This document shows, in pieces, positions 1 to 58,001 of a stretch of DNA of 58,001 nucleotides. The stretch's first letter is position 1. Every line of letters begins with the position of its first letter. This DNA comes from Chromatiales bacterium (GTDB taxonomy: Bacteria > Pseudomonadota > Gammaproteobacteria > CAMYNG01). The stretch lies in assembly GCA_026990045.1 (NCBI GenBank), contig JALSIK010000281.1:1-58001 (forward strand), read 5' to 3'. The translations under genes were made by a program, and so were the position numbers. The notes under the pieces are model-generated. The model saw only the letters and a list, made by a program, of their open reading frames with translations, did no database searches and had not been told where the DNA came from.

Positions 1-1
1 G

Positions 2-652
2 GGCTGCCGGTGCTATGCCGCGGACTTCTCCGACTTCGAGGAGCGGCTGTTTCCGCAGCTCAAGGACGAGGACAAGCGCTACGCCAACCCGGACCCGGAG
101 GTTGACGCTTTGACCCTGGATTCCACGCATTATTTCGGGTTCAACGAAATCTTCATTTGTAAGCGCCACCCGGACGACAAGACCTTCATCGCCGTGACCA
201 TCGACGCCGGCGGCACGGGGGAGACGCAGGGCGGTCACGTGGTGGTGGAGTTTCCGGTGCAGGACTACCCGCAGTTTGCGCGGTTCGACTACGTGAAGGA
301 GCTGTTTCGCATCGTGGTGGAGCATTGCCGGCCAAATGAAGCTTACGTATTGTCATACGAATGGGTAGAAAACGTTGGAATTTATACTGAGGACAACTAC
401 ACCATCGTTCCGCCCGTGGGCTGGTTCACGTGGGTGGCGAACAAGGGCGCGGTGGGGTTTCTGCCGCTGTGGGCGGAGTACGAGGAGGCCGATGACGGTC
501 TCATCGTGTGGTTTTCGCGCGAGCCGGTGTATTCGACGGACGAGGGGGCGCTGGAGAAGGCGCGGGCCTTGCGGGACCGGCTGCACGAGAACGGCTACCT
601 GCCCGGGGACCCGGAGGCGGACCCCTCCAGCGCGCAGGTGGCGGGCCCGTAG
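2..652 (+). CDS. hypothetical protein, 5'-truncated by the window edge
   Basis: The frame stays open from nt 2 (..CYAADFSDFEERLFPQLKDEDKRY..) into track ORF 110..652, so the TTG at 110 is probably internal. Codons are GC3-rich except for an AT3 patch at 332-388. I cannot name a catalytic motif. Confidence 0.6.
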   Translation, partial: GCRCYAADFSDFEERLFPQLKDEDKRYANPDPEVDALTLDSTHYFGFNEIFICKRHPDDKTFIAVTIDAGGTGETQGGHVVVEFPVQDYPQFARFDYVKELFRIVVEHCRPNEAYVLSYEWVENVGIYTEDNYTIVPPVGWFTWVANKGAVGFLPLWAEYEEADDGLIVWFSREPVYSTDEGALEKARALRDRLHENGYLPGDPEADPSSAQVAGP

Positions 653-864
653 GGCGGCACCGCGCAGCGACCTGCCGGCCTGGCGTCCCTTTTTCCTCTT
701 CCGTCGTCCGTGTTCTGTCCTCCGGCCCCGGCCCTGCTGCGCGATGCCGCCGTGGCACGGCGGCGGCTTTCGCGGTGCCCAAGCCGCCCTGCGCTTACTG
801 CGTTTCGCACCGGCCCTTTGGGCCGATGGGTATGTGGTTCCGGGGGACACGCGGGGTGAGGAGA

Positions 865-1488
865 ATGTGTAAGATTGCGTGTGCACGGGCGTGGCCGGCG
901 GTGGCGGCCATGGTGATGGCGTTCGCGGGGCCGGCCGTCGCGGCGGAGGGTCCGGTACAGGACATCGTGGAGATGGTGCTCGGGGACAAGCGGACACGCC
1001 TGTACCGCACGGCGGACGGCTTCATTTTCAGGGGCATGTTGTGCGCGGACACGCGCCTGTCCGGTATCGGTCCCGTGGTGAAGGTGCTGGAATCCATGAA
1101 TGTCAGGGACATCGGGGTGCTGCTCGACCGCATTCAGGACAACGTGTGCAAGGTGATTCAGGGTCCCGTGCCGCAGTCCGAGGTGAAGGAGTTCTATCCC
1201 GAGGTGCTGCCCGCATCGGCGGCGATGTACCAGGGGATGAAGGTTCTGGGCGAGTGGGACTGCCCGTTGGATGGGGAACCGCAGCGGGCCAGGACGCTCA
1301 GGTTTCAAGACCTGTCCGGGAAGCTGCCCGTGGTGATCCGGATCCGGGTACGTGATCCGGGAACCGTGGAGCTCTGGCTGGCGCCGTTCCTGAAGGGGCC
1401 GAGCGGGGCCGAGCTGTGGCTGGTGCGTCACGCGGGTGCGGCGTTGAAGTGGCGGGTGGCGGCACGCTGTTATTCGGTGCGGATTTGA
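865..1488 (+). CDS. secreted hypothetical protein
   Basis: In-frame ATG at 865 inside track ORF 508..1488. N-terminal signal-peptide-like MCKIACARAWPAVAAMVMAFAGPAVAAEG. The upstream part of the ORF is low-complexity G/A/R/P. Confidence 0.55.
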   Translation: MCKIACARAWPAVAAMVMAFAGPAVAAEGPVQDIVEMVLGDKRTRLYRTADGFIFRGMLCADTRLSGIGPVVKVLESMNVRDIGVLLDRIQDNVCKVIQGPVPQSEVKEFYPEVLPASAAMYQGMKVLGEWDCPLDGEPQRARTLRFQDLSGKLPVVIRIRVRDPGTVELWLAPFLKGPSGAELWLVRHAGAALKWRVAARCYSVRI

Positions 1489-1532
1489 ATCCGCCCCGAC
1501 CGGTGCATGGAACGGCCACGGGAGTCGCCCGC

Positions 1533-2105
1533 GTGTTTCGCGCGAGCGTGGCTGCCGCGGTGGTGGTTCTGGTCGCCGGCTGCGCCGCACCGCCGGCGTT
1601 GCGTTGGGCCGACCCCGCCGCGCCGCCGCCGCGCCTGGCGGGATTCGAGGTGCCGCCGCCGCCCGGACGCTGGTACCGGGTGCGGGGCCCGGAGCGCGAA
1701 GTGTCCTACGTGCGTTACGGGCGTGCACCGGGCGTGGTGCACGCGGCCCAGGCGGTGCTGCTGCCGCTGCCCTTCACGTACTCCACCGCGGAGGAGTTTG
1801 CCGCCGCCCTGGCCCGCCATCGAGCGGGCCCGCTGCCGGACCGGTTCCGGCCCGTGCGCGAGCACAGCGAGCCGGCGACCTGGCGCGGGCTTCCTTGCGT
1901 GCGGTTTGCCGTGACGGTGCGGGACCTCGCGGCGCCGCGGCCGGCGGGAAGCGGGCCGCCGGTGCTGGAGATGGCGGGGTTCACTTGTGCGCTGGGGCCG
2001 GGCCGGGCGCTGGAGCTCCGTTACAGCCGCCGGGGAACCGGCCAGGGGATGCCGCTGGACCGGCTGGTGGCTTCGTTCGTGGACGGGGTGCGGCCGGTCC
2101 GGTGA
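1533..2105 (+). CDS. putative lipoprotein
   Basis: GTG at 1533 in track ORF 1416..2105. N-terminus VFRASVAAAVVVLVAGC carries a lipobox-like LVAGC. Confidence 0.55.
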   Translation: MFRASVAAAVVVLVAGCAAPPALRWADPAAPPPRLAGFEVPPPPGRWYRVRGPEREVSYVRYGRAPGVVHAAQAVLLPLPFTYSTAEEFAAALARHRAGPLPDRFRPVREHSEPATWRGLPCVRFAVTVRDLAAPRPAGSGPPVLEMAGFTCALGPGRALELRYSRRGTGQGMPLDRLVASFVDGVRPVR

Positions 2106-2220
2106 GATCCCGGCGCCATCACCGGTACCGCCCGGGAGCGCGACCGCGGCCCCTGCCGGTTCCTGCCGGCAGCACGGGCACCGGTGTCGGACGGGTCACG
2201 GGCTTGCCCGGCCGCGGGTG

Positions 2221-2412
2221 TCAGGCCTGGCGGTAGATGAGGCCCGGCCGGATGAGCACCTCGTTCTTCTTGAGCTGGTCCAGTGAGCAGCCCTCCGCAT
2301 CGCATTCGGCGATGCGGTCGAACACGTACTCCTTGTCCTCGTTGTAGATGGTCTCGGGGATGGGCTTGCCCAGGTGCATGCCCACGGTCCGTGACGGTTT
2401 GCGACGTTCCAC
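2221..2412 (-). CDS. small conserved-looking hypothetical protein (63 aa)
   Basis: GTG start preceded by GAGAGG at 8 nt spacing. Non-repetitive, charged sequence (..PIPETIYNEDKEYVFDRIAECDAEGCSLDQLKKNEVLIRPG..). Family not recognised. Confidence 0.45.
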   Translation of the reverse strand: MERRKPSRTVGMHLGKPIPETIYNEDKEYVFDRIAECDAEGCSLDQLKKNEVLIRPGLIYRQA

Positions 2413-2541
2413 TTCGGTTACCTCTCGCTCTGTTGTCCAGGTGGCATGGGGACAGGAAAAGTATCGGCCGCCTGTCGCGATCTTTGAACACGGAACGGGG
2501 GCAAAGTGCCCCGGGACCGGCCGGAACGCCCGGAATGTGAG

Positions 2542-3522
2542 TCAGTTGGCAGTTGCCGTGGCGGCCGCGGGGGCGGCCGGCCTGCGGCGGGTCAGGGTCA
2601 GGGTCTGGGTGCGGTCCCGCACGCACTGTGCGCCCCGTTTCTTGACCTGGCATTCCAGGGTATGGGGCTTGCTGCGCTGACCCACCTCGACGCTGATGCG
2701 CATGCCGCCCAGGTCCTCGCTGGCGACGGCATCCACCTCGCGGGGCTTCACTTCGACCACCTCGTTGACGTAGCGCAGCGTGAAGCGGCCCGAGGCATCG
2801 GGGGCCTGGACCGTGGTGCGGGTCACGTAAGTGACGACCGCCGCCGGGGTGGGCCGGCTGCGGGGCCGGGAAACGCACCGGGCGCTCTTGCCGTCGGCGG
2901 CGGCCTCGCAGCTGGTCATGCGCGAGGGCAGGAAGCCCACGGGCCGGCCGTCCCGTTCCCAGTGGCTGCCCAGGAGGACGTCGATGGGCCTTGCCGGCGG
3001 GGTACCGGGGGAACGGTGAGCCGCACGCCGCAGCCGCGCCTCCATGGCGTGGACCTTGTCCACCGCGCCGTAGTACCCGCCCTCGGCGGCCCGCCGGTAC
3101 CAGCGCAGGGCCAGGTTCAGATTGCGTTTCACGCCGCGGCCCTCCTCGTAGGCCCGGCCCAGGTAGAACATGGCCCGGGGGACCTTGCGGGCCGCCGCCG
3201 ACTGCAGGAACCGCAGGGCCTTCGCCGGGTCCGGCTTGACGTCCCGCCCCTCCAGGTACATGACGCCGAGGCTGGTCTGGGCCGAGGGGTTGCCCTTGGC
3301 GGCCGCCCGTCCCAGCCAGTCCAGGGCCTGGGGAATGGAGCGGGGCACGCCGTGGCCGCGCTGGTACATCTTGCCCACGTCGTACATGGCCGCGGGATCC
3401 CCGGCCTTGGCCTGTTCCAGGCGCTTGGCGAAGCGCTCCGCCAGCACCCAGTCTCCCTGGAACGCCGCCGCCGGGAGGGCGGCCACGGCCAGGATCAGGG
3501 CCGGTATCCATCGTCTGTTCAT
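2542..3522 (-). CDS. Sel1-repeat (SLR/TPR-like) protein with signal peptide
   Basis: Internal ATG at 3522 gives MNRRWIPALILAVAALPAAAFQ. Repeated Sel1-type units follow (AAMYDVGKMYQRGHGVPRSIPQALDWLGRAAAKGNPSAQTSLGVMYLEGRDVKPDPAKALRFL..AMFYLGRAYEEGRGVKRNLNLALRWYRRAAEGG). Confidence 0.8.
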   Translation of the reverse strand: MNRRWIPALILAVAALPAAAFQGDWVLAERFAKRLEQAKAGDPAAMYDVGKMYQRGHGVPRSIPQALDWLGRAAAKGNPSAQTSLGVMYLEGRDVKPDPAKALRFLQSAAARKVPRAMFYLGRAYEEGRGVKRNLNLALRWYRRAAEGGYYGAVDKVHAMEARLRRAAHRSPGTPPARPIDVLLGSHWERDGRPVGFLPSRMTSCEAAADGKSARCVSRPRSRPTPAAVVTYVTRTTVQAPDASGRFTLRYVNEVVEVKPREVDAVASEDLGGMRISVEVGQRSKPHTLECQVKKRGAQCVRDRTQTLTLTRRRPAAPAAATATAN

Positions 3523-3737
3523 GTCGCAGCTCCGGGTTGACAGCCCCCTTGCGCGGGGCTTCCCTTCGTACTCCCGGACCATCGGCAGGCCCCGGAAAAA
3601 CTTGAAGCATTTCCGGCAGCAGGGCGCGCGAGTGGCTATAATTGGCACCGCGTATCCCGGAATTTTGCCGCCGGTGGGGATACCCGGTGCTCGGGCCGCC
3701 GTCACCGGGGGCCGCACCGGCGCGAGGGCCAGGGAGC

Positions 3738-4193
3738 ATGGATACCCAGACAAGCAGGATTGCCGGTTTCCGGCCGCACCCGGAATTCGTCACCCTGATT
3801 CAGACCGTCTACGAGTGCGGCCACGCCTACAGCAGCCAGCTGTCCCGTTTCCAGATCCCGGAAGACGGCGCCATCCGCTGCGTCAAGTGCGTCACCGGCA
3901 TGCCCCCGGACGTGGAGGGCGAGGAGTTCGCCCGCGTGTGCAACCAGGGCCTGGCGGATCACCCGGTCATCGGCCGCCTGGCCCGCGCCCTGCGCTACCA
4001 CATGAACCTGACGGAGAAACAGTGCCTGATGGCGGACGCCGCCCGGCCGGAAGTGGAGGAGGCCATTTACGAGGCGCGGGCGGTGCTGGAGGCGGTGGGC
4101 CTGGGCTTCGATCCCATGGGTGCCGGGGCGGGCACGGCCGGTGACGCGGCGGCGGCCGGCAACTATCCCCTGCCGGATTTGTCTCTCTTGTAG
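3738..4193 (+). CDS. hypothetical Cys/His-motif protein, paralogue A
   Basis: ATG at 3738 after AGGGAG. N-terminal RIAGFRPHPEFVTLIQTVYECGH..RCVKCVTGMPPD is clearly paralogous to CDS 4513..4962. Confidence 0.6.
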   Translation: MDTQTSRIAGFRPHPEFVTLIQTVYECGHAYSSQLSRFQIPEDGAIRCVKCVTGMPPDVEGEEFARVCNQGLADHPVIGRLARALRYHMNLTEKQCLMADAARPEVEEAIYEARAVLEAVGLGFDPMGAGAGTAGDAAAAGNYPLPDLSLL

Positions 4194-4220
4194 TAAGGTT
4201 GGCACGGGGAGGTGCAGGCC

Positions 4221-4502
4221 ATGATCAACGAGAGACGGCGGATGCGGCGTATCCAGTTCCCGCGTCCCGTGCGGGTGGCGGGTGCCCGGGGCGAGCGGTG
4301 GTCGGCCCGGGGGGTGGATTTCTGCCTCGACGGCATCGGCCTGGAGGCTGCCCGCGAGGCCGCTGTGGGCGAGGAAGTGAGCGTCATCTTCAACCTCGCC
4401 CGGCCCGGGGGCCGGGCGCGCACGGTCCAGGCCCGCGGCCGGGTGGCCCACTGCGAGCGGCACGGTGCGGCGTACGTGCTGGGTGTCCAGTTCCGGCACT
4501 GA
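4221..4502 (+). CDS. PilZ domain protein (putative c-di-GMP receptor)
   Basis: RRRMR matches the RxxxR motif and DFCLDG matches D-x-(S/A-like)-x-x-G, at the right spacing for a PilZ beta-barrel. ATG at 4221 lies 8 nt after GGAGG; the track start is the GTG at 4212. Confidence 0.7.
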   Translation: MINERRRMRRIQFPRPVRVAGARGERWSARGVDFCLDGIGLEAAREAAVGEEVSVIFNLARPGGRARTVQARGRVAHCERHGAAYVLGVQFRH

Positions 4503-4512
4503 GCGCGCGCCC

Positions 4513-4962
4513 ATGACCCAGCGCCGTATCCTGGGCTACCGGCCCCACCCCGCGTTCAAGACCCTGACCCAGGAAATCTACGAGTGCGGGCACGTGCGCA
4601 GCGCGCCCACCCGCGAGCTGGAGCACGCCCAGGGGCAGCGCCGGCGGTGCATCAAGTGCAGCCGCGGAATGCCGCCCGATCTCTCGCCCGAGGAAATGGC
4701 CCTCCTGCGCCCGGTCCAGAACGAGGCTCCCCTGCTGGCCCGCCTGTGCCGGGCGCTGGCGTTCCATCTCAACGAGACCGAGAGCATGCGGCGCCGGTAT
4801 GGCGGCGAGTTGCCCGAGGTGGACGCCGCCATCCTCGAGGCCCATGAGGCCCTGCGCCAGGCGGGTTACCGCGTCCAGGCCGCACCCCTGCCGCGCCGCG
4901 AGCGCGGGGCGGCGGAGCCGGCAGGTGCGGCGAGTCGGCGCAGGGGGGCAGGCGGGGATTGA
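4513..4962 (+). CDS. hypothetical Cys/His-motif protein, paralogue B
   Basis: ATG at 4513, 10 nt after the PilZ stop. RILGYRPHPAFKTLTQEIYECGH..RRCIKCSRGMPPD aligns with paralogue A. The last ~25 codons and the stop lie inside repeat copy 4886..4962. Confidence 0.6.
   Translation: MTQRRILGYRPHPAFKTLTQEIYECGHVRSAPTRELEHAQGQRRRCIKCSRGMPPDLSPEEMALLRPVQNEAPLLARLCRALAFHLNETESMRRRYGGELPEVDAAILEAHEALRQAGYRVQAAPLPRRERGAAEPAGAASRRRGAGGD
4886..4962. repeat. 77-nt repeat, copy 1 (contains the CCGCGC/GCGCGG hairpin)
   Basis: Direct comparison with 5016..5091 gives 75 identical positions, one mismatch and one 1-nt indel. Confidence 0.9.
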
Positions 4963-5015
4963 GGTTCTGGAGGCCGGGGGCGGTCCGGGAGACTCGCTGG
5001 GGAGAAGGGTTTGGG

Positions 5016-5091
5016 CCCTGCCGCGCCGCGAGCGCGGGGCGGCGGAGCCGGCAGGTGCGGCGAGTCGGCGCAGGGGGCAGGCGAGGATTGA
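5016..5091. repeat. 76-nt repeat, copy 2 (intergenic)
   Basis: Same sequence as 4886..4962, offset by 130 nt, in the convergent gap before the stop of CDS 5122..6321. Confidence 0.9.
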
Positions 5092-5121
5092 TTTTTTGGG
5101 CCGGGCGGCGGGTTCCCGGGC

Positions 5122-6321
5122 TCAGGGCGGGGCTTCTTCCACGTCCACCTCGAATTCCACCCGGTTGTTGCGCCGCGCGATGCGGTTCCAGGTCCCGGCG
5201 GTGGTCCGCGGATCCACCGGCGGATAGGACAGGCGCGGGGAGTCGTCCCCGTGCAGCCGGATTTCGGCCTGCAGGCGCCCGCCCGAGGACTCGGGCAGCG
5301 CCGCCAGGAACTCGGCGAAGGCCACGGACATGGCCTGGGCCCGCGTCAGCCGCGGGGGCGCGGCCAGGGCGTCCGGGTCGCAGTCGGTGGCGGGAGCCGT
5401 TTCCGCGGCCGGGACCAGGGTGCCGCCGGGCGTGCGCCGGAGGCAGAAGCGACCCTGGTGGACGTGAATCAGGATGCGGCCATGGAGGCCGGCCGCGGCG
5501 AGCCGGTGGGCCAGCTCGCGCAGGGTCTCCAGGCGTTCGCCGTCCAGGGGAACCTCTCCCCAGGCGTAGAGGCCGCTGGTACGCAGGGCCCAGGTGAGGG
5601 CGCGGCCCAGGCGGGCGGTGGCCGGCGGGACCGGCGCGCCGCGACCGGAAGCGGCCTGCTCCAGGCGCTGCGCCAGCTCGCTCACGGTGCGTGCAGCCCG
5701 TTCCACCTCCAGCCGCTGGCTCTCGGTGGCCTCACGGTAGAGGTGGTGGACCCACCAGGGCAGCGCCACGGCCAGGACGGCGGCGAGGACCAGCGCGGTC
5801 CGGGCGGGACGGGATGCGGCCGGGGCGGGCACCGGTGCCGGCCCGGACCCGGGGGTGGCGGGGGTCCCGGTTGTGGGGGCAGCCACCGGCTCGTTGGCAG
5901 GGGCCAGGTGGGACAGGGAAGGCGCGCGCACCGGCTGCGGGCGGGGCTCGTCGAACAGGTGCAGCGCCCGCAGGTTCTCGGCCAGTTCCTCCGGACCCAC
6001 TTCCTTGGGCAGGACGGCCGCCGCCCCCAGGGCCCGGGCCTGGGCCACGTACTCCTCGTTCTGCTTGGAAGTGTACATGAGCACCGGGATGGCGCCGGTG
6101 ACGGGATCGGCCTTGATGCTGCGCAAGGCCTCCAGTCCGTCCATGCCCGGCATCATGTGGTCGAGGAAGATGACGTCGGGGCGGTGGCGGCGCAGGTACT
6201 CCATGGCCGCCTCGGCCGAGTCGGCGGCGTCGAATGCCAGGCCCAGCTGCTGCAGCAAGCGGCCCAGGGCGAGCCGGGCCACCCGGGAATCGTCGACGAT
6301 GAGCGCGAGGCGCTGGGCCAT
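5122..6321 (-). CDS. response-regulator receiver fused to a TM segment and an OmpA-C-like domain
   Basis: N-terminal CheY-like receiver (LIVDDS..VIFLDHMMPGMDG..VLMYTSK). Pro/Ala linker, then a hydrophobic segment (ALVLAAVLAVALPWWV). The C-terminus ends ..NRIARRNNRVEFEV, like the OmpA/MotB peptidoglycan-binding signature. Confidence 0.8.
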   Translation of the reverse strand: MAQRLALIVDDSRVARLALGRLLQQLGLAFDAADSAEAAMEYLRRHRPDVIFLDHMMPGMDGLEALRSIKADPVTGAIPVLMYTSKQNEEYVAQARALGAAAVLPKEVGPEELAENLRALHLFDEPRPQPVRAPSLSHLAPANEPVAAPTTGTPATPGSGPAPVPAPAASRPARTALVLAAVLAVALPWWVHHLYREATESQRLEVERAARTVSELAQRLEQAASGRGAPVPPATARLGRALTWALRTSGLYAWGEVPLDGERLETLRELAHRLAAAGLHGRILIHVHQGRFCLRRTPGGTLVPAAETAPATDCDPDALAAPPRLTRAQAMSVAFAEFLAALPESSGGRLQAEIRLHGDDSPRLSYPPVDPRTTAGTWNRIARRNNRVEFEVDVEEAPP

Positions 6322-6405
6322 GGGGATTCTCTCCGGCCTGGACTCCGCTCCCCCATTATGCCCTGTCCCGGCGCCGGGGACCGTGCCCCGTGCACGCCCG
6401 GGCGC

Positions 6406-7182
6406 TCAGTCGCGGAGCCACCTGATTTCCCGCGCCGTGGCCTCGCCCACCACGCAATGGTGCAGGGTGGGAGGCATGACCGCCCGGCTGGCCGAGACCG
6501 GGATGCGCCCGCCCATGATCTCGGCGAAGCGCTGGGGATGGCGGGGCTCGCGCGCCGGCTCGGCGTAGCCGTCTGGCCAGCGGGGCTGGCCGCCGGGCAG
6601 GTACTTGTCGGTGGCGCCCAGGGTGTGGAGGATCTCGTGGGCGATGACCACGTTGTTGGTCTCGGCGTGGCGGCGGCCGGCGAAGGCGTTGACCACGCCG
6701 ATGAGCCCCTTTTCCAGCCCCAGGGAGTGGGCCAGGCGCCGGACGTGGGTCGGGTCGTGGTAGACCACGAACACCCGGATGTCCGGCGCAGGTCCGGGGA
6801 AGTTGTCGGCCCGCCAGGCCCACCAGCGCAGGTGCAGGCTCCACGGCATGACCCGCCAGGGGGCGGGGTCGGCCGGCGGGGGCGGCGGCAGGGTGTCCAC
6901 CTCCGGCGCCAGCTCCACCCGCAACGGGGTGTCGATGTCCACCTCCCAGGCCCGGGCCTCGTCGGCGAAGAACTGCTCCAGGGCCGCGAAGCGGCGCCGC
7001 GTCAGGCTCCGGATGTAGGCCGCGGTGGTGGGCCGGCCGTCACCGTTGATGGGGTAGATCACCACCCACAGGGCCGCGTCCCAGTCGGTGGTGCGCAGGC
7101 GGGTGAGCCAGGTGCTGGCGGCCACGATGGCCAGGGTGGCCAGCAGCACGAAGATGCGGAGCAGGCGGAACAGTCGGCGCAC
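6406..7182 (-). CDS. membrane-anchored putative zinc metallopeptidase (HExxH)
   Basis: N-terminal TM (LLRIFVLLATLAIVAAS) and the HEILH motif in ..NNVVIAHEILHTLGATDKY... Confidence 0.65.
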   Translation of the reverse strand: MRRLFRLLRIFVLLATLAIVAASTWLTRLRTTDWDAALWVVIYPINGDGRPTTAAYIRSLTRRRFAALEQFFADEARAWEVDIDTPLRVELAPEVDTLPPPPPADPAPWRVMPWSLHLRWWAWRADNFPGPAPDIRVFVVYHDPTHVRRLAHSLGLEKGLIGVVNAFAGRRHAETNNVVIAHEILHTLGATDKYLPGGQPRWPDGYAEPAREPRHPQRFAEIMGGRIPVSASRAVMPPTLHHCVVGEATAREIRWLRD

Positions 7183-7324
7183 GTCGTGGATCCCTCGGTC
7201 CGGAACTCTGGATAAGGGAACCTATCCCAAAATCGGTTCCCTGTCCCGTGCGCCGTGGGCGGGCACGGGGCCGGCGCGGCGTGAAACATAAAAAATCAAT
7301 AAAAACAATCAGTTGAATTGACTC

Positions 7325-7353
7325 TTGCAAGCACGGGCGGGGCCGTCTATGGT
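7325..7353 (+). promoter_or_regulatory. sigma70-like promoter (TTGCAA-17 nt-TATGGT)
   Basis: The hexamers and the 17-nt spacer were read directly, next to the only AT-rich stretch (7285-7320) of this intergenic region. Confidence 0.35.
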
Positions 7354-7359
7354 TGAGGC

Positions 7360-7540
7360 TAGCCGTCCGGCCGGCCGTTCCACCGCCGCCAGGCAGCTTG
7401 CCCGGTCCCGGCAACACCGGCTCCGTTTTCCAGTGGTACGTGATTGTGCGAAGCCCGTGCGGCGTGCCGTGCCCGGGCCCCATTCCGGTTTCGCTTTTGC
7501 CCTCCGGTTGAGCATTGAACTTCTTCGGGGGGTTTTTTTT
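7360..7540 (+). ncRNA. candidate small RNA or 5' leader (about 180 nt), identity unknown
   Basis: Bounded by the promoter above and by a GC-rich stem (7500-7507 / 7525-7532, two G-U pairs) followed by a run of eight T (7533-7540). No convincing ORF inside. Confidence 0.3.
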
Positions 7541-7629
7541 GCGCGCCCGCCGCCGTTGTGGCCGGCGGCGGGCCGCCCGTGCTATATGAAAGGCATGTCC
7601 AGCCGCCAGCCGCACCGCAAGGCCTCCCG

Positions 7630-9090
7630 GTGAACGACGCCCACGATCTGGAGCTCCTGTTGCGTTCCGGCGTGCCCCTGGTGCAGATGGAGACCCGCCA
7701 GGAGCAGCGGGCGCTGGCGCTGCTGGACTGGCTGCAGGGACCCCTGGGCCTGCCGCTGTACCGCTGGTCCGTGACCGAGGGCCTGGCCCGGGTGGTGGGG
7801 GGGCTGGCCATGGAGGGCGAGCACCGCGAGCCGCCCGAGGTGCTGGCGCGCATCAAGGAGGGCGCCCAGGCGGGCCTGTATGCCCTGCTGGATTTCCATC
7901 CCTACGTGGACGAGCCGGTGCACGTGCGCCTGCTCAAGGACATCGCCATGCGCCACGAGGCCACCCGCCAGGTGCTGGTGTTCATCAGCCACCGCATCGA
8001 GCTGCCCGCGGAACTGTCGGCCTGGACCGCGCGTTTCCGGTTGAGCCTGCCCGGGCGCGAGGAACGCCTGCGCATCGTGCGCGAGGTGGCCCGGGAGTGG
8101 AAGCAGGCCCATCCCGGGCGCAAGGTGAAGGCCGAGGCCGGGGCCCTGGACGCCCTGGTGGACAACCTGGCCGGGCTCACGCCGGCCGAGGTGCGGCGGC
8201 TGGCGCGGCGGGCCATTTTCGACGACGGTGCCGTGACCGGCGACGATGTGCCGGCCGTGGCCGAGGCCAAGCACCGGCTGCTGAACCGCGCCGGCGTGCT
8301 GGGCTACGTGTTCGCCACCGAGCGGTTCTCGGACATCGCCGGGCTGGCGGCGCTCAAGCGCTGGCTGGAGCTGCGGCACGAGGCCTTCCGCCGCGGCGAG
8401 GGCCCGGACCTGCCGCGCGGCATTCTGCTGCTGGGCGTGCAGGGCTGCGGCAAGAGCCTGGCGGCCAAGGCGGTGGCGGGGACCTGGGGCGTGCCGCTGC
8501 TGTCGCTGGACATGGGCGCGCTCTACAACAAGTACCACGGCGAGACCGAGCGCAACGTGCGCGAGGCCCTGGCCACCGCCGAGGCCATGGCGCCGTGCGT
8601 GCTGTGGATCGACGAGATCGAGAAGGGCGTGGCCCACGGCGGCGAGGACGGCGGCACCTCGCGCCGGGTGCTGGCGACCCTGCTCACCTGGATGGCCGAG
8701 CGGCGGGCGCCGGTGTTCCTGGTGGCCACCGCCAACGACATCTCGGCCCTGCCGCCGGAGCTGGTGCGCAAGGGCCGTTTCGACGAGATCTTCTTCGTCG
8801 ATCTGCCCGATGCCGCCACCCGCGCCGCCATCTTCGCCATTCACCTGGACAAGCGCGGCCAGGCGCCGGCGCGGTTCAACCTGGAGGAGCTGGCCGCGGC
8901 CACCGAGGGGTTCTCGGGCGCCGAGATCGAACAGGTGGTGGTGGCGGCCCGCTACGCCGGCGGCGAGCGCATCCGCCACCAGGACCTCATGGACGCCGTC
9001 CGCAAGACCCGGCCGCTGTCGCGGGTGATGGCGGAGCACATCGGCCGCCTGCGGGAATGGGGCCGGACCCGCGCCGTGCCGGCGGGCTGA
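7630..9090 (+). CDS. AAA+ ATPase, Ycf46-like (degenerate N-domain plus one active AAA module)
   Basis: Walker A GVQGCGKS, Walker [11 protein letters not shown], ..[31 protein letters not shown].., and GFSGAEIEQ. The overall layout matches Ycf46-type ATPases as I remember them. GTG at 7630 chosen because [22 protein letters not shown] looks like the family N-terminus; the track start is 7558. Confidence 0.85.
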
Positions 9091-9186
9091 AGGTGCGGCC
9101 TTATCAACCTGTTGAAAAACAGCCTGCTAAGGCGGGGCAGGGGTGCCCCGCCCGCGAATCTAGCGTGTAAACGCTTGATTCGGCGC

Positions 9187-9217
9187 GTTGAAAAAGGCCA
9201 GGACGGCCTTTTTCAAC
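9187..9217. repeat. perfect 13-bp-stem palindrome GTTGAAAAAGGCC-N5-GGCCTTTTTCAAC (possible bidirectional terminator or REP)
   Basis: Read directly. Lies in the convergent gap between the AAA ATPase and the rhodanese. A second hairpin, GGCGGGGCA-gggg-TGCCCCGCC, is at 9131-9152. A related ..TGAAAAAGG..CTTTTTC.. element follows rimO at about 25597-25622. Confidence 0.5.
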
Positions 9218-9223
9218 ATCCTG

Positions 9224-10105
9224 TTAGCGCGGCTGCATGCCCCGCACCAGGGGCAGGTCCTTGCGCTGGCCGTACTCCAGCATGGAGCCGTCGTAGACCT
9301 TGACCTTGCCGAAGCCCAGCCGGCGCAGGGTGAGCCAGGCACGGGTGGCGCGGTGACCCGAGCGGCAGTAGACGATGACCTCGCGGCCGGGGTCGCCCAG
9401 GCCCGCGGCGGCCAGCCGCTTGCGCAGCGTCTCCACCGGCTTCACGACGAAGCCGCGGTCGAAGTCCACCGCCTCGTCCCAGGGAAACCACCGTGCACCG
9501 GGCAGGTGGCCGGTGCGCGGCGCCCGCGGGTGGCCGGCGTATTCCTCGCGGCTGCGCACGTCGAGCAGGACCGCGCCGCCGGTCGTCGTGGCCGCGCGCA
9601 CCGCCTCCAGCCCGGCCACGGTGTCCGCCGCGGCCCGGGCCGGCGCCGGGTAGCGGGCGGGCTCGAACTTCGGCACGTCATTGGTCACCGGCCGGCCTTC
9701 CAGGATCCACTTGACCAGGCCGCCGTCCACCAGGGAGCGGCGGGCGTGGCCCAGCCGCTCCAGCTCCCACAGCAGGCGCGCCGCGTTGAGCCCGCCCAGG
9801 TCGTCGTAGACCACCACGTGGTGCGAAGGCGAGATCCCCAGGCGGCCCAGGACCCGTGCCACGCCGGCCGGCCCGATGGAGAGGCTCACCCCGCTGCGGG
9901 TGCGGCGGTTGAGGGCACCGTAGGGGAGGTGCCGGGCACCGGGGACATGGAACCGGCGGTACTGGAGGTCGTCGGACATGTCCACCACCACCACGCCGGG
10001 GTCGCGGTAGTGCTCGGCGAGCCAGGCGGTGTCCACCACCAGCGGCGTGGCCGCGGCGGCGGCGGGCAGCAGGAGCATGAGCAGGAACAGGTGCAACCGG
10101 TTCAT
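9224..10105 (-). CDS. periplasmic two-domain rhodanese (thiosulfate/3-mercaptopyruvate sulfurtransferase-like)
   Basis: Signal peptide MNRLHLFLLMLLLPAAAAA. Two rhodanese modules, with the active-site loop CRSGHRA in the second. Confidence 0.85.
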   Translation of the reverse strand: MNRLHLFLLMLLLPAAAAATPLVVDTAWLAEHYRDPGVVVVDMSDDLQYRRFHVPGARHLPYGALNRRTRSGVSLSIGPAGVARVLGRLGISPSHHVVVYDDLGGLNAARLLWELERLGHARRSLVDGGLVKWILEGRPVTNDVPKFEPARYPAPARAAADTVAGLEAVRAATTTGGAVLLDVRSREEYAGHPRAPRTGHLPGARWFPWDEAVDFDRGFVVKPVETLRKRLAAAGLGDPGREVIVYCRSGHRATRAWLTLRRLGFGKVKVYDGSMLEYGQRKDLPLVRGMQPR

Positions 10106-10287
10106 GGGACCTCCCGTGGTCGTGATTTCGGCTCCGCTGGTGCCGCCGTTACTTGCCACGGCCGCGGCGGCGCGGCTAGTCTTGGGCTGGCAGGCGGGCG
10201 CAAACCGGCCTGCCGGCGCGACGAACGAGGTCAGGATGGCGTCGGGACGCATCCTGCCACGGCCTCCGGGGGAGGCGGGAACAGAGT

Positions 10288-11712
10288 ATGGCCCAGGTGA
10301 CCTGCAAATACCATCCGGAGCGCCCGGCGGTGTGGCACTGCGAGTCCTGCCGCATCCATTTCTGCCTGGCCTGCGTCACCAGCCCGGACCGGGAGGCGGA
10401 TCCGGTCTGCCCGGTGTGCAGCCGGACGCTGGCGCGGCTGGGGGCCAGTAATCTCATCAAGCCCTTCTGGCAGGACATCTGGCGGTTCTACCGTTATCCC
10501 CTGGCCCCGGCGCCCCTGGTGTTCATGGTGGCGCTGGCGGCGATCAATGCAGCGGTGGGGTGGCTGCTGCCGGCCATCGAGTTCATCGTGCCCATCCTGC
10601 TGGTCATCGTGTTCATCAAGTACGCCTACGTGGCCCTGGAACAGACCGCGCAAGGCCACATGGCCCCGCCGCCGGTGGACGTGGACACCCTCACCGACGA
10701 GCTGGAGCTGCCGTTCAAGCAGATCTTCCTGGTCTTCGCCCTGTTCACCGCCAACATGCTGGCCTACGACGCCGGCGGGGTGACGGCCTTCGCCCCGGTG
10801 CTGGTGCTGTCGGTGCTGGCGTTGCCGGCCGGCGTCATGATCCTGGCCACCGAGCACAGCTTCCTGCACGCCCTCAACCCGCTGACCCTGTGGCGGTTCA
10901 CCCGCGCCATGGGGTCGCCGTACCTGATCCTGTGCGGTTTCCTGCTCCTGCTGCTGGCCGCCTTTGCCACTGCCGCCGAGATCATGATGCGCTTCGCGCC
11001 GCCGGTGCTCACCACCTTCATGATCTCGCTGCTGGCCATGTACTTCCTGCTCATCATGTTTCACCTCATGGGCTATGCCATCTACCAGTACCACGAGGAC
11101 CTCAGCTACGAGGTGGTGGTGGCGGCGCACGAGCAGGAGGAGGCGGGGGACGCCGAGCCGGCCAATCCGGTCCTGGCCCAGGTGGAGATCCTGCTCAGCG
11201 AGGGGCGCATGGAAGCGGCAGCAGAGCGGCTCGCCGAGCTGGCCCGGCAGGCGCCCGGGGATCTCGACGTGCGCGAGCGTTACCACCGCCTGCTGCTGGC
11301 GCGCGGAGACGCCGCCGCCCTGACCGCCCACGCCGAGGACTACCTGGCCCGGCTGCTGCGCGAGCGCCGTGCCGCCCAGGCCATCACGGCGTACATGGAC
11401 TGCCAGCGCCTGGATCCGCAGTGGCGCCCGGATGACGCCCGCGTGCGCATCCAGCTCGCGCAGCTCCTGCGCCACGGCAGCCACGGGCGCGTGGCCCTGC
11501 GGCTGCTCAACCAGTTCCACCGCGATTTTCCGCGCCACCCGCTCATTCCCGAGGCCTACCTGCTGGCGGCCCAGATCATGTGCGAGAACTTCGGCGAGGA
11601 CGACAAGGCGCGCCAGATCCTCGGGTTCCTGCAGCAGCACCATGCCGACAGCCCGCACATGGCCGAGGTCCGGCGCTACCTCCAGGTCATCGACAAGGTG
11701 CGCCAGGCCTGA
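10288..11712 (+). CDS. zinc-ribbon / multi-pass membrane / TPR-like protein
   Basis: N-terminal Cys clusters CKYH..HCESC..CLAC..CPVC, about six hydrophobic segments, and a C-terminal helical-repeat region. Confidence 0.7.
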   Translation: MAQVTCKYHPERPAVWHCESCRIHFCLACVTSPDREADPVCPVCSRTLARLGASNLIKPFWQDIWRFYRYPLAPAPLVFMVALAAINAAVGWLLPAIEFIVPILLVIVFIKYAYVALEQTAQGHMAPPPVDVDTLTDELELPFKQIFLVFALFTANMLAYDAGGVTAFAPVLVLSVLALPAGVMILATEHSFLHALNPLTLWRFTRAMGSPYLILCGFLLLLLAAFATAAEIMMRFAPPVLTTFMISLLAMYFLLIMFHLMGYAIYQYHEDLSYEVVVAAHEQEEAGDAEPANPVLAQVEILLSEGRMEAAAERLAELARQAPGDLDVRERYHRLLLARGDAAALTAHAEDYLARLLRERRAAQAITAYMDCQRLDPQWRPDDARVRIQLAQLLRHGSHGRVALRLLNQFHRDFPRHPLIPEAYLLAAQIMCENFGEDDKARQILGFLQQHHADSPHMAEVRRYLQVIDKVRQA

Positions 11713-11735
11713 ACGGCCGGGGGCGGCGGCCCGCG

Positions 11736-13205
11736 TCAGAAGCGGGCGTGGCGCAGCTGTCGTGCGGCCTCGCTGTCGGGGAACCGGGCCTGCAGCAGCT
11801 CCACCAGTTCCCGGGCGCGGGCGGCATTGCCGGCGCGGGCAAAGGCCTTGACCAGGGCCGCCACGGCCTCCGGCAGGCCGGCCGGGGCCGGGGTGTGGTC
11901 CAGCAGGTGGGCGAGGATGGCCTCGGCCGATTCCAGCCAGCCGCAGGCGAGAAACCGGCGCATGAGCCTCACGGCCCGCTCGTCCGCCGGCAGGGCCCCG
12001 GGGGCGTAGCGCTGCAGGTCCTGGAACACGCGGTGCATGAGGTTCACCGTGTTGTCGTCGTCCTGCTCCAGCTCCAGCACCGCCCGGGCCGCGCGGCGGA
12101 ACTCCTCGCTCTGCGGCTGCAGCTTGGCCAGGTTGAAGCGCTGGGCCAGCACCTCGGGGTGGCCGGGCCAGCGATGGGCCAGGGCCCCAAGCAGGGCCCG
12201 GGCCTGGTCCAGCTCCAGCCGCGCCACGTGCCGGCGCACGGTGTCCAGCCCTTCGCGCAGGGCCTGGTGGGCGGGGGCGGTGTCCAGGTGCTGCAGGGTG
12301 ACCAGCCCGGGCAGGCGCAGGGCCAGCAGGCCCGCGGCGGCACCCGTGAGCAGGCCGCCCACGTGGGCCAGGTTGTTCATCTGGCTCAGGCCCAGCAGGT
12401 AGTCGGCCGCCTCGTAGGCCAGCCACACCGGGAGCACGAGGATCGCCGGCGCAGTGACCGAATCGAAGTACACCAGCAGGAAATAGAAAAAGCGCACCTT
12501 GCGCAGCCCGAACAGGGCCAGGTAGGCCCCGGCCAGGCCGGCGATGGCGCCCGAGGCCCCCACCCCCCAGCGGGCGCTGCCCGGCTCCAGCAGGACGAAG
12601 AACAGGCCCGAGAGCACCCCGGCGCCCACGAAGGTGGCCAGGGTGGCGGCACGGCCCCAGGTCATCTCCAGGATGAACCCGAAGGTGAACAGGAACAGCA
12701 GGTTGAACAACAGGTGCCAGCCGTCGGCATGGAGAAAAAAGTAGGTCCACAGATCGCCGAAGCTGAAGCGGGCGGGAATCAGGCCGAAGCGGTAGGCCGC
12801 CACCCGTTCCAGCAGGGCCTCGAAGCGCCGGCGCTGCTCGCGCCAGCGGGCGTAGTCCGCCGAACCGGGGCGGATGATGCTGTCGCTGGCCAGTGCCCGC
12901 TGGAAATCGCCGTCGGCCTGCAGGGCATGGAAGGTGGCCACCCGGCCGCGGGCGGGGTCGCGCTGCCACAGTCCGCGCAGGCGGGCGGCGGCCTTGTCGT
13001 GGCCGGTGTGCTCCAGGTACTGAAGGTACCGCGGTAGTTCCAGCGCCGGCAGGTCCGAGCGGAAGTAGAAGACGTAGGCCTCTTTCTCGTAGTAGCGGTC
13101 CTGGCCCTGGGCCAGCACGTACACCGCCGCCAGCACCAGCATCAGGAGCAGGGTCACCAGCGGCGGGTCGCGCCAGTCGGGCCGCTTGTGCAAGGGAATG
13201 ATCAT
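11736..13205 (-). CDS. rhomboid-family intramembrane serine protease with C-terminal TPR-like extension
   Basis: ATG at 13205 (MIIPLHK..). Rhomboid signatures HLLFNLLFL, GASGAIAGL (catalytic Ser) and HVGGLLTG (catalytic His), followed by a ~180-aa helical tail. Confidence 0.8.
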   Translation of the reverse strand: MIIPLHKRPDWRDPPLVTLLLMLVLAAVYVLAQGQDRYYEKEAYVFYFRSDLPALELPRYLQYLEHTGHDKAAARLRGLWQRDPARGRVATFHALQADGDFQRALASDSIIRPGSADYARWREQRRRFEALLERVAAYRFGLIPARFSFGDLWTYFFLHADGWHLLFNLLFLFTFGFILEMTWGRAATLATFVGAGVLSGLFFVLLEPGSARWGVGASGAIAGLAGAYLALFGLRKVRFFYFLLVYFDSVTAPAILVLPVWLAYEAADYLLGLSQMNNLAHVGGLLTGAAAGLLALRLPGLVTLQHLDTAPAHQALREGLDTVRRHVARLELDQARALLGALAHRWPGHPEVLAQRFNLAKLQPQSEEFRRAARAVLELEQDDDNTVNLMHRVFQDLQRYAPGALPADERAVRLMRRFLACGWLESAEAILAHLLDHTPAPAGLPEAVAALVKAFARAGNAARARELVELLQARFPDSEAARQLRHARF

Positions 13206-13293
13206 CTCACCCGGTGAAGCATAGCGCGGGACCGGCGGCAACGGAGACCCCGAGCCCGCCCGCGACGGCCGTACCGCTGCCCGATGCACGATT

Positions 13294-13309
13294 TGTGACA
13301 GGTTTCACA
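13294..13309. promoter_or_regulatory. perfect CRP/Vfr-type palindrome TGTGA-caggtt-TCACA
   Basis: Read directly. Lies in the divergent region, 89 nt from the rhomboid start and 108 nt from the cNMP-protein start. Confidence 0.6.
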
Positions 13310-13416
13310 CTTGGCGGCTGTCGGTTTCCGCGCACGGGACGACATTGTGGGCTAGAGTGAATGCGGTGGGGCCGGACGCCCCACCCGCACTTTTCCGAGG
13401 AGGGCCCGGGGAAATC

Positions 13417-14343
13417 ATGGCCGAACATGCCGGAGCTGCCCTTGCCGGGGGCGAGATGAGCGGGGCCGGGGTGCCTTTCGGCCATCTGTTGTCCGCCGAG
13501 GATCGCCGCCGTCTCATGGCCGCCGGCCGCGTGCGCAGCGTGGCGGCGGGGGCGACCCTGTGCCGCCGCAACGAGGTGGACGGGCGCGCGTTCATCATCG
13601 TCCTCGGCGAGGTGGAGGTGGTGGAGCAGGCGGGCGGCCGGCGGACGGTGCTGGCCCGGCTGCGCCGGGGCGAGCTGTTCGGCGAGATCGCGGCCCTGTT
13701 CGGCCTTCCCCGGGTGACCGACGTGGTGGTGAGCCGCCCCGCGGTGCTGCTGGAAATCGACGGCCGCGCCCTGGACGAGCTCATCATCGCCCGCAGCCGG
13801 TTGCGCCACGCCATCATGCAGCGCTGCCGCCACCGGATCACGGCCACGGCGCTGCGGACCGTGGCCCCGTTCCGGGACCTGCCGCCCCCCGCCCGCGAGC
13901 GGCTGGCGGCCGGTGCGGCCTGGGTCACCTTCGCGCCCGGTCGTGACATCGTCCGCGAAGGGGAGGCGGGGGATGGACTTTACGTCATGTTGTTCGGGGC
14001 CGCCCGGGTCACGGTCCCCGGCCCGGAGGCGCCGGTGAACCTGGCCCTGCTGCGCCCCGGCGAGTACTTCGGCGAATGGGCGGTGCTCACCGGCGCGCCG
14101 CGCGCGGCCACGGTGACGGCCGTCACCCAGGTGGAGGCGCTGCGGGTGGAGCGCGAGACGTTCCTCGCCCTGGCCGACGAGCATCCCGAGGTGAAGATGC
14201 AGGTGGAGGCCCTGTGCCGGCGCCGGCACGAGGCACTGCTCTACAGCGGCCGCCATCCGGGCGCCGCGCGCACCGCGCACCGGCTCCTGGCCAGCATCGA
14301 GCAGGTGGTGTCGGGGCAGCGCCGCCACCTGTACGGCCTGTAG
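13417..14343 (+). CDS. protein with two cyclic-nucleotide-binding (CAP-effector) domains
   Basis: Two copies of the cNMP-binding pattern (..RRGELFGEIAALFGLPRVTDVV.. and ..RPGEYFGEWAVLTGAPRAATVTA..). No DNA-binding or catalytic domain is evident. Confidence 0.8.
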   Translation: MAEHAGAALAGGEMSGAGVPFGHLLSAEDRRRLMAAGRVRSVAAGATLCRRNEVDGRAFIIVLGEVEVVEQAGGRRTVLARLRRGELFGEIAALFGLPRVTDVVVSRPAVLLEIDGRALDELIIARSRLRHAIMQRCRHRITATALRTVAPFRDLPPPARERLAAGAAWVTFAPGRDIVREGEAGDGLYVMLFGAARVTVPGPEAPVNLALLRPGEYFGEWAVLTGAPRAATVTAVTQVEALRVERETFLALADEHPEVKMQVEALCRRRHEALLYSGRHPGAARTAHRLLASIEQVVSGQRRHLYGL

Positions 14344-14470
14344 CGCCGATTCCTTCGCTTTATCTTTTCCCGTGCCCGTGCTTCACTGGCGCCGGCGCCC
14401 CGGGCGCGGTATAACAGGCGCGCGGCATGCACCATGCCGCCGAGACAGTCCACAGGGGAGGTTTGCCGCC

Positions 14471-14887
14471 ATGTCCATGCTTCGTCATTCCGGTCCCGTT
14501 GCATACTTCGTTACCGTAATGTTTGCCGTGGCCGCCGTGAGCGGTCCTGCCTCCGCGGCCATGGTGTCCACGCCGCAGCTGATGGAAGCGCGGGAGGCCG
14601 CAATGGATGCCGCCGCCCGGGCGCGCCTGGAGCGGGGGCTGGTGGAGCTGGGCGTGGAGCCGGCGCAGGCCCGCCAGCGCGTGGCGGCCCTCACCGACGC
14701 CGAGGTGGCCGAGCTGGCCGGCCGCCTGGACGAGGCCCCCGCGGGGCAGGGCGACGCCCTGGTGCTCGTGGCCGTGGTGTTCCTGGTCCTGTTGTGGACC
14801 GACATCATGGGCTACACCGACATCTTTCCCTTCGTCAACAAGTCGCCGGACGGCCGCCGCGGGCCGGTGGTCACGCCGCGGAATTGA
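14471..14887 (+). CDS. PA2779-family-like small protein (signal peptide, helical region, C-terminal TM)
   Basis: ATG after AGGGGAGG. MSMLRHSGPVAYFVTVMFAVAAVSGPASA, then ..QARQRVAALTDAEVAELAGRLDEAPAG.. and a TM, ALVLVAVVFLVLLW. Family name is from memory of NCBI naming. Confidence 0.6.
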   Translation: MSMLRHSGPVAYFVTVMFAVAAVSGPASAAMVSTPQLMEAREAAMDAAARARLERGLVELGVEPAQARQRVAALTDAEVAELAGRLDEAPAGQGDALVLVAVVFLVLLWTDIMGYTDIFPFVNKSPDGRRGPVVTPRN

Positions 14888-15858
14888 ACCGGTGCCGGGG
14901 CGCGCGGCGGGCGCGCCCGCTGTACGGGTGGTTCTTGTTGCTGGCGCTGGCGGGCTGCGCTGCGCCGCCCCAGACCGCACGCCTGCTGCAGGAGCCGCCG
15001 CGGGATTTGCCGCCGGCGGTGGAGCTGGCGGCGGCGCCGTTCTTTCCGCAGGAGGATTACCAGTGCGGGCCGGCGGCCCTGGCCACGGTGCTGGGCGCCA
15101 GCGGGCTCGACATCGATCCCGAGGCCCTGGTGCCCCAGGTCTACTTGCCCGCGCGCCGCGGCAGCCTGCAGCTGGAGCTGGTGGCCGCGGCCCGCCGCCA
15201 CGGGCGGCTGGCCTACGTGCTGGGGCCGGATCTCGAGGAGTTGCTGCGGCAGGTGGCCGCGGGACACCCGGTGCTCGTCCTGCAGAACCTGGGCACGGAC
15301 TGGTATCCCGTGTGGCATTTCGCGGTGGTGGTGGGATACGACCTGGCCCGGGGCGAAGTGGTCCTGCGCTCGGGCCGGCGACCGCGGCACCGGGTGGGGC
15401 TGGCCCTGTTCGAGCGCACCTGGGGCCGAGGCGGGCACTTCGCCCTGCTGGTGGTGCGCCCGGGCGACTGGGCGCCGGCGTTCCGCCCCGGCGCCTACGC
15501 GCGGGCAGTGGTGGCGCTGGAGGCCGCGGGCCGATGGGAGGCGGCCCGGGCCGCGTACGCCGCGGGGCTCCGGCGCTGGCCGGGCTCGGTGGTGCTGGGC
15601 ATGGGGCTGGGTAACACGCTCCACGCCCTCGGGCGGCGCGAGGCGGCCGCCGCCGCCTTTCGTGCCCTGCTGCAGCGGCGGCCGGATTATGCCCCGGCCC
15701 ACAACAACCTGGCCCAGGTGCTGCTGGAACTGGGCGAGCTGGCGGCGGCACATGGGCACGCCCGGCGGGCGGTGGCACTGGGCGGTCCCCATGCCGCCGT
15801 TTACCGCGAAACCCTGGACCGGATCGAGACCGCGCTGGCCCGCGCCGGGGGCAGATGA
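14884..15858 (+). CDS. C39-like cysteine peptidase lipoprotein with TPR tail (PA2778-family-like)
   Basis: TTG at 14884 overlaps the upstream stop (ATTGA). Lipobox LALAGC. QCGPAALATVL is typical of the catalytic Cys region of C39/papain-like peptidases, and ..HFAVVVGYD.. fits the His region. C-terminal TPR (..RRPDYAPAHNNLAQVLLELGE..). Confidence 0.7.
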   Translation: MNRCRGARRARPLYGWFLLLALAGCAAPPQTARLLQEPPRDLPPAVELAAAPFFPQEDYQCGPAALATVLGASGLDIDPEALVPQVYLPARRGSLQLELVAAARRHGRLAYVLGPDLEELLRQVAAGHPVLVLQNLGTDWYPVWHFAVVVGYDLARGEVVLRSGRRPRHRVGLALFERTWGRGGHFALLVVRPGDWAPAFRPGAYARAVVALEAAGRWEAARAAYAAGLRRWPGSVVLGMGLGNTLHALGRREAAAAAFRALLQRRPDYAPAHNNLAQVLLELGELAAAHGHARRAVALGGPHAAVYRETLDRIETALARAGGR

Positions 15859-15937
15859 CGGGCGGAGCGGGGCGGGGTATGATGCACGGCGCCCGTGCCC
15901 GTGGCTGCGCCGTTTCACCCCACACGAGGAGACGCCG

Positions 15938-16501
15938 ATGATCGCGAGGCTTGTCACCGTCCTGTTGCCGTTTCTGATCCTGCTGCCGGCCCCGGCCCGG
16001 GCCCAGACCCTGGACATCGCGGTCAGCAGTGACGCCGCTCGCTTGCAGTATGGCAGCGATGTGCTGGGTGGATCACTCGGCCGGCTGGAGGGAACCGGCG
16101 GCCTGCTGTACAACGGTGACGACGACTTCCTGTTCAACCTGGGACTGCAGGTGCGGGGCGAGAACCTGGATGCCCCGGTCCTGGCCGCGCTGGGCCTGCG
16201 GCTGTACGTGGGAGACGCGGGCAACGACAGCGTCACGGGACTGGCGCTGGGCGGGGAACTCACCTTCAGTCCCGATGCGGCCCCGGGACTGGAGTTGGGC
16301 GCGTATCTCTATTTCGCCCCCGATCCGCTGGCCTTTTCCGACATCAGCGGCCTCATCGACTGGGGGGTGCGCGTGGGTTACCAGATCATCCCCCTGTCCA
16401 CGCTGTACGTGGGTTACCAGCGGGTGGCGGTGGACCTGGAACGGGGCGGGGAGTACGAGCTGGATGACAGCGTCGTCGTGGGCCTCCGCCTCGCGTTCTG
16501 A
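15938..16501 (+). CDS. small outer-membrane beta-barrel protein (YfaZ-like)
   Basis: Signal peptide MIARLVTVLLPFLILLPAPARAQ. Alternating hydrophobic pattern and a terminal ..VVGLRLAF (aromatic C-terminus). Confidence 0.5.
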   Translation: MIARLVTVLLPFLILLPAPARAQTLDIAVSSDAARLQYGSDVLGGSLGRLEGTGGLLYNGDDDFLFNLGLQVRGENLDAPVLAALGLRLYVGDAGNDSVTGLALGGELTFSPDAAPGLELGAYLYFAPDPLAFSDISGLIDWGVRVGYQIIPLSTLYVGYQRVAVDLERGGEYELDDSVVVGLRLAF

Positions 16502-16520
16502 GGATGCTCTGCGGCGGCAA

Positions 16521-16553
16521 CGGCCCCGCCCGCGCCGCCCGCGGGCGGGGCCG
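16521..16553. terminator. 14-bp-stem GC hairpin between convergent genes
   Basis: CGGCCCCGCCCGCG-ccgcc-CGCGGGCGGGGCCG, read directly. No clear T-run. Confidence 0.5.
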
Positions 16554-16573
16554 CCGGTCATGTCCCGGGCAGC

Positions 16574-16999
16574 CTACTTGGCCATTTCCTTGAGGGCCTT
16601 GAGGGCCTGGATCTTGACCACGTTGCGGGCCGGCTTGGCCTTGAACACGGTGGGTTCGCCGGTGAAGGGATTGATGCCCTTGCGCGCGCGGGTGGCGGGC
16701 TTGCGCACCACCTTGATCTTGAGCAGCCCCGGCAGGGTGAAGATCCCGGCCGCGTTGCGGCGGATGTGACCGTTGATGACTTCGGCCAGGCTGTCGAAGA
16801 CCAGGGTGATCTCCTTGCGGCTGAGACCGGTGCGCTCCGCCAGCTCGCGGTAGAGGGCGGACTTGGTCAGGGGTTCCTTGATGGCCTTGACGCGGGCCGG
16901 GGCGGCGGCCTTCTTCGCGGTCTTCTTCTTTGCGACCTTCTTCTTGGTCGTCTTCTTCTTCGCCGCTTTCTTCTTGGCTGTCTTTTTCTTCGCTGCCAT
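16574..16999 (-). CDS. HU/IHF-family DNA-binding protein with N-terminal lysine-rich (histone-H1-like) tail
   Basis: N-terminus MAAKKKTAKKKAAKKKTTKKKVAKKKTAKKAA. The remainder has the HU fold signature (..LSRKEITLVFDSLAEVI.. ..RKPATRARKGINPFTGEPTVFKAKPARNVVKIQALKALK). Confidence 0.85.
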   Translation of the reverse strand: MAAKKKTAKKKAAKKKTTKKKVAKKKTAKKAAAPARVKAIKEPLTKSALYRELAERTGLSRKEITLVFDSLAEVINGHIRRNAAGIFTLPGLLKIKVVRKPATRARKGINPFTGEPTVFKAKPARNVVKIQALKALKEMAK

Positions 17000-17079
17000 G
17001 GTGACTCCCGTATTGATGTTTGAGTATGGGAATGGAATTCACTATACAATAGCATAAACCCGCCGGATGTGGAGTCGTG

Positions 17080-17637
17080 ATGGGGTTTGCGCCCCGGGAA
17101 AAAGGCCGTTTTCCGCTGTGTGTCGGCATCGTGTCCGACACCCATGGCACCCTGGACGAGCGGGTGTGGCGGCTGCTGGCGGACTGTGATCTCATCGTGC
17201 ACGCCGGTGACATCGGTGCCGGGGCCATCCTCGAGCGGCTGGAATCGCGCGCGCCGGTGGTGGCGGTGGCGGGCAACAACGATGTGCCCGGCAAGTGGAA
17301 CGGGGATCACAAGCGGCTGGCCGCCCTGACCGCCGCGGCCCGGGTGGATCTCCCCGGTGGCACGCTGGCGGTGGTCCACGGTCACCGGCATGGGCCGCCT
17401 GCACGGCGCCATGCGCGGCTGCGCGGAACTTTTCCACAGGCCCGGCTGGTGGCCTACGGCCACAGCCACCGGCTGGTGATGGACACCGGTGCGACCCCCT
17501 GGGTGGTCAATCCCGGCGCGGCCGGCACCCGGCGCACCGGCGGCGGGCCGTCGGCGCTGTTGCTCCACGTCACGGCGGGCGGGTGGCGGCTGGTCCCGCA
17601 CCGGTTCGACCTGCCCGCCGTGGCCGCGGCATGCTGA
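17080..17637 (+). CDS. YfcE/MJ0936-type metallophosphoesterase
   Basis: Motifs IVSDTHG, HAGD, GNND and GHSH in the canonical order. ATG at 17080 lies 5 nt after GGAG. Confidence 0.8.
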   Translation: MGFAPREKGRFPLCVGIVSDTHGTLDERVWRLLADCDLIVHAGDIGAGAILERLESRAPVVAVAGNNDVPGKWNGDHKRLAALTAAARVDLPGGTLAVVHGHRHGPPARRHARLRGTFPQARLVAYGHSHRLVMDTGATPWVVNPGAAGTRRTGGGPSALLLHVTAGGWRLVPHRFDLPAVAAAC

Positions 17638-17978
17638 ACGGCGTGTTCGTCTGTGACCTGGCGCAGCTTCCACCGGGCGGTGCCCGGGGCTTCACGGTGC
17701 AGACCTCCCGGGGGACCCTCGATCTCATCGTCCTGCGCTGGCAGGGCCGGGTGCTGGCCTACGAGAACCGCTGTCCCCATACCGGGGTGAACCTGGACTG
17801 GGTGCCCGGGCAGTTCATGGATGCCCCTGGCCGCCATCTCCAGTGCGCCACCCACGGCGCCCTGTTCCGGCCCGAAGACGGCCGTTGCGTGGCCGGGCCC
17901 TGTGCCGGCGATGCCCTGCGCGCCCTGCCGGTGCAGGTGGAAAACGGGGCGGTGTGGCTGCCGGAGATGGACGGATGA
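17631..17978 (+). CDS. Rieske [2Fe-2S] domain protein
   Basis: CPH (..NRCPHTG..) and C..H (..LQCATHGALF..) ligand boxes. The start ATG overlaps the upstream stop (ATGCTGA). Confidence 0.8.
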   Translation: MLNGVFVCDLAQLPPGGARGFTVQTSRGTLDLIVLRWQGRVLAYENRCPHTGVNLDWVPGQFMDAPGRHLQCATHGALFRPEDGRCVAGPCAGDALRALPVQVENGAVWLPEMDG

Positions 17979-18030
17979 GGTTTTGCTTCGCCCGGGACGA
18001 TGCGCTACCGTTGGCGGGGAGTACCAGCCC

Positions 18031-18630
18031 ATGAGCCAGCATTCGCTTCTCTTTGCCTTGCGCGGCGCCCTCGTTGCAGTGGCGTGGCTCGCCATGACGG
18101 CGGCCGCCGCCGAGACCCTCTACGTCACCGACACCCTGCGGGTGGGGGTGCGGCCGGAACCCAGCGCGCGGGTGGCGCCCACCCATGTCATCACCACCGG
18201 CGCGGCGCTGGAGGTGCTGGACCGCCAGGACGGCTTTCTCCGCATCCGCACCCCGGAAGGCGTCGAGGGCTGGATCAAGGCGGTCTACGCGGCCGGGTCG
18301 CCCCCGGCCCGCCAGCAGCTCGCCGCGCTGCGCGAGCGGCACGCGGCGCTGGAGACCCGGTTCAAGGAGCTGGAGGCCAGCCTGCAGGCGGCCCAGGACG
18401 GCAACCGCACGCTGGCGCAGGAAGTGGAACGGCTGCAGGCGGAGAATCTCGAGCTGCGCCTGGAACTGGCGCGATCACAGGGAAGCGGCCGGGTTCCGCG
18501 CGGGGCCGGGCCGCAGCGGTCGTTCCTCGCCATCCCGGCGGTGGTGGCGGCAGTGGTCGCCGCCTTCGGCCTGGGCTATTTCTGGCACCACTGGCGGACG
18601 CGGCGTTTTCTCGGCGGTCACCGGCTGTAG
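18031..18630 (+). CDS. SH3b-domain / coiled-coil / C-terminal TM protein (YgiM/TIGR04211-like)
   Basis: Signal peptide, an SH3-like segment (LYVTDTLRVGVRPEPS..LEVLDRQDGFLRIRTPEGVEGWI), a coiled coil (..LEASLQAAQDGNRTLAQEVERLQAENLELRLEL..) and a TM at the end. Confidence 0.75.
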   Translation: MSQHSLLFALRGALVAVAWLAMTAAAAETLYVTDTLRVGVRPEPSARVAPTHVITTGAALEVLDRQDGFLRIRTPEGVEGWIKAVYAAGSPPARQQLAALRERHAALETRFKELEASLQAAQDGNRTLAQEVERLQAENLELRLELARSQGSGRVPRGAGPQRSFLAIPAVVAAVVAAFGLGYFWHHWRTRRFLGGHRL

Positions 18631-18681
18631 CCGTGCCGGCGCTGTGCGGCGGTGGCGGCCTCTGTGCGGGGTCACCGCTTT

Positions 18682-18730
18682 CTCGCCCCTCGCCCCTCGC
18701 CCCTCGCCACTCGCCACTCGCCACTCGCCA
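18682..18730. repeat. tandem heptamer array: (CTCGCCC)x3 (CTCGCCA)x4
   Basis: Counted unit by unit. On the minus strand it reads (TGGCGAG)4(GGGCGAG)3 and starts 4 nt after the TAG stop of CDS 18735..20102. Confidence 0.95.
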
Positions 18731-18734
18731 CTGA

Positions 18735-20102
18735 CTACGCACACAACGCAGCGACGATCTCCTTCAGCGCCTGGTCCTGGGTCAGGACCTCGTCGGTGAG
18801 GGTGAGCACGGCCTCCTCTTCCAGTCCCAGCGCCCCGAGCAGCGCCGGCGGCAGCTCCTCGCTGTCGGCGTCGGACAGATCGTGGGCCTTGAGCAGCCGG
18901 TCTGCCAGCAGCACGATCTGGACGTAGCGCAGGTGGTCCCCGCGATAATCGATGTCGTGGTGATGGCGTACCGCGGCAGTGACTTCTCCGGGCATCTTCC
19001 ACGCCTTCATGAGCAGCTCGCCCAGCTCCGTGTGTTCCACGCCCAGGAGCTGGTGCTCCAGCTGTCGCAGCGGCACCTCCGGCCGGACCGTGGCCACCTT
19101 GGTCAGCCAGAAGAACTCGCTGGGAAAGAGCTGGTGCAGGACCATGTAGCCCAGATCGTGCAGCAGGCCGGCCAGGTACGCGGTACCCGGCTTGACGTCC
19201 AGCTCCCGCGGGACCGCCTCCCCCAGGCGCTGGGCCAGGGTGGCCGTGTAGGTGGCGTGTACCCAGAACCGCTCCCGCCCCAGGGGACCGCTGGCCGGCA
19301 TGGCGCAGTGGCCGGCCAGGGCCAGGCCCAGCGCCAGGTTGACCACGTTCTCGAACCCCAGCACCCGGAACACCGCGTCCTCGATGGACTTGATGTTGCC
19401 GGACTGGCCGAAGAAGGCCGAGTTGGCGTAGCGCACCACCTGCGCGGCCAGCGCCGGGTCCTCCGCCACCACCTCGCTGAGCTGGGCCACGGTGGTGTCG
19501 GGGTCGTTGCGCATGTGCAGGATCCGGGCCGCCAGGTGGGGCATGGGCGGGAGCTGGTCGAGTCGCTTGACCGCGGCGCGCAGGTCCAGCCGCGGCATCT
19601 CCCCCGAGGCCGTGGGCGGTGGGACGTCCTCGCCCCGCGGATCGGAGATGGAGCTGCCGATGAGCAGGTGATCGGCCAGGAGCTGGACGTGGGCGGCGTC
19701 GAACCGGATGAGCCCCGAGTTGTCGGGGCTCAGGAAGTGGATGTGATCCTGGTCGCTGAGCATCACGTCCACGATGATCTGGGGGTTGCACAGGTCGCCC
19801 ACGGTTTCCGGCGTGGCCGATTCGCAGGCGGCCAGCAGGGCAGCGCGCCGGTCCGGATCCATGGGGGCCAGGTGCCGGTGCAGGAGCTTGTTGAGCCGGT
19901 CCAGGTTGAGCACGCGGCTGGCCGGAAAGATGGGCAGGACCAGGCCGGCCTCGTCCTCCAGCAGCTCCAGCGTGGCCAGGTTCTCCATGGCCACGGTGCG
20001 GGTGAGCCACTGGCCGCTGGCGGTGCGGCCGGGGGCGGTGATGGTGGAATAGGGGATGTTCTGCTTCTCCAGCAGCAGCTTGATGAGACTGGTGATTGCC
20101 AT
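18735..20102 (-). CDS. YbaK/aminoacyl-tRNA-deacylase-like domain fused to an HDOD domain
   Basis: ATG at 20102 after AAGGA. The C-terminal half carries HDOD-type sequence (..LPPMPHLAARILHMRNDPDTTVAQLSEVVAEDPALAAQVVRYANSAFFG..IKSIEDAVFRVLGFENV..). The N-terminal ~150 aa resemble YbaK/ProX-type deacylases. Confidence 0.75.
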   Translation of the reverse strand: MAITSLIKLLLEKQNIPYSTITAPGRTASGQWLTRTVAMENLATLELLEDEAGLVLPIFPASRVLNLDRLNKLLHRHLAPMDPDRRAALLAACESATPETVGDLCNPQIIVDVMLSDQDHIHFLSPDNSGLIRFDAAHVQLLADHLLIGSSISDPRGEDVPPPTASGEMPRLDLRAAVKRLDQLPPMPHLAARILHMRNDPDTTVAQLSEVVAEDPALAAQVVRYANSAFFGQSGNIKSIEDAVFRVLGFENVVNLALGLALAGHCAMPASGPLGRERFWVHATYTATLAQRLGEAVPRELDVKPGTAYLAGLLHDLGYMVLHQLFPSEFFWLTKVATVRPEVPLRQLEHQLLGVEHTELGELLMKAWKMPGEVTAAVRHHHDIDYRGDHLRYVQIVLLADRLLKAHDLSDADSEELPPALLGALGLEEEAVLTLTDEVLTQDQALKEIVAALCA

Positions 20103-20370
20103 GTGACGTCCTTTGGTTCTTATTGTTTTTACTTGGGAAAGACACCGAAACCGTGCCCGGGTTCCGGTTTCCACCCATGCCTTATATAAAGATATACCAT
20201 GGCGATGGGGGACGCTACCAGCCGTCCCCGCCGCTGGGGCGCGGTGGCCCCGCCCGCGAACCCCGGGCGCGCCGGCGAAGATTCGGGGACGCCCCCGGTC
20301 CCCGTCCTGTTAGGATTATGATGGAGCCCGGGGCGGCGACCGCCGTCCCCCACCGGAACAGCGAGGCCAC

Positions 20371-21555
20371 ATGAGCGAACGGACGTCCCTGGATGCAGAA
20401 CGCCTCAGGCGGCTGGAGCCGTTGTCGGCCCTCTCGCCCCAGCGCCTCCAGGAACTGGTGGCCCTGTCCACGGTGGAACGGCTGGGCATGGGCGTGAGCG
20501 TGTTCCGCGAGGGGGACGTGGACAACCAGACCATCTACCTGCTCAGCGGAGACGTGCAGCTCACGTCCTCGGACGGCAGCGTGGACCGCCTGCTGTCGGC
20601 CCGCTCGGAGGCGGCCCGCTTTCCCCTCGACGACAGCCAGCCGCGCCAGTCCTCTTGCACCGCCCTGTCCAACATCGAGATCGTGCGCATCGACAACAGC
20701 GTGCTGGACTACATGATGATGTGGGACCAGCTCGCCGGCGTCGCCGGGGTGGACCTGGCGCCACCCCCGCCCGCAGCCTCCCGCGCTCCCGCCGCCGGCG
20801 GCACCGCTGCACGGTCCGCCGCCCACGGGCCGGCGCCGGCGGAGACACCGGCGCCGCCACCGCGGCCGCCCTCCGGCGCGCCATCGGCATCGGTGCCGCG
20901 CCCGCGGCAGAAGCCCGGCGAGTGGATCCGCAAGATGCATCACATCATGGCGTTCAAGAACCTGCCGCCGGCCAACGTCAAGGCGCTGCTGGAGAAGATG
21001 GAACGGGTGCCGGTGAAGGCGGGCGAGGTGGTGGTGCGCCAGGGCGACCCGGGCGACTACTACTACGTGCTGGTGGACGGCGAGGCCGAGGTGACGCAGA
21101 CCATCCAGCTCGCCACCCTGCGCCCCGGGGCGTCGTTCGGCGAGGAGTCGCTGGTGACCGACAGCGCCCGCAACGCCACCGTCACCATGAAGACCGACGG
21201 CGCCGTGATGCGCCTGTCCAAGCAGGACTTCGATGCGCTCCTGCGCGAGCCCATGCTGGATCGCATCGCCCCCGACGATGCCCGCGAGCAGGTGAAGAAC
21301 GGCGCGGTATGGCTGGACGTGCGGCACGCCTCGGAGTACCACCACGGCCACTTCCCCGGGGCGGTCAACCTGCCCCTGCACGAGCTGCGCCAGCGCATGG
21401 ACGAGCTGGACCGCGACGTGCACTACATCTGCTGCTGCCGCACCGGCCACCGTAGCTCCGCGGCGGCCTTCCTGCTGGTGCAGCAGGGCTTCCGCGCCAG
21501 CGTGCTCTCCGGCGGCCTCCAGGTCATGCCCCAGGACCTGGTGCGCGGCGGCTGA
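20371..21555 (+). CDS. two cNMP-binding domains fused to a C-terminal rhodanese domain
   Basis: The first cNMP-like domain is degenerate. A Pro/Ala-rich linker follows, then a canonical second domain (..RPGASFGEESLVTDSARNATVT..) and a rhodanese with active-site loop CCRTGHRS. Confidence 0.8.
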   Translation: MSERTSLDAERLRRLEPLSALSPQRLQELVALSTVERLGMGVSVFREGDVDNQTIYLLSGDVQLTSSDGSVDRLLSARSEAARFPLDDSQPRQSSCTALSNIEIVRIDNSVLDYMMMWDQLAGVAGVDLAPPPPAASRAPAAGGTAARSAAHGPAPAETPAPPPRPPSGAPSASVPRPRQKPGEWIRKMHHIMAFKNLPPANVKALLEKMERVPVKAGEVVVRQGDPGDYYYVLVDGEAEVTQTIQLATLRPGASFGEESLVTDSARNATVTMKTDGAVMRLSKQDFDALLREPMLDRIAPDDAREQVKNGAVWLDVRHASEYHHGHFPGAVNLPLHELRQRMDELDRDVHYICCCRTGHRSSAAAFLLVQQGFRASVLSGGLQVMPQDLVRGG

Positions 21556-21558
21556 GCC

Positions 21559-21906
21559 TCAGCCCGGCGGCCAGCGCATGGGCCGGCCGGCCAGCAGGTG
21601 CAGGTGGAGGTGGAACACCGTCTGGCCGCCGTGGCGGTTGCAGTTGAGCACCAGGCGGTAGCCCTCGCCGGCCACGCCCAGGTCCCGGGCCAGCCGGGCC
21701 GCGGTGTGGATCATGTGCCCGGCCAGCGGCGCGTCCGCCGCGCCCAGCTCGTCCAGGGTCGCGATGTGGCGGCGGGGGATGATCAGCACGTGGTGCGGGG
21801 CCTGGGGGGCGATGTCGCGGAAGGCCACCACCTGGTCGTCCTGGTGCAGCACCTCGCTGTCGGTCTCGCCGCGGGCCACGCGGCAGAAGATGCAGTCGGA
21901 GTTCAT
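21559..21906 (-). CDS. HIT-family (histidine triad) nucleotide-binding protein
   Basis: MNSDCIFCRV.., ..DIAPQAPHHVLIIPRRHI.., and the histidine triad HLHLHLL. Confidence 0.85.
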   Translation of the reverse strand: MNSDCIFCRVARGETDSEVLHQDDQVVAFRDIAPQAPHHVLIIPRRHIATLDELGAADAPLAGHMIHTAARLARDLGVAGEGYRLVLNCNRHGGQTVFHLHLHLLAGRPMRWPPG

Positions 21907-21964
21907 GACAGTGCGTTTCCTGTCCCGGCCTGGTGGATGCCGGAAATCATAACCCATCCGTCCA

Positions 21965-21999
21965 CTCGCCCCTCGCCACTCGCCACTCGCCACTCGCCC
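21965..21999. repeat. tandem heptamer array: CTCGCCC (CTCGCCA)x3 CTCGCCC
   Basis: Same unit as 18682..18730. On the minus strand it starts 3 nt after the TGA of tas and ends 59 nt before the HIT gene start. Confidence 0.95.
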
Positions 22000-22002
22000 C
22001 TA

Positions 22003-23046
22003 TCATGGAGCCGGATTGGGCTGGCGGCGGTGGATGGCCTCGATGCCCTCCAGCACGGCGTCGGGCAGCGTCAACCGGGCGCTGGCGAGGTTGGCCTCCA
22101 GCTGGTCCATGCGCGTGGCGCCGATGATGACGCTGGTGAGAAAGGGCCGGCCCAGCGCCCAGGCCAGGGCCATCTGCGCCGGGTCCAGGCCGTGCGCGCG
22201 CGCCAGCTCCACGTAGGCCCGGGTGGCGGCCTCGGCCTCGGGCGAGGAGTAGCGCGTGTAGTCGGGCCAGCGCGTCAGCCGCGCCCCGGGCGGACGGGCG
22301 CCGTCGAGATACTTGCCGGACAGCACGCCGAAGCCCAGCGGCGAGTAGGCCAGCAGGCCGCAGCGCTCGCGCAGCGAGACCTCGGCCAGACCCACCTCGT
22401 AGGTGCGGTTGAGGAGGCTGTAGGGGTTCTGCACCGAGACCACCCGCGGCAGGCCCAGGCGCCCGGCGGTGTCGAGAAACCGCATCACGCCCCAGGGCGT
22501 CTCGTTGGACAGGCCGATGCAGCGGATGCGCCCGGCCTGCACGTGGCGGTCGAGCGCCGCCAGGGTCTCGGCGATGGGTGTGAAGTCGTCGGGCTCGGCC
22601 TCGGCGTAGCCCAGGCGGCCGAAGAAGTTGGTGCGCCGCTCGGGCCAGTGGAGCTGGTAGAGGTCCACGTAATCGGTCTGGAGGCGTTCGAGGCTGGCCG
22701 CCAGGGCGGCGTCGATGTGCTCGCGCACGTAGCGGGTGCGGCCCTCGCGGATGTGGTCGATCCAGCCCTCGCCGGGGCCGGCGATCTTGGTGGCCAGGAT
22801 CACCCGATCGCGCTCGCCGCGCCGCTTGAGCCAGCGGCCGATGATGGTCTCGGTCCGCCCATAGGTGGCCGCCTGCGGCGGAATGGGATAGAGCTCGGCG
22901 GTGTCGATGAAGTTGACCCCGGCGTCGAGCGCGGTGTCGAGCTGGGCGAAGGCCTCGGCCTCGGTGTTCTGCTCGCCGAAGGTCATGGTGCCCAGGCAGA
23001 TGACGCTGACCTCGATGCCGGTGTCGCCCAGCGGCCGGTACTCCAT
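22003..23046 (-). CDS. tas: NADP(H)-dependent aldo-keto reductase, Tas-like
   Basis: The N-terminus (..LGTMTFGEQNTEAEAFAQLDTALDAGVNFIDTAELYPIPP..) closely parallels E. coli Tas as I recall it. The length (347 aa) also fits. Confidence 0.8.
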   Translation of the reverse strand: MEYRPLGDTGIEVSVICLGTMTFGEQNTEAEAFAQLDTALDAGVNFIDTAELYPIPPQAATYGRTETIIGRWLKRRGERDRVILATKIAGPGEGWIDHIREGRTRYVREHIDAALAASLERLQTDYVDLYQLHWPERRTNFFGRLGYAEAEPDDFTPIAETLAALDRHVQAGRIRCIGLSNETPWGVMRFLDTAGRLGLPRVVSVQNPYSLLNRTYEVGLAEVSLRERCGLLAYSPLGFGVLSGKYLDGARPPGARLTRWPDYTRYSSPEAEAATRAYVELARAHGLDPAQMALAWALGRPFLTSVIIGATRMDQLEANLASARLTLPDAVLEGIEAIHRRQPNPAP

Positions 23047-23057
23047 GCGGTCCTCCT

Positions 23058-24155
23058 TCAGGTGAACAGGGCCAGCACCCCGGTGTAGCCGTAGAGCCGG
23101 TCGCCCGCGATCTCGCCGTTGGCATAGAAGCCGGCCACGGGCACGTCGCCCAGCTCCTCGCCCAGGTAGCGCAGTTCCCGCCCGGGCTCGCCGAACATGT
23201 GCTGGCCGCGGCCGACGCAGGAAAAGTACAGCCCGCCGCGGGCCGGCGCCGGCAGCCGCTCGCGCAGCCGCCGCACCATGCGGCGCAGGTCGGCGGCGGC
23301 GCTCTCCGCGTCGCGGCGGCAGAACATGAGCGTCGCCCCTTCCTCCAGGTGCTCGCCGACGCCCACGATACCCTGCTCCACGTCGAGGCTGATGAGGTTG
23401 CGCACCAGGTAGTCACCGGTGTCGGTGCCGTGCACGGGGAAGCCCACGAAGATGTAGCCCCCGAGGCGGTGCAGGTTGTGGGCCAGCAGCTCGCCCACGT
23501 CCTCGCGCAGCACGTCCAGGGCCGGCCGGCCGTCGAGCTGCAGGAGCAGGTTGCCCTCGCAGCGGGTGATGGTGCGCACCGGGCCGATGGGCGTGCAGCC
23601 CTGGGTGAGGCCGGTGAACACCGGGATCCCGTCGTCCAGCAGCACGCCGGACAGGCCGCCCTCGCACAGGGCGTTGGCGAGCTGGAAGTGGTAACCGCGC
23701 GACGAGCTCAGGCCGCCGCACAGGTAGCCGTTGCCCAGCCGCCCGGGCAGCTCCCGCACCAGGCGCGGCACCTGCGGGTTGCGGGGATCGCCGTGGACCA
23801 CGGCGAACTGGACGCCGGCGGCGGGAAAGGCCGCCGCCTCGGCCGCCGCCGCGTCCTCGAACACGCGGAAATGGTCGCGCGGCAGGTCGGTGACCAGCAG
23901 GACCAGGGCCGGGGCGTCGTAGTACTCGGTGCCGGTGGCGCAGATGCCGTAGCCCACGGTGCCCACCCAGTCACGCACGGGGGTGCCCTCCTGCAGGTAG
24001 CGCAGCAGGTGGCCCAGGTCCGAGGCCAGGGCGTCGGTGGCATAGACGAAGCCCAGGGAGGCCTCGGGCGGCAACGCCGGCAGCCGGCCCAGGCAGTCGT
24101 CGGCCGCCGCCAGCCAGTTGCGCTTGCCGCTGTGGGCGAGAAGGAATCGTTCCAT
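23058..24155 (-). CDS. FIST-domain signal-transduction protein
   Basis: FIST_N/FIST_C-like pattern (..LGFVYATDALASDL.. ..AVVHGDP.. ..GGLSSS.. ..GFYANGEI..). Its stop lies 11 nt upstream of the tas start. Alternative GTG start at 24176. Confidence 0.75.
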   Translation of the reverse strand: MERFLLAHSGKRNWLAAADDCLGRLPALPPEASLGFVYATDALASDLGHLLRYLQEGTPVRDWVGTVGYGICATGTEYYDAPALVLLVTDLPRDHFRVFEDAAAAEAAAFPAAGVQFAVVHGDPRNPQVPRLVRELPGRLGNGYLCGGLSSSRGYHFQLANALCEGGLSGVLLDDGIPVFTGLTQGCTPIGPVRTITRCEGNLLLQLDGRPALDVLREDVGELLAHNLHRLGGYIFVGFPVHGTDTGDYLVRNLISLDVEQGIVGVGEHLEEGATLMFCRRDAESAAADLRRMVRRLRERLPAPARGGLYFSCVGRGQHMFGEPGRELRYLGEELGDVPVAGFYANGEIAGDRLYGYTGVLALFT

Positions 24156-24258
24156 GGGTCGCACCCGCTCCGCCACGGGGGCCCCATGCTAGCACGCCGG
24201 CGGCGGGAACGGGGGCGGGCGCCTCCGGTACAATGGCGGGATGCCGCCGCAAGCCGCC

Positions 24259-25602
24259 ATGACCGACATCCCGCGCGTGGGCTTCGTCAGCCTCGGCTGC
24301 GCCAAGGCCACGGTGGACTCGGAGCGCATCCTCACCCGCCTGCGGGCCGAGGGTTACGCCATCGTGGGCCGCTACGACGAGGCCCACCTGGTCATCGTCA
24401 ACACCTGCGGCTTCATCGACGCGGCGGTGGAGGAGTCCCTGGCCGCCATCGCCGAGGCCCTGGACGAGAACGGGCGCGTGGTGGTCACCGGCTGCCTGGG
24501 CGCGCGGGCGGAGGTGATCCGCGAGCGCTTTCCCCAGGTGCTGGCGGTCACCGGTCCCCACGCCGAGGAGGCGGTGATGGCCGCGGTGCACGCCCACCTG
24601 CCGCGGCGCCACGACCCGCGCCTGGACCTGGTCCCCGCGGGCGGGATCCGGCTCACCCCGCGCCATTACGCCTGGCTCAAGATCAGCGAGGGGTGCAATC
24701 ACCGCTGCACCTTCTGCATCATCCCCGCCCTGCGCGGGCGCCTGGTCTCGCGCGATCCCGGCGCGGTCCTGGCCGAGGCCGAGACCCTGGTCCGGGCCGG
24801 CGTGCGCGAGCTCATGGTCATCGCCCAGGACACCGCGGCCTACGGCGTGGACCGCCGCTACCGCCACGGCTTCTGGAACGGGCGCCCGGTGCGGGCCCGC
24901 ATCACCCACCTGGCCCGTGCCCTGGGCGGCCTGGGGGCCTGGGTGCGCCTGCACTATGTCTATCCCTATCCCCACGTGGACGAGCTGGTGGAACTCATGG
25001 CCGAGGGCGTGGTGCTGCCCTACCTGGACGTCCCGCTGCAGCACGCCAGCCCGCGGATCCTGCGTGCCATGCGCCGGCCCGCCGATGCCGGGGACATGCT
25101 GGAGCGCATCGCGGCCTGGCGCCGCACCTGCCCGGAGCTGACCCTGCGTTCCACCTTCATCGTGGGCTTTCCCGGCGAGACCGAGCGCGAGTTCGAGACC
25201 CTGCTGGCGTTCCTGCGCGAGGCCGGGCTGGACCGGGTGGGGGCGTTCGCCTATTCGCCGGTGGAGGGCGCGGCGGCCAACGCCCTGCCCGGCGCGGTCC
25301 CCGAGGCGGTGAAGCAGGAGCGGCTGGAACGGCTCATGGCGGTGCAGGCGGAGATCTCCGCCCGGCGCCTGCAGCGGCGGGTGGGCACCCGCACCACCGC
25401 GGTGGTGGACGCGGTGGCCGGCGACGGGCTGCGCCTGGGCCGCAGCCCGGCGGAGGCGCCGGAGATCGACGGCGTGATCCGGATCCACGGTTGCGATGCC
25501 GCGCCCGGGGAACGGGTGGAGGTGGAGATCACCGGCGCCGATGCCCACGACCTGGAGGCCCGGCCGCTGGTTCCGGCGGCCGCCGCGCCATCAGGATGCT
25601 GA
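24259..25602 (+). CDS. rimO: ribosomal protein S12 methylthiotransferase RimO
   Basis: MTTase N-domain ([25 protein letters not shown]), radical-SAM CNHRCTFC, and a C-terminal TRAM domain. Confidence 0.9.
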
Positions 25603-25672
25603 AAAAGGCGTCCTGACTTTTTCCGGCGGACTTCGCGCGCGAGCGTGCTGTCTTCCAACAGCCCGCCAGGAG

Positions 25673-25688
25673 TGTGATCGCGATCCCA
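25673..25688. promoter_or_regulatory. near-consensus CRP-type site TGTGA-tcgcga-TCCCA
   Basis: 9 of 10 consensus half-site positions match, 91 nt upstream of the ATG at 25779. Confidence 0.35.
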
Positions 25689-25778
25689 GATTCCCCCCGG
25701 GGCCGCTGGCACCGCGGTTCGATAACCCGTATTGAAGTGACGTCACCGCGAGGCCCCGGTTTTTGCCCGGGGGAGGCC

Positions 25779-27326
25779 ATGACCCACATGCTCCTGCTCA
25801 CCACGCCGGCACAGCATGCCGCCGACAATCCCGCCGTGGAGCGGGATCCCCGGCGCCTGCGCCAGTGGCTGGCGGCGCTGCCCACGCTCAACGTGCTGGA
25901 GACGGTGCACCGCCTGCAGCGCGTGCTCACGCCCTTCAACGAGCTGGCCCTGGACGACGAGCGCCGGCTGCGGCTGCTGGAGACCTACCGCGAGTCGCTG
26001 GAGTCCATCCTGTTCGAGTACGACGACCTGCGCCTGCGCCAGCTCGCCATCCCCGCCGACCAGCGCCATGCCGTGGCCCAGGACATCATGTGGCTGTACC
26101 TGGAGCTGGCCAGCGGCTACAAGATCGTGCTGCGCCACCAGCACGAGGCGGGCCGGACCCTGCGCCGGCACGGGCCCATGCTGCTGGCGGCCTTCCGCGC
26201 CGCCGAGGCCATGGCCCAGGCGGTGCTCTACGCCTACCGCGCCCACGAGCCGGTGCCGCCGCTGGTGCTGCTGGAGCTGCACCAGATCTATCACCTGGCC
26301 CGTGCCCACCAGGCCCACACCCGGACGGTGCGCGCGGCCCGCGGCGAGTACCGGCGGCCCACGCTGCAGGCCCTGTACCAGCGCCTGCTGTTGATCCTGG
26401 CCGCCGACGGGGCCGGGCTGGCCGGCAACGAGCTGTTCGAGACCTGGCTGCTGCTGGAGGAGTTCTGCGGCGAGGATTTCCTGGCCCGCGAGGACGCGCC
26501 CGCCGGCGGTTGGGCGGTCAACTGGATGGAGGACGCCCCGCCCCAGGTGCTGGAAGCGGCACCGGCGGCGGACACCCGCTGGGTGTTCGACCTGGCGCCG
26601 GTGATGGAGCACGTGGAGCAGTGGTGCCGGGCGCGCGAGGCCGAGGCCGGCGGGGCCGCCCTGGGCCGCCAGGAGGTGCGGCTGCTGCGGCGCCTGCTGC
26701 GGGCGCTGGAACGGGGCGGGGCGCCGGAGACCGGGGCCGGGCGCGCGGTGCGCCTGCTGGTGGGCCTGCCGCGGCTGGCCCGGGCCCTGGGGGAACCCGG
26801 CTGGCTGGAGGCGGCGGCCACGGTGGAGGTGCACGGCGGCATCGAGGTGCGGGCGGTGGAGGCCGACGGCGAAAGCCCCTTCGCCGGCGGCGACTGGGTG
26901 CTCCACCCCCTGGCGGGGGGACGCTGCCGCCTCGAGGCCGGCGGCGCGGAGCTGCCGCCCGGCTGCGGGCCCGGCCAGCTGGTGGGGGTGCTGGACATGT
27001 CCGCGGGCGAGCCCGCGCTCACCGTGGCCCTGGTGGAGGAAGCGGCCCGCGACGGCGGCGGCGCGAGGCTGGAGGCCAGCCTGCTGGACGGCCCGCCCAC
27101 CGCGGTGCGCCTGCACGGCGCCGGCCCCCAGCAGTGGGGCCTGTACCTGCCGCGCGACCCCGCGGCGCGGCGGCCCGCCACCCTGCTGGTGGAGCGCACG
27201 CTCCACCTCAACGGCCAGGCCCTGGAGGTGGACGTGGGCGGCCAGACCTACCGCGTGCGGCCGACGGCCACCATCACCGAGACCCCGGCCATCCGCCGGT
27301 TCTCGTTCAGCGTCGTGCGCGAGTAG
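25779..27326 (+). CDS. hypothetical protein (515 aa), helical N-terminal part and beta-rich C-terminal part
   Basis: ATG after GGGAGG. Coding-like periodicity and composition. No motif I can name; a C-terminal PilZ-like barrel is only a guess. Confidence 0.6.
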   Translation: MTHMLLLTTPAQHAADNPAVERDPRRLRQWLAALPTLNVLETVHRLQRVLTPFNELALDDERRLRLLETYRESLESILFEYDDLRLRQLAIPADQRHAVAQDIMWLYLELASGYKIVLRHQHEAGRTLRRHGPMLLAAFRAAEAMAQAVLYAYRAHEPVPPLVLLELHQIYHLARAHQAHTRTVRAARGEYRRPTLQALYQRLLLILAADGAGLAGNELFETWLLLEEFCGEDFLAREDAPAGGWAVNWMEDAPPQVLEAAPAADTRWVFDLAPVMEHVEQWCRAREAEAGGAALGRQEVRLLRRLLRALERGGAPETGAGRAVRLLVGLPRLARALGEPGWLEAAATVEVHGGIEVRAVEADGESPFAGGDWVLHPLAGGRCRLEAGGAELPPGCGPGQLVGVLDMSAGEPALTVALVEEAARDGGGARLEASLLDGPPTAVRLHGAGPQQWGLYLPRDPAARRPATLLVERTLHLNGQALEVDVGGQTYRVRPTATITETPAIRRFSFSVVRE

Positions 27327-27363
27327 GACCGCCGCCCCCGGCGCGGAGGCGGACGCGCCGTGC

Positions 27364-28521
27364 CTACCAGATGTACTGGAACCGGGTGGAGACGGCCTTG
27401 CCCGAGTCATAGGCCAGGGCCGTGGGTGCATCCAGGCGGGTGTCGATGTAGTTCACCATCAGGCGCATGCTCCGGTCGAGGTAATAGTTCACGCCGAGGG
27501 TCGCGTTGGTGCCCTTGCGGCCGCCGTTGTTGTCGATGCCGTCGAGCACGCTGTAGCGGGCCACCAGTTCCCAGGCGCCGGCGCCGGACCGTGGCTTCAC
27601 CCGGCCGAACCTGCCCTGCTTGTAGGGCCGTGATTCACCGGTGATGAACCAGCTGCCCAGCACGTAGTAGCCACTGAAGTCCGCGCCCGGGCTGGTGTCG
27701 GCGGAGTCGACGCTGGCGGTGTAGTATTCGCCCTGCAACGAGAACGGCCCCATGACCATGGCGGCTTCCAGGTTGGTGATGCGCAGGCTGTCGGCACTCG
27801 ACAGCGCATAGCTGGTGACGATCTTGTCGGCCGTGTGCACCTCGGCCCGCTCCTTGAACTGGTAGCCGTTGCTGCCCAGGTCGCGGCGGCTGTACCCCAG
27901 GCCCAGGTGCAGCACGCGCGCCGGGGCATGGACGGGCGTGAACACCAGGCGTCCGGTCACGGCATAGAGTTGCCGGTTCCCGTTGAGGGCGTCGTCGCCG
28001 TCACTGAACAGCCCCGCCCGCCAGCCGAAGGTCTTGTTGCCGCCCTTGAAACTGATCCCGATGTTCCGGCTGGGGGCGAAGGCGTCCGTGACCATGGCGC
28101 GTTCGATGGTGGAGATGTACTTGGAGCTGGTCAGTTCCTCCAGTCCCATGGGCTCCTTGTGCTGGCCGATGGTCATGGTCACGCTCTCCCCCTTGCGCTG
28201 GATGTAGGCGTCCTTGATCTTGGCCTTGGCGCTGCCGTCGAAGTTGATCTGGAGCTTACCCTTCCAGCGCTTGTCGAGCTGGCTGGTGACGGCGATGCGG
28301 GCCCGGCGGATCTCGGTCTGGCTGCCGCCGGCGCCCCCGTTTGACGCATTGTGCGCCTGGTCGAAGCGGTCCCAGTCGTACATGAGGCGGCCGTTGATCT
28401 TGAAGGCGCTCTCCCCGCTCCTGGCCTTGAGCGTGCCGTGCTTGACCACGGCACCCTCCGCGGCCAGCACGGAACCGGATGCCGCCAGCATGACGGAAAT
28501 GGCAATCAGCGATTTGTGCAT
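27364..28521 (-). CDS. phosphate-selective porin O/P family
   Basis: Signal peptide MHKSLIAISVMLAASGSVLA. ..FKINGRLMYDWD.., ..EIRRARI.., and terminal ..STRFQYIW, typical of OprO/OprP-type porins. Confidence 0.85.
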   Translation of the reverse strand: MHKSLIAISVMLAASGSVLAAEGAVVKHGTLKARSGESAFKINGRLMYDWDRFDQAHNASNGGAGGSQTEIRRARIAVTSQLDKRWKGKLQINFDGSAKAKIKDAYIQRKGESVTMTIGQHKEPMGLEELTSSKYISTIERAMVTDAFAPSRNIGISFKGGNKTFGWRAGLFSDGDDALNGNRQLYAVTGRLVFTPVHAPARVLHLGLGYSRRDLGSNGYQFKERAEVHTADKIVTSYALSSADSLRITNLEAAMVMGPFSLQGEYYTASVDSADTSPGADFSGYYVLGSWFITGESRPYKQGRFGRVKPRSGAGAWELVARYSVLDGIDNNGGRKGTNATLGVNYYLDRSMRLMVNYIDTRLDAPTALAYDSGKAVSTRFQYIW

Positions 28522-28626
28522 GTCGTCGTTCCCCGAACGTGAGTCGTTGTCGTTGCGGCCATGCCGTGATGGCCGAATGGCGAACGGGAGGATGCCCCGC
28601 GCGGATGACCCGCGCGTGACCGCACG

Positions 28627-28644
28627 GTGACAGTCGCATGACGG
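28627..28644 (-). promoter_or_regulatory. Pho-box-like site (CCGTCAT-gcga-CTGTCAC on the minus strand)
   Basis: Two 7-nt direct repeats with a 4-nt spacer, matching 13 of 14 repeat positions of CTGTCAT-N4-CTGTCAY. Lies 106 nt upstream of the porin start. Confidence 0.45.
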
Positions 28645-28816
28645 CTGCTCACGCCCCGTCCACCATGGGCTTCGGGGCATGGCACGGGCACCGGAGGCGG
28701 GGGGAGGCGGGGGGAGGCGGGAGGGGAAGGGCGGGAAGGATCCGGCCGGGCGTCGCCCGGGAGGACACCGGCCGGCCGCGGGCGGCGCCGGGATGCCTGC
28801 CCGCAATGTGACGCCG

Positions 28817-28834
28817 TTTTCACAAAGTGTTCAT
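28817..28834 (+). promoter_or_regulatory. weak Pho-box-like site (TTTTCAC-aaag-TGTTCAT)
   Basis: 7-4-7 architecture with partial matches, 72 nt upstream of the alkaline phosphatase ATG. Confidence 0.25.
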
Positions 28835-28905
28835 CACGGGATCACCTGCGGCGGCCATCATCCCCCGCGACTGGAGACGCAAACCAAGACCGTTGGAGGG
28901 GAACC

Positions 28906-30501
28906 ATGAAACATTCCAGGACCATGATCCTTGCCCTGGCCGCGGTGGGCGGCGCGGGCCTGGGCGGCGCCGGCCACGCCGGGGAGGCCGAGACTCCCGG
29001 CTACTGGTACCACGCCGGCCAGGCCGCCGTGGCCCGGCTGGCCTCCCGGCGGCCCGGACAGGGGCGGGCGAAAAACGTCATCCTGTTCGTCGGTGACGGC
29101 ATGGGAATCAGCACCGTGACCGCGGCCCGTATCCTCGAAGGCCAGCTGCGTGGTGAGTCCGGCGAGGAGAACGTGCTGAGCTTCGAGACGCTGCCTTACA
29201 CCGCCCTGGCCAAGACCTACAATACCAACCAGCAGACTCCCGATTCGGCGGGTACCATGACGGCCATGATGACCGGGGTGAAGACCAAGGCCGGGGTGAT
29301 CGGCGTGGATCAGACCGTCGCCCGCGGCGACTGTGCGTCCAGCCGCGGCAAGGAGCTGGTCACCTTCCTCGAGCAGGCCGAGATGGCCGGCAAGGCGACG
29401 GGGGTGGTCACCACCGCCCGGCTGACCCACGCCACGCCCGCGGCGACGTATGCGCACACGCCCGAGCGCAACTGGGAAGACGACCACGACCTCACGGCCG
29501 AGGCACGGGCCAACGGGTGCAAGGACATCGCCCGCCAGCTCATCGAGTTCCCCCATGGCGACGGCATCGAGGTGGCGTTGGGTGGGGGACGGCGCAGCTT
29601 CTGGCCCCGGGACCTGGCCGACCCGGAGGATCCCGGCAAGACCGGCGAGCGGGACGACGGGCGCAACCTGGCCGAAGAGTGGGTTCAGCGTTACGAGCAG
29701 GCCGCCTTCGTCTGGAACAAGGATCAATTCGATGCCGTTGACCCGCGCCGGGTGCGGCACCTGCTGGGCCTGTTCGACCGTTCGCACATGGAGTACGAGG
29801 CCGATCGGGAGTACGACACCGGCGGGGAGCCCTCGCTGGCGGAGATGACCGGCAAGGCCATCGACATCCTGGCACAGAACCGCGAGGGCTATTTCCTGAT
29901 GGTGGAGGCCGGGCGCATCGATCACGGCCATCACGCCGGCAACGCCTACCGGGCGCTGACCGACACCATCGAGCTGGCCGAGGCGGTGAAGACCGCGCTG
30001 GCCAAGGTGGATCGCGAGGAGACGCTGATCATCGTCACCGCCGACCACAGCCACGTGTTCACCATCGCCGGATATCCCACCCGCGGCAACCCCATCCTGG
30101 GCCTGGTGGCGGGCAACGACAGCCGCGGCGAACCCACGGGCGAGCCGGCGCGCGCCGCCGACGGCCTGCCGTACACCACCCTCGGCTACGCCAACGGCCG
30201 CGGCTTCGCCATGCTGGAGCGCGGCGGAGACACCCGCTACGGCGAGCCCATCGCCACCGGCCGGCTGGTCGATCTCTCCGGCTTCGACACCGGGGACGAA
30301 GGCTTCCACCAGGAGGCCCTGGTCCCGCTGGGCGCGGAGACCCATGCCGCCGAGGACGTGGCCGTGTATGCCGGCGGTCCCGGCGCGTGGCTGATGCGTG
30401 GCGTACTGGAACAGAACGTGATTTACCACGTCATGGCCCGCGCCGCGGGCATTGCCGGCCGGTGGGATCGTGACGAGGGCCGATGGCGCGCGCGGGATTG
30501 A
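28906..30501 (+). CDS. phoA: alkaline phosphatase (PhoA family), secreted
   Basis: ..VILFVGDGMGISTVTAARI.., nucleophile region ..TPDSAGTMTAMMTG.., ..EAGRIDHGHH.., and ..TADHSH... Confidence 0.9.
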   Translation: MKHSRTMILALAAVGGAGLGGAGHAGEAETPGYWYHAGQAAVARLASRRPGQGRAKNVILFVGDGMGISTVTAARILEGQLRGESGEENVLSFETLPYTALAKTYNTNQQTPDSAGTMTAMMTGVKTKAGVIGVDQTVARGDCASSRGKELVTFLEQAEMAGKATGVVTTARLTHATPAATYAHTPERNWEDDHDLTAEARANGCKDIARQLIEFPHGDGIEVALGGGRRSFWPRDLADPEDPGKTGERDDGRNLAEEWVQRYEQAAFVWNKDQFDAVDPRRVRHLLGLFDRSHMEYEADREYDTGGEPSLAEMTGKAIDILAQNREGYFLMVEAGRIDHGHHAGNAYRALTDTIELAEAVKTALAKVDREETLIIVTADHSHVFTIAGYPTRGNPILGLVAGNDSRGEPTGEPARAADGLPYTTLGYANGRGFAMLERGGDTRYGEPIATGRLVDLSGFDTGDEGFHQEALVPLGAETHAAEDVAVYAGGPGAWLMRGVLEQNVIYHVMARAAGIAGRWDRDEGRWRARD

Positions 30502-30538
30502 AGGAGAAAACGGCGGCAGGGATGCCGCACGCGCCCAG

Positions 30539-30565
30539 GGCCCTGCTCCGGCAGGGCCTTTTTTT
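30539..30565 (+). terminator. rho-independent terminator of the phosphatase gene
   Basis: GGCCCTGC-tccg-GCAGGGCC followed by TTTTTTT. Confidence 0.7.
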
Positions 30566-30681
30566 GCGGCGGATCTTCGTATCCCGGGACAGGAGGGCGG
30601 GAGCGCGGGGAACAGGCATGGCGGCGAGGCCGCCCCGCCGCCCTGGATCCGGCATCTGGGATCTGAATTCTGAGGCCGGGC

Positions 30682-31131
30682 TCAGCCCGGCGCGGCGGCG
30701 GCGATGTCCTTGAGCCGCGAGCGCAGGCCGGCCCAGCCCATGCCCAGGTTCACCGCCCGGGTGGTGACCAGCACCACCAGCAGGTCGGGGCGGTCGGGCA
30801 CCGCGCTGATGAAATGAAACACCCCGCCGGTGGCGAACTGCATCTCGTGCAGGCTGTGCCGGATCGCCTCGCCCTTGGCCTGTCCCAGCATCTTTTCCAC
30901 CGTGGCCACCGCCTTGCCCCGGAACAGGTCCACGGTGGCCGCGGCCAGGGTGTCCAGCAGGGACTGGGTGAACCAGGACACGTGGTGGGCCACGCCCAGC
31001 AGCAGGCCCGATTCCTGGTCCACCACCGCCGCGGCCAGGGCGTGGTCCACGGTCTCCACCATCTCGCGGCAGATGTCGTTGAGGTTGGACATGGCGGGCC
31101 GGGCCGGCGCCGGAGCCTGATCCGGGTGCAT
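30682..31131 (-). CDS. divergent Roadblock/LC7-like protein
   Basis: The ATG at 31131 is 2 nt after the upstream stop; alternative ATG at 31092. Same size and alpha-beta pattern as the preceding Roadblock protein (..ALAAAVVDQESGLLLGV.. ..GGVFHFISAVPDRPDLLVVLVT..). Confidence 0.6.
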   Translation of the reverse strand: MHPDQAPAPARPAMSNLNDICREMVETVDHALAAAVVDQESGLLLGVAHHVSWFTQSLLDTLAAATVDLFRGKAVATVEKMLGQAKGEAIRHSLHEMQFATGGVFHFISAVPDRPDLLVVLVTTRAVNLGMGWAGLRSRLKDIAAAAPG

Positions 31132-31133
31132 GG

Positions 31134-31568
31134 TCAGCTTCCGGCCACTGCGGCGATGGTCTCGGCGGCCTGGCGCGCGTGGGCCAGGCACACCCCCAGG
31201 TTGGCGCCGGCCCGCGTGAACACGGTGAGCAGCAGCCGCGGTCCGGCATGGAGCAGGAAGATGCGCCCGCCCTCGCCCTCGATGAGCACGTTGCGCGGCT
31301 CGCCGCGCGCGCCTTCCCGGGCCAGGGTGTCGCACAGGGCCAGCAGGGCGCCGCTCATGGCGGCGAAGCGGTGGCGGTCGAGACCGGCGGGCAGGCGCTC
31401 GGCCCAGGCCACGCCGTCGGCACTGGAGACGATGGCGCCGTCGATGTCCTCGGCGAACTGGATCATCTGGTCGATGACCTGCCCGATGGCCTCGCGCACC
31501 GGGGCCGGGGCGGGGCCGTCGCCGGCCTCGCGGCTGAGGCGATCGATGACCTGGTCGATGATCTGCAT
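31134..31568 (-). CDS. Roadblock/LC7 (MglB/CvnB-like) protein
   Basis: GAGGAGA RBS. ..IDGAIVSSADGVAWAERLP.. ..MSGALLALCDTLARE.. ..VLIEGEGGRIFLLHAGPRLLLTVFT.., typical of the Robl_LC7 fold. Confidence 0.7.
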   Translation of the reverse strand: MQIIDQVIDRLSREAGDGPAPAPVREAIGQVIDQMIQFAEDIDGAIVSSADGVAWAERLPAGLDRHRFAAMSGALLALCDTLAREGARGEPRNVLIEGEGGRIFLLHAGPRLLLTVFTRAGANLGVCLAHARQAAETIAAVAGS

Positions 31569-31591
31569 GCGGTTCTCCTCGCGCCGGCGGC

Positions 31592-32122
31592 TCAATGGCC
31601 CAGCACGGCCAGCAGGGCGTGGATGAGCACCTTGACGTCCTCCGGGTTGCGGGCGTCGATCTCGAACACCGGCACCACCTGGTTGCGCTCCAGCAGCCGG
31701 GCCTGGAACGCCTCCAGCGGTACGGTGGCGGCGAGGTCGGACCGCGTGAGCCCGATGACCACGCCGGTCTCGCGGATGAAGTCGGCGAAGGCATCGAGGT
31801 AGAACTCCATCTGCGCCACCGGGTCGGGATGGTCGCAGTTGACCAGCAGGACCAGGCCGATGCCGCCCCGGGCGAGGATGGACCACATGAAGTCGAAGCG
31901 CTCCTGTCCCGGCGTGCCGTACAGGTGCACCCGCGTGCCGTCGTCCAGCAGCAGGTAGGCATAGTCCATGGCCACGGTGGTGGTGGACTTGAGGGCCCAG
32001 GCGCCGTCGGTGCAGGGCACGTCGGTGCCCACCGGCGGGGTGTCGGCGATGGCGCCGATGGCGGTGGTCTTGCCGGCCCCCACCGGGCCGGTGAAGATGA
32101 TCTTCTCCGTCGCCGCGAGCAC
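31592..32122 (-). CDS. Ras-like small GTPase (MglA/CvnD-type ATP/GTP-binding protein)
   Basis: GTG at 32122 after GAGGGGA. P-loop GPVGAGKT, switch II YGTPGQERF, and an atypical G4 (LLVNCD). Confidence 0.75.
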   Translation of the reverse strand: MLAATEKIIFTGPVGAGKTTAIGAIADTPPVGTDVPCTDGAWALKSTTTVAMDYAYLLLDDGTRVHLYGTPGQERFDFMWSILARGGIGLVLLVNCDHPDPVAQMEFYLDAFADFIRETGVVIGLTRSDLAATVPLEAFQARLLERNQVVPVFEIDARNPEDVKVLIHALLAVLGH

Positions 32123-32136
32123 GGTGCCGTGTCCCC

Positions 32137-33129
32137 TCAGCGCCGCAGGCTCAGGCGCCGGGCGATGCGCGCCAGCAGGCCGCGCCGGGATGGCGGCGGG
32201 GCGGGCGGCGCCGCCGCCGGGGCGTCGTCGCCGGCGCGCTCCAGCAGGCCCACGGCGAAGGCCGCGTTGTGGAAGTCGATGGTGGTGGCCAGCGGCACCC
32301 CGGTGGCGGCGGCCAGCCCCGCCAGCGTGTGCGGGGCCCGGGCCAGGGCCGCGGCCAGCTTCAGGTGGTCGGGGTGAAAGGCGTGGCGGGTGAAGTTGGG
32401 CCAGGCCTTGAGCCGCACCGGGGTCTCGGTGTCGTGGCCGGGCAGCAGGCGGCCGCCCGAGCAGGCCAGGGCCGCGTCCCACAGCAGGGTGCTCAGCGAC
32501 GTGACCTGGACCTCGCCTGCCGGGGCCCGCTCGCCGGGCGCCGGCTCGCGCACGGTGAAGGCCCCGGCGGGGCGGGTGAGCAGGCGGTGCAGGGCGGCGG
32601 TGTCCAGCGTGCTGGTGACGCTGCCGGCCTCGCCGTCGATCCAGGCCGATCCCGCGCCCGCCACCTCCAGCACCAGGCGCCGGCGCTGGTGGCGGGCGTC
32701 GAGCAGGGTACGGAACACGTCCACCGGCGTGGCCGCGGCCGGGCGGGCGGGCGCGTCCTGGCGCGACAACTGGGCCGCCATCTTTTCGTACAGCCGGCCC
32801 AGCAGGTCGCGGAAGCGGCCGATGTCCACCGGCTTGCGCACCGCGATGAGATTGCGCCCGATGCGGGCCTCCGCCGCCAGCAGCAGCTTGACCTGTCCCG
32901 GCCGCGCCGCCGCCAGCGCCTCGCGCCCTTCGCGGTGGTCGGCGTCCAGCACCAGCAGGTGCGCGCGCCGCGGCTGTGCCTCCAGCAGGGCGAAGGGCTT
33001 GCCGTCGTGGGCCAGCAGCTTGACGGCGGTGGTCAGGGCCAGCCGGTCCTGGTCGCCGAGGCCGGCCACGGCCAGGTACAGGGTGTGGCCGTGGGGCACG
33101 GAATGCTCGTTGTCGGGCGAAAGCGCCAT
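32137..33129 (-). CDS. hypothetical protein: degenerate receiver-like N-domain plus DUF742/CvnC-like winged-helix C-terminus
   Basis: ATG at 33129. Receiver-like beta3/beta5 motifs are HLLVLDAD and LIAVRKPVDIGRF. The C-terminus HTLAGLAAATGVPLATTIDFHNAAFAVGLLE resembles the DUF742 HTH. Confidence 0.6.
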   Translation of the reverse strand: MALSPDNEHSVPHGHTLYLAVAGLGDQDRLALTTAVKLLAHDGKPFALLEAQPRRAHLLVLDADHREGREALAAARPGQVKLLLAAEARIGRNLIAVRKPVDIGRFRDLLGRLYEKMAAQLSRQDAPARPAAATPVDVFRTLLDARHQRRRLVLEVAGAGSAWIDGEAGSVTSTLDTAALHRLLTRPAGAFTVREPAPGERAPAGEVQVTSLSTLLWDAALACSGGRLLPGHDTETPVRLKAWPNFTRHAFHPDHLKLAAALARAPHTLAGLAAATGVPLATTIDFHNAAFAVGLLERAGDDAPAAAPPAPPPSRRGLLARIARRLSLRR

Positions 33130-33215
33130 GGCGGTTGCGCGGTCTCCTCGATCTCCTGCTCGCTGGGGTGCTGAAAGACTATCGGCCACGGGCATGCCGG
33201 CGCCGCGTGGAAGAG

Positions 33216-33231
33216 TGTGATCCCACTCACA
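33216..33231. promoter_or_regulatory. perfect CRP/Vfr-type palindrome TGTGA-tcccac-TCACA
   Basis: Read directly, 87 nt upstream of the minus-strand start at 33129. Confidence 0.65.
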
Positions 33232-33282
33232 GATACCTTTAGCACCCGCTGGCGCGGGCCGGCGATGGGGGCAGACTGTTTC

Positions 33283-33298
33283 TGTGAGCCCACTCACA
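33283..33298. promoter_or_regulatory. perfect CRP/Vfr-type palindrome TGTGA-gcccac-TCACA
   Basis: Read directly, 122 nt upstream of the ATG at 33420. Its spacer is nearly identical to that of site 33216..33231. Confidence 0.65.
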
Positions 33299-33419
33299 CA
33301 TTCCCCGCCGCGGCATCCACCGCCCGCCGGCGGGGACGATATGGGCACACGGACGCCGGGGCGTGGCCACGACACGCCGCACGGTGAACCCGGGAACCAA
33401 CGGAAAGCAGGCGGCCACC

Positions 33420-34307
33420 ATGAACGACAAGCCCGTGTACGCGGTGCGGCTGGAAAATGTCGCCGACAGCGAGCGCATCATCTTCAAGCTGATCTTTTCC
33501 GTCTCCCGCAACAGCCCCAGCCGGCCCCACGGCTACGCGCTGGCGGAGGCGGGGACGGCGGACATCGTCATCGGCCCGGAGCCGGCCGCCGCCGGCGGCG
33601 CCCGGGTGCTGCCCCTGCGCGATGCCGGCGACGGCCGCGGGCCCGGCCTGGTGCGGCCCCTCATCGCCAGCCGGGTGCTGGCGGCGCTGGATGCGCTGGT
33701 CGCCGCGCCGGCGGCGGAGGATGCCGGGGCAGACGCGGGATCGGCCGCCCCGGACGCCGCCCCGGTGGTGGAGTTCAGCATCAGCGAGGAAGAGGCCTCG
33801 GAGCTGGCCATCGTCCACGACGAGAGCCTGTCCAACCCGGCCAACGAGGCCGCGGAGGCGCCCGCCGATGCCGCACCCGCGGCCACCGTGCATCCCCTGC
33901 CGGGTGCGAAGGAGGCGCCGCGGCCGCGGGCCCTGGTGGTGGACGACAGCGCCTCGGTGCGCAAGCAGCTCGAGCTGGAGCTGGACCTGTTCGAGGTGGA
34001 GGTGGACTACGCCGCCGGCGGCGAGGAGGCGCGCGGCCACCTCGCCGCCCGCCGCTACGACGTGGCCTTTCTCGACGTGGTGATGCCGGACGCCGACGGC
34101 TTCGACCTGTGCAAGGCCATCAAGGCCGCCTCGCCCGCCACCCGCGTCATCATGCTCACCGGCAAGGCGACCCAGGCGGACAAGATCAAGGGCACCCTGG
34201 CCGGTTGCGACGCCTACCTGGTGAAGCCGGTGGGGCGCGAGATGTTTCAGTCCACGGTGCGCAGGTTCCTGCAGTTGCGGCAGGCCCGCAGCGCCATGGG
34301 CGCGTGA
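33420..34307 (+). CDS. response regulator, PilG-position, with N-terminal pseudo-receiver and acidic/Ala-rich linker
   Basis: C-terminal canonical receiver (ALVVDDS..VAFLDVVMPDADG..VIMLTGK..AYLVKP). The N-terminal ~100 aa are receiver-like but lack the acidic pocket. Start uncertain (track start 33363). Confidence 0.75.
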   Translation: MNDKPVYAVRLENVADSERIIFKLIFSVSRNSPSRPHGYALAEAGTADIVIGPEPAAAGGARVLPLRDAGDGRGPGLVRPLIASRVLAALDALVAAPAAEDAGADAGSAAPDAAPVVEFSISEEEASELAIVHDESLSNPANEAAEAPADAAPAATVHPLPGAKEAPRPRALVVDDSASVRKQLELELDLFEVEVDYAAGGEEARGHLAARRYDVAFLDVVMPDADGFDLCKAIKAASPATRVIMLTGKATQADKIKGTLAGCDAYLVKPVGREMFQSTVRRFLQLRQARSAMGA

Positions 34308-34343
34308 ACCGGAGCAACGACGAGGCACGAGGAGGAGAGACAC

Positions 34344-34709
34344 ATGGCCATCAACAAGGTGCTCGTGGTGGACGACTCGCCGGCGGAGCTGTCGGCCATC
34401 CGCAACATCGTGGCCGACACCGGCTGCATGGTCATCGCCGCCACCAACGGCCGCGAGGCGGTGGAGCTGGCGCGGCGCGAGTCGCCGGACATCATCTTCA
34501 TGGACATCATCATGCCGGAGATGGACGGCTACGAGGCCACGCGCCGGCTGGCCAACGATCCCGCCACCCGCGACATCCCCATCATCTTCGTCAGCAGCAA
34601 GAACCAGAAGGCGGACAAGATCTGGGGCCAGATGCAGGGCGGCAAGGGCTACATCACCAAGCCCTTCGAGCCGGCCCAGATCGTCGAGCATCTCAAGGCC
34701 CTGGGCTGA
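34344..34709 (+). CDS. single-domain CheY-like response regulator (PilH position)
   Basis: VLVVDDS..IIFMDIIMPEMDG..IIFVSSK..GYITKP. GAGGAGGAG RBS. Confidence 0.9.
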   Translation: MAINKVLVVDDSPAELSAIRNIVADTGCMVIAATNGREAVELARRESPDIIFMDIIMPEMDGYEATRRLANDPATRDIPIIFVSSKNQKADKIWGQMQGGKGYITKPFEPAQIVEHLKALG

Positions 34710-34719
34710 GGCGGCGCCC

Positions 34720-35262
34720 ATGACCGGTGACGTCACCGACGCCGAGGCCCTGCTGGCCCGGCCCGGGGACGCGGCCCCGGGCGCAGGCCTGCGCTACGGC
34801 TACCGGCTCGGCGGCCTGGCCCTGCTGGTGGAGGCCGGCCTCAAGAGCGAGGTGACGGCGGCCGCGCGCCTGTGCCCGGTCCCGCGCACCCCGCCGGCCC
34901 TGGCCGGGCTCATCAACGTGCGCGGCAACATCGTGCCGGTGTTCGACCTGGAGCAGGCCCTGGGCCTGCCGCCGCCGGAGCAGGCGCCGGAGCACGTGCT
35001 GGTGCTGGGCGAGGGCGAGGCCGCCGCGGGGGTGCGCATCGCCCGCCTGCCCGAGTCGGTGCGGCTGGCCGCACCGGCGCCGGCCCAGCCGCCGCCGGCG
35101 CTGGCCGGGTACGCCGGCGAGGCCTGGCACGATGCCGGCGGCACCCTGTGGTGGGCCCTGGACCACCGGGCCTGTTTCCGGCACCTGCAGCGCCAACTCA
35201 GCGGGCTGGCCCCCGGCGGGCCGCCCCCCCATCCGGCCGCGGCGACCGCGGCCTCCGCCTGA
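34720..35262 (+). CDS. CheW-like coupling protein (PilI position)
   Basis: ..PPALAGLINVRGNIVPVFDLEQALGL.. is typical of CheW. Confidence 0.8.
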   Translation: MTGDVTDAEALLARPGDAAPGAGLRYGYRLGGLALLVEAGLKSEVTAAARLCPVPRTPPALAGLINVRGNIVPVFDLEQALGLPPPEQAPEHVLVLGEGEAAAGVRIARLPESVRLAAPAPAQPPPALAGYAGEAWHDAGGTLWWALDHRACFRHLQRQLSGLAPGGPPPHPAAATAASA

Positions 35263-35280
35263 TCCCGGGAGGACACCTCC

Positions 35281-37149
35281 ATGCTCAACCGACTCAAGAT
35301 CGCCACCCGGCTGGTGGTCCTCATCGCGGTCCAGATCACGGTGCTGGGCCTGGTGGGCGCCGTGGCCATCACCGCGCTCAACAACGCCTTCAACACCACC
35401 GCCCTGCTCAACACCAGTGTCATCGAGCAGGTGAAACTCAACCAGCTCAACGAGACCGTGCGCGGCGACCTGCTGGAGACGGTCAACCGCGCGGCCGCGG
35501 GCAAGCTGTCCTGGGAGGCGCTGGACGAGGCCCTGCTGGCGGCACGCAACCTGTTCGTCAACAACTGGGACGAGTACAGGGAGGAGAAGACCCCGGAGCA
35601 GGTGCGTGACATCGAGGCCTCGCTGGGGGCGGAGTACCAGGCGGTGCTCGCGGCCTTCGACCGCCTGCGCGGGTTCCAGGCCGCGCGGGACCGCGAGGGA
35701 CTGGCCGCCTTCGCGGAGGGCGAGCTGCCGCGCATGGTCAACCCCTTCCTGCTGGAGCTCAACGAGCGGGTGGCCGAGCAGCAGCTCGCCTCCGAGGCGC
35801 TGTTCGAGAGCTCCCTGCGCGAGGGCCGGCTGGCCCTGTGGGGTGCCGCCGGCGTGGTGGTGGTGGGCCTGCTGGTGGCGGGCCTGCTGGGTTATCTCAT
35901 CTACCTGGGCATCAACCGCTCCATCCGGCGCATCCAGGCCACGGTGGCGGAGGTGTCCGAGGGCAACTACTACGCCCGCACCGGCCTCACCGGCACCGAC
36001 GAGCTGGCCGAGCTGGGCGGGGCCTTCGACGCCCTGCTCGAGGACAAGGTGGCCAGCCTGGTCCGGGCGGAACAGGAGAACGAGCGCCTCAACGAATCGG
36101 TCATCGCCCTGCTGGAGGCGGTGTCCCGGCTCAGCCAGCGCGACCTCACCGTCAAGGTGCCGGTGACCGAGGACGTGACCGGCCCGGTGGCCGACGCCCT
36201 GAACCAGCTCACCGGCGAGACCTCGCGCGTGCTCCAGGGCGTGCGCCGCATCTCGGAGGAGGTGGCCCGGGCCTCGGCCATGGTCAAGGCCCAGTCGGAC
36301 AACGTCATCGCGGTGGCGGCCGAGGAACGGCGCGAAGTGGAGGAGACCGCCCGCGAGCTGGCCCACGCGGTGGAGACCATGGCCCACATCGCCGCCCTGG
36401 CGGAGGAGTGCGACCGGGCCGCGGAGCAGGCCATCCGCACCACCCACACCGCGCTGGAGACCGTGACCCGCACGGTGGAGGGCATCAACGGCATCCGCGA
36501 GACCATCCACGAGACGGAAAAGCGCATCAAGCGCCTGGGCGAGCGCTCGCAGGAGATCAGCCGCGCGGTGAACCTCATCAACAGCATCTCCGAGCGCACC
36601 CACATCCTCGCCCTCAACGCCTCCATGCACGCCGCCTCCGCCGGCGAGGCCGGCAAGAGCTTCGCCGTGGTGGCGGACGAGGTGCAGCGCCTGGCGGAGA
36701 GCGCGCGCGACGCCACCGCCCAGATCTCCACCCTGGTGTCCAACATCCAGGTGGAGACCGCCGACACCGTGGCCACCATGAACGAGGTGATCACCCAGGT
36801 GGTGGAAGGCACCCGCCTGGCGCAGGAGGCGGGCCAGCAGATGCAGCGCACCGAGGAGAGCACCGCCGGCCTGGTGGAGGCGGTGCGTCGCATCAACGAG
36901 CGCTCGCAGGACCAGGCTCGGCTGTCCAATGCCCTGCAGGGGCGCGCCGGCCAGATCCAGGAGAGCACGCGCAAGACCAGCCAGCAGCTCCAGGAGCAGA
37001 CCCAGCAGACCACCCGCCTGGTGGAGTACGCCCGCGGCCTGCTCAACGCGGTCAACGTCTTTCGCCTGCCCGAGGGCGATGCGGCCCCGGGGCTGGCCCC
37101 GCTGGCCCCGGCCCCGGCGGGCGGCGAGCTGGAGAAAAAGGCCTCCTGA
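35281..37149 (+). CDS. methyl-accepting chemotaxis protein, PilJ-like
   Basis: Two TM segments around a helical periplasmic domain, then HAMP. The signalling-domain hairpin is ..RTHILALNASMHAASAGEAGKSFAVVADEVQRLAE... The post-HAMP segment ..DLTVKVPVTEDVTGPVADALNQL.. resembles pilus-class MCPs as I recall them. Confidence 0.85.
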   Translation: MLNRLKIATRLVVLIAVQITVLGLVGAVAITALNNAFNTTALLNTSVIEQVKLNQLNETVRGDLLETVNRAAAGKLSWEALDEALLAARNLFVNNWDEYREEKTPEQVRDIEASLGAEYQAVLAAFDRLRGFQAARDREGLAAFAEGELPRMVNPFLLELNERVAEQQLASEALFESSLREGRLALWGAAGVVVVGLLVAGLLGYLIYLGINRSIRRIQATVAEVSEGNYYARTGLTGTDELAELGGAFDALLEDKVASLVRAEQENERLNESVIALLEAVSRLSQRDLTVKVPVTEDVTGPVADALNQLTGETSRVLQGVRRISEEVARASAMVKAQSDNVIAVAAEERREVEETARELAHAVETMAHIAALAEECDRAAEQAIRTTHTALETVTRTVEGINGIRETIHETEKRIKRLGERSQEISRAVNLINSISERTHILALNASMHAASAGEAGKSFAVVADEVQRLAESARDATAQISTLVSNIQVETADTVATMNEVITQVVEGTRLAQEAGQQMQRTEESTAGLVEAVRRINERSQDQARLSNALQGRAGQIQESTRKTSQQLQEQTQQTTRLVEYARGLLNAVNVFRLPEGDAAPGLAPLAPAPAGGELEKKAS

Positions 37150-37155
37150 TCCCCC

Positions 37156-40100
37156 ATGGCGATCCCGGTGGAACAGCGCAGCTCCCTGGAGCTGGAGGTG
37201 AGCGGGGTGGTGGCCGAGATGCTGGAGGCCTTCGCCGCCACCGGTGACGGCGGGGCCGATGCCGCCGCCAGCGGCGATGCCCTGGCGCGCTACCAGCGGC
37301 GGGTGGCCCGCATCGGCATGGCCGCCGGCCGTTTCGGGCTCACCGGGCTGCAGGACACCTGCGTGGAGCTGCAGGACCGGCTGCGCGCGCTCAAGCGCCG
37401 CGGCACCGGCCTCAGCGCCGAAGAACGGGAGCTGCTGGAGGAATGGCCGCTGCTGGTGATGGGGTACATCAACGCCCCCCACGACCCGGCCGCGGCGCAG
37501 GCACTGGTGGACTTTCTCCAGCGGCCCGCCTGGGGCGAGCCGGTCTCGCCCGAGACCGGGGCCGAGATCCGCAGCGCGCTGGGCAGCGACCCGGCCCTGC
37601 CGGCACCGCCCGCGGCCGGCGACGACCCGCCCCGAGACGATGCCACCGGGCACGATGCCGGGCCCGCCGGCGACGGCACCGGCGGCCTGGCCGGCCTGGG
37701 CGGGCCCCTGCGGGAGGAAGTGGAGGAGGCCATGGGCGACTGCCTGCTCCGGCTGGCCGAACCCGGGGTGGCGCCGGAGGAGGCCCGGGCGGCGCTGACC
37801 CATTGCGCCGAGCGCCTGGAGCTCCTGGCCATGACGGCGGCCACCGCCGGCCTGGCCGGTTTCATGGACGCCTGCCAGATCTTCCAGGCCGGCCTGCGGC
37901 GCCTGGCCGCCGCCGGCCGCGTGCCGGCGACGGAGGAGCTGGACGCCCTCTACCGGTGGGCGGGCCTGGTGGGGGCCTGGCTGGAGGCGCCGCACGACGC
38001 CGGGCGGGCCGAGGCCCTGGTGGACTTTCTCCAGGCCCTGCCCTGGGGCGAGCCGGTGGACGCAGAGCAGGCCGCCATCCTGCGCGGGCTGCTGGCACCC
38101 GAGGAGATCCACATCGACGCCCCGGCCGGCGGGCCGGAGGCGGCGGGCGGGGCCGGCGAAGAACCGCCGGAGATCCCGCCGGCCTACCGCGAGCTGGTGG
38201 GGCTGCTGCGCATGGAGCTGGAGCAGTCGCAGCCGGAACTGGAGTCCGCCCTGGCCGCCGCCGCCGGCGACGACATCCCGGCCGGGGACCGTCATGCCGC
38301 CTGGCGCCAGGTCCTGGATCGGCTGGAGCGCTTCGCCGGCGCCGCCGCCACCCTGGGCCTGCACGGCCTGGCCGAGGCCTGCGGGCACGTCCATGCCTGT
38401 GCCGAGTTCATCGACGCCACCGGCGAGCCGCTGGCGCCGGCGCAGCACCGCTGGTTTGCGGACTGGCCCCGGCGGGCGCGCGCCTACCTGGAGACGCTGG
38501 TGGACCCGGCCGCCTGCACCGCCCTGGCGGACTACCTGGGCGAGGCGGACTGGGGCTGTGCACCCGATGCCGCCGCGCGCGAGCGGCTGGTGCAGTCCCT
38601 GGCCCGGCCCGAGGTGGCGCTGGAAGAAGAGGAACTGGCGCCGCGCCAGGCCGAGGCCCGCGCCGAGGACGTCTCCCTGGCCCTGCCCGACGACGTCAAC
38701 CCGCAGCTGCTGGACAGCCTGCTCCAGGAGCTGCCCCACTACACCGCCGATTTCTCCGCCAGCATCACGCGCCTGGCGGAGGGCGCCGGCACCCGGGCGG
38801 ACGTGGAGACCGCCCAGCGCATCGCCCACACCCTCAAGGGCTCGGCCAACACCGTGGGCGTGGCGGGACTGGCCAACCTCACCCACCACATGGAGGACAT
38901 CCTCGAGGCCCATGCCCGCGCCGGGCGCCTGCCCCCGGCGCCCCTGGTGCGGGTGCTGCAGAGCGCCGCCGACGTGCTGGAGATGATGAGCGAGGCCCTG
39001 CTGGGGCAGGGCGAGGCCCCGGCCCATGCCCGCGAGGTGCTGCAGGAGGTGCTGGACTGGGCCAACCGCATGGACCTGGAAGGGGTGCCGGAGGATGCGC
39101 CCGCCGCCCCGGAGCCGGAGCCCGCCCCGGCGGCGGAGTCCCCGGCGGCGGAGGCCGGCCCGGTGCTGCGCATTCCCGCCCGCCTGGTGGACGAGCTGCT
39201 GCGGCGGGTGGGCGAGTCCCTCATCGTCACCGCCCAGCTCCGCGAGCGCCTGGGCCGGGCGGCGGCGGAGCTGGCGGGCCTGCGCGAGCGCAACGAGCTG
39301 CTGGGACGCCTGACCCAGGAGCTGGAGCAACTGGTGGACGTGCAGGGGATCCACGCCGGACGCGGCCGCGAGGCCGGCGGCGAGTTCGATGCCCTGGAGC
39401 TGGAGCAGTACAACGCCCTGCACACCGTCACCCACCGCCTGGTGGAGGCGGTGGCCGACAGTCGCGAGATGGGCCAGGGCATGGAGGAGCAGCTCGGGGC
39501 CTTCGACGGCCTGCTGGCGGACCAGTCGCGGCTGCAGAAGGAGACCGAGGAGCTGGTCATGGAGACCCGCATGGTGCCGGTGCAGAACCTGGTCCCGCGG
39601 CTGCAGCGGGCGGTGCGCCAGGCCTGCCGCCTCACCGGGCGCGACGCGGTGCTGGAGGTGTCGGGCGCCGACACCCTCATCGACGCCCAGGTCCTGGACC
39701 AGCTCGCCGATCCCCTCCTGCACGTGCTGCGCAACGCGGTGGACCACGGCATCGAGCCGCCGGACCGGCGGGCCGCCGCCGGCAAGCCGGAGCGGGGCCG
39801 CATCCGCCTGGCGTTCCGGCGCGAGGGCGACCACATGGTGGTGTGCTGCGAGGACGACGGCGCCGGCCTCGACCGCGAGGCCATCCTGCGCCGGGCCCGC
39901 GCCCGCGGCCTGGTGGGCGCGGACGAGACGCCGGCCGACGAGGTGCTCGACGCCCTGGTGCTGGTGCCCGGCTTCTCCACCCGCGAGGAGGTCTCCCAGG
40001 TGTCCGGCCGCGGCGTGGGCATGGACGTGGTCAACACCCGCGTGCGGGAGATGAAGGGCACCCTGCGCCTGCACTCGGAGCCGGGCCGCGGCTGCCGGGT

Positions 40101-40977
40101 GGAGATGCGCCTGCCGCTCACCCTCATCTCGGTCCATGCCCTGCTGGTGGGGGCGGGGGCCGGCCGCGTGGCCCTGTCCAGCCGCGGGGTGGAGCGCATC
40201 GTCTATGGCGGCGACGGCCGCTGGGAGGCCGGCGCGGACGGCGCGCAGTACTGCCTGGGTGACGAGTGCCACGCCGCCTTCGAGCTGGAGGCCCTGCTGG
40301 GCCTGCCCGCGCCGGCGGCGGACGGCGAACCGCGGCCGGTGCTGCTGGTGCGCGATCACGGCGGCCTGCTGCGGGCGGTGCGGGTGGCCCGGGTGCTGGC
40401 CAGCCAGGACCTGGTGGTGAAGCAGATGGGCCCGTACATGCCACGGGTGCCCGGCCTCGACGGCGCCACCATCCTCGGCGACGGCACCGTGGCCCCGGTG
40501 CTGGACCTGCCGGCGGTGCTGGCCGCGGCGCGCAGCGACGGCCTGCCCGCGGCGGCGCCGGCGGCGGCGGAGGCCGCCGCCCCGCCGCGGGCCCTGGTGG
40601 TGGACGACTCCCTGTCCGCCCGCCGCAGCCTGGCCCAGTTCGTGGCCGACCTGGGTTACGAGGTGCATACCGCCCGCGACGGGCTGGAGGCCATCGAGCT
40701 GCTGGGCCGGGTGCAGCCGGAGCTGCTGCTGGTGGACCTGGAGATGCCGCGCATGAACGGCCTCGAGCTCACCGCCCACGTGCGCGCCGACGACGCCCAC
40801 CGCCACCTGCCGGTGATCATGATCACCTCGCGTTCCACCGACAAGCACCGGCGCCAGGCCGAGCGCGCGGGGGTGGACCGCTATCTCACCAAGCCCTTTT
40901 CCGAAGACGAACTGCTGGGCCACATCGCCACGCTGGCCGCGCGGCCGCCGGCCCGGCTCCATGCAGGAGGACCGTGA
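37156..40977 (+). CDS. ChpA/PilL-like hybrid CheA kinase (degenerate Hpt-like repeats, Hpt, HATPase, CheW, receiver)
   Basis: Canonical Hpt AHTLKGSANTVG (His codon at 38827-38829). Kinase boxes ..HVLRNAVDHGIE.., ..DDGAGLD.., ..GRGVGMDVV... A CheW-like segment, then a C-terminal receiver (ALVVDDS..LLLVDLEMPRMNG..VIMITSR..RYLTKP). Confidence 0.9.
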   Translation: MAIPVEQRSSLELEVSGVVAEMLEAFAATGDGGADAAASGDALARYQRRVARIGMAAGRFGLTGLQDTCVELQDRLRALKRRGTGLSAEERELLEEWPLLVMGYINAPHDPAAAQALVDFLQRPAWGEPVSPETGAEIRSALGSDPALPAPPAAGDDPPRDDATGHDAGPAGDGTGGLAGLGGPLREEVEEAMGDCLLRLAEPGVAPEEARAALTHCAERLELLAMTAATAGLAGFMDACQIFQAGLRRLAAAGRVPATEELDALYRWAGLVGAWLEAPHDAGRAEALVDFLQALPWGEPVDAEQAAILRGLLAPEEIHIDAPAGGPEAAGGAGEEPPEIPPAYRELVGLLRMELEQSQPELESALAAAAGDDIPAGDRHAAWRQVLDRLERFAGAAATLGLHGLAEACGHVHACAEFIDATGEPLAPAQHRWFADWPRRARAYLETLVDPAACTALADYLGEADWGCAPDAAARERLVQSLARPEVALEEEELAPRQAEARAEDVSLALPDDVNPQLLDSLLQELPHYTADFSASITRLAEGAGTRADVETAQRIAHTLKGSANTVGVAGLANLTHHMEDILEAHARAGRLPPAPLVRVLQSAADVLEMMSEALLGQGEAPAHAREVLQEVLDWANRMDLEGVPEDAPAAPEPEPAPAAESPAAEAGPVLRIPARLVDELLRRVGESLIVTAQLRERLGRAAAELAGLRERNELLGRLTQELEQLVDVQGIHAGRGREAGGEFDALELEQYNALHTVTHRLVEAVADSREMGQGMEEQLGAFDGLLADQSRLQKETEELVMETRMVPVQNLVPRLQRAVRQACRLTGRDAVLEVSGADTLIDAQVLDQLADPLLHVLRNAVDHGIEPPDRRAAAGKPERGRIRLAFRREGDHMVVCCEDDGAGLDREAILRRARARGLVGADETPADEVLDALVLVPGFSTREEVSQVSGRGVGMDVVNTRVREMKGTLRLHSEPGRGCRVEMRLPLTLISVHALLVGAGAGRVALSSRGVERIVYGGDGRWEAGADGAQYCLGDECHAAFELEALLGLPAPAADGEPRPVLLVRDHGGLLRAVRVARVLASQDLVVKQMGPYMPRVPGLDGATILGDGTVAPVLDLPAVLAAARSDGLPAAAPAAAEAAAPPRALVVDDSLSARRSLAQFVADLGYEVHTARDGLEAIELLGRVQPELLLVDLEMPRMNGLELTAHVRADDAHRHLPVIMITSRSTDKHRRQAERAGVDRYLTKPFSEDELLGHIATLAARPPARLHAGGP

Positions 40978-41783
40978 TGTTCCGAAGCCGCCTCGTGTTG
41001 ATCCTGGCCCTGCTGGCCGCCGTGCCCGCGGCGGCGGAGGAGGCCGCCGAGACCTATACCTTCGGCATCGTGCCGCAGCAGTCGGGCAGCCGCCTGTCGC
41101 GGCTGTGGTCGCCCATCCTCGCCTGGCTCGAGGAGCGCAGCGGGCTGCGGCTGCGCTTTGCCACCACCCGCAACATTCCCACCTTCGAAAAGCGCCTGGC
41201 CCAGGGCAAGTACGATTTCGCCTACATGAATCCCTATCACTACATCCAGTTCCACGACGCCAGCGGCTACACCGCCTTCGCCCGGGCCCGCGACAAGCGG
41301 CTCAAGGGGATCCTGGTGGTGCGGCGCGACAGCCCGTTCCGGCGCCTGGCGGACCTGGACGAGCGGGACCTGGCGTTTCCGTCCAACGCCTTTGCCGCCA
41401 ACCTGGTGCCGCGGGCGGTGTTCCGCCAGGAGGGCATCGACGTGGAGGCCCACTTCGTCTCGTCCCACGACTCGGTCTACCGCAACGTGGCCAAGGGCCG
41501 CTATCCCGCCGGGGGCGGGGTGATGCGCACCTTCCGCAACACGCCGGCGGCCTACCGCAGGCAGTTGCGGGTGCTGTGGACCTCGGAGGGCTACACGCCC
41601 CATGCCTTCGCCGCCCACCCGCGGGTGCCGCCGGAGGCGGTGGAGCGGCTGCGCGCGGCCATGCTGGCCATGGACCGCGATCCCCGCGGCCGCGCCCTGC
41701 TCAAGCGCATCCGCCTCAAGGGCATCGAGGCCGGCCGTGACGCCGACTGGAACGACGTGCGCGAGCTGGCGATCAACGACTGA
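40977..41783 (+). CDS. PhnD-like (phosphate/phosphonate ABC-type) periplasmic substrate-binding protein
   Basis: The ATG overlaps the ChpA stop (GTGATG). Signal peptide MFRSRLVLILALLAAVPAAA. ..YTFGIVPQQS.. ..KYDFAYMNPYHY.. is typical of the PhnD/SBP-3-like family. No permease or ATPase gene is adjacent. Confidence 0.7.
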   Translation: MFRSRLVLILALLAAVPAAAEEAAETYTFGIVPQQSGSRLSRLWSPILAWLEERSGLRLRFATTRNIPTFEKRLAQGKYDFAYMNPYHYIQFHDASGYTAFARARDKRLKGILVVRRDSPFRRLADLDERDLAFPSNAFAANLVPRAVFRQEGIDVEAHFVSSHDSVYRNVAKGRYPAGGGVMRTFRNTPAAYRRQLRVLWTSEGYTPHAFAAHPRVPPEAVERLRAAMLAMDRDPRGRALLKRIRLKGIEAGRDADWNDVRELAIND

Positions 41784-41841
41784 GGAACTGGATGCTGGGG
41801 GCTGGGAAAAAGGCCAGGGGACCGGCCGCCGGGTGCAGGGA

Positions 41842-41903
41842 CATTCGCGTTCCGTCCCCGGATTGCGCTTCGCTTCACCCGGGCGGCGTTTTTCCCAGTC
41901 CCC
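41842..41903. repeat. 62-nt repeat, copy 1
   Basis: Identical to 42003..42064 except one C/T. Contains the hairpin CGGAT..ATCCG-type core and ends in TTTTTCCCAGTCCCC. Confidence 0.9.
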
Positions 41904-41912
41904 AGCACGTAG

Positions 41913-41981
41913 GTCGGCTTGAGCGCAGCGAAAGCCGACGCCATGGTTTTTTGGCGGCACCGCTTCGCGGTGCCGCCCTAC
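41913..41981. repeat. two REP-like hairpins in inverted orientation (GTAGG..// ..CCTAC)
   Basis: GTCGGCTT-gagcgcagcg-AAAGCCGAC (41913-41939) and GGCGGCACCGC-ttc-GCGGTGCCGCC (41953-41977), followed by CTAC. A decayed copy of the second overlaps the stop codon at 649-680. Confidence 0.8.
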
Positions 41982-42002
41982 GAGCCGCTGGAGGTGCGGG
42001 GG

Positions 42003-42064
42003 CATTCGCGTTCCGTCCCCGGATTGCGCTTCGCTTCATCCGGGCGGCGTTTTTCCCAGTCCCC
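42003..42064. repeat. 62-nt repeat, copy 2
   Basis: See copy 1. Ends 5 nt before the crp stop codon. Confidence 0.9.
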
Positions 42065-42069
42065 GGCGG

Positions 42070-42744
42070 TCACCGGCTGTGATACACGACGATGTCCATG
42101 CCGTGGGCCTCGATCATGCCGTCCTCGGCCATCTGGCGCAGGACGCGGCCCACGGTCTCGCGCGAGCAGCCCACGATGCGGGCGATCTCCTGGCGCGAGA
42201 TGTGGATCTGGGTGCCCTCGGGGTGGGACATGGCATCGGGCTCGTGGCACATGTCCAGCAGGGTGCGGGCGATGCGCCCGGCCACGTCCATGGTGGTGAG
42301 CTGGCTCACGCGGCGGCTGGTCTTGAGCAGGCGCTCGCACAACTGCAGGCCCACCGCGTACATGATGGCGGCCTCGTACTCCTTCAGCGCGCCCTTGAAC
42401 AGGGCCCGCAGGCGGTTGTAGCTGATGATGGCCAGCTCGCACTGGGTGCGGGCCCGCACCTGCGCCGTGCGCCGCGGCAGCTTGTAGAACAGGCCCACCT
42501 CGCCGATGAAGTCGCCGGACTTGAGATAGGACAGCACCACCTCGTTGCCTTCCTCGTCCAGGGCGGTGACCGAGACCGAGCCGCTGACCAGGTAGTAGAG
42601 GGTGTCGGCGGGATCGCCGGCCCGGAACACCACGCCCTTCTTGCGCACCGTGCGCCGGGCGCAGAAGGACAGCAGGCGCTCGATGGCCTCGGTGTCCACC
42701 GGGCGGACTTCCGAAGACAGCAGGTCGTCGGCGATGAGCGGCAT
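42070..42744 (-). CDS. crp: cAMP receptor protein (CRP/Vfr family global regulator)
   Basis: ATG at 42744. cNMP pocket ..GDFIGEVGLF..RRTAQVRA... The recognition helix region RQEIARIVGCSRETVGRVL is nearly identical to E. coli CRP RQEIGQIVGCSRETVGRIL. Confidence 0.9.
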   Translation of the reverse strand: MPLIADDLLSSEVRPVDTEAIERLLSFCARRTVRKKGVVFRAGDPADTLYYLVSGSVSVTALDEEGNEVVLSYLKSGDFIGEVGLFYKLPRRTAQVRARTQCELAIISYNRLRALFKGALKEYEAAIMYAVGLQLCERLLKTSRRVSQLTTMDVAGRIARTLLDMCHEPDAMSHPEGTQIHISRQEIARIVGCSRETVGRVLRQMAEDGMIEAHGMDIVVYHSR

Positions 42745-43030
42745 GACAGCTCCCCACGTCTGGCAGGCTGCGAAAGGGCGGTTCCGGCTTGTGCCCCACC
42801 GTGGCGCCCGGTGCCGGCAGGACACCTGCCTCAGCGCTGTATAGCGTTCGATACTACCAAAGTATTAGCGGAATGGCCCCACGATCCGGTCCGCCGCTTT
42901 CGATCACAAATTGGCAACTGATTGTTTTTGCCGCCCTTTGTTTTCGAGTCCCGCAAAGGGGCCGCCATTCGTCGCGGGGGCGGGGCGATGCAAAGGTTTT
43001 GTCTCCGCCGGTGCCGCCCGGGCAAAAAAG

Positions 43031-43046
43031 TGTCGCGGCGATCACA
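43031..43046. promoter_or_regulatory. CRP-like site TGTCG-cggcga-TCACA
   Basis: 8 of 10 half-site positions match. Lies in the 409-nt crp/cysC divergent region, 108 nt upstream of the cysC ATG. Confidence 0.3.
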
Positions 43047-43153
43047 AAAACCGGCCGCCGCGCGCGCGGGGTGCCCGCTATATTTCCCGTCACCATGCCG
43101 CAGGGACGCCGCGTTCGTTCATGCGTGATGACACTGCGGAGGTGGCAGCGACA

Positions 43154-43780
43154 ATGAGTACTGTAATGCAGACCAAAGTGGCCGTGCCCGGCGCCACGGA
43201 GGTGTATCCGCACCGCGGCTGCATCACCCGCCGGCGCCGCAACCGCCGCCACGGCCACCGCAGCGGGGTGGTGTGGCTCACCGGCCTGTCCGGGGCGGGC
43301 AAGTCCACCATCGCCGCGGCGGTGGAGGCGGAGCTGTTCGAAGCGGGCTGGCTGGTCACGGTGCTCGACGGCGACACCCTGCGCGCCGGGCTCAACAGTG
43401 ATCTCGATTTTTCCGCCGCCGCGCGCGAGGAGAACCTGCGCCGGGCCGGCGAGGTGGCGCTGCTGCTGGCCGAGGCGGGCTACGTCGTGCTGGCCACGTT
43501 CATCTCTCCGCACCAGGCCGGGCGCGAGGCGGTGCGCCGCGTCGTCGGCGACGACTTCCACCTGGTGCACGTGCGCGCGCGGCTGGAGGACTGCATCGCC
43601 CGCGATCCCAAGGGGCTGTACCGCCGCGCGCTGGCCGGTGCCATCCCCGACTTCACCGGCATCGGCCAGGCCTACGAGGAGCCGCCGGACGCGGACCTGA
43701 TCCTGGACACCTCCGGCGCCGACGTGGAGGCCTGCCGCCGCACCCTGGCCGGGTTCATCCGCGGGCGGTTCGCGCTGTGA
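43154..43780 (+). CDS. cysC: adenylyl-sulfate (APS) kinase
   Basis: ..GVVWLTGLSGAGKSTIA.. ..LDGDTLRAGLNSDLDFS.. ..RDPKGLYRRALAGAIPDFTGI... Confidence 0.9.
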   Translation: MSTVMQTKVAVPGATEVYPHRGCITRRRRNRRHGHRSGVVWLTGLSGAGKSTIAAAVEAELFEAGWLVTVLDGDTLRAGLNSDLDFSAAAREENLRRAGEVALLLAEAGYVVLATFISPHQAGREAVRRVVGDDFHLVHVRARLEDCIARDPKGLYRRALAGAIPDFTGIGQAYEEPPDADLILDTSGADVEACRRTLAGFIRGRFAL

Positions 43781-45021
43781 ACGTGCGGCCGGCGTCCGGG
43801 GCCGCGGGCGTGCCGGAGACCGCCGCCCGCGTGGGCCTGCTGGACCTGTTTCTCACCTTCCTGCGCCTGGGCAGCGTGGCCTTCGGCGGCTACATGAGCC
43901 TCATCTCGGTGGTGGAGAACACCGTGGTGCGCAAGCGCCGCCTGCTGGATGCCGGGACCATGCTCGACGGCATCGCCCTGGCCAACCTGCTGCCCGGTCC
44001 CATCGCCGTCAACGTGGTGGCCTACGTGGGCCACCGCCTGCGCGGCGTGCCCGGCGCCATCGCCGCCGCCGGCGGCGTGACCCTGCCCGCCTTCGTCCTG
44101 CTGGTGGTGCTGAGCGAGCTCTATTTCCGCTACGGCGGCCTGCCTGCCTTCCAGAAGGTCTTCGCCGGCATCATCCCGGCGGTGGCCGCCGTCGTCCTGG
44201 TCACGGTCTGGCGCCTGGGACGCAAGACCCTCACCGGCGGCCGCGAGGTGCTGCTGGCGGTGGTCGCGGCGGCGGTCATGCTGGGCCTGCCCCGCAGCCA
44301 CGCGGTGTACGCCCCGCTGCTGGCGCTGGCCGCCGGCGGCCTGGCCGGGGCCTGGTGGTTCCGGCCCGCCGCCGCCACCGGCGCGGCGGACACCCGCGCC
44401 GCCCTGCGCCGCCTGGCCCCGGCGCTGGGGCTGGCCGCGCTCCTCGTCGGGGCCTTCCTGTTTCCGCCGCCCCTGGCCCGCGACGGGGTGGCCTTCATCG
44501 CGCTGACCTTCGCCGGCATGAGCCTGCTGCTGTTCGGCGGCGGTTACGTGTTCATCCCGGTGATGGGCTCGCTGGTGGTGCTGCAGCTGGGCTGGCTGAG
44601 CCAGCAGGAGTTCGTGGACGGCATCGCCCTGGGCCAGCTCACGCCGGGACCCATCGTCATCACCGCCACCTTCATCGGCTACAAGGTGGCGGGCCTGGCC
44701 GGGGCCGCGGCGGCCACCGTGGCCATCTTCGGCGTGCCGGCGGCCATGATGCTGCTCGCCGCCCACGCCCTGGACGCGGTGCGCGGCGCCCCCCGCGTGC
44801 AGGCGGTGACCCGCGGCCTGCACTGTGCGGTGGTGGGCCTCATCTTCGTCGCCGGCGTGGTGATCCTGCGCTCGGCGCTGCCGGCCGGACCCGCCGCACC
44901 GGCGGACTGGCTGCTCCCGCTGGGGATCTTCGCCGCCGCCCTGGCGGCGCTGGGGCGCTTCCGCCTCGACGTGGTGTGGGTCATCCCGGCGGCGGGCGCG
45001 CTCGGCTACCTGCTGCTCTGA
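43777..45021 (+). CDS. chrA: chromate-ion-transporter (CHR/ChrA) family membrane protein
   Basis: The GTG start overlaps the cysC stop (GTGA). Two CHR repeats (..FLRLGSVAFGGYMS.. ..ALANLLPGPIAVN.. and ..FGGGYVFIPVM.. ..LGQLTPGPIVITATFIGY..). Confidence 0.8.
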   Translation: MNVRPASGAAGVPETAARVGLLDLFLTFLRLGSVAFGGYMSLISVVENTVVRKRRLLDAGTMLDGIALANLLPGPIAVNVVAYVGHRLRGVPGAIAAAGGVTLPAFVLLVVLSELYFRYGGLPAFQKVFAGIIPAVAAVVLVTVWRLGRKTLTGGREVLLAVVAAAVMLGLPRSHAVYAPLLALAAGGLAGAWWFRPAAATGAADTRAALRRLAPALGLAALLVGAFLFPPPLARDGVAFIALTFAGMSLLLFGGGYVFIPVMGSLVVLQLGWLSQQEFVDGIALGQLTPGPIVITATFIGYKVAGLAGAAAATVAIFGVPAAMMLLAAHALDAVRGAPRVQAVTRGLHCAVVGLIFVAGVVILRSALPAGPAAPADWLLPLGIFAAALAALGRFRLDVVWVIPAAGALGYLLL

Positions 45022-45059
45022 CATTCCCGTTTTCATCCACGACCAAGGGAGGACTGGCG

Positions 45060-46070
45060 ATGCAAGCCGTGTTCATGGTGGGCGAACAGCGCTCCGGTTC
45101 CAACCTGCTGCGCCTGATGCTGGATGCCTCGGGCGAGGTGGCCGCGCCCCATCCGCCGCACATCCTGCAGCGCATGATGCCGCTGCTCCCGCACTACGGT
45201 GACCTCGCCGACGAGGCCCGCTTCGCCCGCCTCGTCCACGACGTGTGCCGGCTGGTGGAACTCAACCCGGTGCCGTGGGAAGGGGTGGTGCCCCTGGACC
45301 GCTCCGCGGTGCGCGCGCGCTGCCGCGAGCGCAGCCTGGTGGCGGTGTTCGGGGCGGTGATGGACCTCTACGCCGAGGCGCGCGGGGCCCGGGCCTGGCT
45401 GTGCAAGAGCATGCAGAACGTGCGCTGGGCCGACGCGCTGGACGCCTACTTCGACGATGCCCGGTTCATCTACCTGCACCGCGACCCGCGCGACGTGGTG
45501 CTGTCCTTCATGCGCGCGGTCATCGGCGACAAGCATCCCTACTTCATCGCGCGCCAGTGGGTGGAGCTGCAGCGGCTGTGCCTCGATGCCCGCGAGCGGC
45601 TGGGGCCGGACAAGGTCTTCACCGTGAGCTACGAGGCCCTGACCCGCGAGCCGGAACCCGTGCTGCGGCGCCTGTGCGGCTTCCTCGGCATCCGGTTCAC
45701 GCCGGCCATGCTGGAGCCCCACCGCACGCCGGAGGCCGCGCGCAGCGCCGCCGCCAGCCAGCTCTGGGCCAACCTCGACCGGCCCATCATGGCCGGCAAC
45801 TCGCAGAAGTTCCGCGGCCGCATGAGCGACGAAGACCTGGAGATGGTGGAGTCCCTGGCCGGGCCGGTGATGGACGCGCTGGGCTACGAGCGGGTGCGGG
45901 TGAGGCCGGGCGCGGAGCGCACCTGGAGCGAGGCCGAGATCGCCGCGTTCGCCGAGGACAACGCCCGGCGCAAGGCCGAGCGCCGGGCCGCCACCGATCC
46001 CGAGGACCTGAGGCGGCGCCGCAACCAGGAACGGCTGCTGGAGGAGATCCGCGCCCGCACCGCGGCGTGA
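45060..46070 (+). CDS. PAPS-dependent sulfotransferase-family protein
   Basis: AAGGGAGGA RBS. The 5'-PSB-like loop is FMVGEQRSGSNLL and the 3'-PB-like region is ..FIYLHRDPRDVVLSF... C-terminal charged tail. Confidence 0.75.
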   Translation: MQAVFMVGEQRSGSNLLRLMLDASGEVAAPHPPHILQRMMPLLPHYGDLADEARFARLVHDVCRLVELNPVPWEGVVPLDRSAVRARCRERSLVAVFGAVMDLYAEARGARAWLCKSMQNVRWADALDAYFDDARFIYLHRDPRDVVLSFMRAVIGDKHPYFIARQWVELQRLCLDARERLGPDKVFTVSYEALTREPEPVLRRLCGFLGIRFTPAMLEPHRTPEAARSAAASQLWANLDRPIMAGNSQKFRGRMSDEDLEMVESLAGPVMDALGYERVRVRPGAERTWSEAEIAAFAEDNARRKAERRAATDPEDLRRRRNQERLLEEIRARTAA

Positions 46071-46107
46071 CCGGCACCGTGGCCGGGCCGGCCCGCGCGG
46101 CGCCCGG

Positions 46108-46698
46108 TCAAGGCGGGGGCGAGAACGCCATGTGAGCGAGCAGGCTTTGCCAGGTCGCGTCCGTGAGGCGGCCCGCGATCTTGTACAGCCTGGCGTGTCC
46201 GTCGGCGGCGATGTACAGGACGTTGTTCAGGGGATCGGGATGGACGATGCGCCAGGCGGTGAGCTTGCCACGCCGGGCGACCGTGACGGTCGCGGCGTCG
46301 TCGAAACCGAGCAGGGCGAAGGCCCGGGCCAGGCGGTCATCGGGTGGCGGATGGGCCAGCAGGCGCAGGAGGTCGGGCAGGTTGCCAATGCCGTGACGGC
46401 GGTGGAGCCCGTCTCGTTCCAGCACGGCCAGAACCGGGGCGGGATCCTCGTGGAGCAGATGGATGCCGCCAGCGGCCGAATCGGGGGCGGGCAACAAGGT
46501 CAGCGCCGGCGTGCCGATGTCGGGGACCAGGATCCGTCGCGCCAGCCCGGCCGGTATCTGCATTTCGATGTGGTCATACTGGATCAGGACACAGCCCGTG
46601 CAGGGCGCCCGTGGCGGCCAGGAGACGTGTTTCGGCGCCGGCACGGCCATGGCCGCACCGGCCATGAGGAACAGGACGAGACCGAACAGCGAACGCAT
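46108..46698 (-). CDS. secreted hypothetical protein
   Basis: The ATG at 46698 gives MRSLFGLVLFLMAGAAMAVPAP. No recognisable motif. Confidence 0.5.
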   Translation of the reverse strand: MRSLFGLVLFLMAGAAMAVPAPKHVSWPPRAPCTGCVLIQYDHIEMQIPAGLARRILVPDIGTPALTLLPAPDSAAGGIHLLHEDPAPVLAVLERDGLHRRHGIGNLPDLLRLLAHPPPDDRLARAFALLGFDDAATVTVARRGKLTAWRIVHPDPLNNVLYIAADGHARLYKIAGRLTDATWQSLLAHMAFSPPP

Positions 46699-46824
46699 GG
46701 CGCCAGGGCTCCGGTGACGGCGATCCCTCGTTGGCGGCCCGGGGCCGCTCCCACAGGTGGCGGGTGCCTCCGTACACACCTTGCATGAACGGCCGGGCGC
46801 CGCGGCGGATTCGGGGGCAACCAG

Positions 46825-46852
46825 CCGCCAGCCCCCGGCCGCCAGCCCCCGG
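46825..46852. repeat. exact tandem 14-mer x2 (CCGCCAGCCCCCGG; minus strand CCGGGGGCTGGCGG)
   Basis: Counted directly. Lies 7 nt downstream of the prk stop on the prk sense strand. Confidence 0.9.
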
Positions 46853-46859
46853 AACCCCT

Positions 46860-47756
46860 TTATTTCTTCTTCGCCTTGCGGCTCTTGCTGATGAGCTCCT
46901 CGATGATGGGGGTGAGGATCAGCTCCATGGCGAAGCCCATCTTGCCGCCGGGCACGACGATGGTGTTGGGCCGCGACATGAAGGAGTTGTGGATCATGTT
47001 GAGCAGGTAGGGGAAGTCCACCCCCTTGGGCTTGCGGAAGCGGATCACCACGAAGCTCTCGTCCGGCGTCGGGATGTCGCGGGCGATGAAGGGGTTGGAG
47101 GTGTCCACCGTGGGCACGCGCTGGAAGTTGATGTCGGTGCGCGAGAACTGCGGCGTGATGTAATTGACGTAGTCCGGCATGCGCCGCAGGATGGTGTCCA
47201 CGATGGCCTCGGCCGAGTAACCGCGCTGGGCGTTGTCGCGGAAGATCTTCTGGATCCACTCCAGGTTGACGATGGGGACCACGCCCACCAGCAGGTCCAC
47301 GTGCCTGGCCACGTTGGCGGTGTCGGTGACCACGCCCCCGTGCAGGCCCTCGTAGAACAGGAGGTCGGTCCCGGGCGGGATGTCCTCCCACGGGGTGAAC
47401 TGTCCCGGCTTGAGGTCGGTGCCCAGGCGGGCGTTGTGCTCGGCGGCCTCCTCGTCGCTGTGGAGGTAGTAACGCCGCTGGCAGGCCCCGGTCTCGCCGT
47501 AGACGCGGAAGGTCTCCTCCAGCTTCTCGAACAGGTTGGCCTCGGGGCCGAAGTGCGAGAGCTGCTTGCCCTGCTGGGCGAACTCCTCGATGGCCTTCTT
47601 CATGGCCTGGCGGTCGTACTTGTGGAAGCTGTCGCCCTCGATCACCAGCGGGTTGATCTTCTCGCGGTAGAAGATGTGTTCGAAGGCGTTCTTGACCGTG
47701 GTGGTGCCCGCGCCCGACGAGCCCGTCACCGCGATGATGGGATGTTTCTGCGACAT
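46860..47756 (-). CDS. prk: phosphoribulokinase
   Basis: MSQKHPIIAVTGSSGAGTTT.. ..LFYEGLHGG.. ..LLVGVVPIVNLEWIQK.. ..YITPQFSRTDINFQRVPTVDTSNPF.., collinear with bacterial PrkB/CbbP. Confidence 0.9.
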   Translation of the reverse strand: MSQKHPIIAVTGSSGAGTTTVKNAFEHIFYREKINPLVIEGDSFHKYDRQAMKKAIEEFAQQGKQLSHFGPEANLFEKLEETFRVYGETGACQRRYYLHSDEEAAEHNARLGTDLKPGQFTPWEDIPPGTDLLFYEGLHGGVVTDTANVARHVDLLVGVVPIVNLEWIQKIFRDNAQRGYSAEAIVDTILRRMPDYVNYITPQFSRTDINFQRVPTVDTSNPFIARDIPTPDESFVVIRFRKPKGVDFPYLLNMIHNSFMSRPNTIVVPGGKMGFAMELILTPIIEELISKSRKAKKK

Positions 47757-47933
47757 AGCGATTCCTCGACCGATATCCAAGCCACGGGCCCCGGCGGCGG
47801 TCCCCCGCCCCGGCGCGAAGGCGCGTATTCTAATTCAGTATGCGGGCACAGGTCATCCCGCCCGCATCCCGGATTCGGCGCCGGGTCGGGGCCGGCTGAC
47901 GGGAAATCAATGGGTTGCGGTGTCCGCCCGGGA

Positions 47934-49226
47934 TCACGCGGACGGCGCAGCCTCGCGGGCGATGGCCCGGTGACCGATGTCGCGCCGGTAATGGGCCCCG
48001 GGCCAGTGTATGCCTTCCACCACCGCGTAGGCGCGCCGGGCCGCCGCGGCCACCGTCTCGCCCAGGGCGGTGACGCACAGGACCCGGCCGCCGGCGGTGA
48101 CCACCCGGCCGTCACGCAGGGCGGTGCCGGCGTGGAAGACCTTGGTCTCCGGGGTGTCCGCCGGCAGCCCCTCGATGACGTCGCCCTTGCGGCAGGGGCC
48201 GGGATAGCCCTCCGCCGCCATCACCACGCCCAGGGCCGCGCGCGGGTCCCACTGCGCCGCCACCGCGTCCAGGCGCCCGTCCAGGGCGGCCTGGCACAGG
48301 GCCACCAGGTCCGAGCGCAGGCGCATGAGAATGGGCTGGGTCTCGGGGTCGCCGAAGCGCACGTTGAACTCCAGGACCCGGGGGGTGCCGGCGGCGTCGA
48401 TCATGAGGCCGGCATAGAGGAAACCGGTGAAGGGACAGCCCTCGGCCGCCAGGCCCGCCACCGTGGGCCGGATGACCTCCTCCAGGATGCGGCGGTGGAC
48501 CTCCGGGGTCACCACCGGCGCCGGCGAGTAGGCCCCCATGCCGCCGGTGTTGGGACCCGTGTCCCCCTCGCCCACCGGCTTGTGGTCCTGGGAGCTGGCC
48601 AGGGGCAGCACGTGCTCCCCGTCCACCAGGCAGATGAAGCTGGCCTCCTCGCCGGTGAGGCATTCCTCGATGACCACCCGGTGGCCGGCCTCGCCGAAGG
48701 CGTTGCCCGCCAGCATGTCGCGCACCGCGGCCTCGGCCTCGTCCAGCTCCCGGGCCACCACCACGCCCTTGCCCGCGGCCAGGCCGTCGGCCTTGACCAC
48801 GATGGGTGCCCCCCGGGCGCGCAGGTACTCCAGGGCCGGTGCCACCTCGGTGAAGGTGGCGTAGGCGGCGGTGGGGATGCGGTGGCGGGCCAGGAAATCC
48901 TTGGTGAAGGCCTTGGAGCCCTCCAGCCGCGCGGCCGCCGCGGTGGGGCCGAAGCAGCGCAGGCCGGCCGCGGCGAAGCGGTCCACGATGCCGGCCACCA
49001 GCGGCGCCTCCGGTCCCACGATGGTGAGGTCCACGCCCTCGTCGCGGGCCAGGGCCAGCAGGCCGTCCAGGTCTTCCGCGGCCACCGCCACGTTGCGCAC
49101 CCCCGGCTCGCGCGCGGTGCCGGCATTGCCCGGCGCCACCAGCACCTCGCGGACCTCCGGCGACTGCGCCGCCTTCCACGCCAGCGCATGCTCGCGCCCG
49201 CCGCCGCCCACGATCAGGATCTTCAT
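47934..49226 (-). CDS. purD: phosphoribosylamine--glycine ligase
   Basis: [18 protein letters not shown].. ..[16 protein letters not shown].. ..[14 protein letters not shown]... Confidence 0.95.
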
Positions 49227-49259
49227 GTCATGCTCTCCTCGGTCTCCGGCCACGTCGTC

Positions 49260-49319
49260 CCCGGCAGCCGGCCGCTGGCCGCCCGCCCCATTGATCCCGG
49301 CAGCCGGCCGCTAGCCGCC
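49260..49319. repeat. 24-mer direct repeat x2, period 36 (CCCGGCAGCCGGCCGCT[G/A]GCCGCC)
   Basis: 49260-49283 versus 49296-49319, one mismatch. The mismatch creates the stop codon (CTA on the plus strand, TAG on the minus strand) of CDS 49311..51311. Confidence 0.9.
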
Positions 49320-51311
49320 AGCCCCCTTATTGTTATAAAGCATGTACCGCGCGGTCTCGTAGATGGCCCGGGTCAGCTCCTCCATGCGCGCCGCGCGCAC
49401 CGCCTGCCGCGGGTCGGCGACGAGGTCGCGGCGCGGGGTGTCGCTGTCCAGCCGGTGCAGGTGGCGGTCGCTGCCGTCGGCCCGCATGAGGAAATAGTGG
49501 CCCTCGCCGATGAGTCCCAGCCGCGGGTTGGGACTGTTGAGGATGGTGAAGGCATAGCGCGAGGCGTCGAAGCGCGGATCGAACAGGTCGCGGCCCAGGG
49601 TGGTGTTGCGGTAGCGGCCCAGGATCAGCCCGGCCAGGGTGGGCAGCACGTCCAGCTCCGAGGCCACCTTGTGCTCCACCCGCCCCGGGCCCAGCAGGCG
49701 CGGGGCGTGGATGACGAAGGGCACGCGCAGGGCGTCGAGGCCCAGCTGGGCGTCGGCGGGGCGGCGGTGCTCGCCGGGCCCCGGCAGGCCGTGGTCGCCG
49801 AAGAACACGAACACGGTGTCGTCGTACCAGCCGGAGCGGCGCGCGGCCTCCATGAGCACGCCGATGCTGTAGTCCATGTAACGGAAGGCGTTGTACTCGG
49901 CCAGCGACTGGAAGCCGTAGCGCCGGAGCTCGGCCTCGTCCCGCCGGGCCGGCTCGAAGCCGGGCCGGTCCTCGGGAATGGTGTAGGGACGGTGGTTGCC
50001 CGAGGTCTGGATGATGGCGAAGAACGGCCGCCGGCTGCGGGCCAGCACGGCGTCGGCGGCCAGGAACAGGTGATGGTCGGCGATGCCCCACACGTCCTGG
50101 CGCGGGTAGTCATAGCTGCCTTCCTCGAAGATCCGCAGGCCGGGGATGTTGGCTGCCAGCACGCCGCGGATGTTGCCCCAGTTGGCCGAGCCGCCGAGGA
50201 AGTAGAACTTCTCGTAGCCCTCGAAGTCGGCGATGAGGGTGTGCTGCTCCACCACCAGCGGGTTGCGGCTGGCGGTCTTGATGCGCTCGGGATCGGGGAT
50301 GCCGGTGACGAAGGTGAACACCGAGCGCGCGGTGCCCGGCTGGGGGACGAAGAAGTTGTCGAAGTAGATGCCCTCGCGCGCCACCGCGTCGAAGCGGGGC
50401 GTGGGATCCAGCGGGTTGCCGTAGATCCCGGTCTTGTAGGCGGCGAAGGACTCGAGGATCACCACCACCACGTTGGGCCGGCCGGGCAGGCGCGGCGGGG
50501 CATCCACGCGGCGGGTGAAGTGGAGCCGCGCGCGGTCCGGTTGGTCGATGCCGAGGAATTCCACCATGGTGTCGTAGTGGCGGGCGGTGGCGGCGCGGTC
50601 GAAGGTGACCTGGCGGTTCTTGAGGGTGTCGAAGAAGTGCAGCACCGGGTTCACCGTCACCGCGGCGGCGAAGTAGTGGGTGCTGAAGTAGGCATTGCTC
50701 CAGCGCAGCGGGTACCAGGCGAGCTGGCCGTAGAGGCCCAGCAGGACCAGGACCGCGGTGCCGGCCGACCAGGCGGCCCGGGTCCGCCGCCGCAGCACCG
50801 GCACCGGCGCCGCCGCCAGCCGCTCCTGCAGCCGTCGCACCAGGGCCGCGTGCAGCCAGGCGAACAGGGCCAGGGCCAGGGCGCCCCACACCACCGGGTA
50901 GGTCTGCCACACCATGCCGGCGGAGATGAGCGGGTTGTCGAAGAAGCGCAGGATGGTGGCGTCCAGCGGCCGGTGCAGGTAGCCGTAGAAGCCGTAGTGC
51001 ACGAACCAGGCGAACAGCACCCCGGTCATGGCGGCGGTGAGATAGCGCCGCCACCACGCCGCCGCGGTCCCGCGCAGGGGGTGCAGGCGCCGCCATGGCC
51101 CCAGCACCAGCACCGGCAGCAGGATGATGAGCACCAGGCGCAGGTCGAACTTGGCGCCCAGGTAGAAGGCCCGCAGCAGGTCGGCCCCCGGCAGGGGATC
51201 GGAGGGCTCGTCGAAGGCCAGCCACACGCCCGCCCGCAGGAGGGCCAGGCCGGCCAGCCAGGCCGCCGCCAGCGCGCCGGTGAACCGCAGCAGGGGAGGT
51301 ATCTTCTTCAT
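49311..51311 (-). CDS. LTA-synthase / sulfatase-family membrane protein (phosphoglycerol- or phosphoethanolamine-transferase-like)
   Basis: The ATG at 51311 gives MKKIPPLL... About five N-terminal TM segments, then an alkaline-phosphatase-superfamily domain (..[12 protein letters not shown].. ..[11 protein letters not shown].. ..FFGDHGLPG..). Confidence 0.8.
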
Positions 51312-51416
51312 GGATGTGGAGCGCAATGGGGCGGCGCCGCGAGCCGGCGAGTATAGCACAGGGCTCCCGTCCCTCCTGGATGACGCCGGGCGGTGAAGGC
51401 GCTATGGTAGGCGGCC

Positions 51417-52763
51417 ATGGGCCGCCGCCGTGCCATCGCCGTTCGTGCCAGCCGCCGCCTGCTGCTCCTGCTGCTGGCGCTGGTCGCCCTGTGGGGGGGC
51501 GGGCGCCTGGTGCAGGTGGCGTGGGAGAGCCACTATGCCGGCGCGCGCGGACCCTACCTCCAGCTGCTCACCAGTGACGGGGTGAGCATCCTGTGGCAGA
51601 CGGTGCGCCCGTCGTCGGCGGTGGTGCGGTTCGGCCCGGCGGCGGAGGGCGCGCGGGAGGAGCTGGCGGTGCCGGAGGCGGCCACCCGCCACCGGGTGCG
51701 GCTGGAGGGCCTGGCCCCGGACACCGATTACGTCTACGAAGTGGCGGGCCTCGGCGGCGGCCGCTTTCACACCGCGCCCGCCGCCGGCGCCCGGGTGCCG
51801 GTGCGCCTGTGGGTGCAGGGCGACCCCGGCGAGCCGGGCCCGGCGGCGGAGGCGGTGGTGGCGGCGGCGTTTTCCTGGATGCGGGCCCACCCGCGGGCCG
51901 GGCGGCCGCTGCTGGACCTGTGGCTGACCACCGGCGACAACGCCTACCGCTCCGGCTCCAATCCCCAGTTCCAGCGGGCCCTGTTCGAGCCCCGCGCCGG
52001 GCTGCTGCGCAAGCTGCCGGTGTGGCCGGCCTACGGCAACCACGATGCCCGGCGCTGGGCCTTCTTCGACATCTTCGAGCTGCCGGCGGCGGGGGAGGCG
52101 GGGGGATTGCCGTCCGGCACCGAGCACTGGTTCGCCCTGGACTACGGGCCGCTGCACGTGGTGTTCCTGGACACCCAGTTGGCCGACCTGGACGCCGGCG
52201 GCGACATGGCGCGCTGGCTGGAGGCGGACCTGGCCGCCACCGACCAGCCCTGGCGCATCGCCGTGTTCCACCACCCGCCCTACACCAAGGGCAGCCACGA
52301 CTCCGACCGCTGGCGCGATTCCCGCGGGCGCATGGTGCGCGTGCGCGAAAACCTGGTGCCGCTGCTGGAGGCCGGGGGCGTGGACCTGGTGCTGTCCGGC
52401 CACAGCCACATGTACGAGCGCAGCCACCTGCTGGCCTGCCACTACGGAGCCTCGGACACCCTGCGCCCGGAGATGATCGTGGATGACGGGGCCGACGGGG
52501 AATACAGGAAGGCGGCCCGGCCCGGGGCGCCGCGCGGCGGCACGGTGTACGTGGTCATCGGCTCCTCGTCCAAGGTGGACCAGGGGCCGTTGGATCACCC
52601 CGCCATGGCGGCGGCGCTGGCGCGCATGGGCTCGCTGGTCATCGACATCGACGGGCCGCGGCTGGTCCTGCGCTTCATCGACGGCGACGGTGCCGTGGCC
52701 GACGCCTTCACGCTGCGCAAAGAGGGCCCGCCCCGGCCGCGTACCTGTCGTCCCGCGGGCTGA
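51417..52763 (+). CDS. purple-acid-phosphatase-like metallophosphoesterase
   Basis: N-terminal anchor and an Fn3-like PAP N-domain (..ILWQT..VVRFG..HRVRLEGLAPDTDYVYEV..). Motifs GDPG, GDNAY, GNHD, VFHHPP and GHSHMYER. Confidence 0.8.
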   Translation: MGRRRAIAVRASRRLLLLLLALVALWGGGRLVQVAWESHYAGARGPYLQLLTSDGVSILWQTVRPSSAVVRFGPAAEGAREELAVPEAATRHRVRLEGLAPDTDYVYEVAGLGGGRFHTAPAAGARVPVRLWVQGDPGEPGPAAEAVVAAAFSWMRAHPRAGRPLLDLWLTTGDNAYRSGSNPQFQRALFEPRAGLLRKLPVWPAYGNHDARRWAFFDIFELPAAGEAGGLPSGTEHWFALDYGPLHVVFLDTQLADLDAGGDMARWLEADLAATDQPWRIAVFHHPPYTKGSHDSDRWRDSRGRMVRVRENLVPLLEAGGVDLVLSGHSHMYERSHLLACHYGASDTLRPEMIVDDGADGEYRKAARPGAPRGGTVYVVIGSSSKVDQGPLDHPAMAAALARMGSLVIDIDGPRLVLRFIDGDGAVADAFTLRKEGPPRPRTCRPAG

Positions 52764-52843
52764 TTTTCCCCACCGCGCGCGGGGTCGGGCCGCGGCCGGA
52801 TTCTGCTACAATCGCCTTCCCCCGGTGCGCGAGGTGTGGCGGC

Positions 52844-53185
52844 ATGATCCTGCAGGTGTACGTGGACGAGCAGACCTTCCCCATCGAGGTGCCCGACTTC
52901 GTTCTGCGCGAGGCCACCGAGATGTTCGACCGCATGGACCGCGACATGGATCGCGGCTGGCAGATGAGCCGCACCTGGGTGGAGAAGCCCGACACCGTGC
53001 AGCGCTGCCAGATCGCCGCCGACCGCCTGCTCACCGCCCTGCACCAGGAGAACGAGGCGGTGACGGCCATGATGGCCGGCTACATCCTGTCCCGCCTGCC
53101 CGGCGTGGTGGGCGTGCGCGTGGACACCACCGGCGACATCACCCAGACCGAGTTCATGACCGGGCCGCAGAGTGTGTCGCCGTAA
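52844..53185 (+). CDS. hypothetical protein (113 aa)
   Basis: Non-repetitive acidic sequence, preceded by a TACAAT -10-like hexamer. No family recognised. Confidence 0.5.
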   Translation: MILQVYVDEQTFPIEVPDFVLREATEMFDRMDRDMDRGWQMSRTWVEKPDTVQRCQIAADRLLTALHQENEAVTAMMAGYILSRLPGVVGVRVDTTGDITQTEFMTGPQSVSP

Positions 53186-53195
53186 GCGCGGCCGG

Positions 53196-53582
53196 TCATT
53201 CGGGCACGCCCTGCCACAACATGCGGTAGCCGATCTCGTAGGTCTCCGAGCAGTATTCCGCCACCTTGTCGAACTTCTCCTTGAACACGTGGTCGGCGTG
53301 CGATTTCTCGTGGTGCTCGAATGACTTCCAGTAGGTCACGATGGCCAGGTGCGGCTCGGTCATCTTGGTGGCGTCGAACGAGCCCTGCTCCGAGATGAAG
53401 CCGGTGTACTCGAACACCTGGCCGCCGATGAAGCCGCCGGCCTCGTCGCCGTAGGTGTTCTTGACCACGTTGCACATCTCGCCCAGGGCGAGTTCCACGT
53501 CCTCCACCTTCACGCCCTCCTTGAGCTTGACCACGTTGAAGAGCATGACGGCGCCGTAGGGGATGGTGATGGGTGCGAACAT
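53196..53582 (-). CDS. hypothetical alpha+beta protein (128 aa), possibly ABM/dimeric-alpha-beta-barrel-like
   Basis: ATG at 53582. Balanced composition and noticeably less GC3-biased than its neighbours. The fold assignment is a guess. Confidence 0.55.
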   Translation of the reverse strand: MFAPITIPYGAVMLFNVVKLKEGVKVEDVELALGEMCNVVKNTYGDEAGGFIGGQVFEYTGFISEQGSFDATKMTEPHLAIVTYWKSFEHHEKSHADHVFKEKFDKVAEYCSETYEIGYRMLWQGVPE

Positions 53583-53687
53583 GGACGACCTCCTGGATGC
53601 TGCTGAATGGAAACCTGACAGTTGCATAAATTGCGCGATGAATCGTGCCTTCGTGCCTCGATGGCGGGTGCCGGCCCCGTGCATGCC

Positions 53688-54044
53688 CCCTCACCCCGGC
53701 CCTCTCCCCCGCGATGCGGGGGAGAGGGGGAGGGAAGAACCGGTCGCGGCGCCGAACCCCCCGCGGCGGGCGAAAAGACGGTCCCCTCTCCCGCCGGGAG
53801 AGGGACAGGGTGAGGGAATCGGAACACGGCTTTATTCCTGCTCGCCCAACCCTCCTCGCCCTGAATCCCCCATTCCGCAGAGGAGGGGATTCATGCAACG
53901 TTGGGGCAAACAAGGCGCTACAGCGGAGCGTAGCGCCAACGCGGGTGCGGAACAACCATGCCCCCGTTGCGGGCAAGGGCCGCAAGAGGGATGCCGGGCC
54001 CGGCGGCGGCGCTTCCTCTCCAGTTCCCAGCCCCCAGCCCCTTT
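53688..54044. repeat. block of at least five palindromic REP-like elements
   Basis: Outer inverted repeat CCCTCACCC (53688-96) / GGGTGAGGG (53808-16). Hairpins at 53701-53727 (12-bp stem), 53784-53804, 53863-53892 and 53914-53937. GCTGGGGGCTGGGAA follows the purH stop on its sense strand. Confidence 0.85.
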
Positions 54045-55610
54045 TTAGTGCCTGAAATGCCGCATGCCGGTGAAGACCATGGCCATGCCGTGCTCGTCGG
54101 CGGCGGCGATGACCTCGTCGTCGCGCACGGAGCCGCCGGGCTGGATCACGGCGGTGACGCCGGCCCCGGCGGCCTGGTCGAGGCCGTCGCGAAAGGGAAA
54201 GAAGGCATCGGAGGCCATGACCGAACCCTTCACCTCCAGGCCGGCGTGCTCGGCCTTGATGGCGGCGATGCGGGCCGAGTTGACCCGGCTCATCTGGCCG
54301 GCGCCGACCCCGATGGTCCGGGCGTCGCGGGCGTAGACGATGGCGTTGGACTTGACGAACTTGCACACCTTCCAGGCGAACAGCAGGTCGGCCATCTCGC
54401 GCTCGCCGGGAGCGCGGCGGGTGACCACCTTCAGGTCGTCGTAGAGTGCCAGGTCGGCATCCTGCAGCAGCAGGCCGCCGGTGATCCGTTTGAACTCCAG
54501 CCGCGGTGACGGCCGGGCCGGCCAGCGGCCGCAGGCCAGCAGGCGCACGTTCTTCTTCGCCGCCACCACGGCGGCGGCCTCGTCGCTCACCTCGGGGGCG
54601 ATGATCACCTCCACGAACTGGCGCTCCACGATGGCGGCGGCGGTCTGGGCGTCGAGGGCGTCGTTGAAGGCGATGATGCCGCCGAAGGCGGACTCGGGAT
54701 CGGTGGCGTGGGCGCGGTCGTAGGCCTCGAGCAGGCTGGCGCCGCGCGCCACGCCGCAGGGATTGGCGTGCTTGACGATGACGCAGGCCGGGCCGTCGTC
54801 GAACTGCTTGACGCATTCCAGCGCGGCATCGGTGTCGGCGATGTTGTTGTAGGACAGGGCCTTGCCCTGGAGCTGGACGGCGGTGGCCACCGAGGCCTCG
54901 GCCGGGGCGTGCTCCACGTAGAACGCCGCCTTCTGGTGCGGGTTCTCGCCGTAGCGCATGACCTGTTTCTGCACGAACTGGCTGTTGAAGGTGCGAGGGA
55001 AGTCCGCCAGGCTGCCGTCGGGCCGGACCCGTCCCAGGTGGTTGGCGATGGCGCCGTCGTAGCGCGCGGTGTGCTCGAAGGTCTTGACCGCGAGGCGGAA
55101 GCGGGTGGCGCCGGTGAGGGCGCCGCCGTGCTCGCGCAGCTCGGCCAGCAGCGGTTCGTAGTCGGCCGCGTCCACCACCACCGCCACCGCGGCGTGGTTC
55201 TTGGCCGCGGCCCGCAGCATGGCGGGGCCGCCGATGTCGATGTTCTCGATGGCCTCGGCCAGGGTGCAGCCTTCCCGGGCCACGGTCTGCTCGAAGGGAT
55301 AGAGGTTGACCACCACCAGGTCGATGGGCGCGATGCCGTGCGCGGCCATGACCGCATCGTCGGTGCCGCGCCGGCCCAGCAGGCCGCCGTGGATCTTCGG
55401 GTGCAGGGTCTTGAGCCGGCCGTCCATCATCTCGGGAAAGCCGGTGTAGTCGGAGACCTCGGTGACCCGCACACCGGCCTCCGCCAGCAGGCGGGCGGTG
55501 CCGCCGGTGGACAGGATCTCCACCCCGAACTCCTGCTGCAGGGCGCGGGCGAGGTCGGCCACGCCGGTCTTGTCGGACACGCTGATGAGCGCGCGGCGAA
55601 TCTTGCTCAT
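54045..55610 (-). CDS. purH: bifunctional AICAR transformylase / IMP cyclohydrolase
   Basis: [16 protein letters not shown].. ..GGTARLL.. ..[15 protein letters not shown].. through to ..[10 protein letters not shown]. Confidence 0.95.
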
Positions 55611-55690
55611 GGCTGAGGTCGCTTCTCGTCTGGTACCGGGTCGATGAGGGCCGGGGCCGGGAGGCCTGCCCGGGCACGGGGCTCGATGGA

Positions 55691-55987
55691 TTATTCGTTG
55701 AGGCCGTACTGCTTGAGTTTCTTGCGCAGGGTGCCGCGGTTCAGGCCCAGGATGGCGGCGGCGCGGGACTGGTTGCCGCCGGTGTGGCGCAGGACCGTGG
55801 CCAGCAACGGCGCCTCCACCTCGGCCAGCACCAGCCGGTAGAGGTCGGCCGGCGGGTGGCCCGAGAGCTGGTGGAAGTAGGCCTCCACCGCCGCCTGCAC
55901 GCACTCGCGCAGGGGCCGGTTCTGCACCTCGGGGGTGACGTCCAGGGGGACGGCTGGTTCTTCGCTGGGGGCGGGGCGGGCGCTCAT
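55691..55987 (-). CDS. fis: DNA-binding protein Fis
   Basis: C-terminal ..[26 protein letters not shown]. The start overlaps the dusB stop (ATGA). Confidence 0.9.
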
Positions 55988-56967
55988 GCGGCCAGCTCCC
56001 GCTCCATGAGCCTGTCGAAAAATTCGTTGACCATGGCGAGTTGCTCCTCCGTCGTCTCGACCCGGTTCACCGCCTGGCGGAAGGCGGCGCCGTGGGGATG
56101 TCCCTTGCTGTACCAGCTGATGTGCTTGCGCGCGACGCGCACGCCCGTGTGCGCGCCGTAAAACTCGTACAGGTTGTGCAGGTGGCCCAGGAGGATGCGG
56201 CGCACCTCGTCGGGTCCGGGCGGCGGCAGGTGCTCGCCGGTGGCCAGGTAGTGGGCGATCTCGCGGAAGATCCAGGGCCGGCCCTGGGCCGCGCGGCCGA
56301 TCATCACCGCGTCGGCGCCGGTGTAGTCCAGCACGAAGCGGGCCTTTTCCGGCGTGGTGATGTCGCCGTTGGCGATCACGGGAATGCCCACCGCCGCCTT
56401 GACCTCGGCGATGGTGTCGTACTCGGCCTCGCCGCGGTAGCCGTCGGCCCGGGTCCGGCCGTGGATGGCCAGGGCCTGGATGCCGCAGTCCTCGGCGATG
56501 CGGGCGATGGTCACCGCGTTGCGGTGGTCGCGGTCCCAGCCGGTGCGGATCTTGAGCGTCACCGGCACATCCACCGCCGCCACCACCGCCGCCAGGATCC
56601 GGCCCACCAGGGCCTCGTCGCGCAGCAGGGCCGAGCCGGCCATGACGTTGCACACCTTCTTCGCCGGGCAGCCCATGTTGATGTCGATGATCTGCGCCCC
56701 CTGGCCGGCGTTGTGGCGCGCGGCCTCGGCCATCATGCCGGGATCGGCGCCGGCTATCTGCACCGACTTGGGCGCGGGCTCGCCGCGGTGATCGGCCCGG
56801 CGCCGGGTCTTGGCGCTGCCCCACAACAGCGAGTTGGAGGAGACCATCTCGGACACCGCCATGCCCGCGCCCAGCGCACGGCAGAGCTGGCGGAAGGGGC
56901 GATCGGTCACACCCGCCATGGGAGCCAGGATCAGGTTGTTGGGCAGTTGGTAGGGGCCGATCTTCAT
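55984..56967 (-). CDS. dusB: tRNA-dihydrouridine synthase B
   Basis: ..[13 protein letters not shown].. ..[12 protein letters not shown].. ..VTLKIRTGW.. Canonical dusB-fis arrangement. Confidence 0.95.
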
Positions 56968-57017
56968 GTTCAGTCGTTATTGGTTTTGGCTTTGTCCTGG
57001 CAACCGGCGGGCGAACA

Positions 57018-57045
57018 ATCATACCCCCTCGGGCGGGCGCGTCAA
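57018..57045 (-). promoter_or_regulatory. sigma70-like promoter for dusB-fis (TTGACG-16 nt-TATGAT on the minus strand)
   Basis: Hexamers read directly, about 50 nt upstream of the dusB ATG. Confidence 0.4.
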
Positions 57046-57164
57046 ACCACCTGCACCGGCTAGGGGGCGCCATTGCACGTAAGCTGCGGTGGGCGTGGCG
57101 AAAATTTTTTCGTGATCGGGATCGCGCCCGGCACGGCCGCTTGCAAGTGCCTGAATTGACGCGA

Positions 57165-58001
57165 TCAGGAGAGATTGATCTCGAAGTTCACGGCGTCGCG
57201 GCCCGGGTCCAGGACCTCGAGCCGGACCTGCACCGGCTGGCCCGGTTCCATCAACAGTTGGCGCTCACTCAGTTCCCCCAGGTACTCTTCCGGGGCGAAG
57301 CGGCGCCGTGCCACCGGTGCCCCCGACAGGTCGAACAGCACCACCTCGAAGGCGGGCCAGGGCTGGGCGAAGGGCGCGGCGTTGACCAGGGTGGCGGTGA
57401 TGCGCAGCACCCCGTCCCGCCCGGGCACGTTGCGGATGTCGCGGTTGAGCAGGCGGATCCGGGTCGTGTCGCGCCGGCCCGAGTAGTAGCAGGGCAGCCG
57501 CGCACACCAGGCCCGCACCAGCGGTGCCAGCGCCGGCCGGGCGTGGGCCAGCTGGTAGCCGCGGAAGCTCAGGACCTGGCCCGCCAGCAGCGCTGCCAGC
57601 GCCAGCGCGGCCAGTCCCAGGGCGGCGGTGGCCAGGGGGCCGCGGCGGGGACGGGCGGCCGCGGCCAGCGACTCGCGCAGGGCCAGGGGCACGTCCTCGT
57701 CGTCCACCACCGGCGGCTCGGCAGGCGTCTCCGGCTCCTTTGGGGTGGGGGTGTCTCCGGCACCGGCCGCCGTCTCCGGTGGCGCCGGCGGCGGGGGCTC
57801 CGTCTCCGCCTCCGGTTCCGGCTCCGGCGGGCGGGCTTCCGCGACTTCCGTGGCCGGGGGCGCGGCCGGCGCGTCCCCGGCGTCCGCCGCGGGCGCGGGC
57901 CCGGACAGCTCGATGTGCTCCACCTCCAGGCCCAGGTCGCCCTCGGCCAGGCGGTGGTCGGGAGGCGGTGGGGAGGCCTGGGCCGCCGGACCACCTCCGT
58001 C
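57165..58001 (-). CDS. DUF3426-type protein, 5'-truncated by the window edge
   Basis: The frame stays open from 57923 to nt 58001. Pro/Glu-rich linker, a TM segment (LATAALGLAALALAALLAG), and a C-terminal beta domain (..LRITATLVNAAPFAQPWPAFEVVLFD..). Its position upstream of dusB-fis matches the usual prmA-(zinc-ribbon/DUF3426)-dusB order. Confidence 0.7.
   Translation of the reverse strand, partial: DGGGPAAQASPPPPDHRLAEGDLGLEVEHIELSGPAPAADAGDAPAAPPATEVAEARPPEPEPEAETEPPPPAPPETAAGAGDTPTPKEPETPAEPPVVDDEDVPLALRESLAAAARPRRGPLATAALGLAALALAALLAGQVLSFRGYQLAHARPALAPLVRAWCARLPCYYSGRRDTTRIRLLNRDIRNVPGRDGVLRITATLVNAAPFAQPWPAFEVVLFDLSGAPVARRRFAPEEYLGELSERQLLMEPGQPVQVRLEVLDPGRDAVNFEINLS

Follow-up and report, generated by a model that had tools for sequence, protein, structure and literature searches.

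A stand-alone PilZ gene between two paralogous two-domain proteins with phage relatives: a candidate c-di-GMP signalling operon in Chromatiales

The window analysed here is the whole of a 58,001-nt stretch of contig JALSIK010000281.1 from a Chromatiales bacterium, and it contains three genes in which a minimal PilZ gene lies between two paralogues, here called A and C (Table 1). Each paralogue is a fusion of two domains, an N-terminal β domain and a C-terminal helical hairpin. Both domains also exist as free-standing proteins of about 70 residues in phages and prophages, and their fusion in A and C is a new observation. The best reading of the data is that the three genes form one vertically inherited operon, whose products would make up a complex of PilZ, A and C under the control of c-di-GMP. 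Taken as a whole, with its mechanism included, this reading is held tentatively, and we rate its chances as somewhat below even.

Table 1. Positions in the window of the three genes and of the features discussed in the text.
Feature	Position	Strand	Details
Gene A	3738-4193	+	151 aa, pI 4.9; acidic, more derived paralogue; ORF and translation
N-terminal domain of A	3750-3923	+	residues ~5-62; 39.5 bits with HMM from free-standing proteins
Candidate zinc ligands of A	C27 3816-3818, H29 3822-3824, C48 3879-3881, C51 3888-3890	+	
Helical-hairpin domain of A	3951-4109	+	residues ~72-124; helices 76-99 and 104-119, then GLGFDP
C-terminal peptide of A	4164-4190	+	YPLPDLSLL; family consensus YYELPDLSL[LVI]
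PilZ gene	4221-4502	+	93 aa from ATG, pI 11.6; Pfam PF07238 match
PilZ RRxxxR motif	4233-4250	+	RRRMRR, residues 5-10
PilZ DxCxxG motif	4317-4334	+	DFCLDG
Gene C	4513-4962	+	149 aa, pI 9.8; basic paralogue; ORF and translation
Tandem duplication, ~85-nt unit	4886-4970 and 5016-5099 (span 4886-5099)	+	period 130

The original prediction described three co-directional genes with gaps of 27 and 10 nt, which is the arrangement found, and took the middle one to be a minimal PilZ. This assignment holds: the protein matches PF07238 over residues 4-92 with 38.5 bits, against a cut-off of 22.5 (E 1.5e-9). An alternative GTG start at 4212 would give a protein of 96 aa. The ATG start is preferred, because the orthologues open with M(V)INERRR. 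A Shine-Dalgarno sequence, GGGGAGG, lies 8 nt 5' of the gene. In the DFCLDG motif Cys replaces the Ser of the canonical [DN]xSxxG, the orthologues having DFCxEG or DFSMEG, and residues R5, R6, R7, R10, D33, F34 and G38 do not vary among six orthologues. The protein is a putative stand-alone c-di-GMP receptor. A PDB sequence search with it returned no close solved relative.

It had also been proposed that the case would fail if comparative dN/dS analysis gave no coding signatures. These are strong in all three genes, with dN/dS of 0.12 for A, 0.15 for PilZ and 0.11 for C, indicating purifying selection. Together with a GC3 of 0.88-0.89 in each gene, this marks them out as real coding genes. The first copy of the tandem duplication encodes an Arg/Gly-rich C-terminal extension of C, which is lineage-specific; the second copy lies between genes and finishes in a T-run that probably marks where the operon ends. 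The copies are 100% identical over a 62-nt core, found twice in the window against an expectation of 0 by chance. The closest relative (locus L005) carries the same ~85-nt duplication, and C orthologues of 129 aa do not have the extension. Folding of the 130-nt tandem repeat is no more favourable than that of shuffled sequence (z -0.52), no Rfam family, c-di-GMP riboswitches included, was found in the window, a scan for consensus sigma-70 promoters and intrinsic terminators found none, and the upstream regions of the trio contain no motif common to different lineages.

The two outer genes were predicted to be paralogues, and A and C indeed align with 42% identity over 115 residues (E 1e-28). 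Both carry the signature on which that prediction was based, namely RPHP and YECGH, followed after 17 or 16 residues by RCxKC, and then GMPPD. In A the order is a Zn-knuckle β domain, a helical hairpin, a disordered linker and a conserved C-terminal peptide, while C has the same two domains and ends without the ELPDLSLL tail. The AF2 model of A has a pLDDT of 84.9, and was made with 85 sequences including free-standing homologues of the domains; these are needed to reach that value, which falls to 48.7 when only 12 sequences are used.

The divergence of the paralogues is asymmetric. C is basic and has stayed close to the free-standing forms, keeping RRRCxKC and RLCxxLAFH, whereas A is acidic and more derived and has gained the disordered linker with its terminal peptide. 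HMMs built from free-standing proteins only give scores of 68.5 and 37.9 bits for the N- and C-terminal domains of C, and of 39.5 and 21.5 bits for those of A. Orthologues of A are 48-88% identical to it, and the A-type proteins are acidic (pI ~4.8-5.6 in five of the six). An acidic copy with the tail and a basic copy without it occur in all the trio lineages examined, and also in the rearranged genome CP070733. The branching of the C orthologue clade is congruent with that of the A clade, and both copies have therefore been kept since an old duplication.

The four candidate zinc ligands in the N-terminal domain are invariant in 12 of 12 aligned full-length family members. In 18 free-standing relatives the C, the G, the H and the RRC never vary, and at least 90% of them retain the fourth Cys. 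The AF2 model of this domain in A, with pLDDT of 91-96, has strands at residues 5-13, 20-25, 30-34 and 45-47 and a helix at 49-52, which places the CxH motif in the turn of a hairpin (20-25/30-34) and the CxxC motif at the N-terminus of the helix. The ligand pattern and the predicted secondary structure suggest a zinc-knuckle β domain, although Foldseek recovered no zinc-finger fold with the model of A. The basic residues R12, R47 and K50 are invariant in the knuckle, and the C-type and free-standing forms have RRRCxKC.

The hairpin domain of A is predicted with pLDDT of 86-95, and is homologous to the free-standing proteins of about 70 aa with the pattern LIERLCRSLAFH...EAGFDID. In the tail that follows, LPDLS is invariant in every A-type orthologue, and the linker before it is hypervariable in both length and sequence. 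AF2 confidence is low over the peptide, as expected for a tethered linear motif. A folded core, a hypervariable linker and an invariant terminal peptide form a layout that is typical of a docking motif, and the peptide may function as one. No other ORF in the window or in the fetched loci has a complete ELPDLSL[LVI] terminus.

The outer family had been described as unrecognised, and this stands as far as characterised families are concerned: Pfam, NCBIfam and PADLOC gave no match to A or C, PDB sequence searches with a single protein and three profiles gave nothing significant, and Foldseek of the AF2 model against PDB and BFVD gave no match with E < 0.1. The best Foldseek matches, to OB-fold tRNA-binding domains, are at noise level (E >= 0.75, TM ~0.2) and are discarded. 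When all 85 family members were compared with Pfam, the only recurrent matches were to DUF5752 and the H-NS N-terminal domain, all below threshold (E >= 0.007). Literature searches found no description of the A/C family or of the operon. The family is, however, not a complete orphan, as both of its domains have uncharacterised relatives in phages and prophages.

Free-standing relatives of the N-terminal domain match phrog_32641 at E 1.4e-9 to 6e-6. Members of this family include hypothetical proteins of 63 aa from Brevibacillus phages Jenst and SecTim467 (SECTIM467_156). Among the window proteins the family matches C weakly (E 0.0031, residues 20-54) and A not at all, so that its link to A and C is transitive, by way of the N-domain profiles whose scores are given above. 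The SecTim467 protein is also the best viral Foldseek match to the AF2 model (probability 0.92, TM 0.56, target-normalised), and was recovered by tblastn from an intermediate sequence. The free-standing relatives of the hairpin adjoin phage DNA-methylase and replication genes, examples being those of Bradyrhizobium sp. INPA03-11B (QMZ05_12675) and of four IMG/VR contigs. In phage loci L014-L019 the free-standing N- and C-domain genes are not neighbours (a Rosetta-stone test), and no match came from IMG/VR when two single N-domain proteins were used as queries.

On the basis of these observations, we propose the following mechanism. The helical hairpins would bring the basic C and the acidic, derived A together as a pair. 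PilZ, which is strongly basic, would on loading with c-di-GMP bind either this pair or the tethered ELPDLSL[LVI] peptide of A. In doing so it would control whether a downstream target can reach the zinc-knuckle surfaces or the peptide. Two features hint weakly at a target that is a nucleic acid or associated with the nucleoid: C has an Arg-rich knuckle, RRRCxKC, and the phage relatives lie within modules for DNA methylases, GapR and replication. A wider proposal, which we regard as unlikely but worth stating, is that A and C represent a new class of c-di-GMP output proteins: a heteromeric zinc-dependent switch assembled from fused and duplicated phage-derived mini-domains, controlled by PilZ, with ELPDLSL[LVI] recruiting a cellular machine that is possibly nucleoid- or replication-associated. 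In that case the free-standing homologues of phages would serve host takeover by acting on the same target, and a function would be assigned to two widespread phage gene families.

The same evidence can be read in another way, in which A and C are zinc-finger regulators that themselves bind nucleic acid, acting in transcription or as nucleoid-associated proteins and dimerising through the hairpin, with PilZ as a c-di-GMP sensor that modulates their binding to DNA or RNA. This has a real if minor chance of being correct. It would account for the invariant basic residues of the knuckle and for the RRRCxKC motif, and for the location of phage relatives among MT-A70, N6/N4 methylase, GapR, HNH, helicase and replication genes. 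The H-NS match noted above, which is to its dimerisation domain, is also of this kind: it is seen weakly in 12 of the 85 members, these being free-standing hairpins, with a best E of 0.01. There is a precedent in Myxococcus, where the stand-alone PilZ protein CdbS works with the nucleoid protein CdbA (PMC10313047). On the other hand, A-type proteins are acidic overall, the H-NS matches remain below threshold and the OB-fold matches at noise level, and neither Pfam, nor PDB sequence search, nor Foldseek revealed a known DNA-binding fold.

The original prediction, which stood to be refuted if the trio was not conserved as a unit, is supported by the presence of A-PilZ-C in six divergent lineages of Chromatiales/Ectothiorhodospiraceae type. 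In a seventh genome, CP070733, the order is changed to PilZ-X-Y, and adjacency to PilZ is retained. Values of dS among the trio lineages are 0.9-3.0, so that synonymous sites are at or near saturation, and the genes are co-directional in all the lineages measured, with gaps of 10-37 nt, except for one gap of 131 nt in locus L001. Paired paralogues are found beside PilZ in seven of seven cases and single copies never (L011, L012 and L013), which indicates that the family is not strictly dependent on PilZ. The operon is limited to a few uncultivated lineages and the family to a narrow group of related MAGs, and the family is very rare, with about 20 full-length members in 15 billion proteins.

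It could be argued from this distribution that the genes are neighbours by descent only, and that PilZ and the paralogues act in unrelated pathways, the cassette being merely synteny within one small clade. All the trio lineages share flanking genes for a 258-aa HExxH protein and an AAA ATPase, and the synteny extends to rhodanese and rhomboid genes, so part of the unit conservation could indeed be inheritance within one clade; in addition, the single-copy members have no PilZ beside them and lie between htpG and a gene resembling bolA by eye. We nevertheless consider this explanation distinctly unlikely. The short gaps have endured at saturated dS while the flanks vary, with Sel1 and response regulator genes present in some lineages only, the reordered CP070733 still has the genes next to PilZ, and the pairing of the paralogues is invariably accompanied by PilZ.

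The phage relatives raise the further idea of a domesticated phage-derived module for phage defence, superinfection exclusion or toxin-antitoxin-like control, with PilZ as the nucleotide sensor. Small proteins, tightly packed genes and the occurrence of both domains as free-standing proteins in phage early, replication and DNA-modification regions and on IMG/VR contigs would fit. Against this, PADLOC-DB contains no defence-system HMM matching A, PilZ or C at E <= 1 (0 of 3 proteins), the flanking regions examined hold no integrase, transposase or other mobile-element genes, and the chromosomal context is stable, with a congruent, vertical phylogeny. PilZ is also not known as a sensor in defence systems, and we rate the idea as very unlikely.

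Two other functions for the tail of A may be mentioned. QLSLF-type clamp motifs and class-I PDZ ligands (S-x-hydrophobic-COOH) both resemble it, and this is a lead only; a clamp-binding motif has Gln at position 1, followed by L-[SD]-L-[FL], and most bacterial PDZ proteases are periplasmic. That DLSL[LVI] is a sliding-clamp-binding peptide (QL[SD]LF-like) or a protease/PDZ-type C-terminal degron, which would tie replication, or the regulated proteolysis of A, to c-di-GMP, is scarcely likely at all: the peptide is invariant, hydrophobic and acidic, lies at the extreme C-terminus after a disordered linker, and the operon has an AAA+ ATPase of the FtsH/PAN/Cdc48 clade as a conserved neighbour, but position 1 is Asp rather than Gln in all A-type orthologues, A has no signal peptide, the complete terminus is seen on no other ORF of the window or of the fetched loci, and the related motif of CP070733, EILDEFSIN, continues into YGGKS, which means that a free carboxylate is not conserved.

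A c-di-GMP-controlled complex of the three proteins thus remains our preferred reading. Stand-alone PilZ proteins are common, and their partners are known in few cases. The operon described here encodes the likely partners along with the receptor, and the question is therefore directly testable with three small soluble proteins. A and C also tie phrog_32641 and the unnamed hairpin family of about 70 aa to a cellular signalling context, so that solving the operon could annotate those phage genes. The operon occurs in a few uncultivated lineages, and its immediate impact is modest.

Some known proteins resemble A and C in general design. DksA/TraR proteins have a C4 zinc finger and a coiled-coil hairpin, and the TraR versions are encoded by phages and plasmids. 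A and C are likewise small proteins with a putative zinc-binding element, a predicted antiparallel helical hairpin and relatives in mobile elements. Homology is rejected: relative to DksA/TraR the two domains come in the opposite order, the candidate ligands are CHCC in place of C4, and neither Pfam nor Foldseek gives a match. The likeness to ComFB/CdgR is by analogy only: members of that family are small, cytoplasmic and involved in c-di-GMP signalling, and some of them bind zinc through Cys, the site in ComFB being Cys25/27/30/88 (PMC12448109). ComFB (PF10719) is also rejected as a homologue, since A, C and all 85 members have no match to it at E <= 1 and the ligand pattern differs.

The phage families are closer. 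With phrog_32641, the N-terminal domain of A and C shares PLRxIVGY...E(V/I)xECGH...RRCxKC...PPD; the phage proteins are single domains of ~60-90 aa, whereas in A and C this domain is fused to a second one. The hairpin of A and C is homologous to the phage and prophage family of ~70 aa with the pattern LIERLCRSLAFHLIESELTL...EAGFDIDxLYPxxDRP, with R-L-x-x-x-L-x-x-H, E and A-x-x-L-x-x-x-G-F invariant. Members of that family, however, are free-standing, and are found in phage-like modules beside MT-A70 or ParB_N methylases, DUF5131, GapR and HNH, never next to PilZ.

For the PilZ protein itself, the nearest parallels are stand-alone receptors with dedicated partner proteins, such as MapZ-CheR1 and HapZ-SagS in Pseudomonas. 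Others are a PilZ protein whose partner is the regulator HinK (PMC10912698), the CdbS/CdbA pair of Myxococcus (PMC10313047), and the stand-alone receptor PlzC in Vibrio (PMC12799141). The protein described here is like them in being a single domain of ~90-100 aa that keeps the RxxxR and D-x-S/C-x-x-G motifs intact and lacks an output domain, and must therefore signal by binding other proteins. It differs in that its candidate partners belong to an undescribed family and form an old pair of paralogues, whose genes flank that of the receptor within one operon.

The original prediction described two paralogous outer genes (here A and C) on either side of a PilZ gene, and every coordinate, length, gap and motif that it gave is correct. 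The spacing is 27 nt from A to PilZ and 10 nt from PilZ to C. The ATG start of the PilZ gene is favoured over a GTG at 4212, because the orthologues begin M(V)INERRR. Proteins A and C align with 42% identity across 115 residues (E 1e-28) and are clear paralogues, while the middle protein scores 38.5 bits against Pfam PilZ (cut-off 22.5) and is an ordinary member of that family, both as proposed. GC3 is 0.88–0.89 for all three genes, in a window of 72% GC content. Against the closest relative, locus L005, dN/dS (Nei-Gojobori) is 0.12 for A, 0.15 for PilZ and 0.11 for C, and in a second, independent pair (loci L002 and L007) it is 0.13, 0.11 and 0.12. The coding signature that had been suggested as a check is thus present in two genome pairs (0.11–0.15), and together with GC3 it shows that A, PilZ and C are genuine genes kept by purifying selection.

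Coordinates of the trio, two neighbouring genes and the elements of the AF2 model
Feature	Position	Strand	Description
Gene A	window 3738-4193	+	ORF, 151 aa
PilZ gene	window 4221-4502	+	93 aa counted from ATG
Gene C	window 4513-4962	+	ORF, 149 aa
Response regulator	window 5122-6321	-	399 aa; receiver domain, predicted transmembrane segment
258-aa protein	window 6406-7182	-	N-terminal membrane anchor, HEILH (HExxH) motif
AF2 strands	residues 5-13, 20-25, 30-34, 45-47		
AF2 helices	residues 49-52 (short), 61-67, 76-99, 104-119		followed by low-confidence linker and tail

A GC-rich unit of about 85 nt occurs in tandem at window 4886–4970 and 5016–5099 (period 130 nt), with a 62-nt core that is 100% identical between copies. 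The first copy encodes a lineage-specific Arg/Gly-rich C-terminal extension of gene C, missing from the 129-aa orthologues; the second is intergenic and has a T-run at its end. The duplication is also present in L005. The region shows no stronger folding than shuffled sequence.

The distant matches of the profile search fall into two groups, each covering one part of the profile. The first consists of proteins of about 75 aa that cover positions 4–60 only, with the pattern PLRxIVGYxxHPxYxxLxxEVxECGHxxxPxxDxYGETxAxRRRCxKCxxGxPPD, and the second of proteins of about 70–80 aa that cover positions ~71–138 only, with the pattern LIERLCRSLAFHLIESELTL...EARALIAEAGFDIDxLYPxxDRP. When the combined alignment was the query of a third large search, about 50 further proteins of the second group came up. 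Domain HMMs were built from the free-standing proteins only, with zero full-length members. The N-domain HMM scores C at 68.5 bits and A at 39.5 bits, and the C-domain HMM scores them at 37.9 and 21.5 bits. Given that these HMMs recognise both domains in both proteins, A and C are fusions of two mini-domains that also occur independently, a makeup that is new relative to the original account.

AF2 gave a pLDDT of 48.7 with a 12-sequence alignment, and 84.9 (pTM 0.61) with an 85-sequence alignment that included the free-standing homologues; in the latter model, residues 11–60 and 81–120 have a pLDDT of ~91–96. C27-x-H29 is located in the turn between strands 2 and 3, and the short helix has C48-x-x-C51 at its N-terminus, a predicted placement that matches a candidate zinc site of the knuckle-plus-helix (treble-clef-like) type. 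The conserved C-x-H...C-x-x-C pattern noticed originally holds, in that all four residues are invariant in 12/12 aligned full-length members; among the free-standing relatives C, G, H and RRC never vary, and the final Cys is present in at least 90%. Foldseek searches of PDB and BFVD gave zero matches with E < 0.1. The top viral match is a 63-aa protein of the Brevibacillus phage SecTim467 (probability 0.92, TM 0.56 on target), which independently corroborates the sequence link to phage proteins.

In a tblastn search, one free-standing N-domain protein gave 63-aa hypothetical proteins in the Brevibacillus phages Jenst and SecTim467. The gene lies in a region of small ORFs, with a helicase and RtcB on one side and replication genes and ThyX on the other. 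Another free-standing N-domain gene is in an early region and adjoins a CI-like repressor. The free-standing N-domain proteins match phrog_32641 at 1e-9 to 6e-6, and gene C matches it weakly (E 0.003). Free-standing C-domain genes are found in prophage-like modules with DUF5131 and MT-A70 or ParB_N methylases, which also hold HNH, GapR, N6/N4 methylase and P4 cII-like genes, and also in four viral contigs from IMG/VR, one of which has the gene directly after an MT-A70 gene. At the loci checked, free-standing N- and C-domain genes were not found as mutual neighbours.

Full-length proteins of this family are very rare. Word-indexed searches of 5.8 billion clusters recovered six A-type and five C-type proteins, and a HMMER profile searched exhaustively against 1.84 billion representatives matched 32 proteins at E ≤ 1e-3, only seven of them full-length. 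Among 185,579 species genomes scanned there are nine loci, in MAGs labelled Chromatiales, Ectothiorhodospiraceae, Thioalkalispiraceae, Gammaproteobacteria and Pseudomonadota, with one Krumholzibacteriia exception. This is L009, a short contig (JALUJS010000383.1) binned as Candidatus Krumholzibacteriia; the A protein that it encodes is the same, residue for residue, as in HyVt-448, a Gammaproteobacteria MAG, and the contig is therefore probably binned wrongly. A scan of JGI metagenomes contributed one further trio and one free-standing N-domain gene. Searches of A and C against Pfam, NCBIfam and PADLOC gave no match and a sequence search of PDB no relative, so that the outer genes, whose family had not been recognised from the sequence, fit no described family. 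As candidate identities, ComFB was rejected (PMC12448109), a likeness to DksA/TraR is supported by no test, and a known defence component was rejected for want of a PADLOC match.

The trio is conserved as a unit. The order A-PilZ-C is found in six lineages (the window, L005/L020, L001/L006, L002/L003/L008, L007 and L021), with gaps of 10–37 nt and a single exception of 131 nt, and dS between most of them is 0.9–3.0, at or near saturation. In the complete MAG chromosome CP070733 (locus L010) the genes run PilZ-X-Y, and next comes the response regulator also seen beside the trio; adjacency to PilZ has thus outlasted a rearrangement. This chromosome also holds a third, isolated paralogue (L012). 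In two Thioalkalispiraceae MAGs a single copy stands between htpG and a gene that on visual inspection resembles bolA, and no PilZ is nearby. PilZ is adjacent to paired paralogues in 7/7 cases and to single copies in 0/3. In a neighbour-joining tree A and C form clean clades with matching internal branching, which implies that the duplication is older than the divergence of these lineages and that both copies have been kept since.

A leader of about 75 nt with the first codons (ATGTATAC) is common to L010 5523–5597 and L012 6453–6527, with four mismatches. In L010 it starts the PilZ gene, and in L012 a multihaem cytochrome gene directly after the isolated paralogue; each copy has a 100-nt run of masked N on one side. 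It may be a shared regulatory leader, or the trace of a rearrangement that parted a paralogue from PilZ.

Conservation of the flanks is partial. The trio is always followed by an AAA ATPase and a 258-aa membrane protein with a HExxH motif, and the latter is conserved beside it in every lineage, CP070733 included. This 258-aa protein has no match in Pfam or NCBIfam, and it may represent an undescribed metalloprotease family. A Sel1-repeat gene upstream and the response regulator downstream are each present in some lineages and missing in others. The regulator faces the trio in convergent orientation. It is kept beside the trio in the window, L001 and L010 but is absent in L002, L007 and L021; its C-terminal region has no Pfam match and ends NNRVEFEV, which resembles an OmpA-like motif. 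Further away, window 10288–11712 encodes a 474-aa membrane protein with an N-terminal Cys-rich B-box-like motif (sub-threshold in Pfam) and C-terminal TPR repeats, which adjoins a rhomboid-TPR protein and keeps its synteny with the trio region across several lineages. Second-messenger genes at window 13225–14340 and 18738–20309 encode a protein that has two cNMP-binding domains and one with an HDOD/HD domain. A Pil-Chp-like chemosensory cluster (window 33288–40974, ~29 kb from the trio) contains two receiver-domain proteins, a HAMP-containing MCP and a ChpA-like kinase of 1275 aa (Hpt-HATPase-CheW-REC). In L001, the genes less than 6 kb from the trio include a GGDEF-EAL gene, YajQ and another PilZ gene.

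The two paralogues have diverged in character. C-type proteins are basic (pI 7.7–9.8) and around 129 aa long, and keep RRRCxKC and RLCxxLAFH as in the free-standing forms, and both free-standing HMMs score them above A-type proteins. A-type proteins are mostly acidic (pI 4.8–5.6 in 5/6), with IRC where C-type has RRRC, and end in a hypervariable linker of 15–60 residues followed by an invariant YYELPDLSL[LVI]. Such a combination of folded core, disordered linker and invariant end peptide is the classic make-up of docking motifs on a tether. The CP070733 pair repeats the split: the tailed copy P0014 is acidic (pI 4.9) and ends ...EILDEFSINYGGKS, whereas the tail-less copy P0017 is basic (pI 8.9).

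The PilZ proteins are very basic (pI 9.8–11.6) and have no output domain of their own. R5, R6, R7 and R10 (RRRxxR) and D33, F34 and G38 are invariant in six orthologues, and the protein is for this reason probably competent to bind c-di-GMP; where the canonical motif has Ser, four lineages have Cys and the other two keep Ser.

The best supported reading is that the products of the operon would form a c-di-GMP-responsive protein complex, in which A would pair with C and PilZ would be the ligand-controlled subunit. Two features, the Arg-rich knuckle and the setting of the phage relatives among DNA-metabolism genes, hint at a nucleic acid or nucleoid-associated target. Alternatively, A and C could themselves be zinc-finger regulators of DNA or RNA, with PilZ as their modulator, by analogy with CdbS/CdbA (PMC10313047). 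The trio could also be syntenic neighbours that are functionally uncoupled. A domesticated phage module with a defence or toxin-antitoxin-like role is a further rival; however, no trio protein has a PADLOC match, the flanks examined contain no mobile-element genes, and the phylogeny is vertical. The last rival is a clamp-binding motif or degron in the A tail; the defining Gln of a clamp motif is missing and the terminal position is not kept in CP070733.

The proposed c-di-GMP-responsive complex is narrow taxonomically and known only in uncultivated organisms. A stand-alone PilZ receptor with dedicated partners is a type of system already known. What is new here is that the candidate partners belong to no described family, are paralogous, lie in the operon of the PilZ gene and are related to phage mini-domains, making a clean and testable case that also ties in unannotated phage gene families.

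Follow-up and report, generated by a model that had tools for sequence, protein, structure and literature searches.

What is a small GTPase gene doing between a gene for a receiver-like, winged-helix protein and two Roadblock genes in a gammaproteobacterium, and does its place head-to-head with a chemosensory operon say anything about its role? The question comes from 58,001 nucleotides of a Chromatiales bacterium ('the window' means this whole stretch), where an earlier note had proposed the block as an undescribed, conservon-like or MglAB-like system. The minus-strand block at 30682-33129 holds four co-directional genes:

32137-33129, minus strand: A330, the partner protein (330 aa; translation)
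31592-32122, minus strand: small GTPase of the Group 3 MglA family (176 aa, GTG start)
31134-31568, minus strand: Robl1, a Roadblock/LC7 protein of MglB/CvnB type (144 aa; Pfam Robl_LC7)
30682-31131, minus strand: Robl2, the other MglB-type subunit, a divergent protein of Roadblock fold (149 aa, or 136 aa from M14 at 31092)

The gaps are 14, 23 and 2 nt, and the re-derived gene positions agree with the coordinates and strand given earlier. Homologues of Robl2 (135 aa) begin at the residue equivalent to M14; its true start may therefore be 31092, making the last gap 41 nt. At least 21 gammaproteobacterial genomes, counted at species level (MAG species), carry the same four genes in this order, so the arrangement is not chance; conservation in related genomes, which the earlier note had put forward as a check, is thus borne out. 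The block is best explained as a single operon for a Group 3 MglA-family G-protein switch. Homologous loci are found in Chromatiales, Ectothiorhodospiraceae, Thioalkalispiraceae, Zoogloea and Neisseria, and in the loci compared the A330-type gene is always directly upstream of the GTPase gene.

A module of the Group 3 MglA kind

Wuichet and Sogaard-Andersen (2014, Genome Biol Evol 7:57; PMC4316618) defined a Group 3 MglA system with the order DUF>MglA>MglB>MglB in beta- and gammaproteobacteria, listing Acidithiobacillus, Methylomonas, Teredinibacter, Nitrosococcus, Xanthomonas and Stenotrophomonas among the gammaproteobacteria, and Neisseria. Group 3 MglA is 175-188 aa long (Table S2 of PMC4316618). 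Groups 2-5 have the G3 motif GTPGQ and, in G2, a threonine replacing the intrinsic arginine of Group 1; in Group 3, G4 deviates from [NT]KxD in having no lysine, and G5 is DAR. Next to mglA lie coupled MglB (Roadblock) genes, either one or two. The partner, which had no Pfam match, was already predicted to have a receiver-like N-terminus and a wHTH-like C-terminus, with its middle region described as a 'linker' (PMC4316618).

The GTPase, a single-domain protein of the Ras superfamily, matches Pfam ATP_bind_1 (E 9.8e-11) and Ras (1.9e-5). Its motifs are G1 GPVGAGKT; G2 K45-x-T-T-T (T48-T49), a threonine run with no arginine next to the threonine; G3 GTPGQ, within a YGTPGQ invariant in 121 of 121 homologues; G4 T126-R-S-D129; and G5 D156-A-R158. 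Across those 121 homologues G4 reads T-[RK]-x-[GD], the lysine-less deviation from [NT]KxD, and D156-A-R158 is conserved. The Ras-like assignment of the earlier note thus stands, while its G4 does not: LLVNCD is the end of strand beta4, and HMMER alignments to Rab27A/Sec4 place the Rab NKxD on T126-R127-S128-D129. The GTPase shares 50% identity with a Group 3 GTPase of Neisseria, next to which an A330-like protein, homologous to A330, and two Roadblock-like proteins are encoded. In a neighbour-joining tree (a distance tree of limited sample, not a full phylogeny) it groups with beta- and gammaproteobacterial modules, apart from Streptomyces CvnD.

Because gene order, GTPase length, G2-G5 motifs, partner architecture and host group all match PMC4316618, we are confident that the module is a Group 3 MglA system; all five published features compared (G2/G3, G4/G5, Roadblock genes, partner protein, and distribution with GTPase placement) are found here. 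The module was accordingly catalogued in 2014 and is not undescribed. The earlier note knew of no characterised gammaproteobacterial counterpart; the module type is known from comparative genomics, though literature searches found no biochemical characterisation or bench study of a Group 3 MglA system, and no experiment showing GAP, GEF or pilus function for any member. An orphan mglB allele of Snodgrassella alters soft-agar colony-edge flares (PMC11112851), and the Tn-seq of Powell et al. (2016), as cited in that paper, found mglB genes beneficial for gut colonisation. These mglB results weakly suggest that Group 3 systems have a bearing on how pili behave.

The partner protein and the Roadblock pair

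The AF2 model of A330 (pLDDT 88.7) has a receiver-like N-domain and a C-terminal wHTH, and its top Foldseek matches are REC domains (E 7e-3, prob 1.0). Along the chain lie a pseudo-receiver (17-125), a middle domain (138-223), the wHTH (238-298) and a basic amphipathic C-terminal helix (313-327). No Pfam or NCBIfam model matched A330, whose family numbers 2424 representatives at E<=1e-3 and is without a Pfam model. In an alignment of 85 sequences the receiver-like domain largely keeps D62 (72/85), S/T85 and a near-invariant K99-P100; it does not have the acidic Mg-binding pair after beta1, which makes phosphorylation doubtful. The folded middle domain, missing from the earlier note, has alpha-beta-beta-beta-alpha-beta topology in the model. 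This is compatible with PATAN (DUF4388), and the domain is possibly PATAN-like; PF14332 (DUF4388) gave no match to it even at E<=10.

The C-terminus had been likened to the DUF742 winged helix of CvnC. The DUF742 profile (PF05331), which scores a real CvnC at 8e-26, matches neither A330 nor any of 85 relatives. In hhalign A330-C aligns collinearly with 9 DUF742 sequences, including a C-terminal LLxRIxxRL helix, at Prob 64%; with 78 sequences Prob falls to 28%, and the HTH of CRP, which is unrelated, gives DUF742 just as good a score. On these comparisons the A330 C-terminus is best called a generic wHTH, and membership of DUF742 is not demonstrable. What survives of the earlier reading is the degenerate receiver and the winged helix, which model and Foldseek both support. 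Within the putative recognition helix (residues 280-293) the K/R frequency is <=0.13 at every column, and the 85 sequences hold no conserved basic or polar DNA-reading residues there; weak matches to MarR_2 or IclR HTH models turn up in a small number of family members. In Ralstonia, where the order is again partner-GTPase-Roadblock, a stand-alone 124-aa protein resembling A330-C is encoded directly upstream of the GTPase.

Both Roadblock assignments of the earlier note hold. Robl1 matches Pfam Robl_LC7 at 7.3e-11; its PDB sequence matches (7f8m, 2.9e-10; CvnB5 3leq, 5e-9; MglB, E 0.19) place it nearer CvnB5 than MglB, and it keeps, in SADG, the Asp-Gly pair that is usual in MglBs whose coupled MglA belongs to Groups 2-5. 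Robl2 has no Pfam match, but its AF2 model (pLDDT 89.6) has the Roadblock topology alpha-beta-beta-alpha-beta-beta-beta-alpha, and Foldseek matches it to a Streptomyces Roadblock protein and to M. xanthus and T. thermophilus MglB (E ~3e-8, prob 1.0). The profile searches suggested earlier thus found a Roadblock domain in Robl1 and a GTPase domain, and no DUF742 in A330; the structural searches suggested for A330 and Robl2 gave the folds described above.

The divergent chemosensory operon and the shared promoter

Upstream of A330 the window contains:

33216-33231, no strand assigned: predicted CRP/Vfr-type box 1 (TGTGATCCCACTCACA); its centre lies ~94 bp before the A330 start codon
33283-33298, no strand assigned: predicted CRP/Vfr-type box 2 (TGTGAGCCCACTCACA); its centre lies ~130 bp before the ATG (33420) of the PilG-like gene
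33363-34307, plus strand: PilG-like response regulator (probable true start 33420; Pfam REC 6.4e-23)
34344-34709, plus strand: PilH-like single-domain CheY (profile match)
34720-35262, plus strand: CheW, PilI-like (profile match)
35281-37149, plus strand: MCP in the PilJ position, HAMP and MCPsignal (profile match)
37156-40977, plus strand: hybrid CheA, ChpA-like, with Hpt, dimerisation, HATPase, CheW and C-terminal REC (profile match)
40961-41740, plus strand: conserved ORF of 259 aa, overlapping the cheA end by 17 nt
42070-42825, minus strand: gene for a Vfr-type cAMP receptor protein (CRP); it and the chemosensory operon are convergent

The 259-aa ORF has no Pfam or NCBIfam match and is conserved in loci L005, L006, L009, L010 and L011. 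The order of two CheY-like proteins, CheW, MCP and a CheA with C-terminal REC is conserved in nine loci, and from this order and the CheA-REC fusion the operon would belong to the pilus class. The MCP has no PilJ-domain match, one Hpt was detected in CheA, and the window contains no PilK/ChpB, CheR, CheB or pilus genes. The earlier note had the block head-to-head with a pilus-class chemosensory operon. The head-to-head placing beside a PilG/PilH/PilI/PilJ/ChpA-like operon is as stated; the linkage is limited to nine loci and this window, which form one clade in the GTPase tree, and it arose once. Neither the sister clade nor the Zoogloea, Neisseria and Ralstonia loci examined show the linkage. 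A single origin could mean inherited synteny.

The PilG-like protein consists of an N-domain resembling that of A330, a conserved acidic motif (FSISEEEASELAIV.DE.LSNPAN) and a canonical REC (10 orthologues aligned). In hhalign the two N-domains align over 99 columns (Prob 82%, P 1.1e-5) with a score of 32.6, against 10.9 +/- 1.7 for column-shuffled controls and 12-14 for true REC domains; in hmmsearch, a profile-sequence comparison, the PilG-like N-domains are the top non-family matches, at marginal E-values (0.03 to 1.4).

The 290 bp of intergenic region between the A330 and PilG-like genes carry two perfect TGTGA-N6-TCACA boxes. Across the whole window, sites with <=1 mismatch to the CRP box number 4 (0.53 expected; none of 100 shuffles reached 4). 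The predicted boxes are conserved in all linked loci; with <=1 mismatch they are ~48-fold enriched upstream of A330, essentially only in linked loci, and no other conserved palindrome was seen upstream of A330, unlinked loci having none. The CRP gene scores 277 bits with NCBIfam NF008732 (equivalog; cutoff 266), matches Pfam cNMP_binding and HTH_Crp_2, and is syntenic in 7 related loci. Since the shared promoter carries two predicted boxes and the CRP gene is syntenic, both divergent operons are probably co-regulated by cAMP-CRP. The boxes could also serve the chemosensory operon only.

A possible switch, other readings and known systems

On balance we favour a GTPase/GAP/partner switch that is coregulated with, and possibly wired to, the pilus-type chemosensory pathway, a function that we infer. 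The moderate confidence attached to the whole blends high confidence in Group 3 identity with a tentative view, somewhat short of even, of chemosensory coupling and pilus output. Robl1 and Robl2 would form a heterodimeric GAP in place of the asymmetric homodimer that MglB forms in Myxococcus and Thermus, with Robl1, keeper of the Asp-Gly pair, contacting the GTPase. A330 would be an input, exchange-factor or scaffold subunit, its wHTH binding protein rather than DNA and its C-terminal helix binding membrane or the GTPase. In position it may be an analogue of CvnC/MfpC; MfpC (DUF742) is the reported GEF, and MfpD (Roadblock) the GAP, of MfpB (PMC11343762). As DUF742 homology of A330-C is not established, the GEF analogy would draw on position and architecture only. 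In this clade the switch is transcribed divergently from the Tfp-type chemosensory operon; because the PilG-like N-domain is of the same type as that of A330, the phosphorelay may be physically connected to the switch, by analogy with Frz -> RomR -> MglA/MglB. The output would likely be pilus polarity or dynamics.

The coupling step is where a plainer account competes: the adjacency may be inherited synteny, with the GTPase module serving some other process, as it must wherever it stands alone, which is the case in many genomes. The linkage arose once, the examined Neisseria locus has no chemosensory gene beside the module, and the neighbours in the sister clade and the beta-proteobacterial variants are unrelated (fatty-acid genes, Metallophos, thiamine genes, PAS/PBP). 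Yet the nine linked loci keep the head-to-head layout while their A330 identity falls to 34%, CRP boxes and a flanking CRP gene are likewise retained as A330 diverges, and the two divergent first genes share a rare domain type; we regard synteny without coupling as somewhat unlikely.

Two further accounts turn on what A330 is. Wuichet and Sogaard-Andersen first proposed a transcriptional output for Group 3 (PMC4316618), in which A330 would be an atypical response-regulator-like transcription factor, with its binding to DNA controlled by the GTPase and Roadblocks. The receiver-plus-wHTH architecture and the occasional MarR_2 or IclR matches suit such a factor, but the recognition helix is without DNA-reading residues, the only conserved upstream palindromes are CRP boxes, and the C-terminal helix and the Ralstonia stand-alone protein favour protein or membrane binding, so that this output seems unlikely. 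Alternatively, a true conservon might have moved into Proteobacteria, with A330-C as CvnC/DUF742, Robl1 as CvnB and a kinase encoded outside the block (the adjacent CheA, for example) acting as CvnA on the receiver-like domain. That would accord with the leaning of Robl1 towards CvnB5, the 31-37% identity of the GTPase to Streptomyces CvnD proteins (the KxTTTVAMD switch I and GTPGQ are common to both), the smaller DUF742 alignment and the retained D62, S/T85 and K99-P100. The want of a CvnA-type kinase, the different gene order, the missing DUF742 profile match, the lower DUF742 Prob in the wider comparison and the equal score of DUF742 with a CRP HTH, the missing acidic pair and a published phylogeny that separates Group 2 from Group 3 (PMC4316618) all weigh against it, and we hold it improbable.

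Set beside known systems, the switch and its neighbours have several partial likenesses. The chemosensory operon shares gene order with the Pil-Chp/Vfr-cAMP circuit of Pseudomonas aeruginosa, and a CRP/Vfr orthologue with CRP-type boxes at the cluster; it differs in having no PilK/ChpB, a shorter CheA (1273 aa), a ~170-aa N-terminal extension on the PilG-like protein and an attached GTPase module. To our knowledge the P. aeruginosa Pil-Chp locus is without such a module. Deinococcus and Thermus plasmid PATAN(DUF4388)-wHTH/GTPase/Roadblock modules have the order partner, GTPase, Roadblock, small ORF, with GTPases 40-45% identical to this one. Their partners align collinearly, in 173-186 columns, with A330 134-330, and the aligned part takes in the wHTH and a terminal LLxRLLxxL helix; in profile-profile comparison the Thermus partners score 31.7 (shuffles 12.1 +/- 1.9), at a Prob of only 41%. 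Those partners match PF14332 directly (1e-8 to 7e-10), unlike the A330 middle domain, and are without the pseudo-receiver.

The GTPase and Roadblock module is related both to MglAB and to conservons, as the earlier note had held. Group 1 MglA/MglB of Myxococcus xanthus and Thermus thermophilus, with RomR/RomX and Frz, shares the logic of GTPase and Roadblock-fold GAP, the MglB fold on which Robl2 superposes, and an association with receiver-domain proteins and, in the linked clade, a chemosensory operon. Group 1 is defined by a TVPGQ G3 and an intrinsic arginine finger beside the G2 threonine (PMC4316618); the GTPase here has neither, two distinct Roadblock proteins stand in place of a homodimer, and the partner genes lie in the same operon, with no RomR/RomX. 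With conservons (AGPS; CvnA-D, and the Mfp operon, MfpB-E) it shares the GTPase super-group (ATP_bind_1), a CvnB-like Roadblock protein and a wHTH protein encoded directly upstream of the GTPase with a similar terminal helix (LLxxVLxxL). Of the parts list claimed earlier, CvnB and CvnD counterparts are recognisable, while a CvnC counterpart is not demonstrable. All canonical conservons fetched for comparison carry a CvnA histidine kinase; neither the block nor its conserved neighbours include one, as had been noted. Nor do the A-B-C-D order and actinomycete host apply: the order here is partner-GTPase-Robl-Robl, with both Roadblock genes after rather than before the GTPase, in a gammaproteobacterium, and the partner has two extra domains.

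The closest likeness is to Group 3 itself, in gene content and order, GTPase length and motifs, partner architecture and host. The folded middle domain, where PMC4316618 has a linker, is a difference. Not previously reported are that domain, the head-to-head chemosensory linkage in one Chromatiales/Ectothiorhodospiraceae-type clade, the predicted CRP boxes in the shared promoter with a syntenic CRP gene, and a PilG-like regulator carrying the partner's type of N-domain.

The four genes and the motifs of the GTPase

Four open reading frames on the minus strand, in a window that is 68-76% G+C throughout, make up the GTPase module, and they were found exactly as the earlier note had described them, at 30682-33129, with intergenic gaps of 14, 23 and 2 nt.

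32137-33129, minus strand: A330, the 330-aa partner protein, first gene of the operon
31592-32122, minus strand: small GTPase, 176 aa, GTG start; Pfam ATP_bind_1 9.8e-11, Ras 1.9e-5
31134-31568, minus strand: Robl1, Roadblock protein, 144 aa; Pfam Robl_LC7 7.3e-11
30682-31131, minus strand: Robl2, Roadblock-fold protein, 149 aa

The profile searches that the note had proposed return a GTPase and a Roadblock protein with the values listed; the Pfam scan gave no match for A330 or Robl2, and NCBIfam adds nothing for the block. Homologues of Robl2 are 135 aa long and begin at the equivalent of its M14, which may put the last gap at 41 nt.

The surroundings on the Robl2 side call for brief comment. 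A gene for phosphate-selective porin O/P and one for a PhoA-type alkaline phosphatase (27364-30501) adjoin the operon. Between the phosphatase gene (28906-30501, plus strand) and the convergent Robl2 gene lies a G+C-rich hairpin followed by a T-run (30537-30560), terminator-like on the plus strand; candidates for the minus-strand operon are only weaker. As conserved neighbours of the block, the phosphatase and porin were rejected: they are not kept even in a 95%-identical relative (L005), where tblastn did not find the phosphatase gene, and the adjacency thus looks incidental. Elsewhere in the window, a phosphoribulokinase gene (46860-47780, minus strand), with the taxonomy of the closest MAGs, fits an autotrophic (Calvin-cycle) host of Chromatiales type.

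Three motifs of the GTPase are essentially invariant among 121 homologues: G1 (GPxGAGKT), switch I (K-x-T-T-T-V-A-M-D-Y) and G3 (Y-G-T-P-G-Q). The G4 motif had been mis-assigned to an atypical LLVNCD. In HMMER alignments the NKxD of Rab27A and Sec4 falls on T126-R127-S128-D129, so the true G4 is TRSD; the homologue alignment gives a family consensus of T-[RK]-x-[GD] and places G5 at D156-A-R158. Both the Rab/Sec4 alignment and family conservation rule out LLVNCD, which is the end of strand beta4. By sequence, the closest solved structures are Rabs; MglA matches weakly.

The partner protein and the two Roadblock proteins

An AlphaFold2 model of A330, built with 85 family members (pLDDT 88.7), divides the protein as follows.

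Residues 17-125: alpha/beta N-domain
Residues 138-223: middle domain, alpha-beta-beta-beta-alpha-beta-beta-alpha
Residues 238-298: winged helix-turn-helix (wHTH)
Residues 313-327: terminal helix

By sequence, A330 has no relatives among solved structures at E<=10. Receiver domains dominate the whole-chain Foldseek search (E 7e-3 to 2e-2, probability 1.0, target-normalised TM 0.5-0.6). Across the 85 sequences the phospho-acceptor position is Asp in 72 and Asn in 11; the end of beta4 carries S/T in 53; at K99, 65 sequences have Lys and 16 have Arg; P100 is invariant; and no acidic pair follows beta1. The N-domain is an atypical receiver, probably a pseudo-receiver, and the degenerate receiver that the first reading saw here is borne out. 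In these sequences no Lys or Arg is conserved along the ‘recognition’ helix of the wHTH, a finding that favours a protein binder over a transcription factor. The terminal helix is conserved, basic and amphipathic, and could bind the membrane or the GTPase. The family is large (a profile of seven A330 homologues run against 1.84 billion representatives gave, at E<=1e-3, 2424 representative clusters, of which 82 remain at E<=1e-30) and is without a Pfam model; the analysis divides this uncharacterised partner family into domains.

Robl2 was modelled by AlphaFold2 with 39 homologues (pLDDT 89.6; alpha-beta-beta-alpha-beta-beta-beta-alpha). Foldseek against the PDB matches the model to a Streptomyces avermitilis Roadblock (3kye) and to the MglB proteins of M. 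xanthus and T. thermophilus (E ~3e-8, probability 1.0); the second, divergent Roadblock proposed earlier is therefore real. The closest solved structures to Robl1 by sequence are an archaeal Roadblock (7f8m, 2.9e-10) and CvnB5 (3leq, 5e-9), with MglB farther (0.19). An Asp-Gly pair, noted for MglBs coupled to MglA of Groups 2-5 (PMC4316618), is present in Robl1 and absent from Robl2, which fits an asymmetric dimer.

In the Mfp conservon, MfpD is the GAP and MfpC the GEF (PMC11343762). By analogy with MglB and MfpD, Robl1 and Robl2 would together form a heterodimeric GAP; by analogy with MfpC, A330 might be an input, exchange or scaffold subunit, its wHTH serving for protein binding.

Conservation, chemosensory linkage and predicted CRP sites

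Relatives of A330 occupy 46 loci in the GTDB species set. The 21 full-length ones all lie in gammaproteobacterial MAGs (Chromatiales, Ectothiorhodospiraceae, Thioalkalispiraceae and Thiohalophilus), the nearest being a Chromatiales MAG with 95% identity. At these loci the four genes stay in order wherever the contig allows; the block is conserved.

The block of the window stands head-to-head with a chemosensory operon, and the same holds at nine of these loci (L005-L013); the operon encodes in order a PilG-like regulator, a single-domain CheY, CheW, an MCP and CheA (1273 aa, with Hpt, CheW and C-terminal REC); neither CheR nor CheB is encoded in this operon in the window and linked loci. A 259-aa ORF (40961-41740, plus strand), without Pfam or NCBIfam match, overlaps the cheA stop by 17 nt, is kept after cheA in L005, L006, L009, L010 and L011, and is a component of the operon. 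The linkage, claimed earlier with a ‘pilus-class’ operon, holds for the window and these nine loci, but not for the sister clade (L001, L002, L015-L025), Zoogloea/Accumulibacter, Ralstonia or Neisseria, where the chemosensory neighbour is absent; gene order and the CheA-REC fusion suggest the pilus class. A distance tree of the GTPases puts the linked loci into a single clade, so that the linkage arose once; it is kept despite divergence of A330 to 34% identity.

A beta-proteobacterial variant of the module is conserved in about 25 Zoogloea/Accumulibacter genomes (L026-L050; for example L047, Zoogloea oryzae, 6948-11580). Its first genes encode a Roadblock and a PAS protein, next come an ORF resembling periplasmic binding proteins and a small one, and the series ends with an A330-like protein of 450 aa, the GTPase and a 210-aa protein that matches Roadblock weakly.

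The 290-bp intergenic region between A330 and the PilG-like gene contains two predicted operators, and at the far end of the chemosensory operon a convergent gene encodes CRP.

33216-33231: perfect CRP/Vfr-type box (TGTGA-N6-TCACA), TGTGATCCCACTCACA
33283-33298: perfect CRP/Vfr-type box (TGTGA-N6-TCACA), TGTGAGCCCACTCACA
42070-42825, minus strand: CRP gene, NCBIfam equivalog NF008732 (277 vs cutoff 266 bits)

Only three perfect sites occur in the 58-kb window; with at most one mismatch there are 4 against 0.53 expected, a count reached by 0 of 100 shuffles. All nine linked loci (9/9) carry, in the 450 bp before A330, one to three sites (<=2 mismatches), and unlinked loci almost none; site density (<=1 mismatch) is ~1.1 per kb upstream of A330 vs 0.023 per kb elsewhere in the loci. 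The CRP gene is syntenic in seven related loci (L005, L006, L007, L010, L011, L012 and L013). Scanning the intergenic region for simple sigma-70 promoters gave no candidate, a result that carries no information at 72% GC. The remaining perfect box (13294-13309) precedes, by 36 bp, the gene of a protein with two tandem cNMP-binding domains (13345-14343, plus strand). A further cNMP-binding/rhodanese protein is encoded at 20371-21555, and genes for cyclic-nucleotide signalling abound in this region.

In the PilG-like protein, whose start is probably at 33420, the N-terminal ~100 aa form a conserved domain that aligns full-length with the A330 N-domain in profile-profile comparison (probability 82%, P 1.1e-5, 99 columns). 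This comparison scores 32.6; column shuffles reach 10.9 +/- 1.7, the reversed alignment 14.0, and each of the two N-domains 12-14 against a genuine REC alignment. When an HMM of the A330 N-domain was run against 7899 ORFs, the first matches outside the A330 family were three PilG-like N-domains, at marginal E (0.03-1.4). Between the N-domain and REC of the PilG-like protein (33420-33950, plus strand), an acidic motif, FSISEEEASELAIV.DE.LSNPAN, is strongly conserved (10/10 orthologues).

The CRP boxes and the N-domain type common to A330 and the PilG-like protein would, at the level of sequence, tie the GTPase operon to the chemosensory operon. In the linked clade, the GTPase module and the chemosensory pathway are probably expressed together under cAMP-CRP, and the two may be coupled via this N-domain; the most plausible output would be pilus polarity or dynamics.

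Conservons, plasmid modules and Group 3 MglA

Small Ras-like GTPases with Roadblock GAPs act in polarity in Myxococcus and in signalling in actinomycetes. The comparison with conservons and MglAB made in the earlier note stands for three of the parts: the GTPase is 31-37% identical to CvnD of Streptomyces plasmid conservons, with KxTTTVAMD and GTPGQ common to both; Robl1 is CvnB5-like; and Robl2 has an MglB-like fold. It is not demonstrated for the DUF742/CvnC-like winged helix read into the A330 C-terminus. Against nine DUF742 sequences from canonical plasmid conservons (CvnA-CvnB-DUF742-CvnD), hhalign gave a probability of 64% (P 6e-5) over the HTH, and at a relaxed threshold the alignment was collinear through the terminal helix (‘GLLARIARRL’ in A330, ‘LLRRVIRGL’ in DUF742). 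With 69 DUF742 proteins added from metagenomic conservons, gathered by a scan with a CvnD alignment, the probability for 78 sequences fell to 28%. The DUF742 profile scores equally well against an unrelated CRP HTH (29 vs 26), and PF05331 had no match in A330 or 85 relatives in the Pfam scan, where a real CvnC scores 8e-26. On these grounds DUF742 is kept as an analogy of position and architecture, not as a demonstrated membership.

Other modules carry the C-terminal part in different company. Ralstonia has a stand-alone 124-aa A330-C-like protein directly upstream of the GTPase (‘YLRTWPDF’ vs ‘RLKAWPNF’, terminal ‘LITRLWSRL’). On the R. solanacearum megaplasmid AP024102.1 (L052) this variant adjoins an hrpG paralogue and comprises the 124-aa protein, the GTPase, a 436-aa ABC-type ATPase/dual-specificity phosphatase fusion, a Robl2-like protein, a Roadblock protein, an HTH-containing protein and another Roadblock-like protein. 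Large plasmids of Deinococcus and Thermus (L062, L063, L144-L151) have the order partner-GTPase-Roadblock. The Thermus partners consist of PATAN (DUF4388, 1e-8 to 7e-10), wHTH and a terminal ‘LLQRVLRAL’ helix; the Deinococcus/Thermus partners are collinear with A330 residues 134-330 over 173-186 columns (probability 41%; score 31.7, column-shuffled controls 12.1 +/- 1.9). The alpha-beta-beta-beta-alpha-beta topology of the A330 middle domain is compatible with PATAN, and a PATAN-like middle domain is a lead. A 159-aa fourth gene in Deinococcus was ruled out as a Robl2 homologue, hhalign finding no similarity. The module is followed in Thermus by a gene with a protoglobin domain, which in T. 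brockianus comes immediately after the GTPase; several Deinococcus loci have an HD or HD-GYP gene next to the module.

The nearest described relative is a published class. Wuichet and Sogaard-Andersen (2014; PMC4316618) sorted the MglA homologues of prokaryotes into five groups: GTPGQ is common to Groups 2-5, in which Thr stands where Group 1 has its arginine finger; in Groups 2 and 3 the G4 is without lysine and the G5 is DAR; Group 3 is ‘almost exclusively’ beta/gamma-proteobacterial, with versions in Neisseria, Xanthomonas, Stenotrophomonas and Acinetobacter, and includes a protein for which Phyre2 predicted a receiver-like N-terminus and wHTH-like C-terminus. Table S2 of that paper gives ‘DUF>MglA>MglB>MglB>’, with MglA of 175-188 aa, for Acidithiobacillus, Methylomonas, Teredinibacter and Neisseria, and shorter variants for Nitrosococcus, Xanthomonas, Stenotrophomonas, Acinetobacter and Citrobacter rodentium. 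The features of the block coincide with this class, and the link was checked directly in Neisseria gonorrhoeae: its GTPase is 50% identical to that of the window, two Roadblock-like genes lie downstream, and the protein upstream has the A330 N-domain (hmmsearch 7e-12) and C-domain (tblastn 6e-8). The block is therefore a member of a bioinformatically defined class, not the undescribed system first supposed; that is, the original observation is confirmed and its interpretation partly supported.

Two loci differ in state. The module of one N. gonorrhoeae strain (L051, NZ_CP119140.1, 1381703-1390199) looks decayed, with the A330-like gene broken into two ORFs and the GTPase match spread over two frames; the record, 2.17 Mb, is chromosome-sized, though listed as ‘plasmid’ in PLSDB. 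A 50-kb conjugative plasmid of Acinetobacter wuhouensis (L152/L153, NZ_CP033119.1) has a GTPase (40% identical) and a Roadblock gene across the record origin; IS5 and IS3 transposases occupy the expected place of the partner gene, so this is possibly a truncated, mobile copy.

Literature searches by Group 3 locus tags and organism names found no biochemical or functional study of any member. The only experimental clue found, a hint, comes from Snodgrassella: a missense allele of an orphan Group 3 mglB changed soft-agar colony-edge flares (PMC11112851), and mglB genes were beneficial for gut colonisation in a Tn-seq study (Powell et al. 2016, as cited by PMC11112851).

Three contextual features are new, all in one clade: the chemosensory linkage, the predicted CRP operator and the common pseudo-receiver-type domain; they make an uncharacterised Group 3 family open to experiment. 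The conserved 12-kb cluster of GTPase module, Tfp-type chemosensory operon, CRP gene and CRP boxes yields a testable hypothesis of Group 3 function, namely that the module works with the pilus chemosensory pathway under cAMP-CRP control. A bolder proposal, which we consider rather unlikely, is that a Chromatiales/Ectothiorhodospiraceae-type clade has wired a Group 3 switch into pilus-type chemosensory and cAMP-CRP control, A330 and the PilG-like protein talking through a common pseudo-receiver that had gone unrecognised. In its broader form, DUF742, the A330 C-half and the PATAN-wHTH first-gene partners (Groups 2, 3 and Deinococcus-Thermus) would be exchange factors or adaptors of a single homologous family. 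If the coupling is real, connecting a G-protein polarity switch with a chemosensory phosphorelay would not be peculiar to myxobacteria, and the clade would have an independent, Frz/RomR/MglA-like way to steer pilus polarity outside the Myxococcota.

Follow-up and report, generated by a model that had tools for sequence, protein, structure and literature searches.

CRP-type palindromes and sigma-28-like promoter boxes between a Group 3 MglA module and a chemosensory operon in a Chromatiales bacterium

Sigma-28 promoters directly activated by CRP have been described for E. coli aer and trg, where the activator acts from -49.5 (Hollands et al. 2010, PMC2859248). The aer promoter requires its -35 element, and no activation of sigma-28 transcription was obtained there with CRP moved to -54.5 or -61.5 (PMC2859248). 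In P. aeruginosa, expression of the pil-chp genes is reported to be Vfr-dependent (PMC8787478, PMC12632253), and that of pilG, pilJ and pilK is altered in a vfr mutant (PMC8787478). Clp of Xanthomonas and Lysobacter is c-di-GMP-responsive and reads the TGTGA-N6-TCACA motif; in Lysobacter it is a direct activator of pilus genes (PMC8246147). The catalogue of Group 3 MglA systems (Wuichet and Sogaard-Andersen 2014, PMC4316618) is silent on regulation. Here we describe a locus in which two CRP-type palindromes stand between a Group 3 MglA module and a chemosensory operon, and compare it with these systems.

Two perfect palindromes in a divergent region

The locus lies in a stretch of 58,001 nt of a Chromatiales assembly, hereafter the window (Table 1). 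The divergent gap, 290 nt long, separates the ATG at 33129 (minus strand) from that at 33420 (plus strand) and contains both palindromes, each matching TGTGA-N6-TCACA at 10/10 specified positions, with centres (33223.5 and 33290.5) 67 nt apart and A/T-rich flanks resembling the 22-bp CRP consensus. The first-pass annotation had reported two perfect palindromes in this gap, and their sequences, coordinates and separation were all reconfirmed. In the assembly (2.46 Mb, 430 contigs, 85.6% complete) we found 12 perfect sites, against 0.35 expected from base composition and none in five third-order Markov simulations, an enrichment of more than 30-fold; two of the 12 stand 67 nt apart. Ten lie in 5′ intergenic regions, the neighbouring gene of the remaining two being one that could not be called. 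There are 24 sites with one mismatch (about 9 expected), and the window itself holds three perfect sites where shuffled sequence gives 0.02. This enrichment, the A/T-rich flanks and the positional conservation described below support the palindromes as functional CRP-family operator sites.

Table 1. Coordinates of the regulatory features and genes of the locus (positions in the window)
Feature	Position	Strand	Remarks
CRP-type site 1, TGTGATCCCACTCACA (TGTGAtcccacTCACA)	33216-33231	.	centre 94.5 nt 5′ of minus-strand ATG 33129
CRP-type site 2, TGTGAGCCCACTCACA (TGTGAgcccacTCACA)	33283-33298	.	centre 129.5 nt 5′ of plus-strand ATG 33420
Sigma-28-like -10 octamer GCCGATAG	33179-33186	-	CGA starts 31 nt downstream of site 1
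Sigma-28-like -10 octamer GACGATAT	33335-33342	+	CGA starts 38 nt downstream of site 2
Candidate third promoter	25673-25688	+	one-mismatch CRP-like site TGTGATCGCGATCCCA; TTCGATAA box 31 nt downstream
FimW-like gene	25779-27326		ATG ~90 nt downstream of the one-mismatch site 25673-25688
Fourth module gene, 145 aa	30682-31119	-	no Pfam match; constant companion of the module
Roadblock/LC7 (MglB-type) protein	31134-31571	-	
MglA-type small GTPase	31592-32128	-	ATP_bind_1/Ras; DAR motif in EIDARNPEDV
First module gene, 330-aa conserved protein	32137-33129	-	no Pfam match; "protein of unknown function" of Group 3 MglA systems (PMC4316618)
PilG-position response regulator, first operon gene	33420-34307	+	N-terminal extension of ~165 aa
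CheY	34344-34709	+	
CheW	34720-35262	+	
MCP	35281-37149	+	
Hybrid CheA	37156-40977	+	Hpt and C-terminal receiver
Phosphonate-bd-type periplasmic binding protein, last operon gene	40974-41783	+	homologue in the same position in L078-L083
Crp2, CRP-family paralogue related to Clp	42070-42744	-	convergent to the chemosensory operon; cNMP_binding, HTH_Crp_2 and Crp domains

On the minus strand, the module has the composition of a Group 3 MglA system, in which a conserved unknown protein and an MglA carrying the DAR motif are joined by a single MglB or a pair of them; here the 145-aa product of the fourth gene is probably a second MglB-type partner. In relatives, FimW-like genes adjoin the module. 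The 330-aa protein has a predicted wHTH (PMC4316618). As the main binder of the two sites it was rejected, since L080 and L081, where no module adjoins the operon, still have the chemosensory-side site, and since the motif is the CRP consensus seen throughout the genome.

On the plus strand, the gene order RR-RR-CheW-MCP-hybrid CheA with Hpt is that of Pil-Chp and is the same in all related loci, and the genome carries four pilT-family genes. No CheR or CheB genes were found within the operon. The MCP shows MCPsignal, HAMP and, weakly, TarH domains. Naming this receptor PilJ was rejected, because no PilJ Pfam domain was found in it and, among the 120 homologues listed, there was no PilJ domain and no protein named PilJ. 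At E <= 1e-30 the receptor matches 5727 proteins.

Promoter boxes at fixed distances from the sites

Downstream of each site, the octamers GCCGATAG and GACGATAT fit the sigma-28 -10 consensus GCCGATAA, including the critical CGA, which is retained in 17 of 18 boxes across loci; the box GACGATAT is conserved in the congener against a variable background. The sigma-28 -35 octamer TAAAGTTT, which would stand 11 nt upstream of the -10 octamer, is not recognisable at these promoters. At its position several loci show a weak T-n-n-A-G; in the window the sequences there are TCCACCGC and CGGCGCCG. Two FliA-family genes of the genome, on contigs C90 and C215, exceed the NCBIfam cut-off, and there are 13 occurrences of TAAA-N14-16-GCCGATA (none for the reversed-pattern control) and 16 of TCAAG-N13-15-GCCGATA (one for the control). 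In three loci whose module is without CRP sites (L024, L025 and L013), a full sigma-28 promoter, TAAA-N15/16-GCCGATAT, precedes the same first module gene, and contig C406 has a full sigma-28 promoter whose CGA is 37 nt away from a perfect CRP site. The sigma-28-like nature of the -10 boxes was absent from the first-pass annotation.

The boxes are most likely sigma-28 (FliA-type) -10 elements with weak -35 elements. In the numbering of the E. coli sigma-28 consensus, where CGA occupies -11 to -9 (PMC2859248), the GTPase-side promoter would start at about 33173 (minus strand), placing site 1 at -50.5, near the -49.5 of aer and trg, and the chemosensory promoter at about 33348 (plus strand), placing site 2 at -57.5.

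The same sequences may also be read as sigma-70 promoters, with CGATAT as a partial extended -10 (c-G-a-TAT...), site 2 in a Class I position at -61.5 and site 1 at about -54.5. The centre of site 2 and the T of TAT are 49.5 nt apart, exactly the spacing of the lac promoter, and the missing clear sigma-28 -35 element also speaks for this reading. We nevertheless regard it as unlikely. The hexamers would read TATGGG (the box of site 2), TATCGA, TACTGA, TATTCA, TAGTCT and so on, with the conserved -7 T missing in most loci, whereas 17 of 18 boxes retain CGA, the triplet critical for sigma-28; the orthologous module promoters of relatives are full sigma-28 consensus; and a sigma-70 consensus scan of 33050-33500 returned no promoter and no terminator. 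Sigma-70 promoters, moreover, are not activated from -54.5 (cited in PMC2859248).

Each site stands at a set distance from the CGATA box belonging to it, 31 nt for the GTPase-side promoter and 38 nt for the chemosensory one, and this geometry is kept in related loci from genomes of 36-72% GC. On the module side all eight loci (G000, G001, G003, L012, G112, L078, L079 and L083) show a site, 30-31 nt and then CG[A/C]TA, L079 having kept the promoter-proximal TCACA half-site alone. On the chemosensory (pilG-like) side, a site followed after 38-39 nt by CGATA is found in 10 of 11 related loci (G000, G001, G003, L012, G112, L078, L079, L080, L081 and L083). The eleventh, L082, has the operon, with a first gene annotated as fused to a peptidase, and crp2, and no site was found there. 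Site 1 is identical in the congener G001, and in this comparison sites and boxes are invariant whereas the flanking UTR is variable. Of the 365 CGATA boxes in 134.6 kb of sequence from relatives' loci, 12 are accompanied by a CRP-like site (up to 2 mismatches) at these spacings, against 0.8 expected, and all 12 fall within these promoters. Chance palindromes without function, a reading with nothing more behind it than the shortness of the motif, are already refuted by these comparative data: neither the genomic enrichment nor the conservation of position over such a range of GC fits it, and its probability is close to nil.

The architecture has limits. In L021 a perfect site lies 171 nt 5′ of the module and no CGATA box stands at the usual spacing. 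Further afield in the class, the pilG-like loci L044-L052 show neither a CRP-like site (up to 1 mismatch) nor a clear sigma-28 promoter, and the architecture is therefore confined to the lineage with this operon and crp2.

The distance between the two sites is not fixed (60, 67, 145, 222 or 234 bp among loci), and where the operons are not adjacent (L080 and L081) a single site is still present. The first-pass annotation had treated the sites as a pair in a shared promoter region, a reading that does not stand, since each site is at a fixed distance from its own box and the mutual distance is free. Cooperative use of the two sites was likewise rejected, 67 bp corresponding to 6.4 helical turns and the distance not being conserved.

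Could the sites instead repress or insulate, either through a ligand-free Clp-like protein between the promoters or with one site blocking the opposite promoter? The regulator encoded beside the operon is related to Clp, which binds DNA without ligand (PMC8246147), and in the window the sites are just 67 bp apart. Such a role is very improbable, because both sites lie upstream of the -10 boxes at fixed, activation-type distances, with no overlap with the -10 or start region, their mutual distance varies between loci, and good -35 elements are missing, which is typical of activator-dependent promoters. Activation is the reading that we follow below.

A third promoter of the same geometry is possible in the window, formed by the one-mismatch site at 25673-25688 and the TTCGATAA box upstream of the FimW-like gene. 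The regions upstream of FimW-like genes in L078, L079 and L083 have just half-sites or an N7 variant.

Two CRP paralogues as candidate regulators

The first-pass annotation had assigned the gene at 42070-42744 to a CRP/Vfr homologue with essentially the recognition helix of E. coli CRP. The CRP domains and the helix CSRETVGRVL (RETVGR) are there, but the Vfr/CRP orthologue of this genome, Crp1, is encoded on contig C111, and the gene of the window encodes a Clp-related paralogue, Crp2. In the tree the two fall into separate clades, with support of 99/98 for that of Crp2, and Crp2 does not group as an orthologue of E. coli CRP or P. aeruginosa Vfr. On the NCBIfam model NF008732, Crp1 scores 360 bits, whereas Crp2, with 277.8 bits, is barely above the cut-off of 266.

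In E. coli numbering, the cAMP contact residues are Glu72, Arg82, Ser83, Thr127 and Ser128. Crp2 has GE, R-T-A and T-S aligned at these positions, and its pocket residues, AR1 and recognition helix are conserved, with changed pocket residues (R-D-A, R-I-A, R-V-A or S-S-A) in some orthologues. Its best solved-structure match is Xanthomonas Clp (PDB 3IWZ; 225 bits, 51% identity). Both proteins have a 5-residue insertion following the cNMP domain, and the tree tentatively places them as sisters (support 89/91, but with Clp on a long branch). The phosphate-binding cassette is R-T-A in Crp2 and R-E-V (Glu99) in Clp; set against Glu99 and the reported c-di-GMP contacts of Clp, Crp2 has Thr at the Glu99 position and Gln at that of Arg154. 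The positions of Clp Arg166 and Asp170 are kept, but they are kept in Vfr too. The R-T-A cassette and the Gln at the Arg154 position make a cAMP-type ligand more likely for Crp2 than c-di-GMP.

Synteny ties Crp2 to this locus. Its gene follows the chemosensory operon in all 10 loci examined (including G001, G003, G112 and L078-L083), and Crp2-type genes are confined to genomes with the sites, being absent from all 12 genomes with site-less modules, a co-occurrence for which phylogeny and the presence of the entire operon unit are confounding factors. Autoregulation of crp2 is not supported: a 2-mismatch site at 43031-43046 recurs in the congener only, and none (up to 2 mismatches) lies 5′ of crp2 in G003 or G112.

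Crp1 has claims of its own. It could occupy both sites together with cAMP within a global regulon, Crp2 then having another role or other targets. Crp1, whose pocket reads R-S-A and whose helix is REMVGR, scores 325 bits against Vfr and is present in every related genome, and perfect sites are equally enriched in relatives without Crp2 (5-16 against 0-2 in the control), so Crp1 reads the TGTGA-N6-TCACA motif and could be the binder here; the changed pilG, pilJ and pilK expression of the P. aeruginosa vfr mutant (PMC8787478) points the same way. Against it, the 12 genomes with Crp1 and the MglA module and without Crp2 show no CRP-like site at the module, and it is Crp2 that is linked to the operon throughout. 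Since the DNA-reading residues are common to both proteins, sequence alone excludes neither, and we consider Crp1 somewhat unlikely and Crp2, favoured by synteny and co-occurrence, most likely the binder.

Proposed mechanism and comparison with known systems

We consider it likely that the palindromes are operators of a CRP-family dimer, each activating one of two back-to-back sigma-28-type promoters, with Crp2 the most probable binder and Crp1 a second candidate or competitor. Site 1, 31 nt upstream of GCCGATAG, would drive the Group 3 MglA module (330-aa protein, GTPase and two Roadblock-type proteins), and site 2, 38 nt upstream of GACGATAT, the chemosensory operon (RR-RR-CheW-MCP-CheA-SBP). 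The bound protein would recruit RNA polymerase, probably via the conserved AR1 surface touching the alpha C-terminal domain, and the weak -35 elements suggest that the promoters depend on it for this recruitment. At about -57.5, site 2 would leave Class-I-like room for the alpha-CTD upstream of the -35 position, a geometry without experimental precedent, given that -54.5 and -61.5 are inactive at aer.

The ligand is probably cAMP. The genome encodes a class I cyaA and three class III cyclase domains, which, with CRP-family proteins having intact pockets, makes a cAMP system plausible. A Pseudomonas-style cAMP feedback loop, as the first-pass annotation had suggested, would be an argument by analogy, and the idea itself is not new, Vfr-dependent pil-chp expression having already been reported in P. 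aeruginosa.

In our view, the conserved regulatory architecture is real. To our knowledge, direct CRP activation of sigma-28 promoters is known from two E. coli promoters only. If our reading is true, a conserved family of such promoters exists in distant bacteria in two fixed geometries, which would make the mechanism general and offer natural spacing variants. We also know of no function for Group 3 MglA systems. The promoter architecture would link them with a chemosensory operon of the pilus type, with a CRP paralogue and, among relatives, with FimW-like genes, and they may serve polarity or surface motility under the control of cyclic nucleotides.

More tentatively, and with less than even confidence, we propose that Crp2 is a dedicated Clp-related paralogue with a cAMP-type pocket, tied to the operon by convergent synteny, which activates -35-less sigma-28-type promoters from about -50 and about -57, co-regulating the chemosensory operon, the Group 3 MglA module and possibly the FimW-like gene. 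This would be a self-contained regulon of a CRP paralogue and an alternative sigma factor for surface behaviour in uncultured sulfur-cycle Gammaproteobacteria, with Crp2 as an evolutionary intermediate from CRP to Clp. Having a Clp-type insertion and a CRP-type pocket, Crp2 may show how Clp lost cAMP and gained c-di-GMP binding.

As at aer and trg, a CRP-type site precedes a GCCGATAA-type -10 octamer at a short, fixed distance, and the targets are sensory and motility genes. On the GTPase side, the centre of the site is 39.5 nt from CGA (38.5 nt in G112 and L078), compared with 38.5 nt at aer. Unlike those promoters, the ones predicted here have no recognisable TAAAGTTT element at -35. The second is spaced 7-8 bp longer (-57.5), which gave no activity in the constructs examined in E. 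coli, and a paralogue may take the place of CRP itself as regulator.

With the cAMP-Vfr and Pil-Chp systems of P. aeruginosa, the locus shares a CRP-family regulator, the operon order pilG-pilH-pilI-pilJ-chpA and a genome with pilT-family genes and adenylate cyclases. It differs in having perfect consensus palindromes at defined positions, a receptor without a PilJ domain, an operon without CheR or CheB and an operon-linked regulator that is not the Vfr orthologue. Unlike Clp, Crp2 coexists in its genome with a canonical CRP. To the Group 3 MglA catalogue, the locus adds a sigma-28-type promoter of the module, with or without a CRP-type site according to lineage.

Sites and genes of the divergent region

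Each of the two divergent promoters, that of the MglA-type GTPase module and that of the chemosensory operon, has one CRP-type site at a fixed spacing. In two further respects the analysis goes beyond the first-pass annotation: the boxes downstream of the sites are sigma-28-like and, on the GTPase side, placed relative to the site much as at aer and trg, and the regulator is probably a Clp-related CRP paralogue linked to the operon. Each site would thus serve activation of its own promoter by a CRP-family protein, with a sigma-28-type -10 box downstream; binding, activation, sigma factor and ligand are all steps that we infer.

Coordinates of the CRP-type sites and neighbouring genes in the window
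Feature	Position	Strand or orientation	Sequence
CRP-type site 1 (GTPase side)	33216-33231		TGTGATCCCACTCACA
CRP-type site 2 (chemosensory side)	33283-33298		TGTGAGCCCACTCACA
330-aa protein without Pfam match, GTPase module	32137-33129	minus
Small GTPase (ATP_bind_1/Ras)	31592-32128	minus
Roadblock/LC7 protein	31134-31571	minus
Further 145-aa protein of the GTPase module	30682-31119	minus
Receiver protein with long N-terminal extension	33420-34307	plus
CheY, CheW, MCP, hybrid CheA (Hpt and C-terminal receiver), Phosphonate-bd-type binding protein, in this order	beyond 34307	plus
CRP-family gene (crp2)	42070-42744	convergent to the end of the chemosensory operon

Both 16-mers are present as the first-pass annotation had described them, with centres 67 nt apart, inside the 290-nt gap between the ATG codons at 33129 (minus) and 33420 (plus), and with nearly identical spacers (TCCCAC, 33221-33226, and GCCCAC, 33288-33293; five of six positions equal, same orientation). 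Since the G+C content of the window is 71-72%, a palindrome containing A/T is very improbable by chance, and three perfect sites are found in it, against 0.02 predicted from window shuffles. Over the full assembly (430 contigs totalling 2.46 Mb, 85.6% complete) there are 12 perfect TGTGA-N6-TCACA sites, against 0.35 expected from base composition and none in third-order Markov simulations (n=5), and 24 one-mismatch sites, against about 9 expected. Ten of the 12 perfect sites are in 5' intergenic regions; for the remaining two the neighbouring gene is not callable. The observation of the first-pass annotation is thereby confirmed, and the palindrome motif is a real regulatory word of this genome. 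The spacers of sites 1 and 2 are identical in the congener and unrelated in all other lineages, and their likeness is more likely due to a recent local copying event than to a functional requirement.

The four-gene GTPase module has the same composition as the Group 3 MglA systems of Wuichet and Sogaard-Andersen, which combine an MglA carrying the DAR motif with one or two MglB proteins and a protein of unknown function whose ends resemble a receiver and a wHTH (PMC4316618).

Conserved geometry at each promoter

The region was compared across 12 loci, among them those of the congener (G001), a family member (G003), a Thioalkalispiraceae MAG (L012), a genome of another family (G112) and six loci found via the MCP (L078-L083); the relatives are uncultured Chromatiales, Ectothiorhodospiraceae and Thioalkalispiraceae MAGs. 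When each promoter is aligned on its own CRP-like site, a CGATA box is found at a fixed distance from it. On the chemosensory side, 10 of 11 loci have 38 nt between site and box (39 nt in G001 and G112); five of these ten sites are perfect, four differ from the palindrome at one position and one at two. All eight loci with a module divergent from the operon have 31 nt on the GTPase side (30 nt in G112 and L078), including G003, in which the box reads CGCTA, and L079, which has the promoter-proximal TCACA half alone. The genomes sharing this geometry span 36-72% G+C. Among 365 CGATA boxes in the relatives' loci (134.6 kb), 12 are paired with a CRP-like site (at most two mismatches) at a spacing of 30, 31, 38 or 39 nt, against 0.8 expected, and all 12 pairs fall in module or chemosensory promoters.

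The distance between the two sites, in contrast, varies from locus to locus (60, 67, 145, 222 and 234 bp), and the chemosensory-side site is kept alone in L080 and L081, where the module is elsewhere. Because the box spacing is fixed, the inter-site distance free and one site persists alone, the sites are not a shared pair, and the earlier view of two palindromes common to both operons has to be abandoned; they are better read as two independent activator-type sites, one per promoter. Compared with the congener, sites and boxes are unchanged and the untranslated stretch from box to ATG is altered. On comparative criteria, we regard the sites as real and functional.

Two loci show other arrangements. 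In L082 (6448-8004) the CRP-like site is absent and the gene in the pilG position is called as a 518-aa Peptidase_M48-receiver fusion, which may reflect either a rearrangement or a faulty assembly. In L021 (1857-2989), from a Thioalkalispiraceae MAG, 1.1 kb separate the MglA module from a divergent ribonucleotide reductase gene, with a perfect CRP site 171 nt upstream of the module and no box at the usual spacing.

Promoter type

The boxes (GCCGATAG, ACCGATAG, GCCGATAC, GCCGATAA, CCCGATAT and GCCGCTAA on the module side; GACGATAT, GTCGATAC, GCCGATAT, GCCGATAA and ACCGATAT on the chemosensory side) look like sigma-28 -10 elements, the E. coli consensus being TAAAGTTT-n11-GCCGATAA with a critical CGA at -11 to -9 (PMC2859248). 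FliA is present in all five genomes tested, including that of the window, in which two FliA-family genes score above the NCBIfam cut-off (contigs C90:109-762 and C215:2255-2842). Most tellingly, three relatives with a site-free GTPase module have a textbook sigma-28 promoter upstream of the same first gene (TAAA-N15-GCCGATAT in L024 and L025, the N16 form in L013), which we consider the strongest pointer to sigma-28. On contig C406 of the window's assembly (2025-2089), a full sigma-28 promoter, TAAAGCGC-n11-GCCGATAC, is immediately preceded by a perfect CRP site, TGTGATCCGGATCACA, which is 37 nt from the CGA of the promoter and centred at about -56.5; the downstream gene encodes an HTH_17/MerR-receiver protein.

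Two sigma-28-like promoter classes are seen in this genome, one with a TAAAG-type -35 (13 copies of TAAA-N14-16-GCCGATA, against 0 for the reversed pattern) and one with a TCAAG-type -35 (16 copies of TCAAG-N13-15-GCCGATA, against 1). A pilT gene (contig C193, ~2994) has a TCAAG-type promoter some 90 nt upstream of it, and one FliA paralogue might serve pilus genes.

By sigma-28 numbering from the predicted transcript start, site 1 is centred at -50.5 (-49.5 in G112 and L078), essentially as in E. coli aer and trg, where CRP sits at -49.5 (PMC2859248); no other sigma-28 promoters are known to be activated by CRP. Site 2 is centred at -57.5, about 25.5 bp upstream of the expected start of the -35 octamer, an arrangement similar to Class I at sigma-70 promoters. 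Two points weaken the sigma-28 reading: in E. coli aer constructs, sigma-28-dependent activation was lost when the CRP site was placed at -54.5 or -61.5 (PMC2859248), and a TAAA-type -35 is not recognisable at the promoters of the window and its relatives, where a weak T-n-n-A-G is seen. It is possible that these are instead sigma-70 promoters, the TAT of CGATAT starting the hexamer, which would place site 2 at -61.5; however, the module side (-54.5) then fits poorly, the -7 T is missing from most hexamers, and a sigma-70 consensus scan of 33050-33500 gave no match.

The regulator and its signalling context

The first-pass annotation took the window's CRP homologue (Crp2) to be the binder. Its CRP-type recognition helix is confirmed by alignment (RETVGR, kept across Crp2 proteins), and synteny and co-occurrence favour it, but tblastn of the genome revealed a second homologue (Crp1, contig C111), 53% identical, which its sequence identifies as the true Vfr/CRP orthologue (pocket N-R-S-A-W-V-R-A; 325 bits in comparison with Vfr structures and 360 bits for the NCBIfam CRP equivalog). 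Crp2 scores 278 bits on the same equivalog (cut-off 266), and among solved structures it matches Xanthomonas Clp best (3IWZ, 225 bits and 51% identity), followed by Vfr with 206 and CRP with 199 bits. The maximum-likelihood tree has two clades, Crp1, with E. coli CRP, Vfr and one copy per genome in the tree, and Crp2 (support 99/98), to which Clp is sister on a long branch (89/91). Clp and Crp2 proteins have a 5-residue insertion in common, but Clp has R-E-V where Crp2 proteins keep R-T-A (or R-S-A), along with GE and T-S; since these cassettes are retained, although altered in a few orthologues, a cAMP-type ligand is more likely than c-di-GMP. The AR1-region motif (AMSHPEGTQ) is also retained.

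In each of the ten readable loci (window, G001, G003, G112 and L078-L083), crp2 faces the end of the chemosensory operon in convergent orientation. Crp2-type genes are found only in genomes with the sites, and no CRP-like site was found upstream of the MglA module in 12 genomes that have the module and lack such a gene, a co-occurrence that cannot be separated from phylogeny or from the operon being present as a unit. Linkage and co-occurrence thus favour Crp2 as dedicated binder, to which we give slightly better than an even chance. Genomes without Crp2 show an equal enrichment of perfect sites (5-16, with 0-2 for a control pattern), so Crp1 reads the same word, and it might be the binder alone, which we consider less likely; binding by both, or competition, is counted within these two estimates. 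In all six of L078-L083, a cassette of cysC (APS kinase), a chrA-like transporter and a sulfotransferase (window 42745-46070) is kept beside crp2 or the chemosensory operon, a conserved linkage.

The genome encodes one class I adenylate cyclase, three class III cyclase domains and four pilT-family genes, and several other perfect sites lie upstream of cyclic-nucleotide signalling genes. One (contig C203, 124-139) precedes the gene of a cNMP-binding/GGDEF diguanylate cyclase and is followed after 49 nt by GGACGATAT, an arrangement hinting that cAMP may act on c-di-GMP in a cascade. The third perfect site of the window, TGTGACAGGTTTCACA (13294-13309), is upstream of a double cNMP-binding protein gene (13225 or ~13420 to 14343), with a divergent rhomboid/TPR gene on its other flank (minus, ending ~13200) and no CGATA box within 70 nt. 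In the relatives' loci L078, L079 and L083 the MglA module has the gene of a FimW_N/FimW_C protein next to it; the homologue of this protein in the window (25779-27326; 515 aa, no Pfam match, 29% identity, E 3e-86) is preceded by a one-mismatch CRP-like site, from which a TTCGATAA box is 31 nt downstream (25673-25725), the same geometry as on the GTPase side. Cyclases, pilT genes, sites at cNMP genes and the FimW homologue fit a theme of pilus and surface behaviour.

The window's system differs from P. aeruginosa Pil-Chp in that Pfam detects no PilJ domain in the receptor, which none of the sources calls PilJ either, and the chemosensory operon contains no CheR or CheB genes. Given these differences and the published cases, the closed cAMP/CRP-chemosensory loop proposed in the first-pass annotation is a reasonable analogy, not new in principle: that cAMP-Vfr raises pil-chp expression has already been put forward for P. 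aeruginosa (PMC8787478; PMC12632253), and Lysobacter Clp directly activates pilA and pilMNOPQ (PMC8246147).
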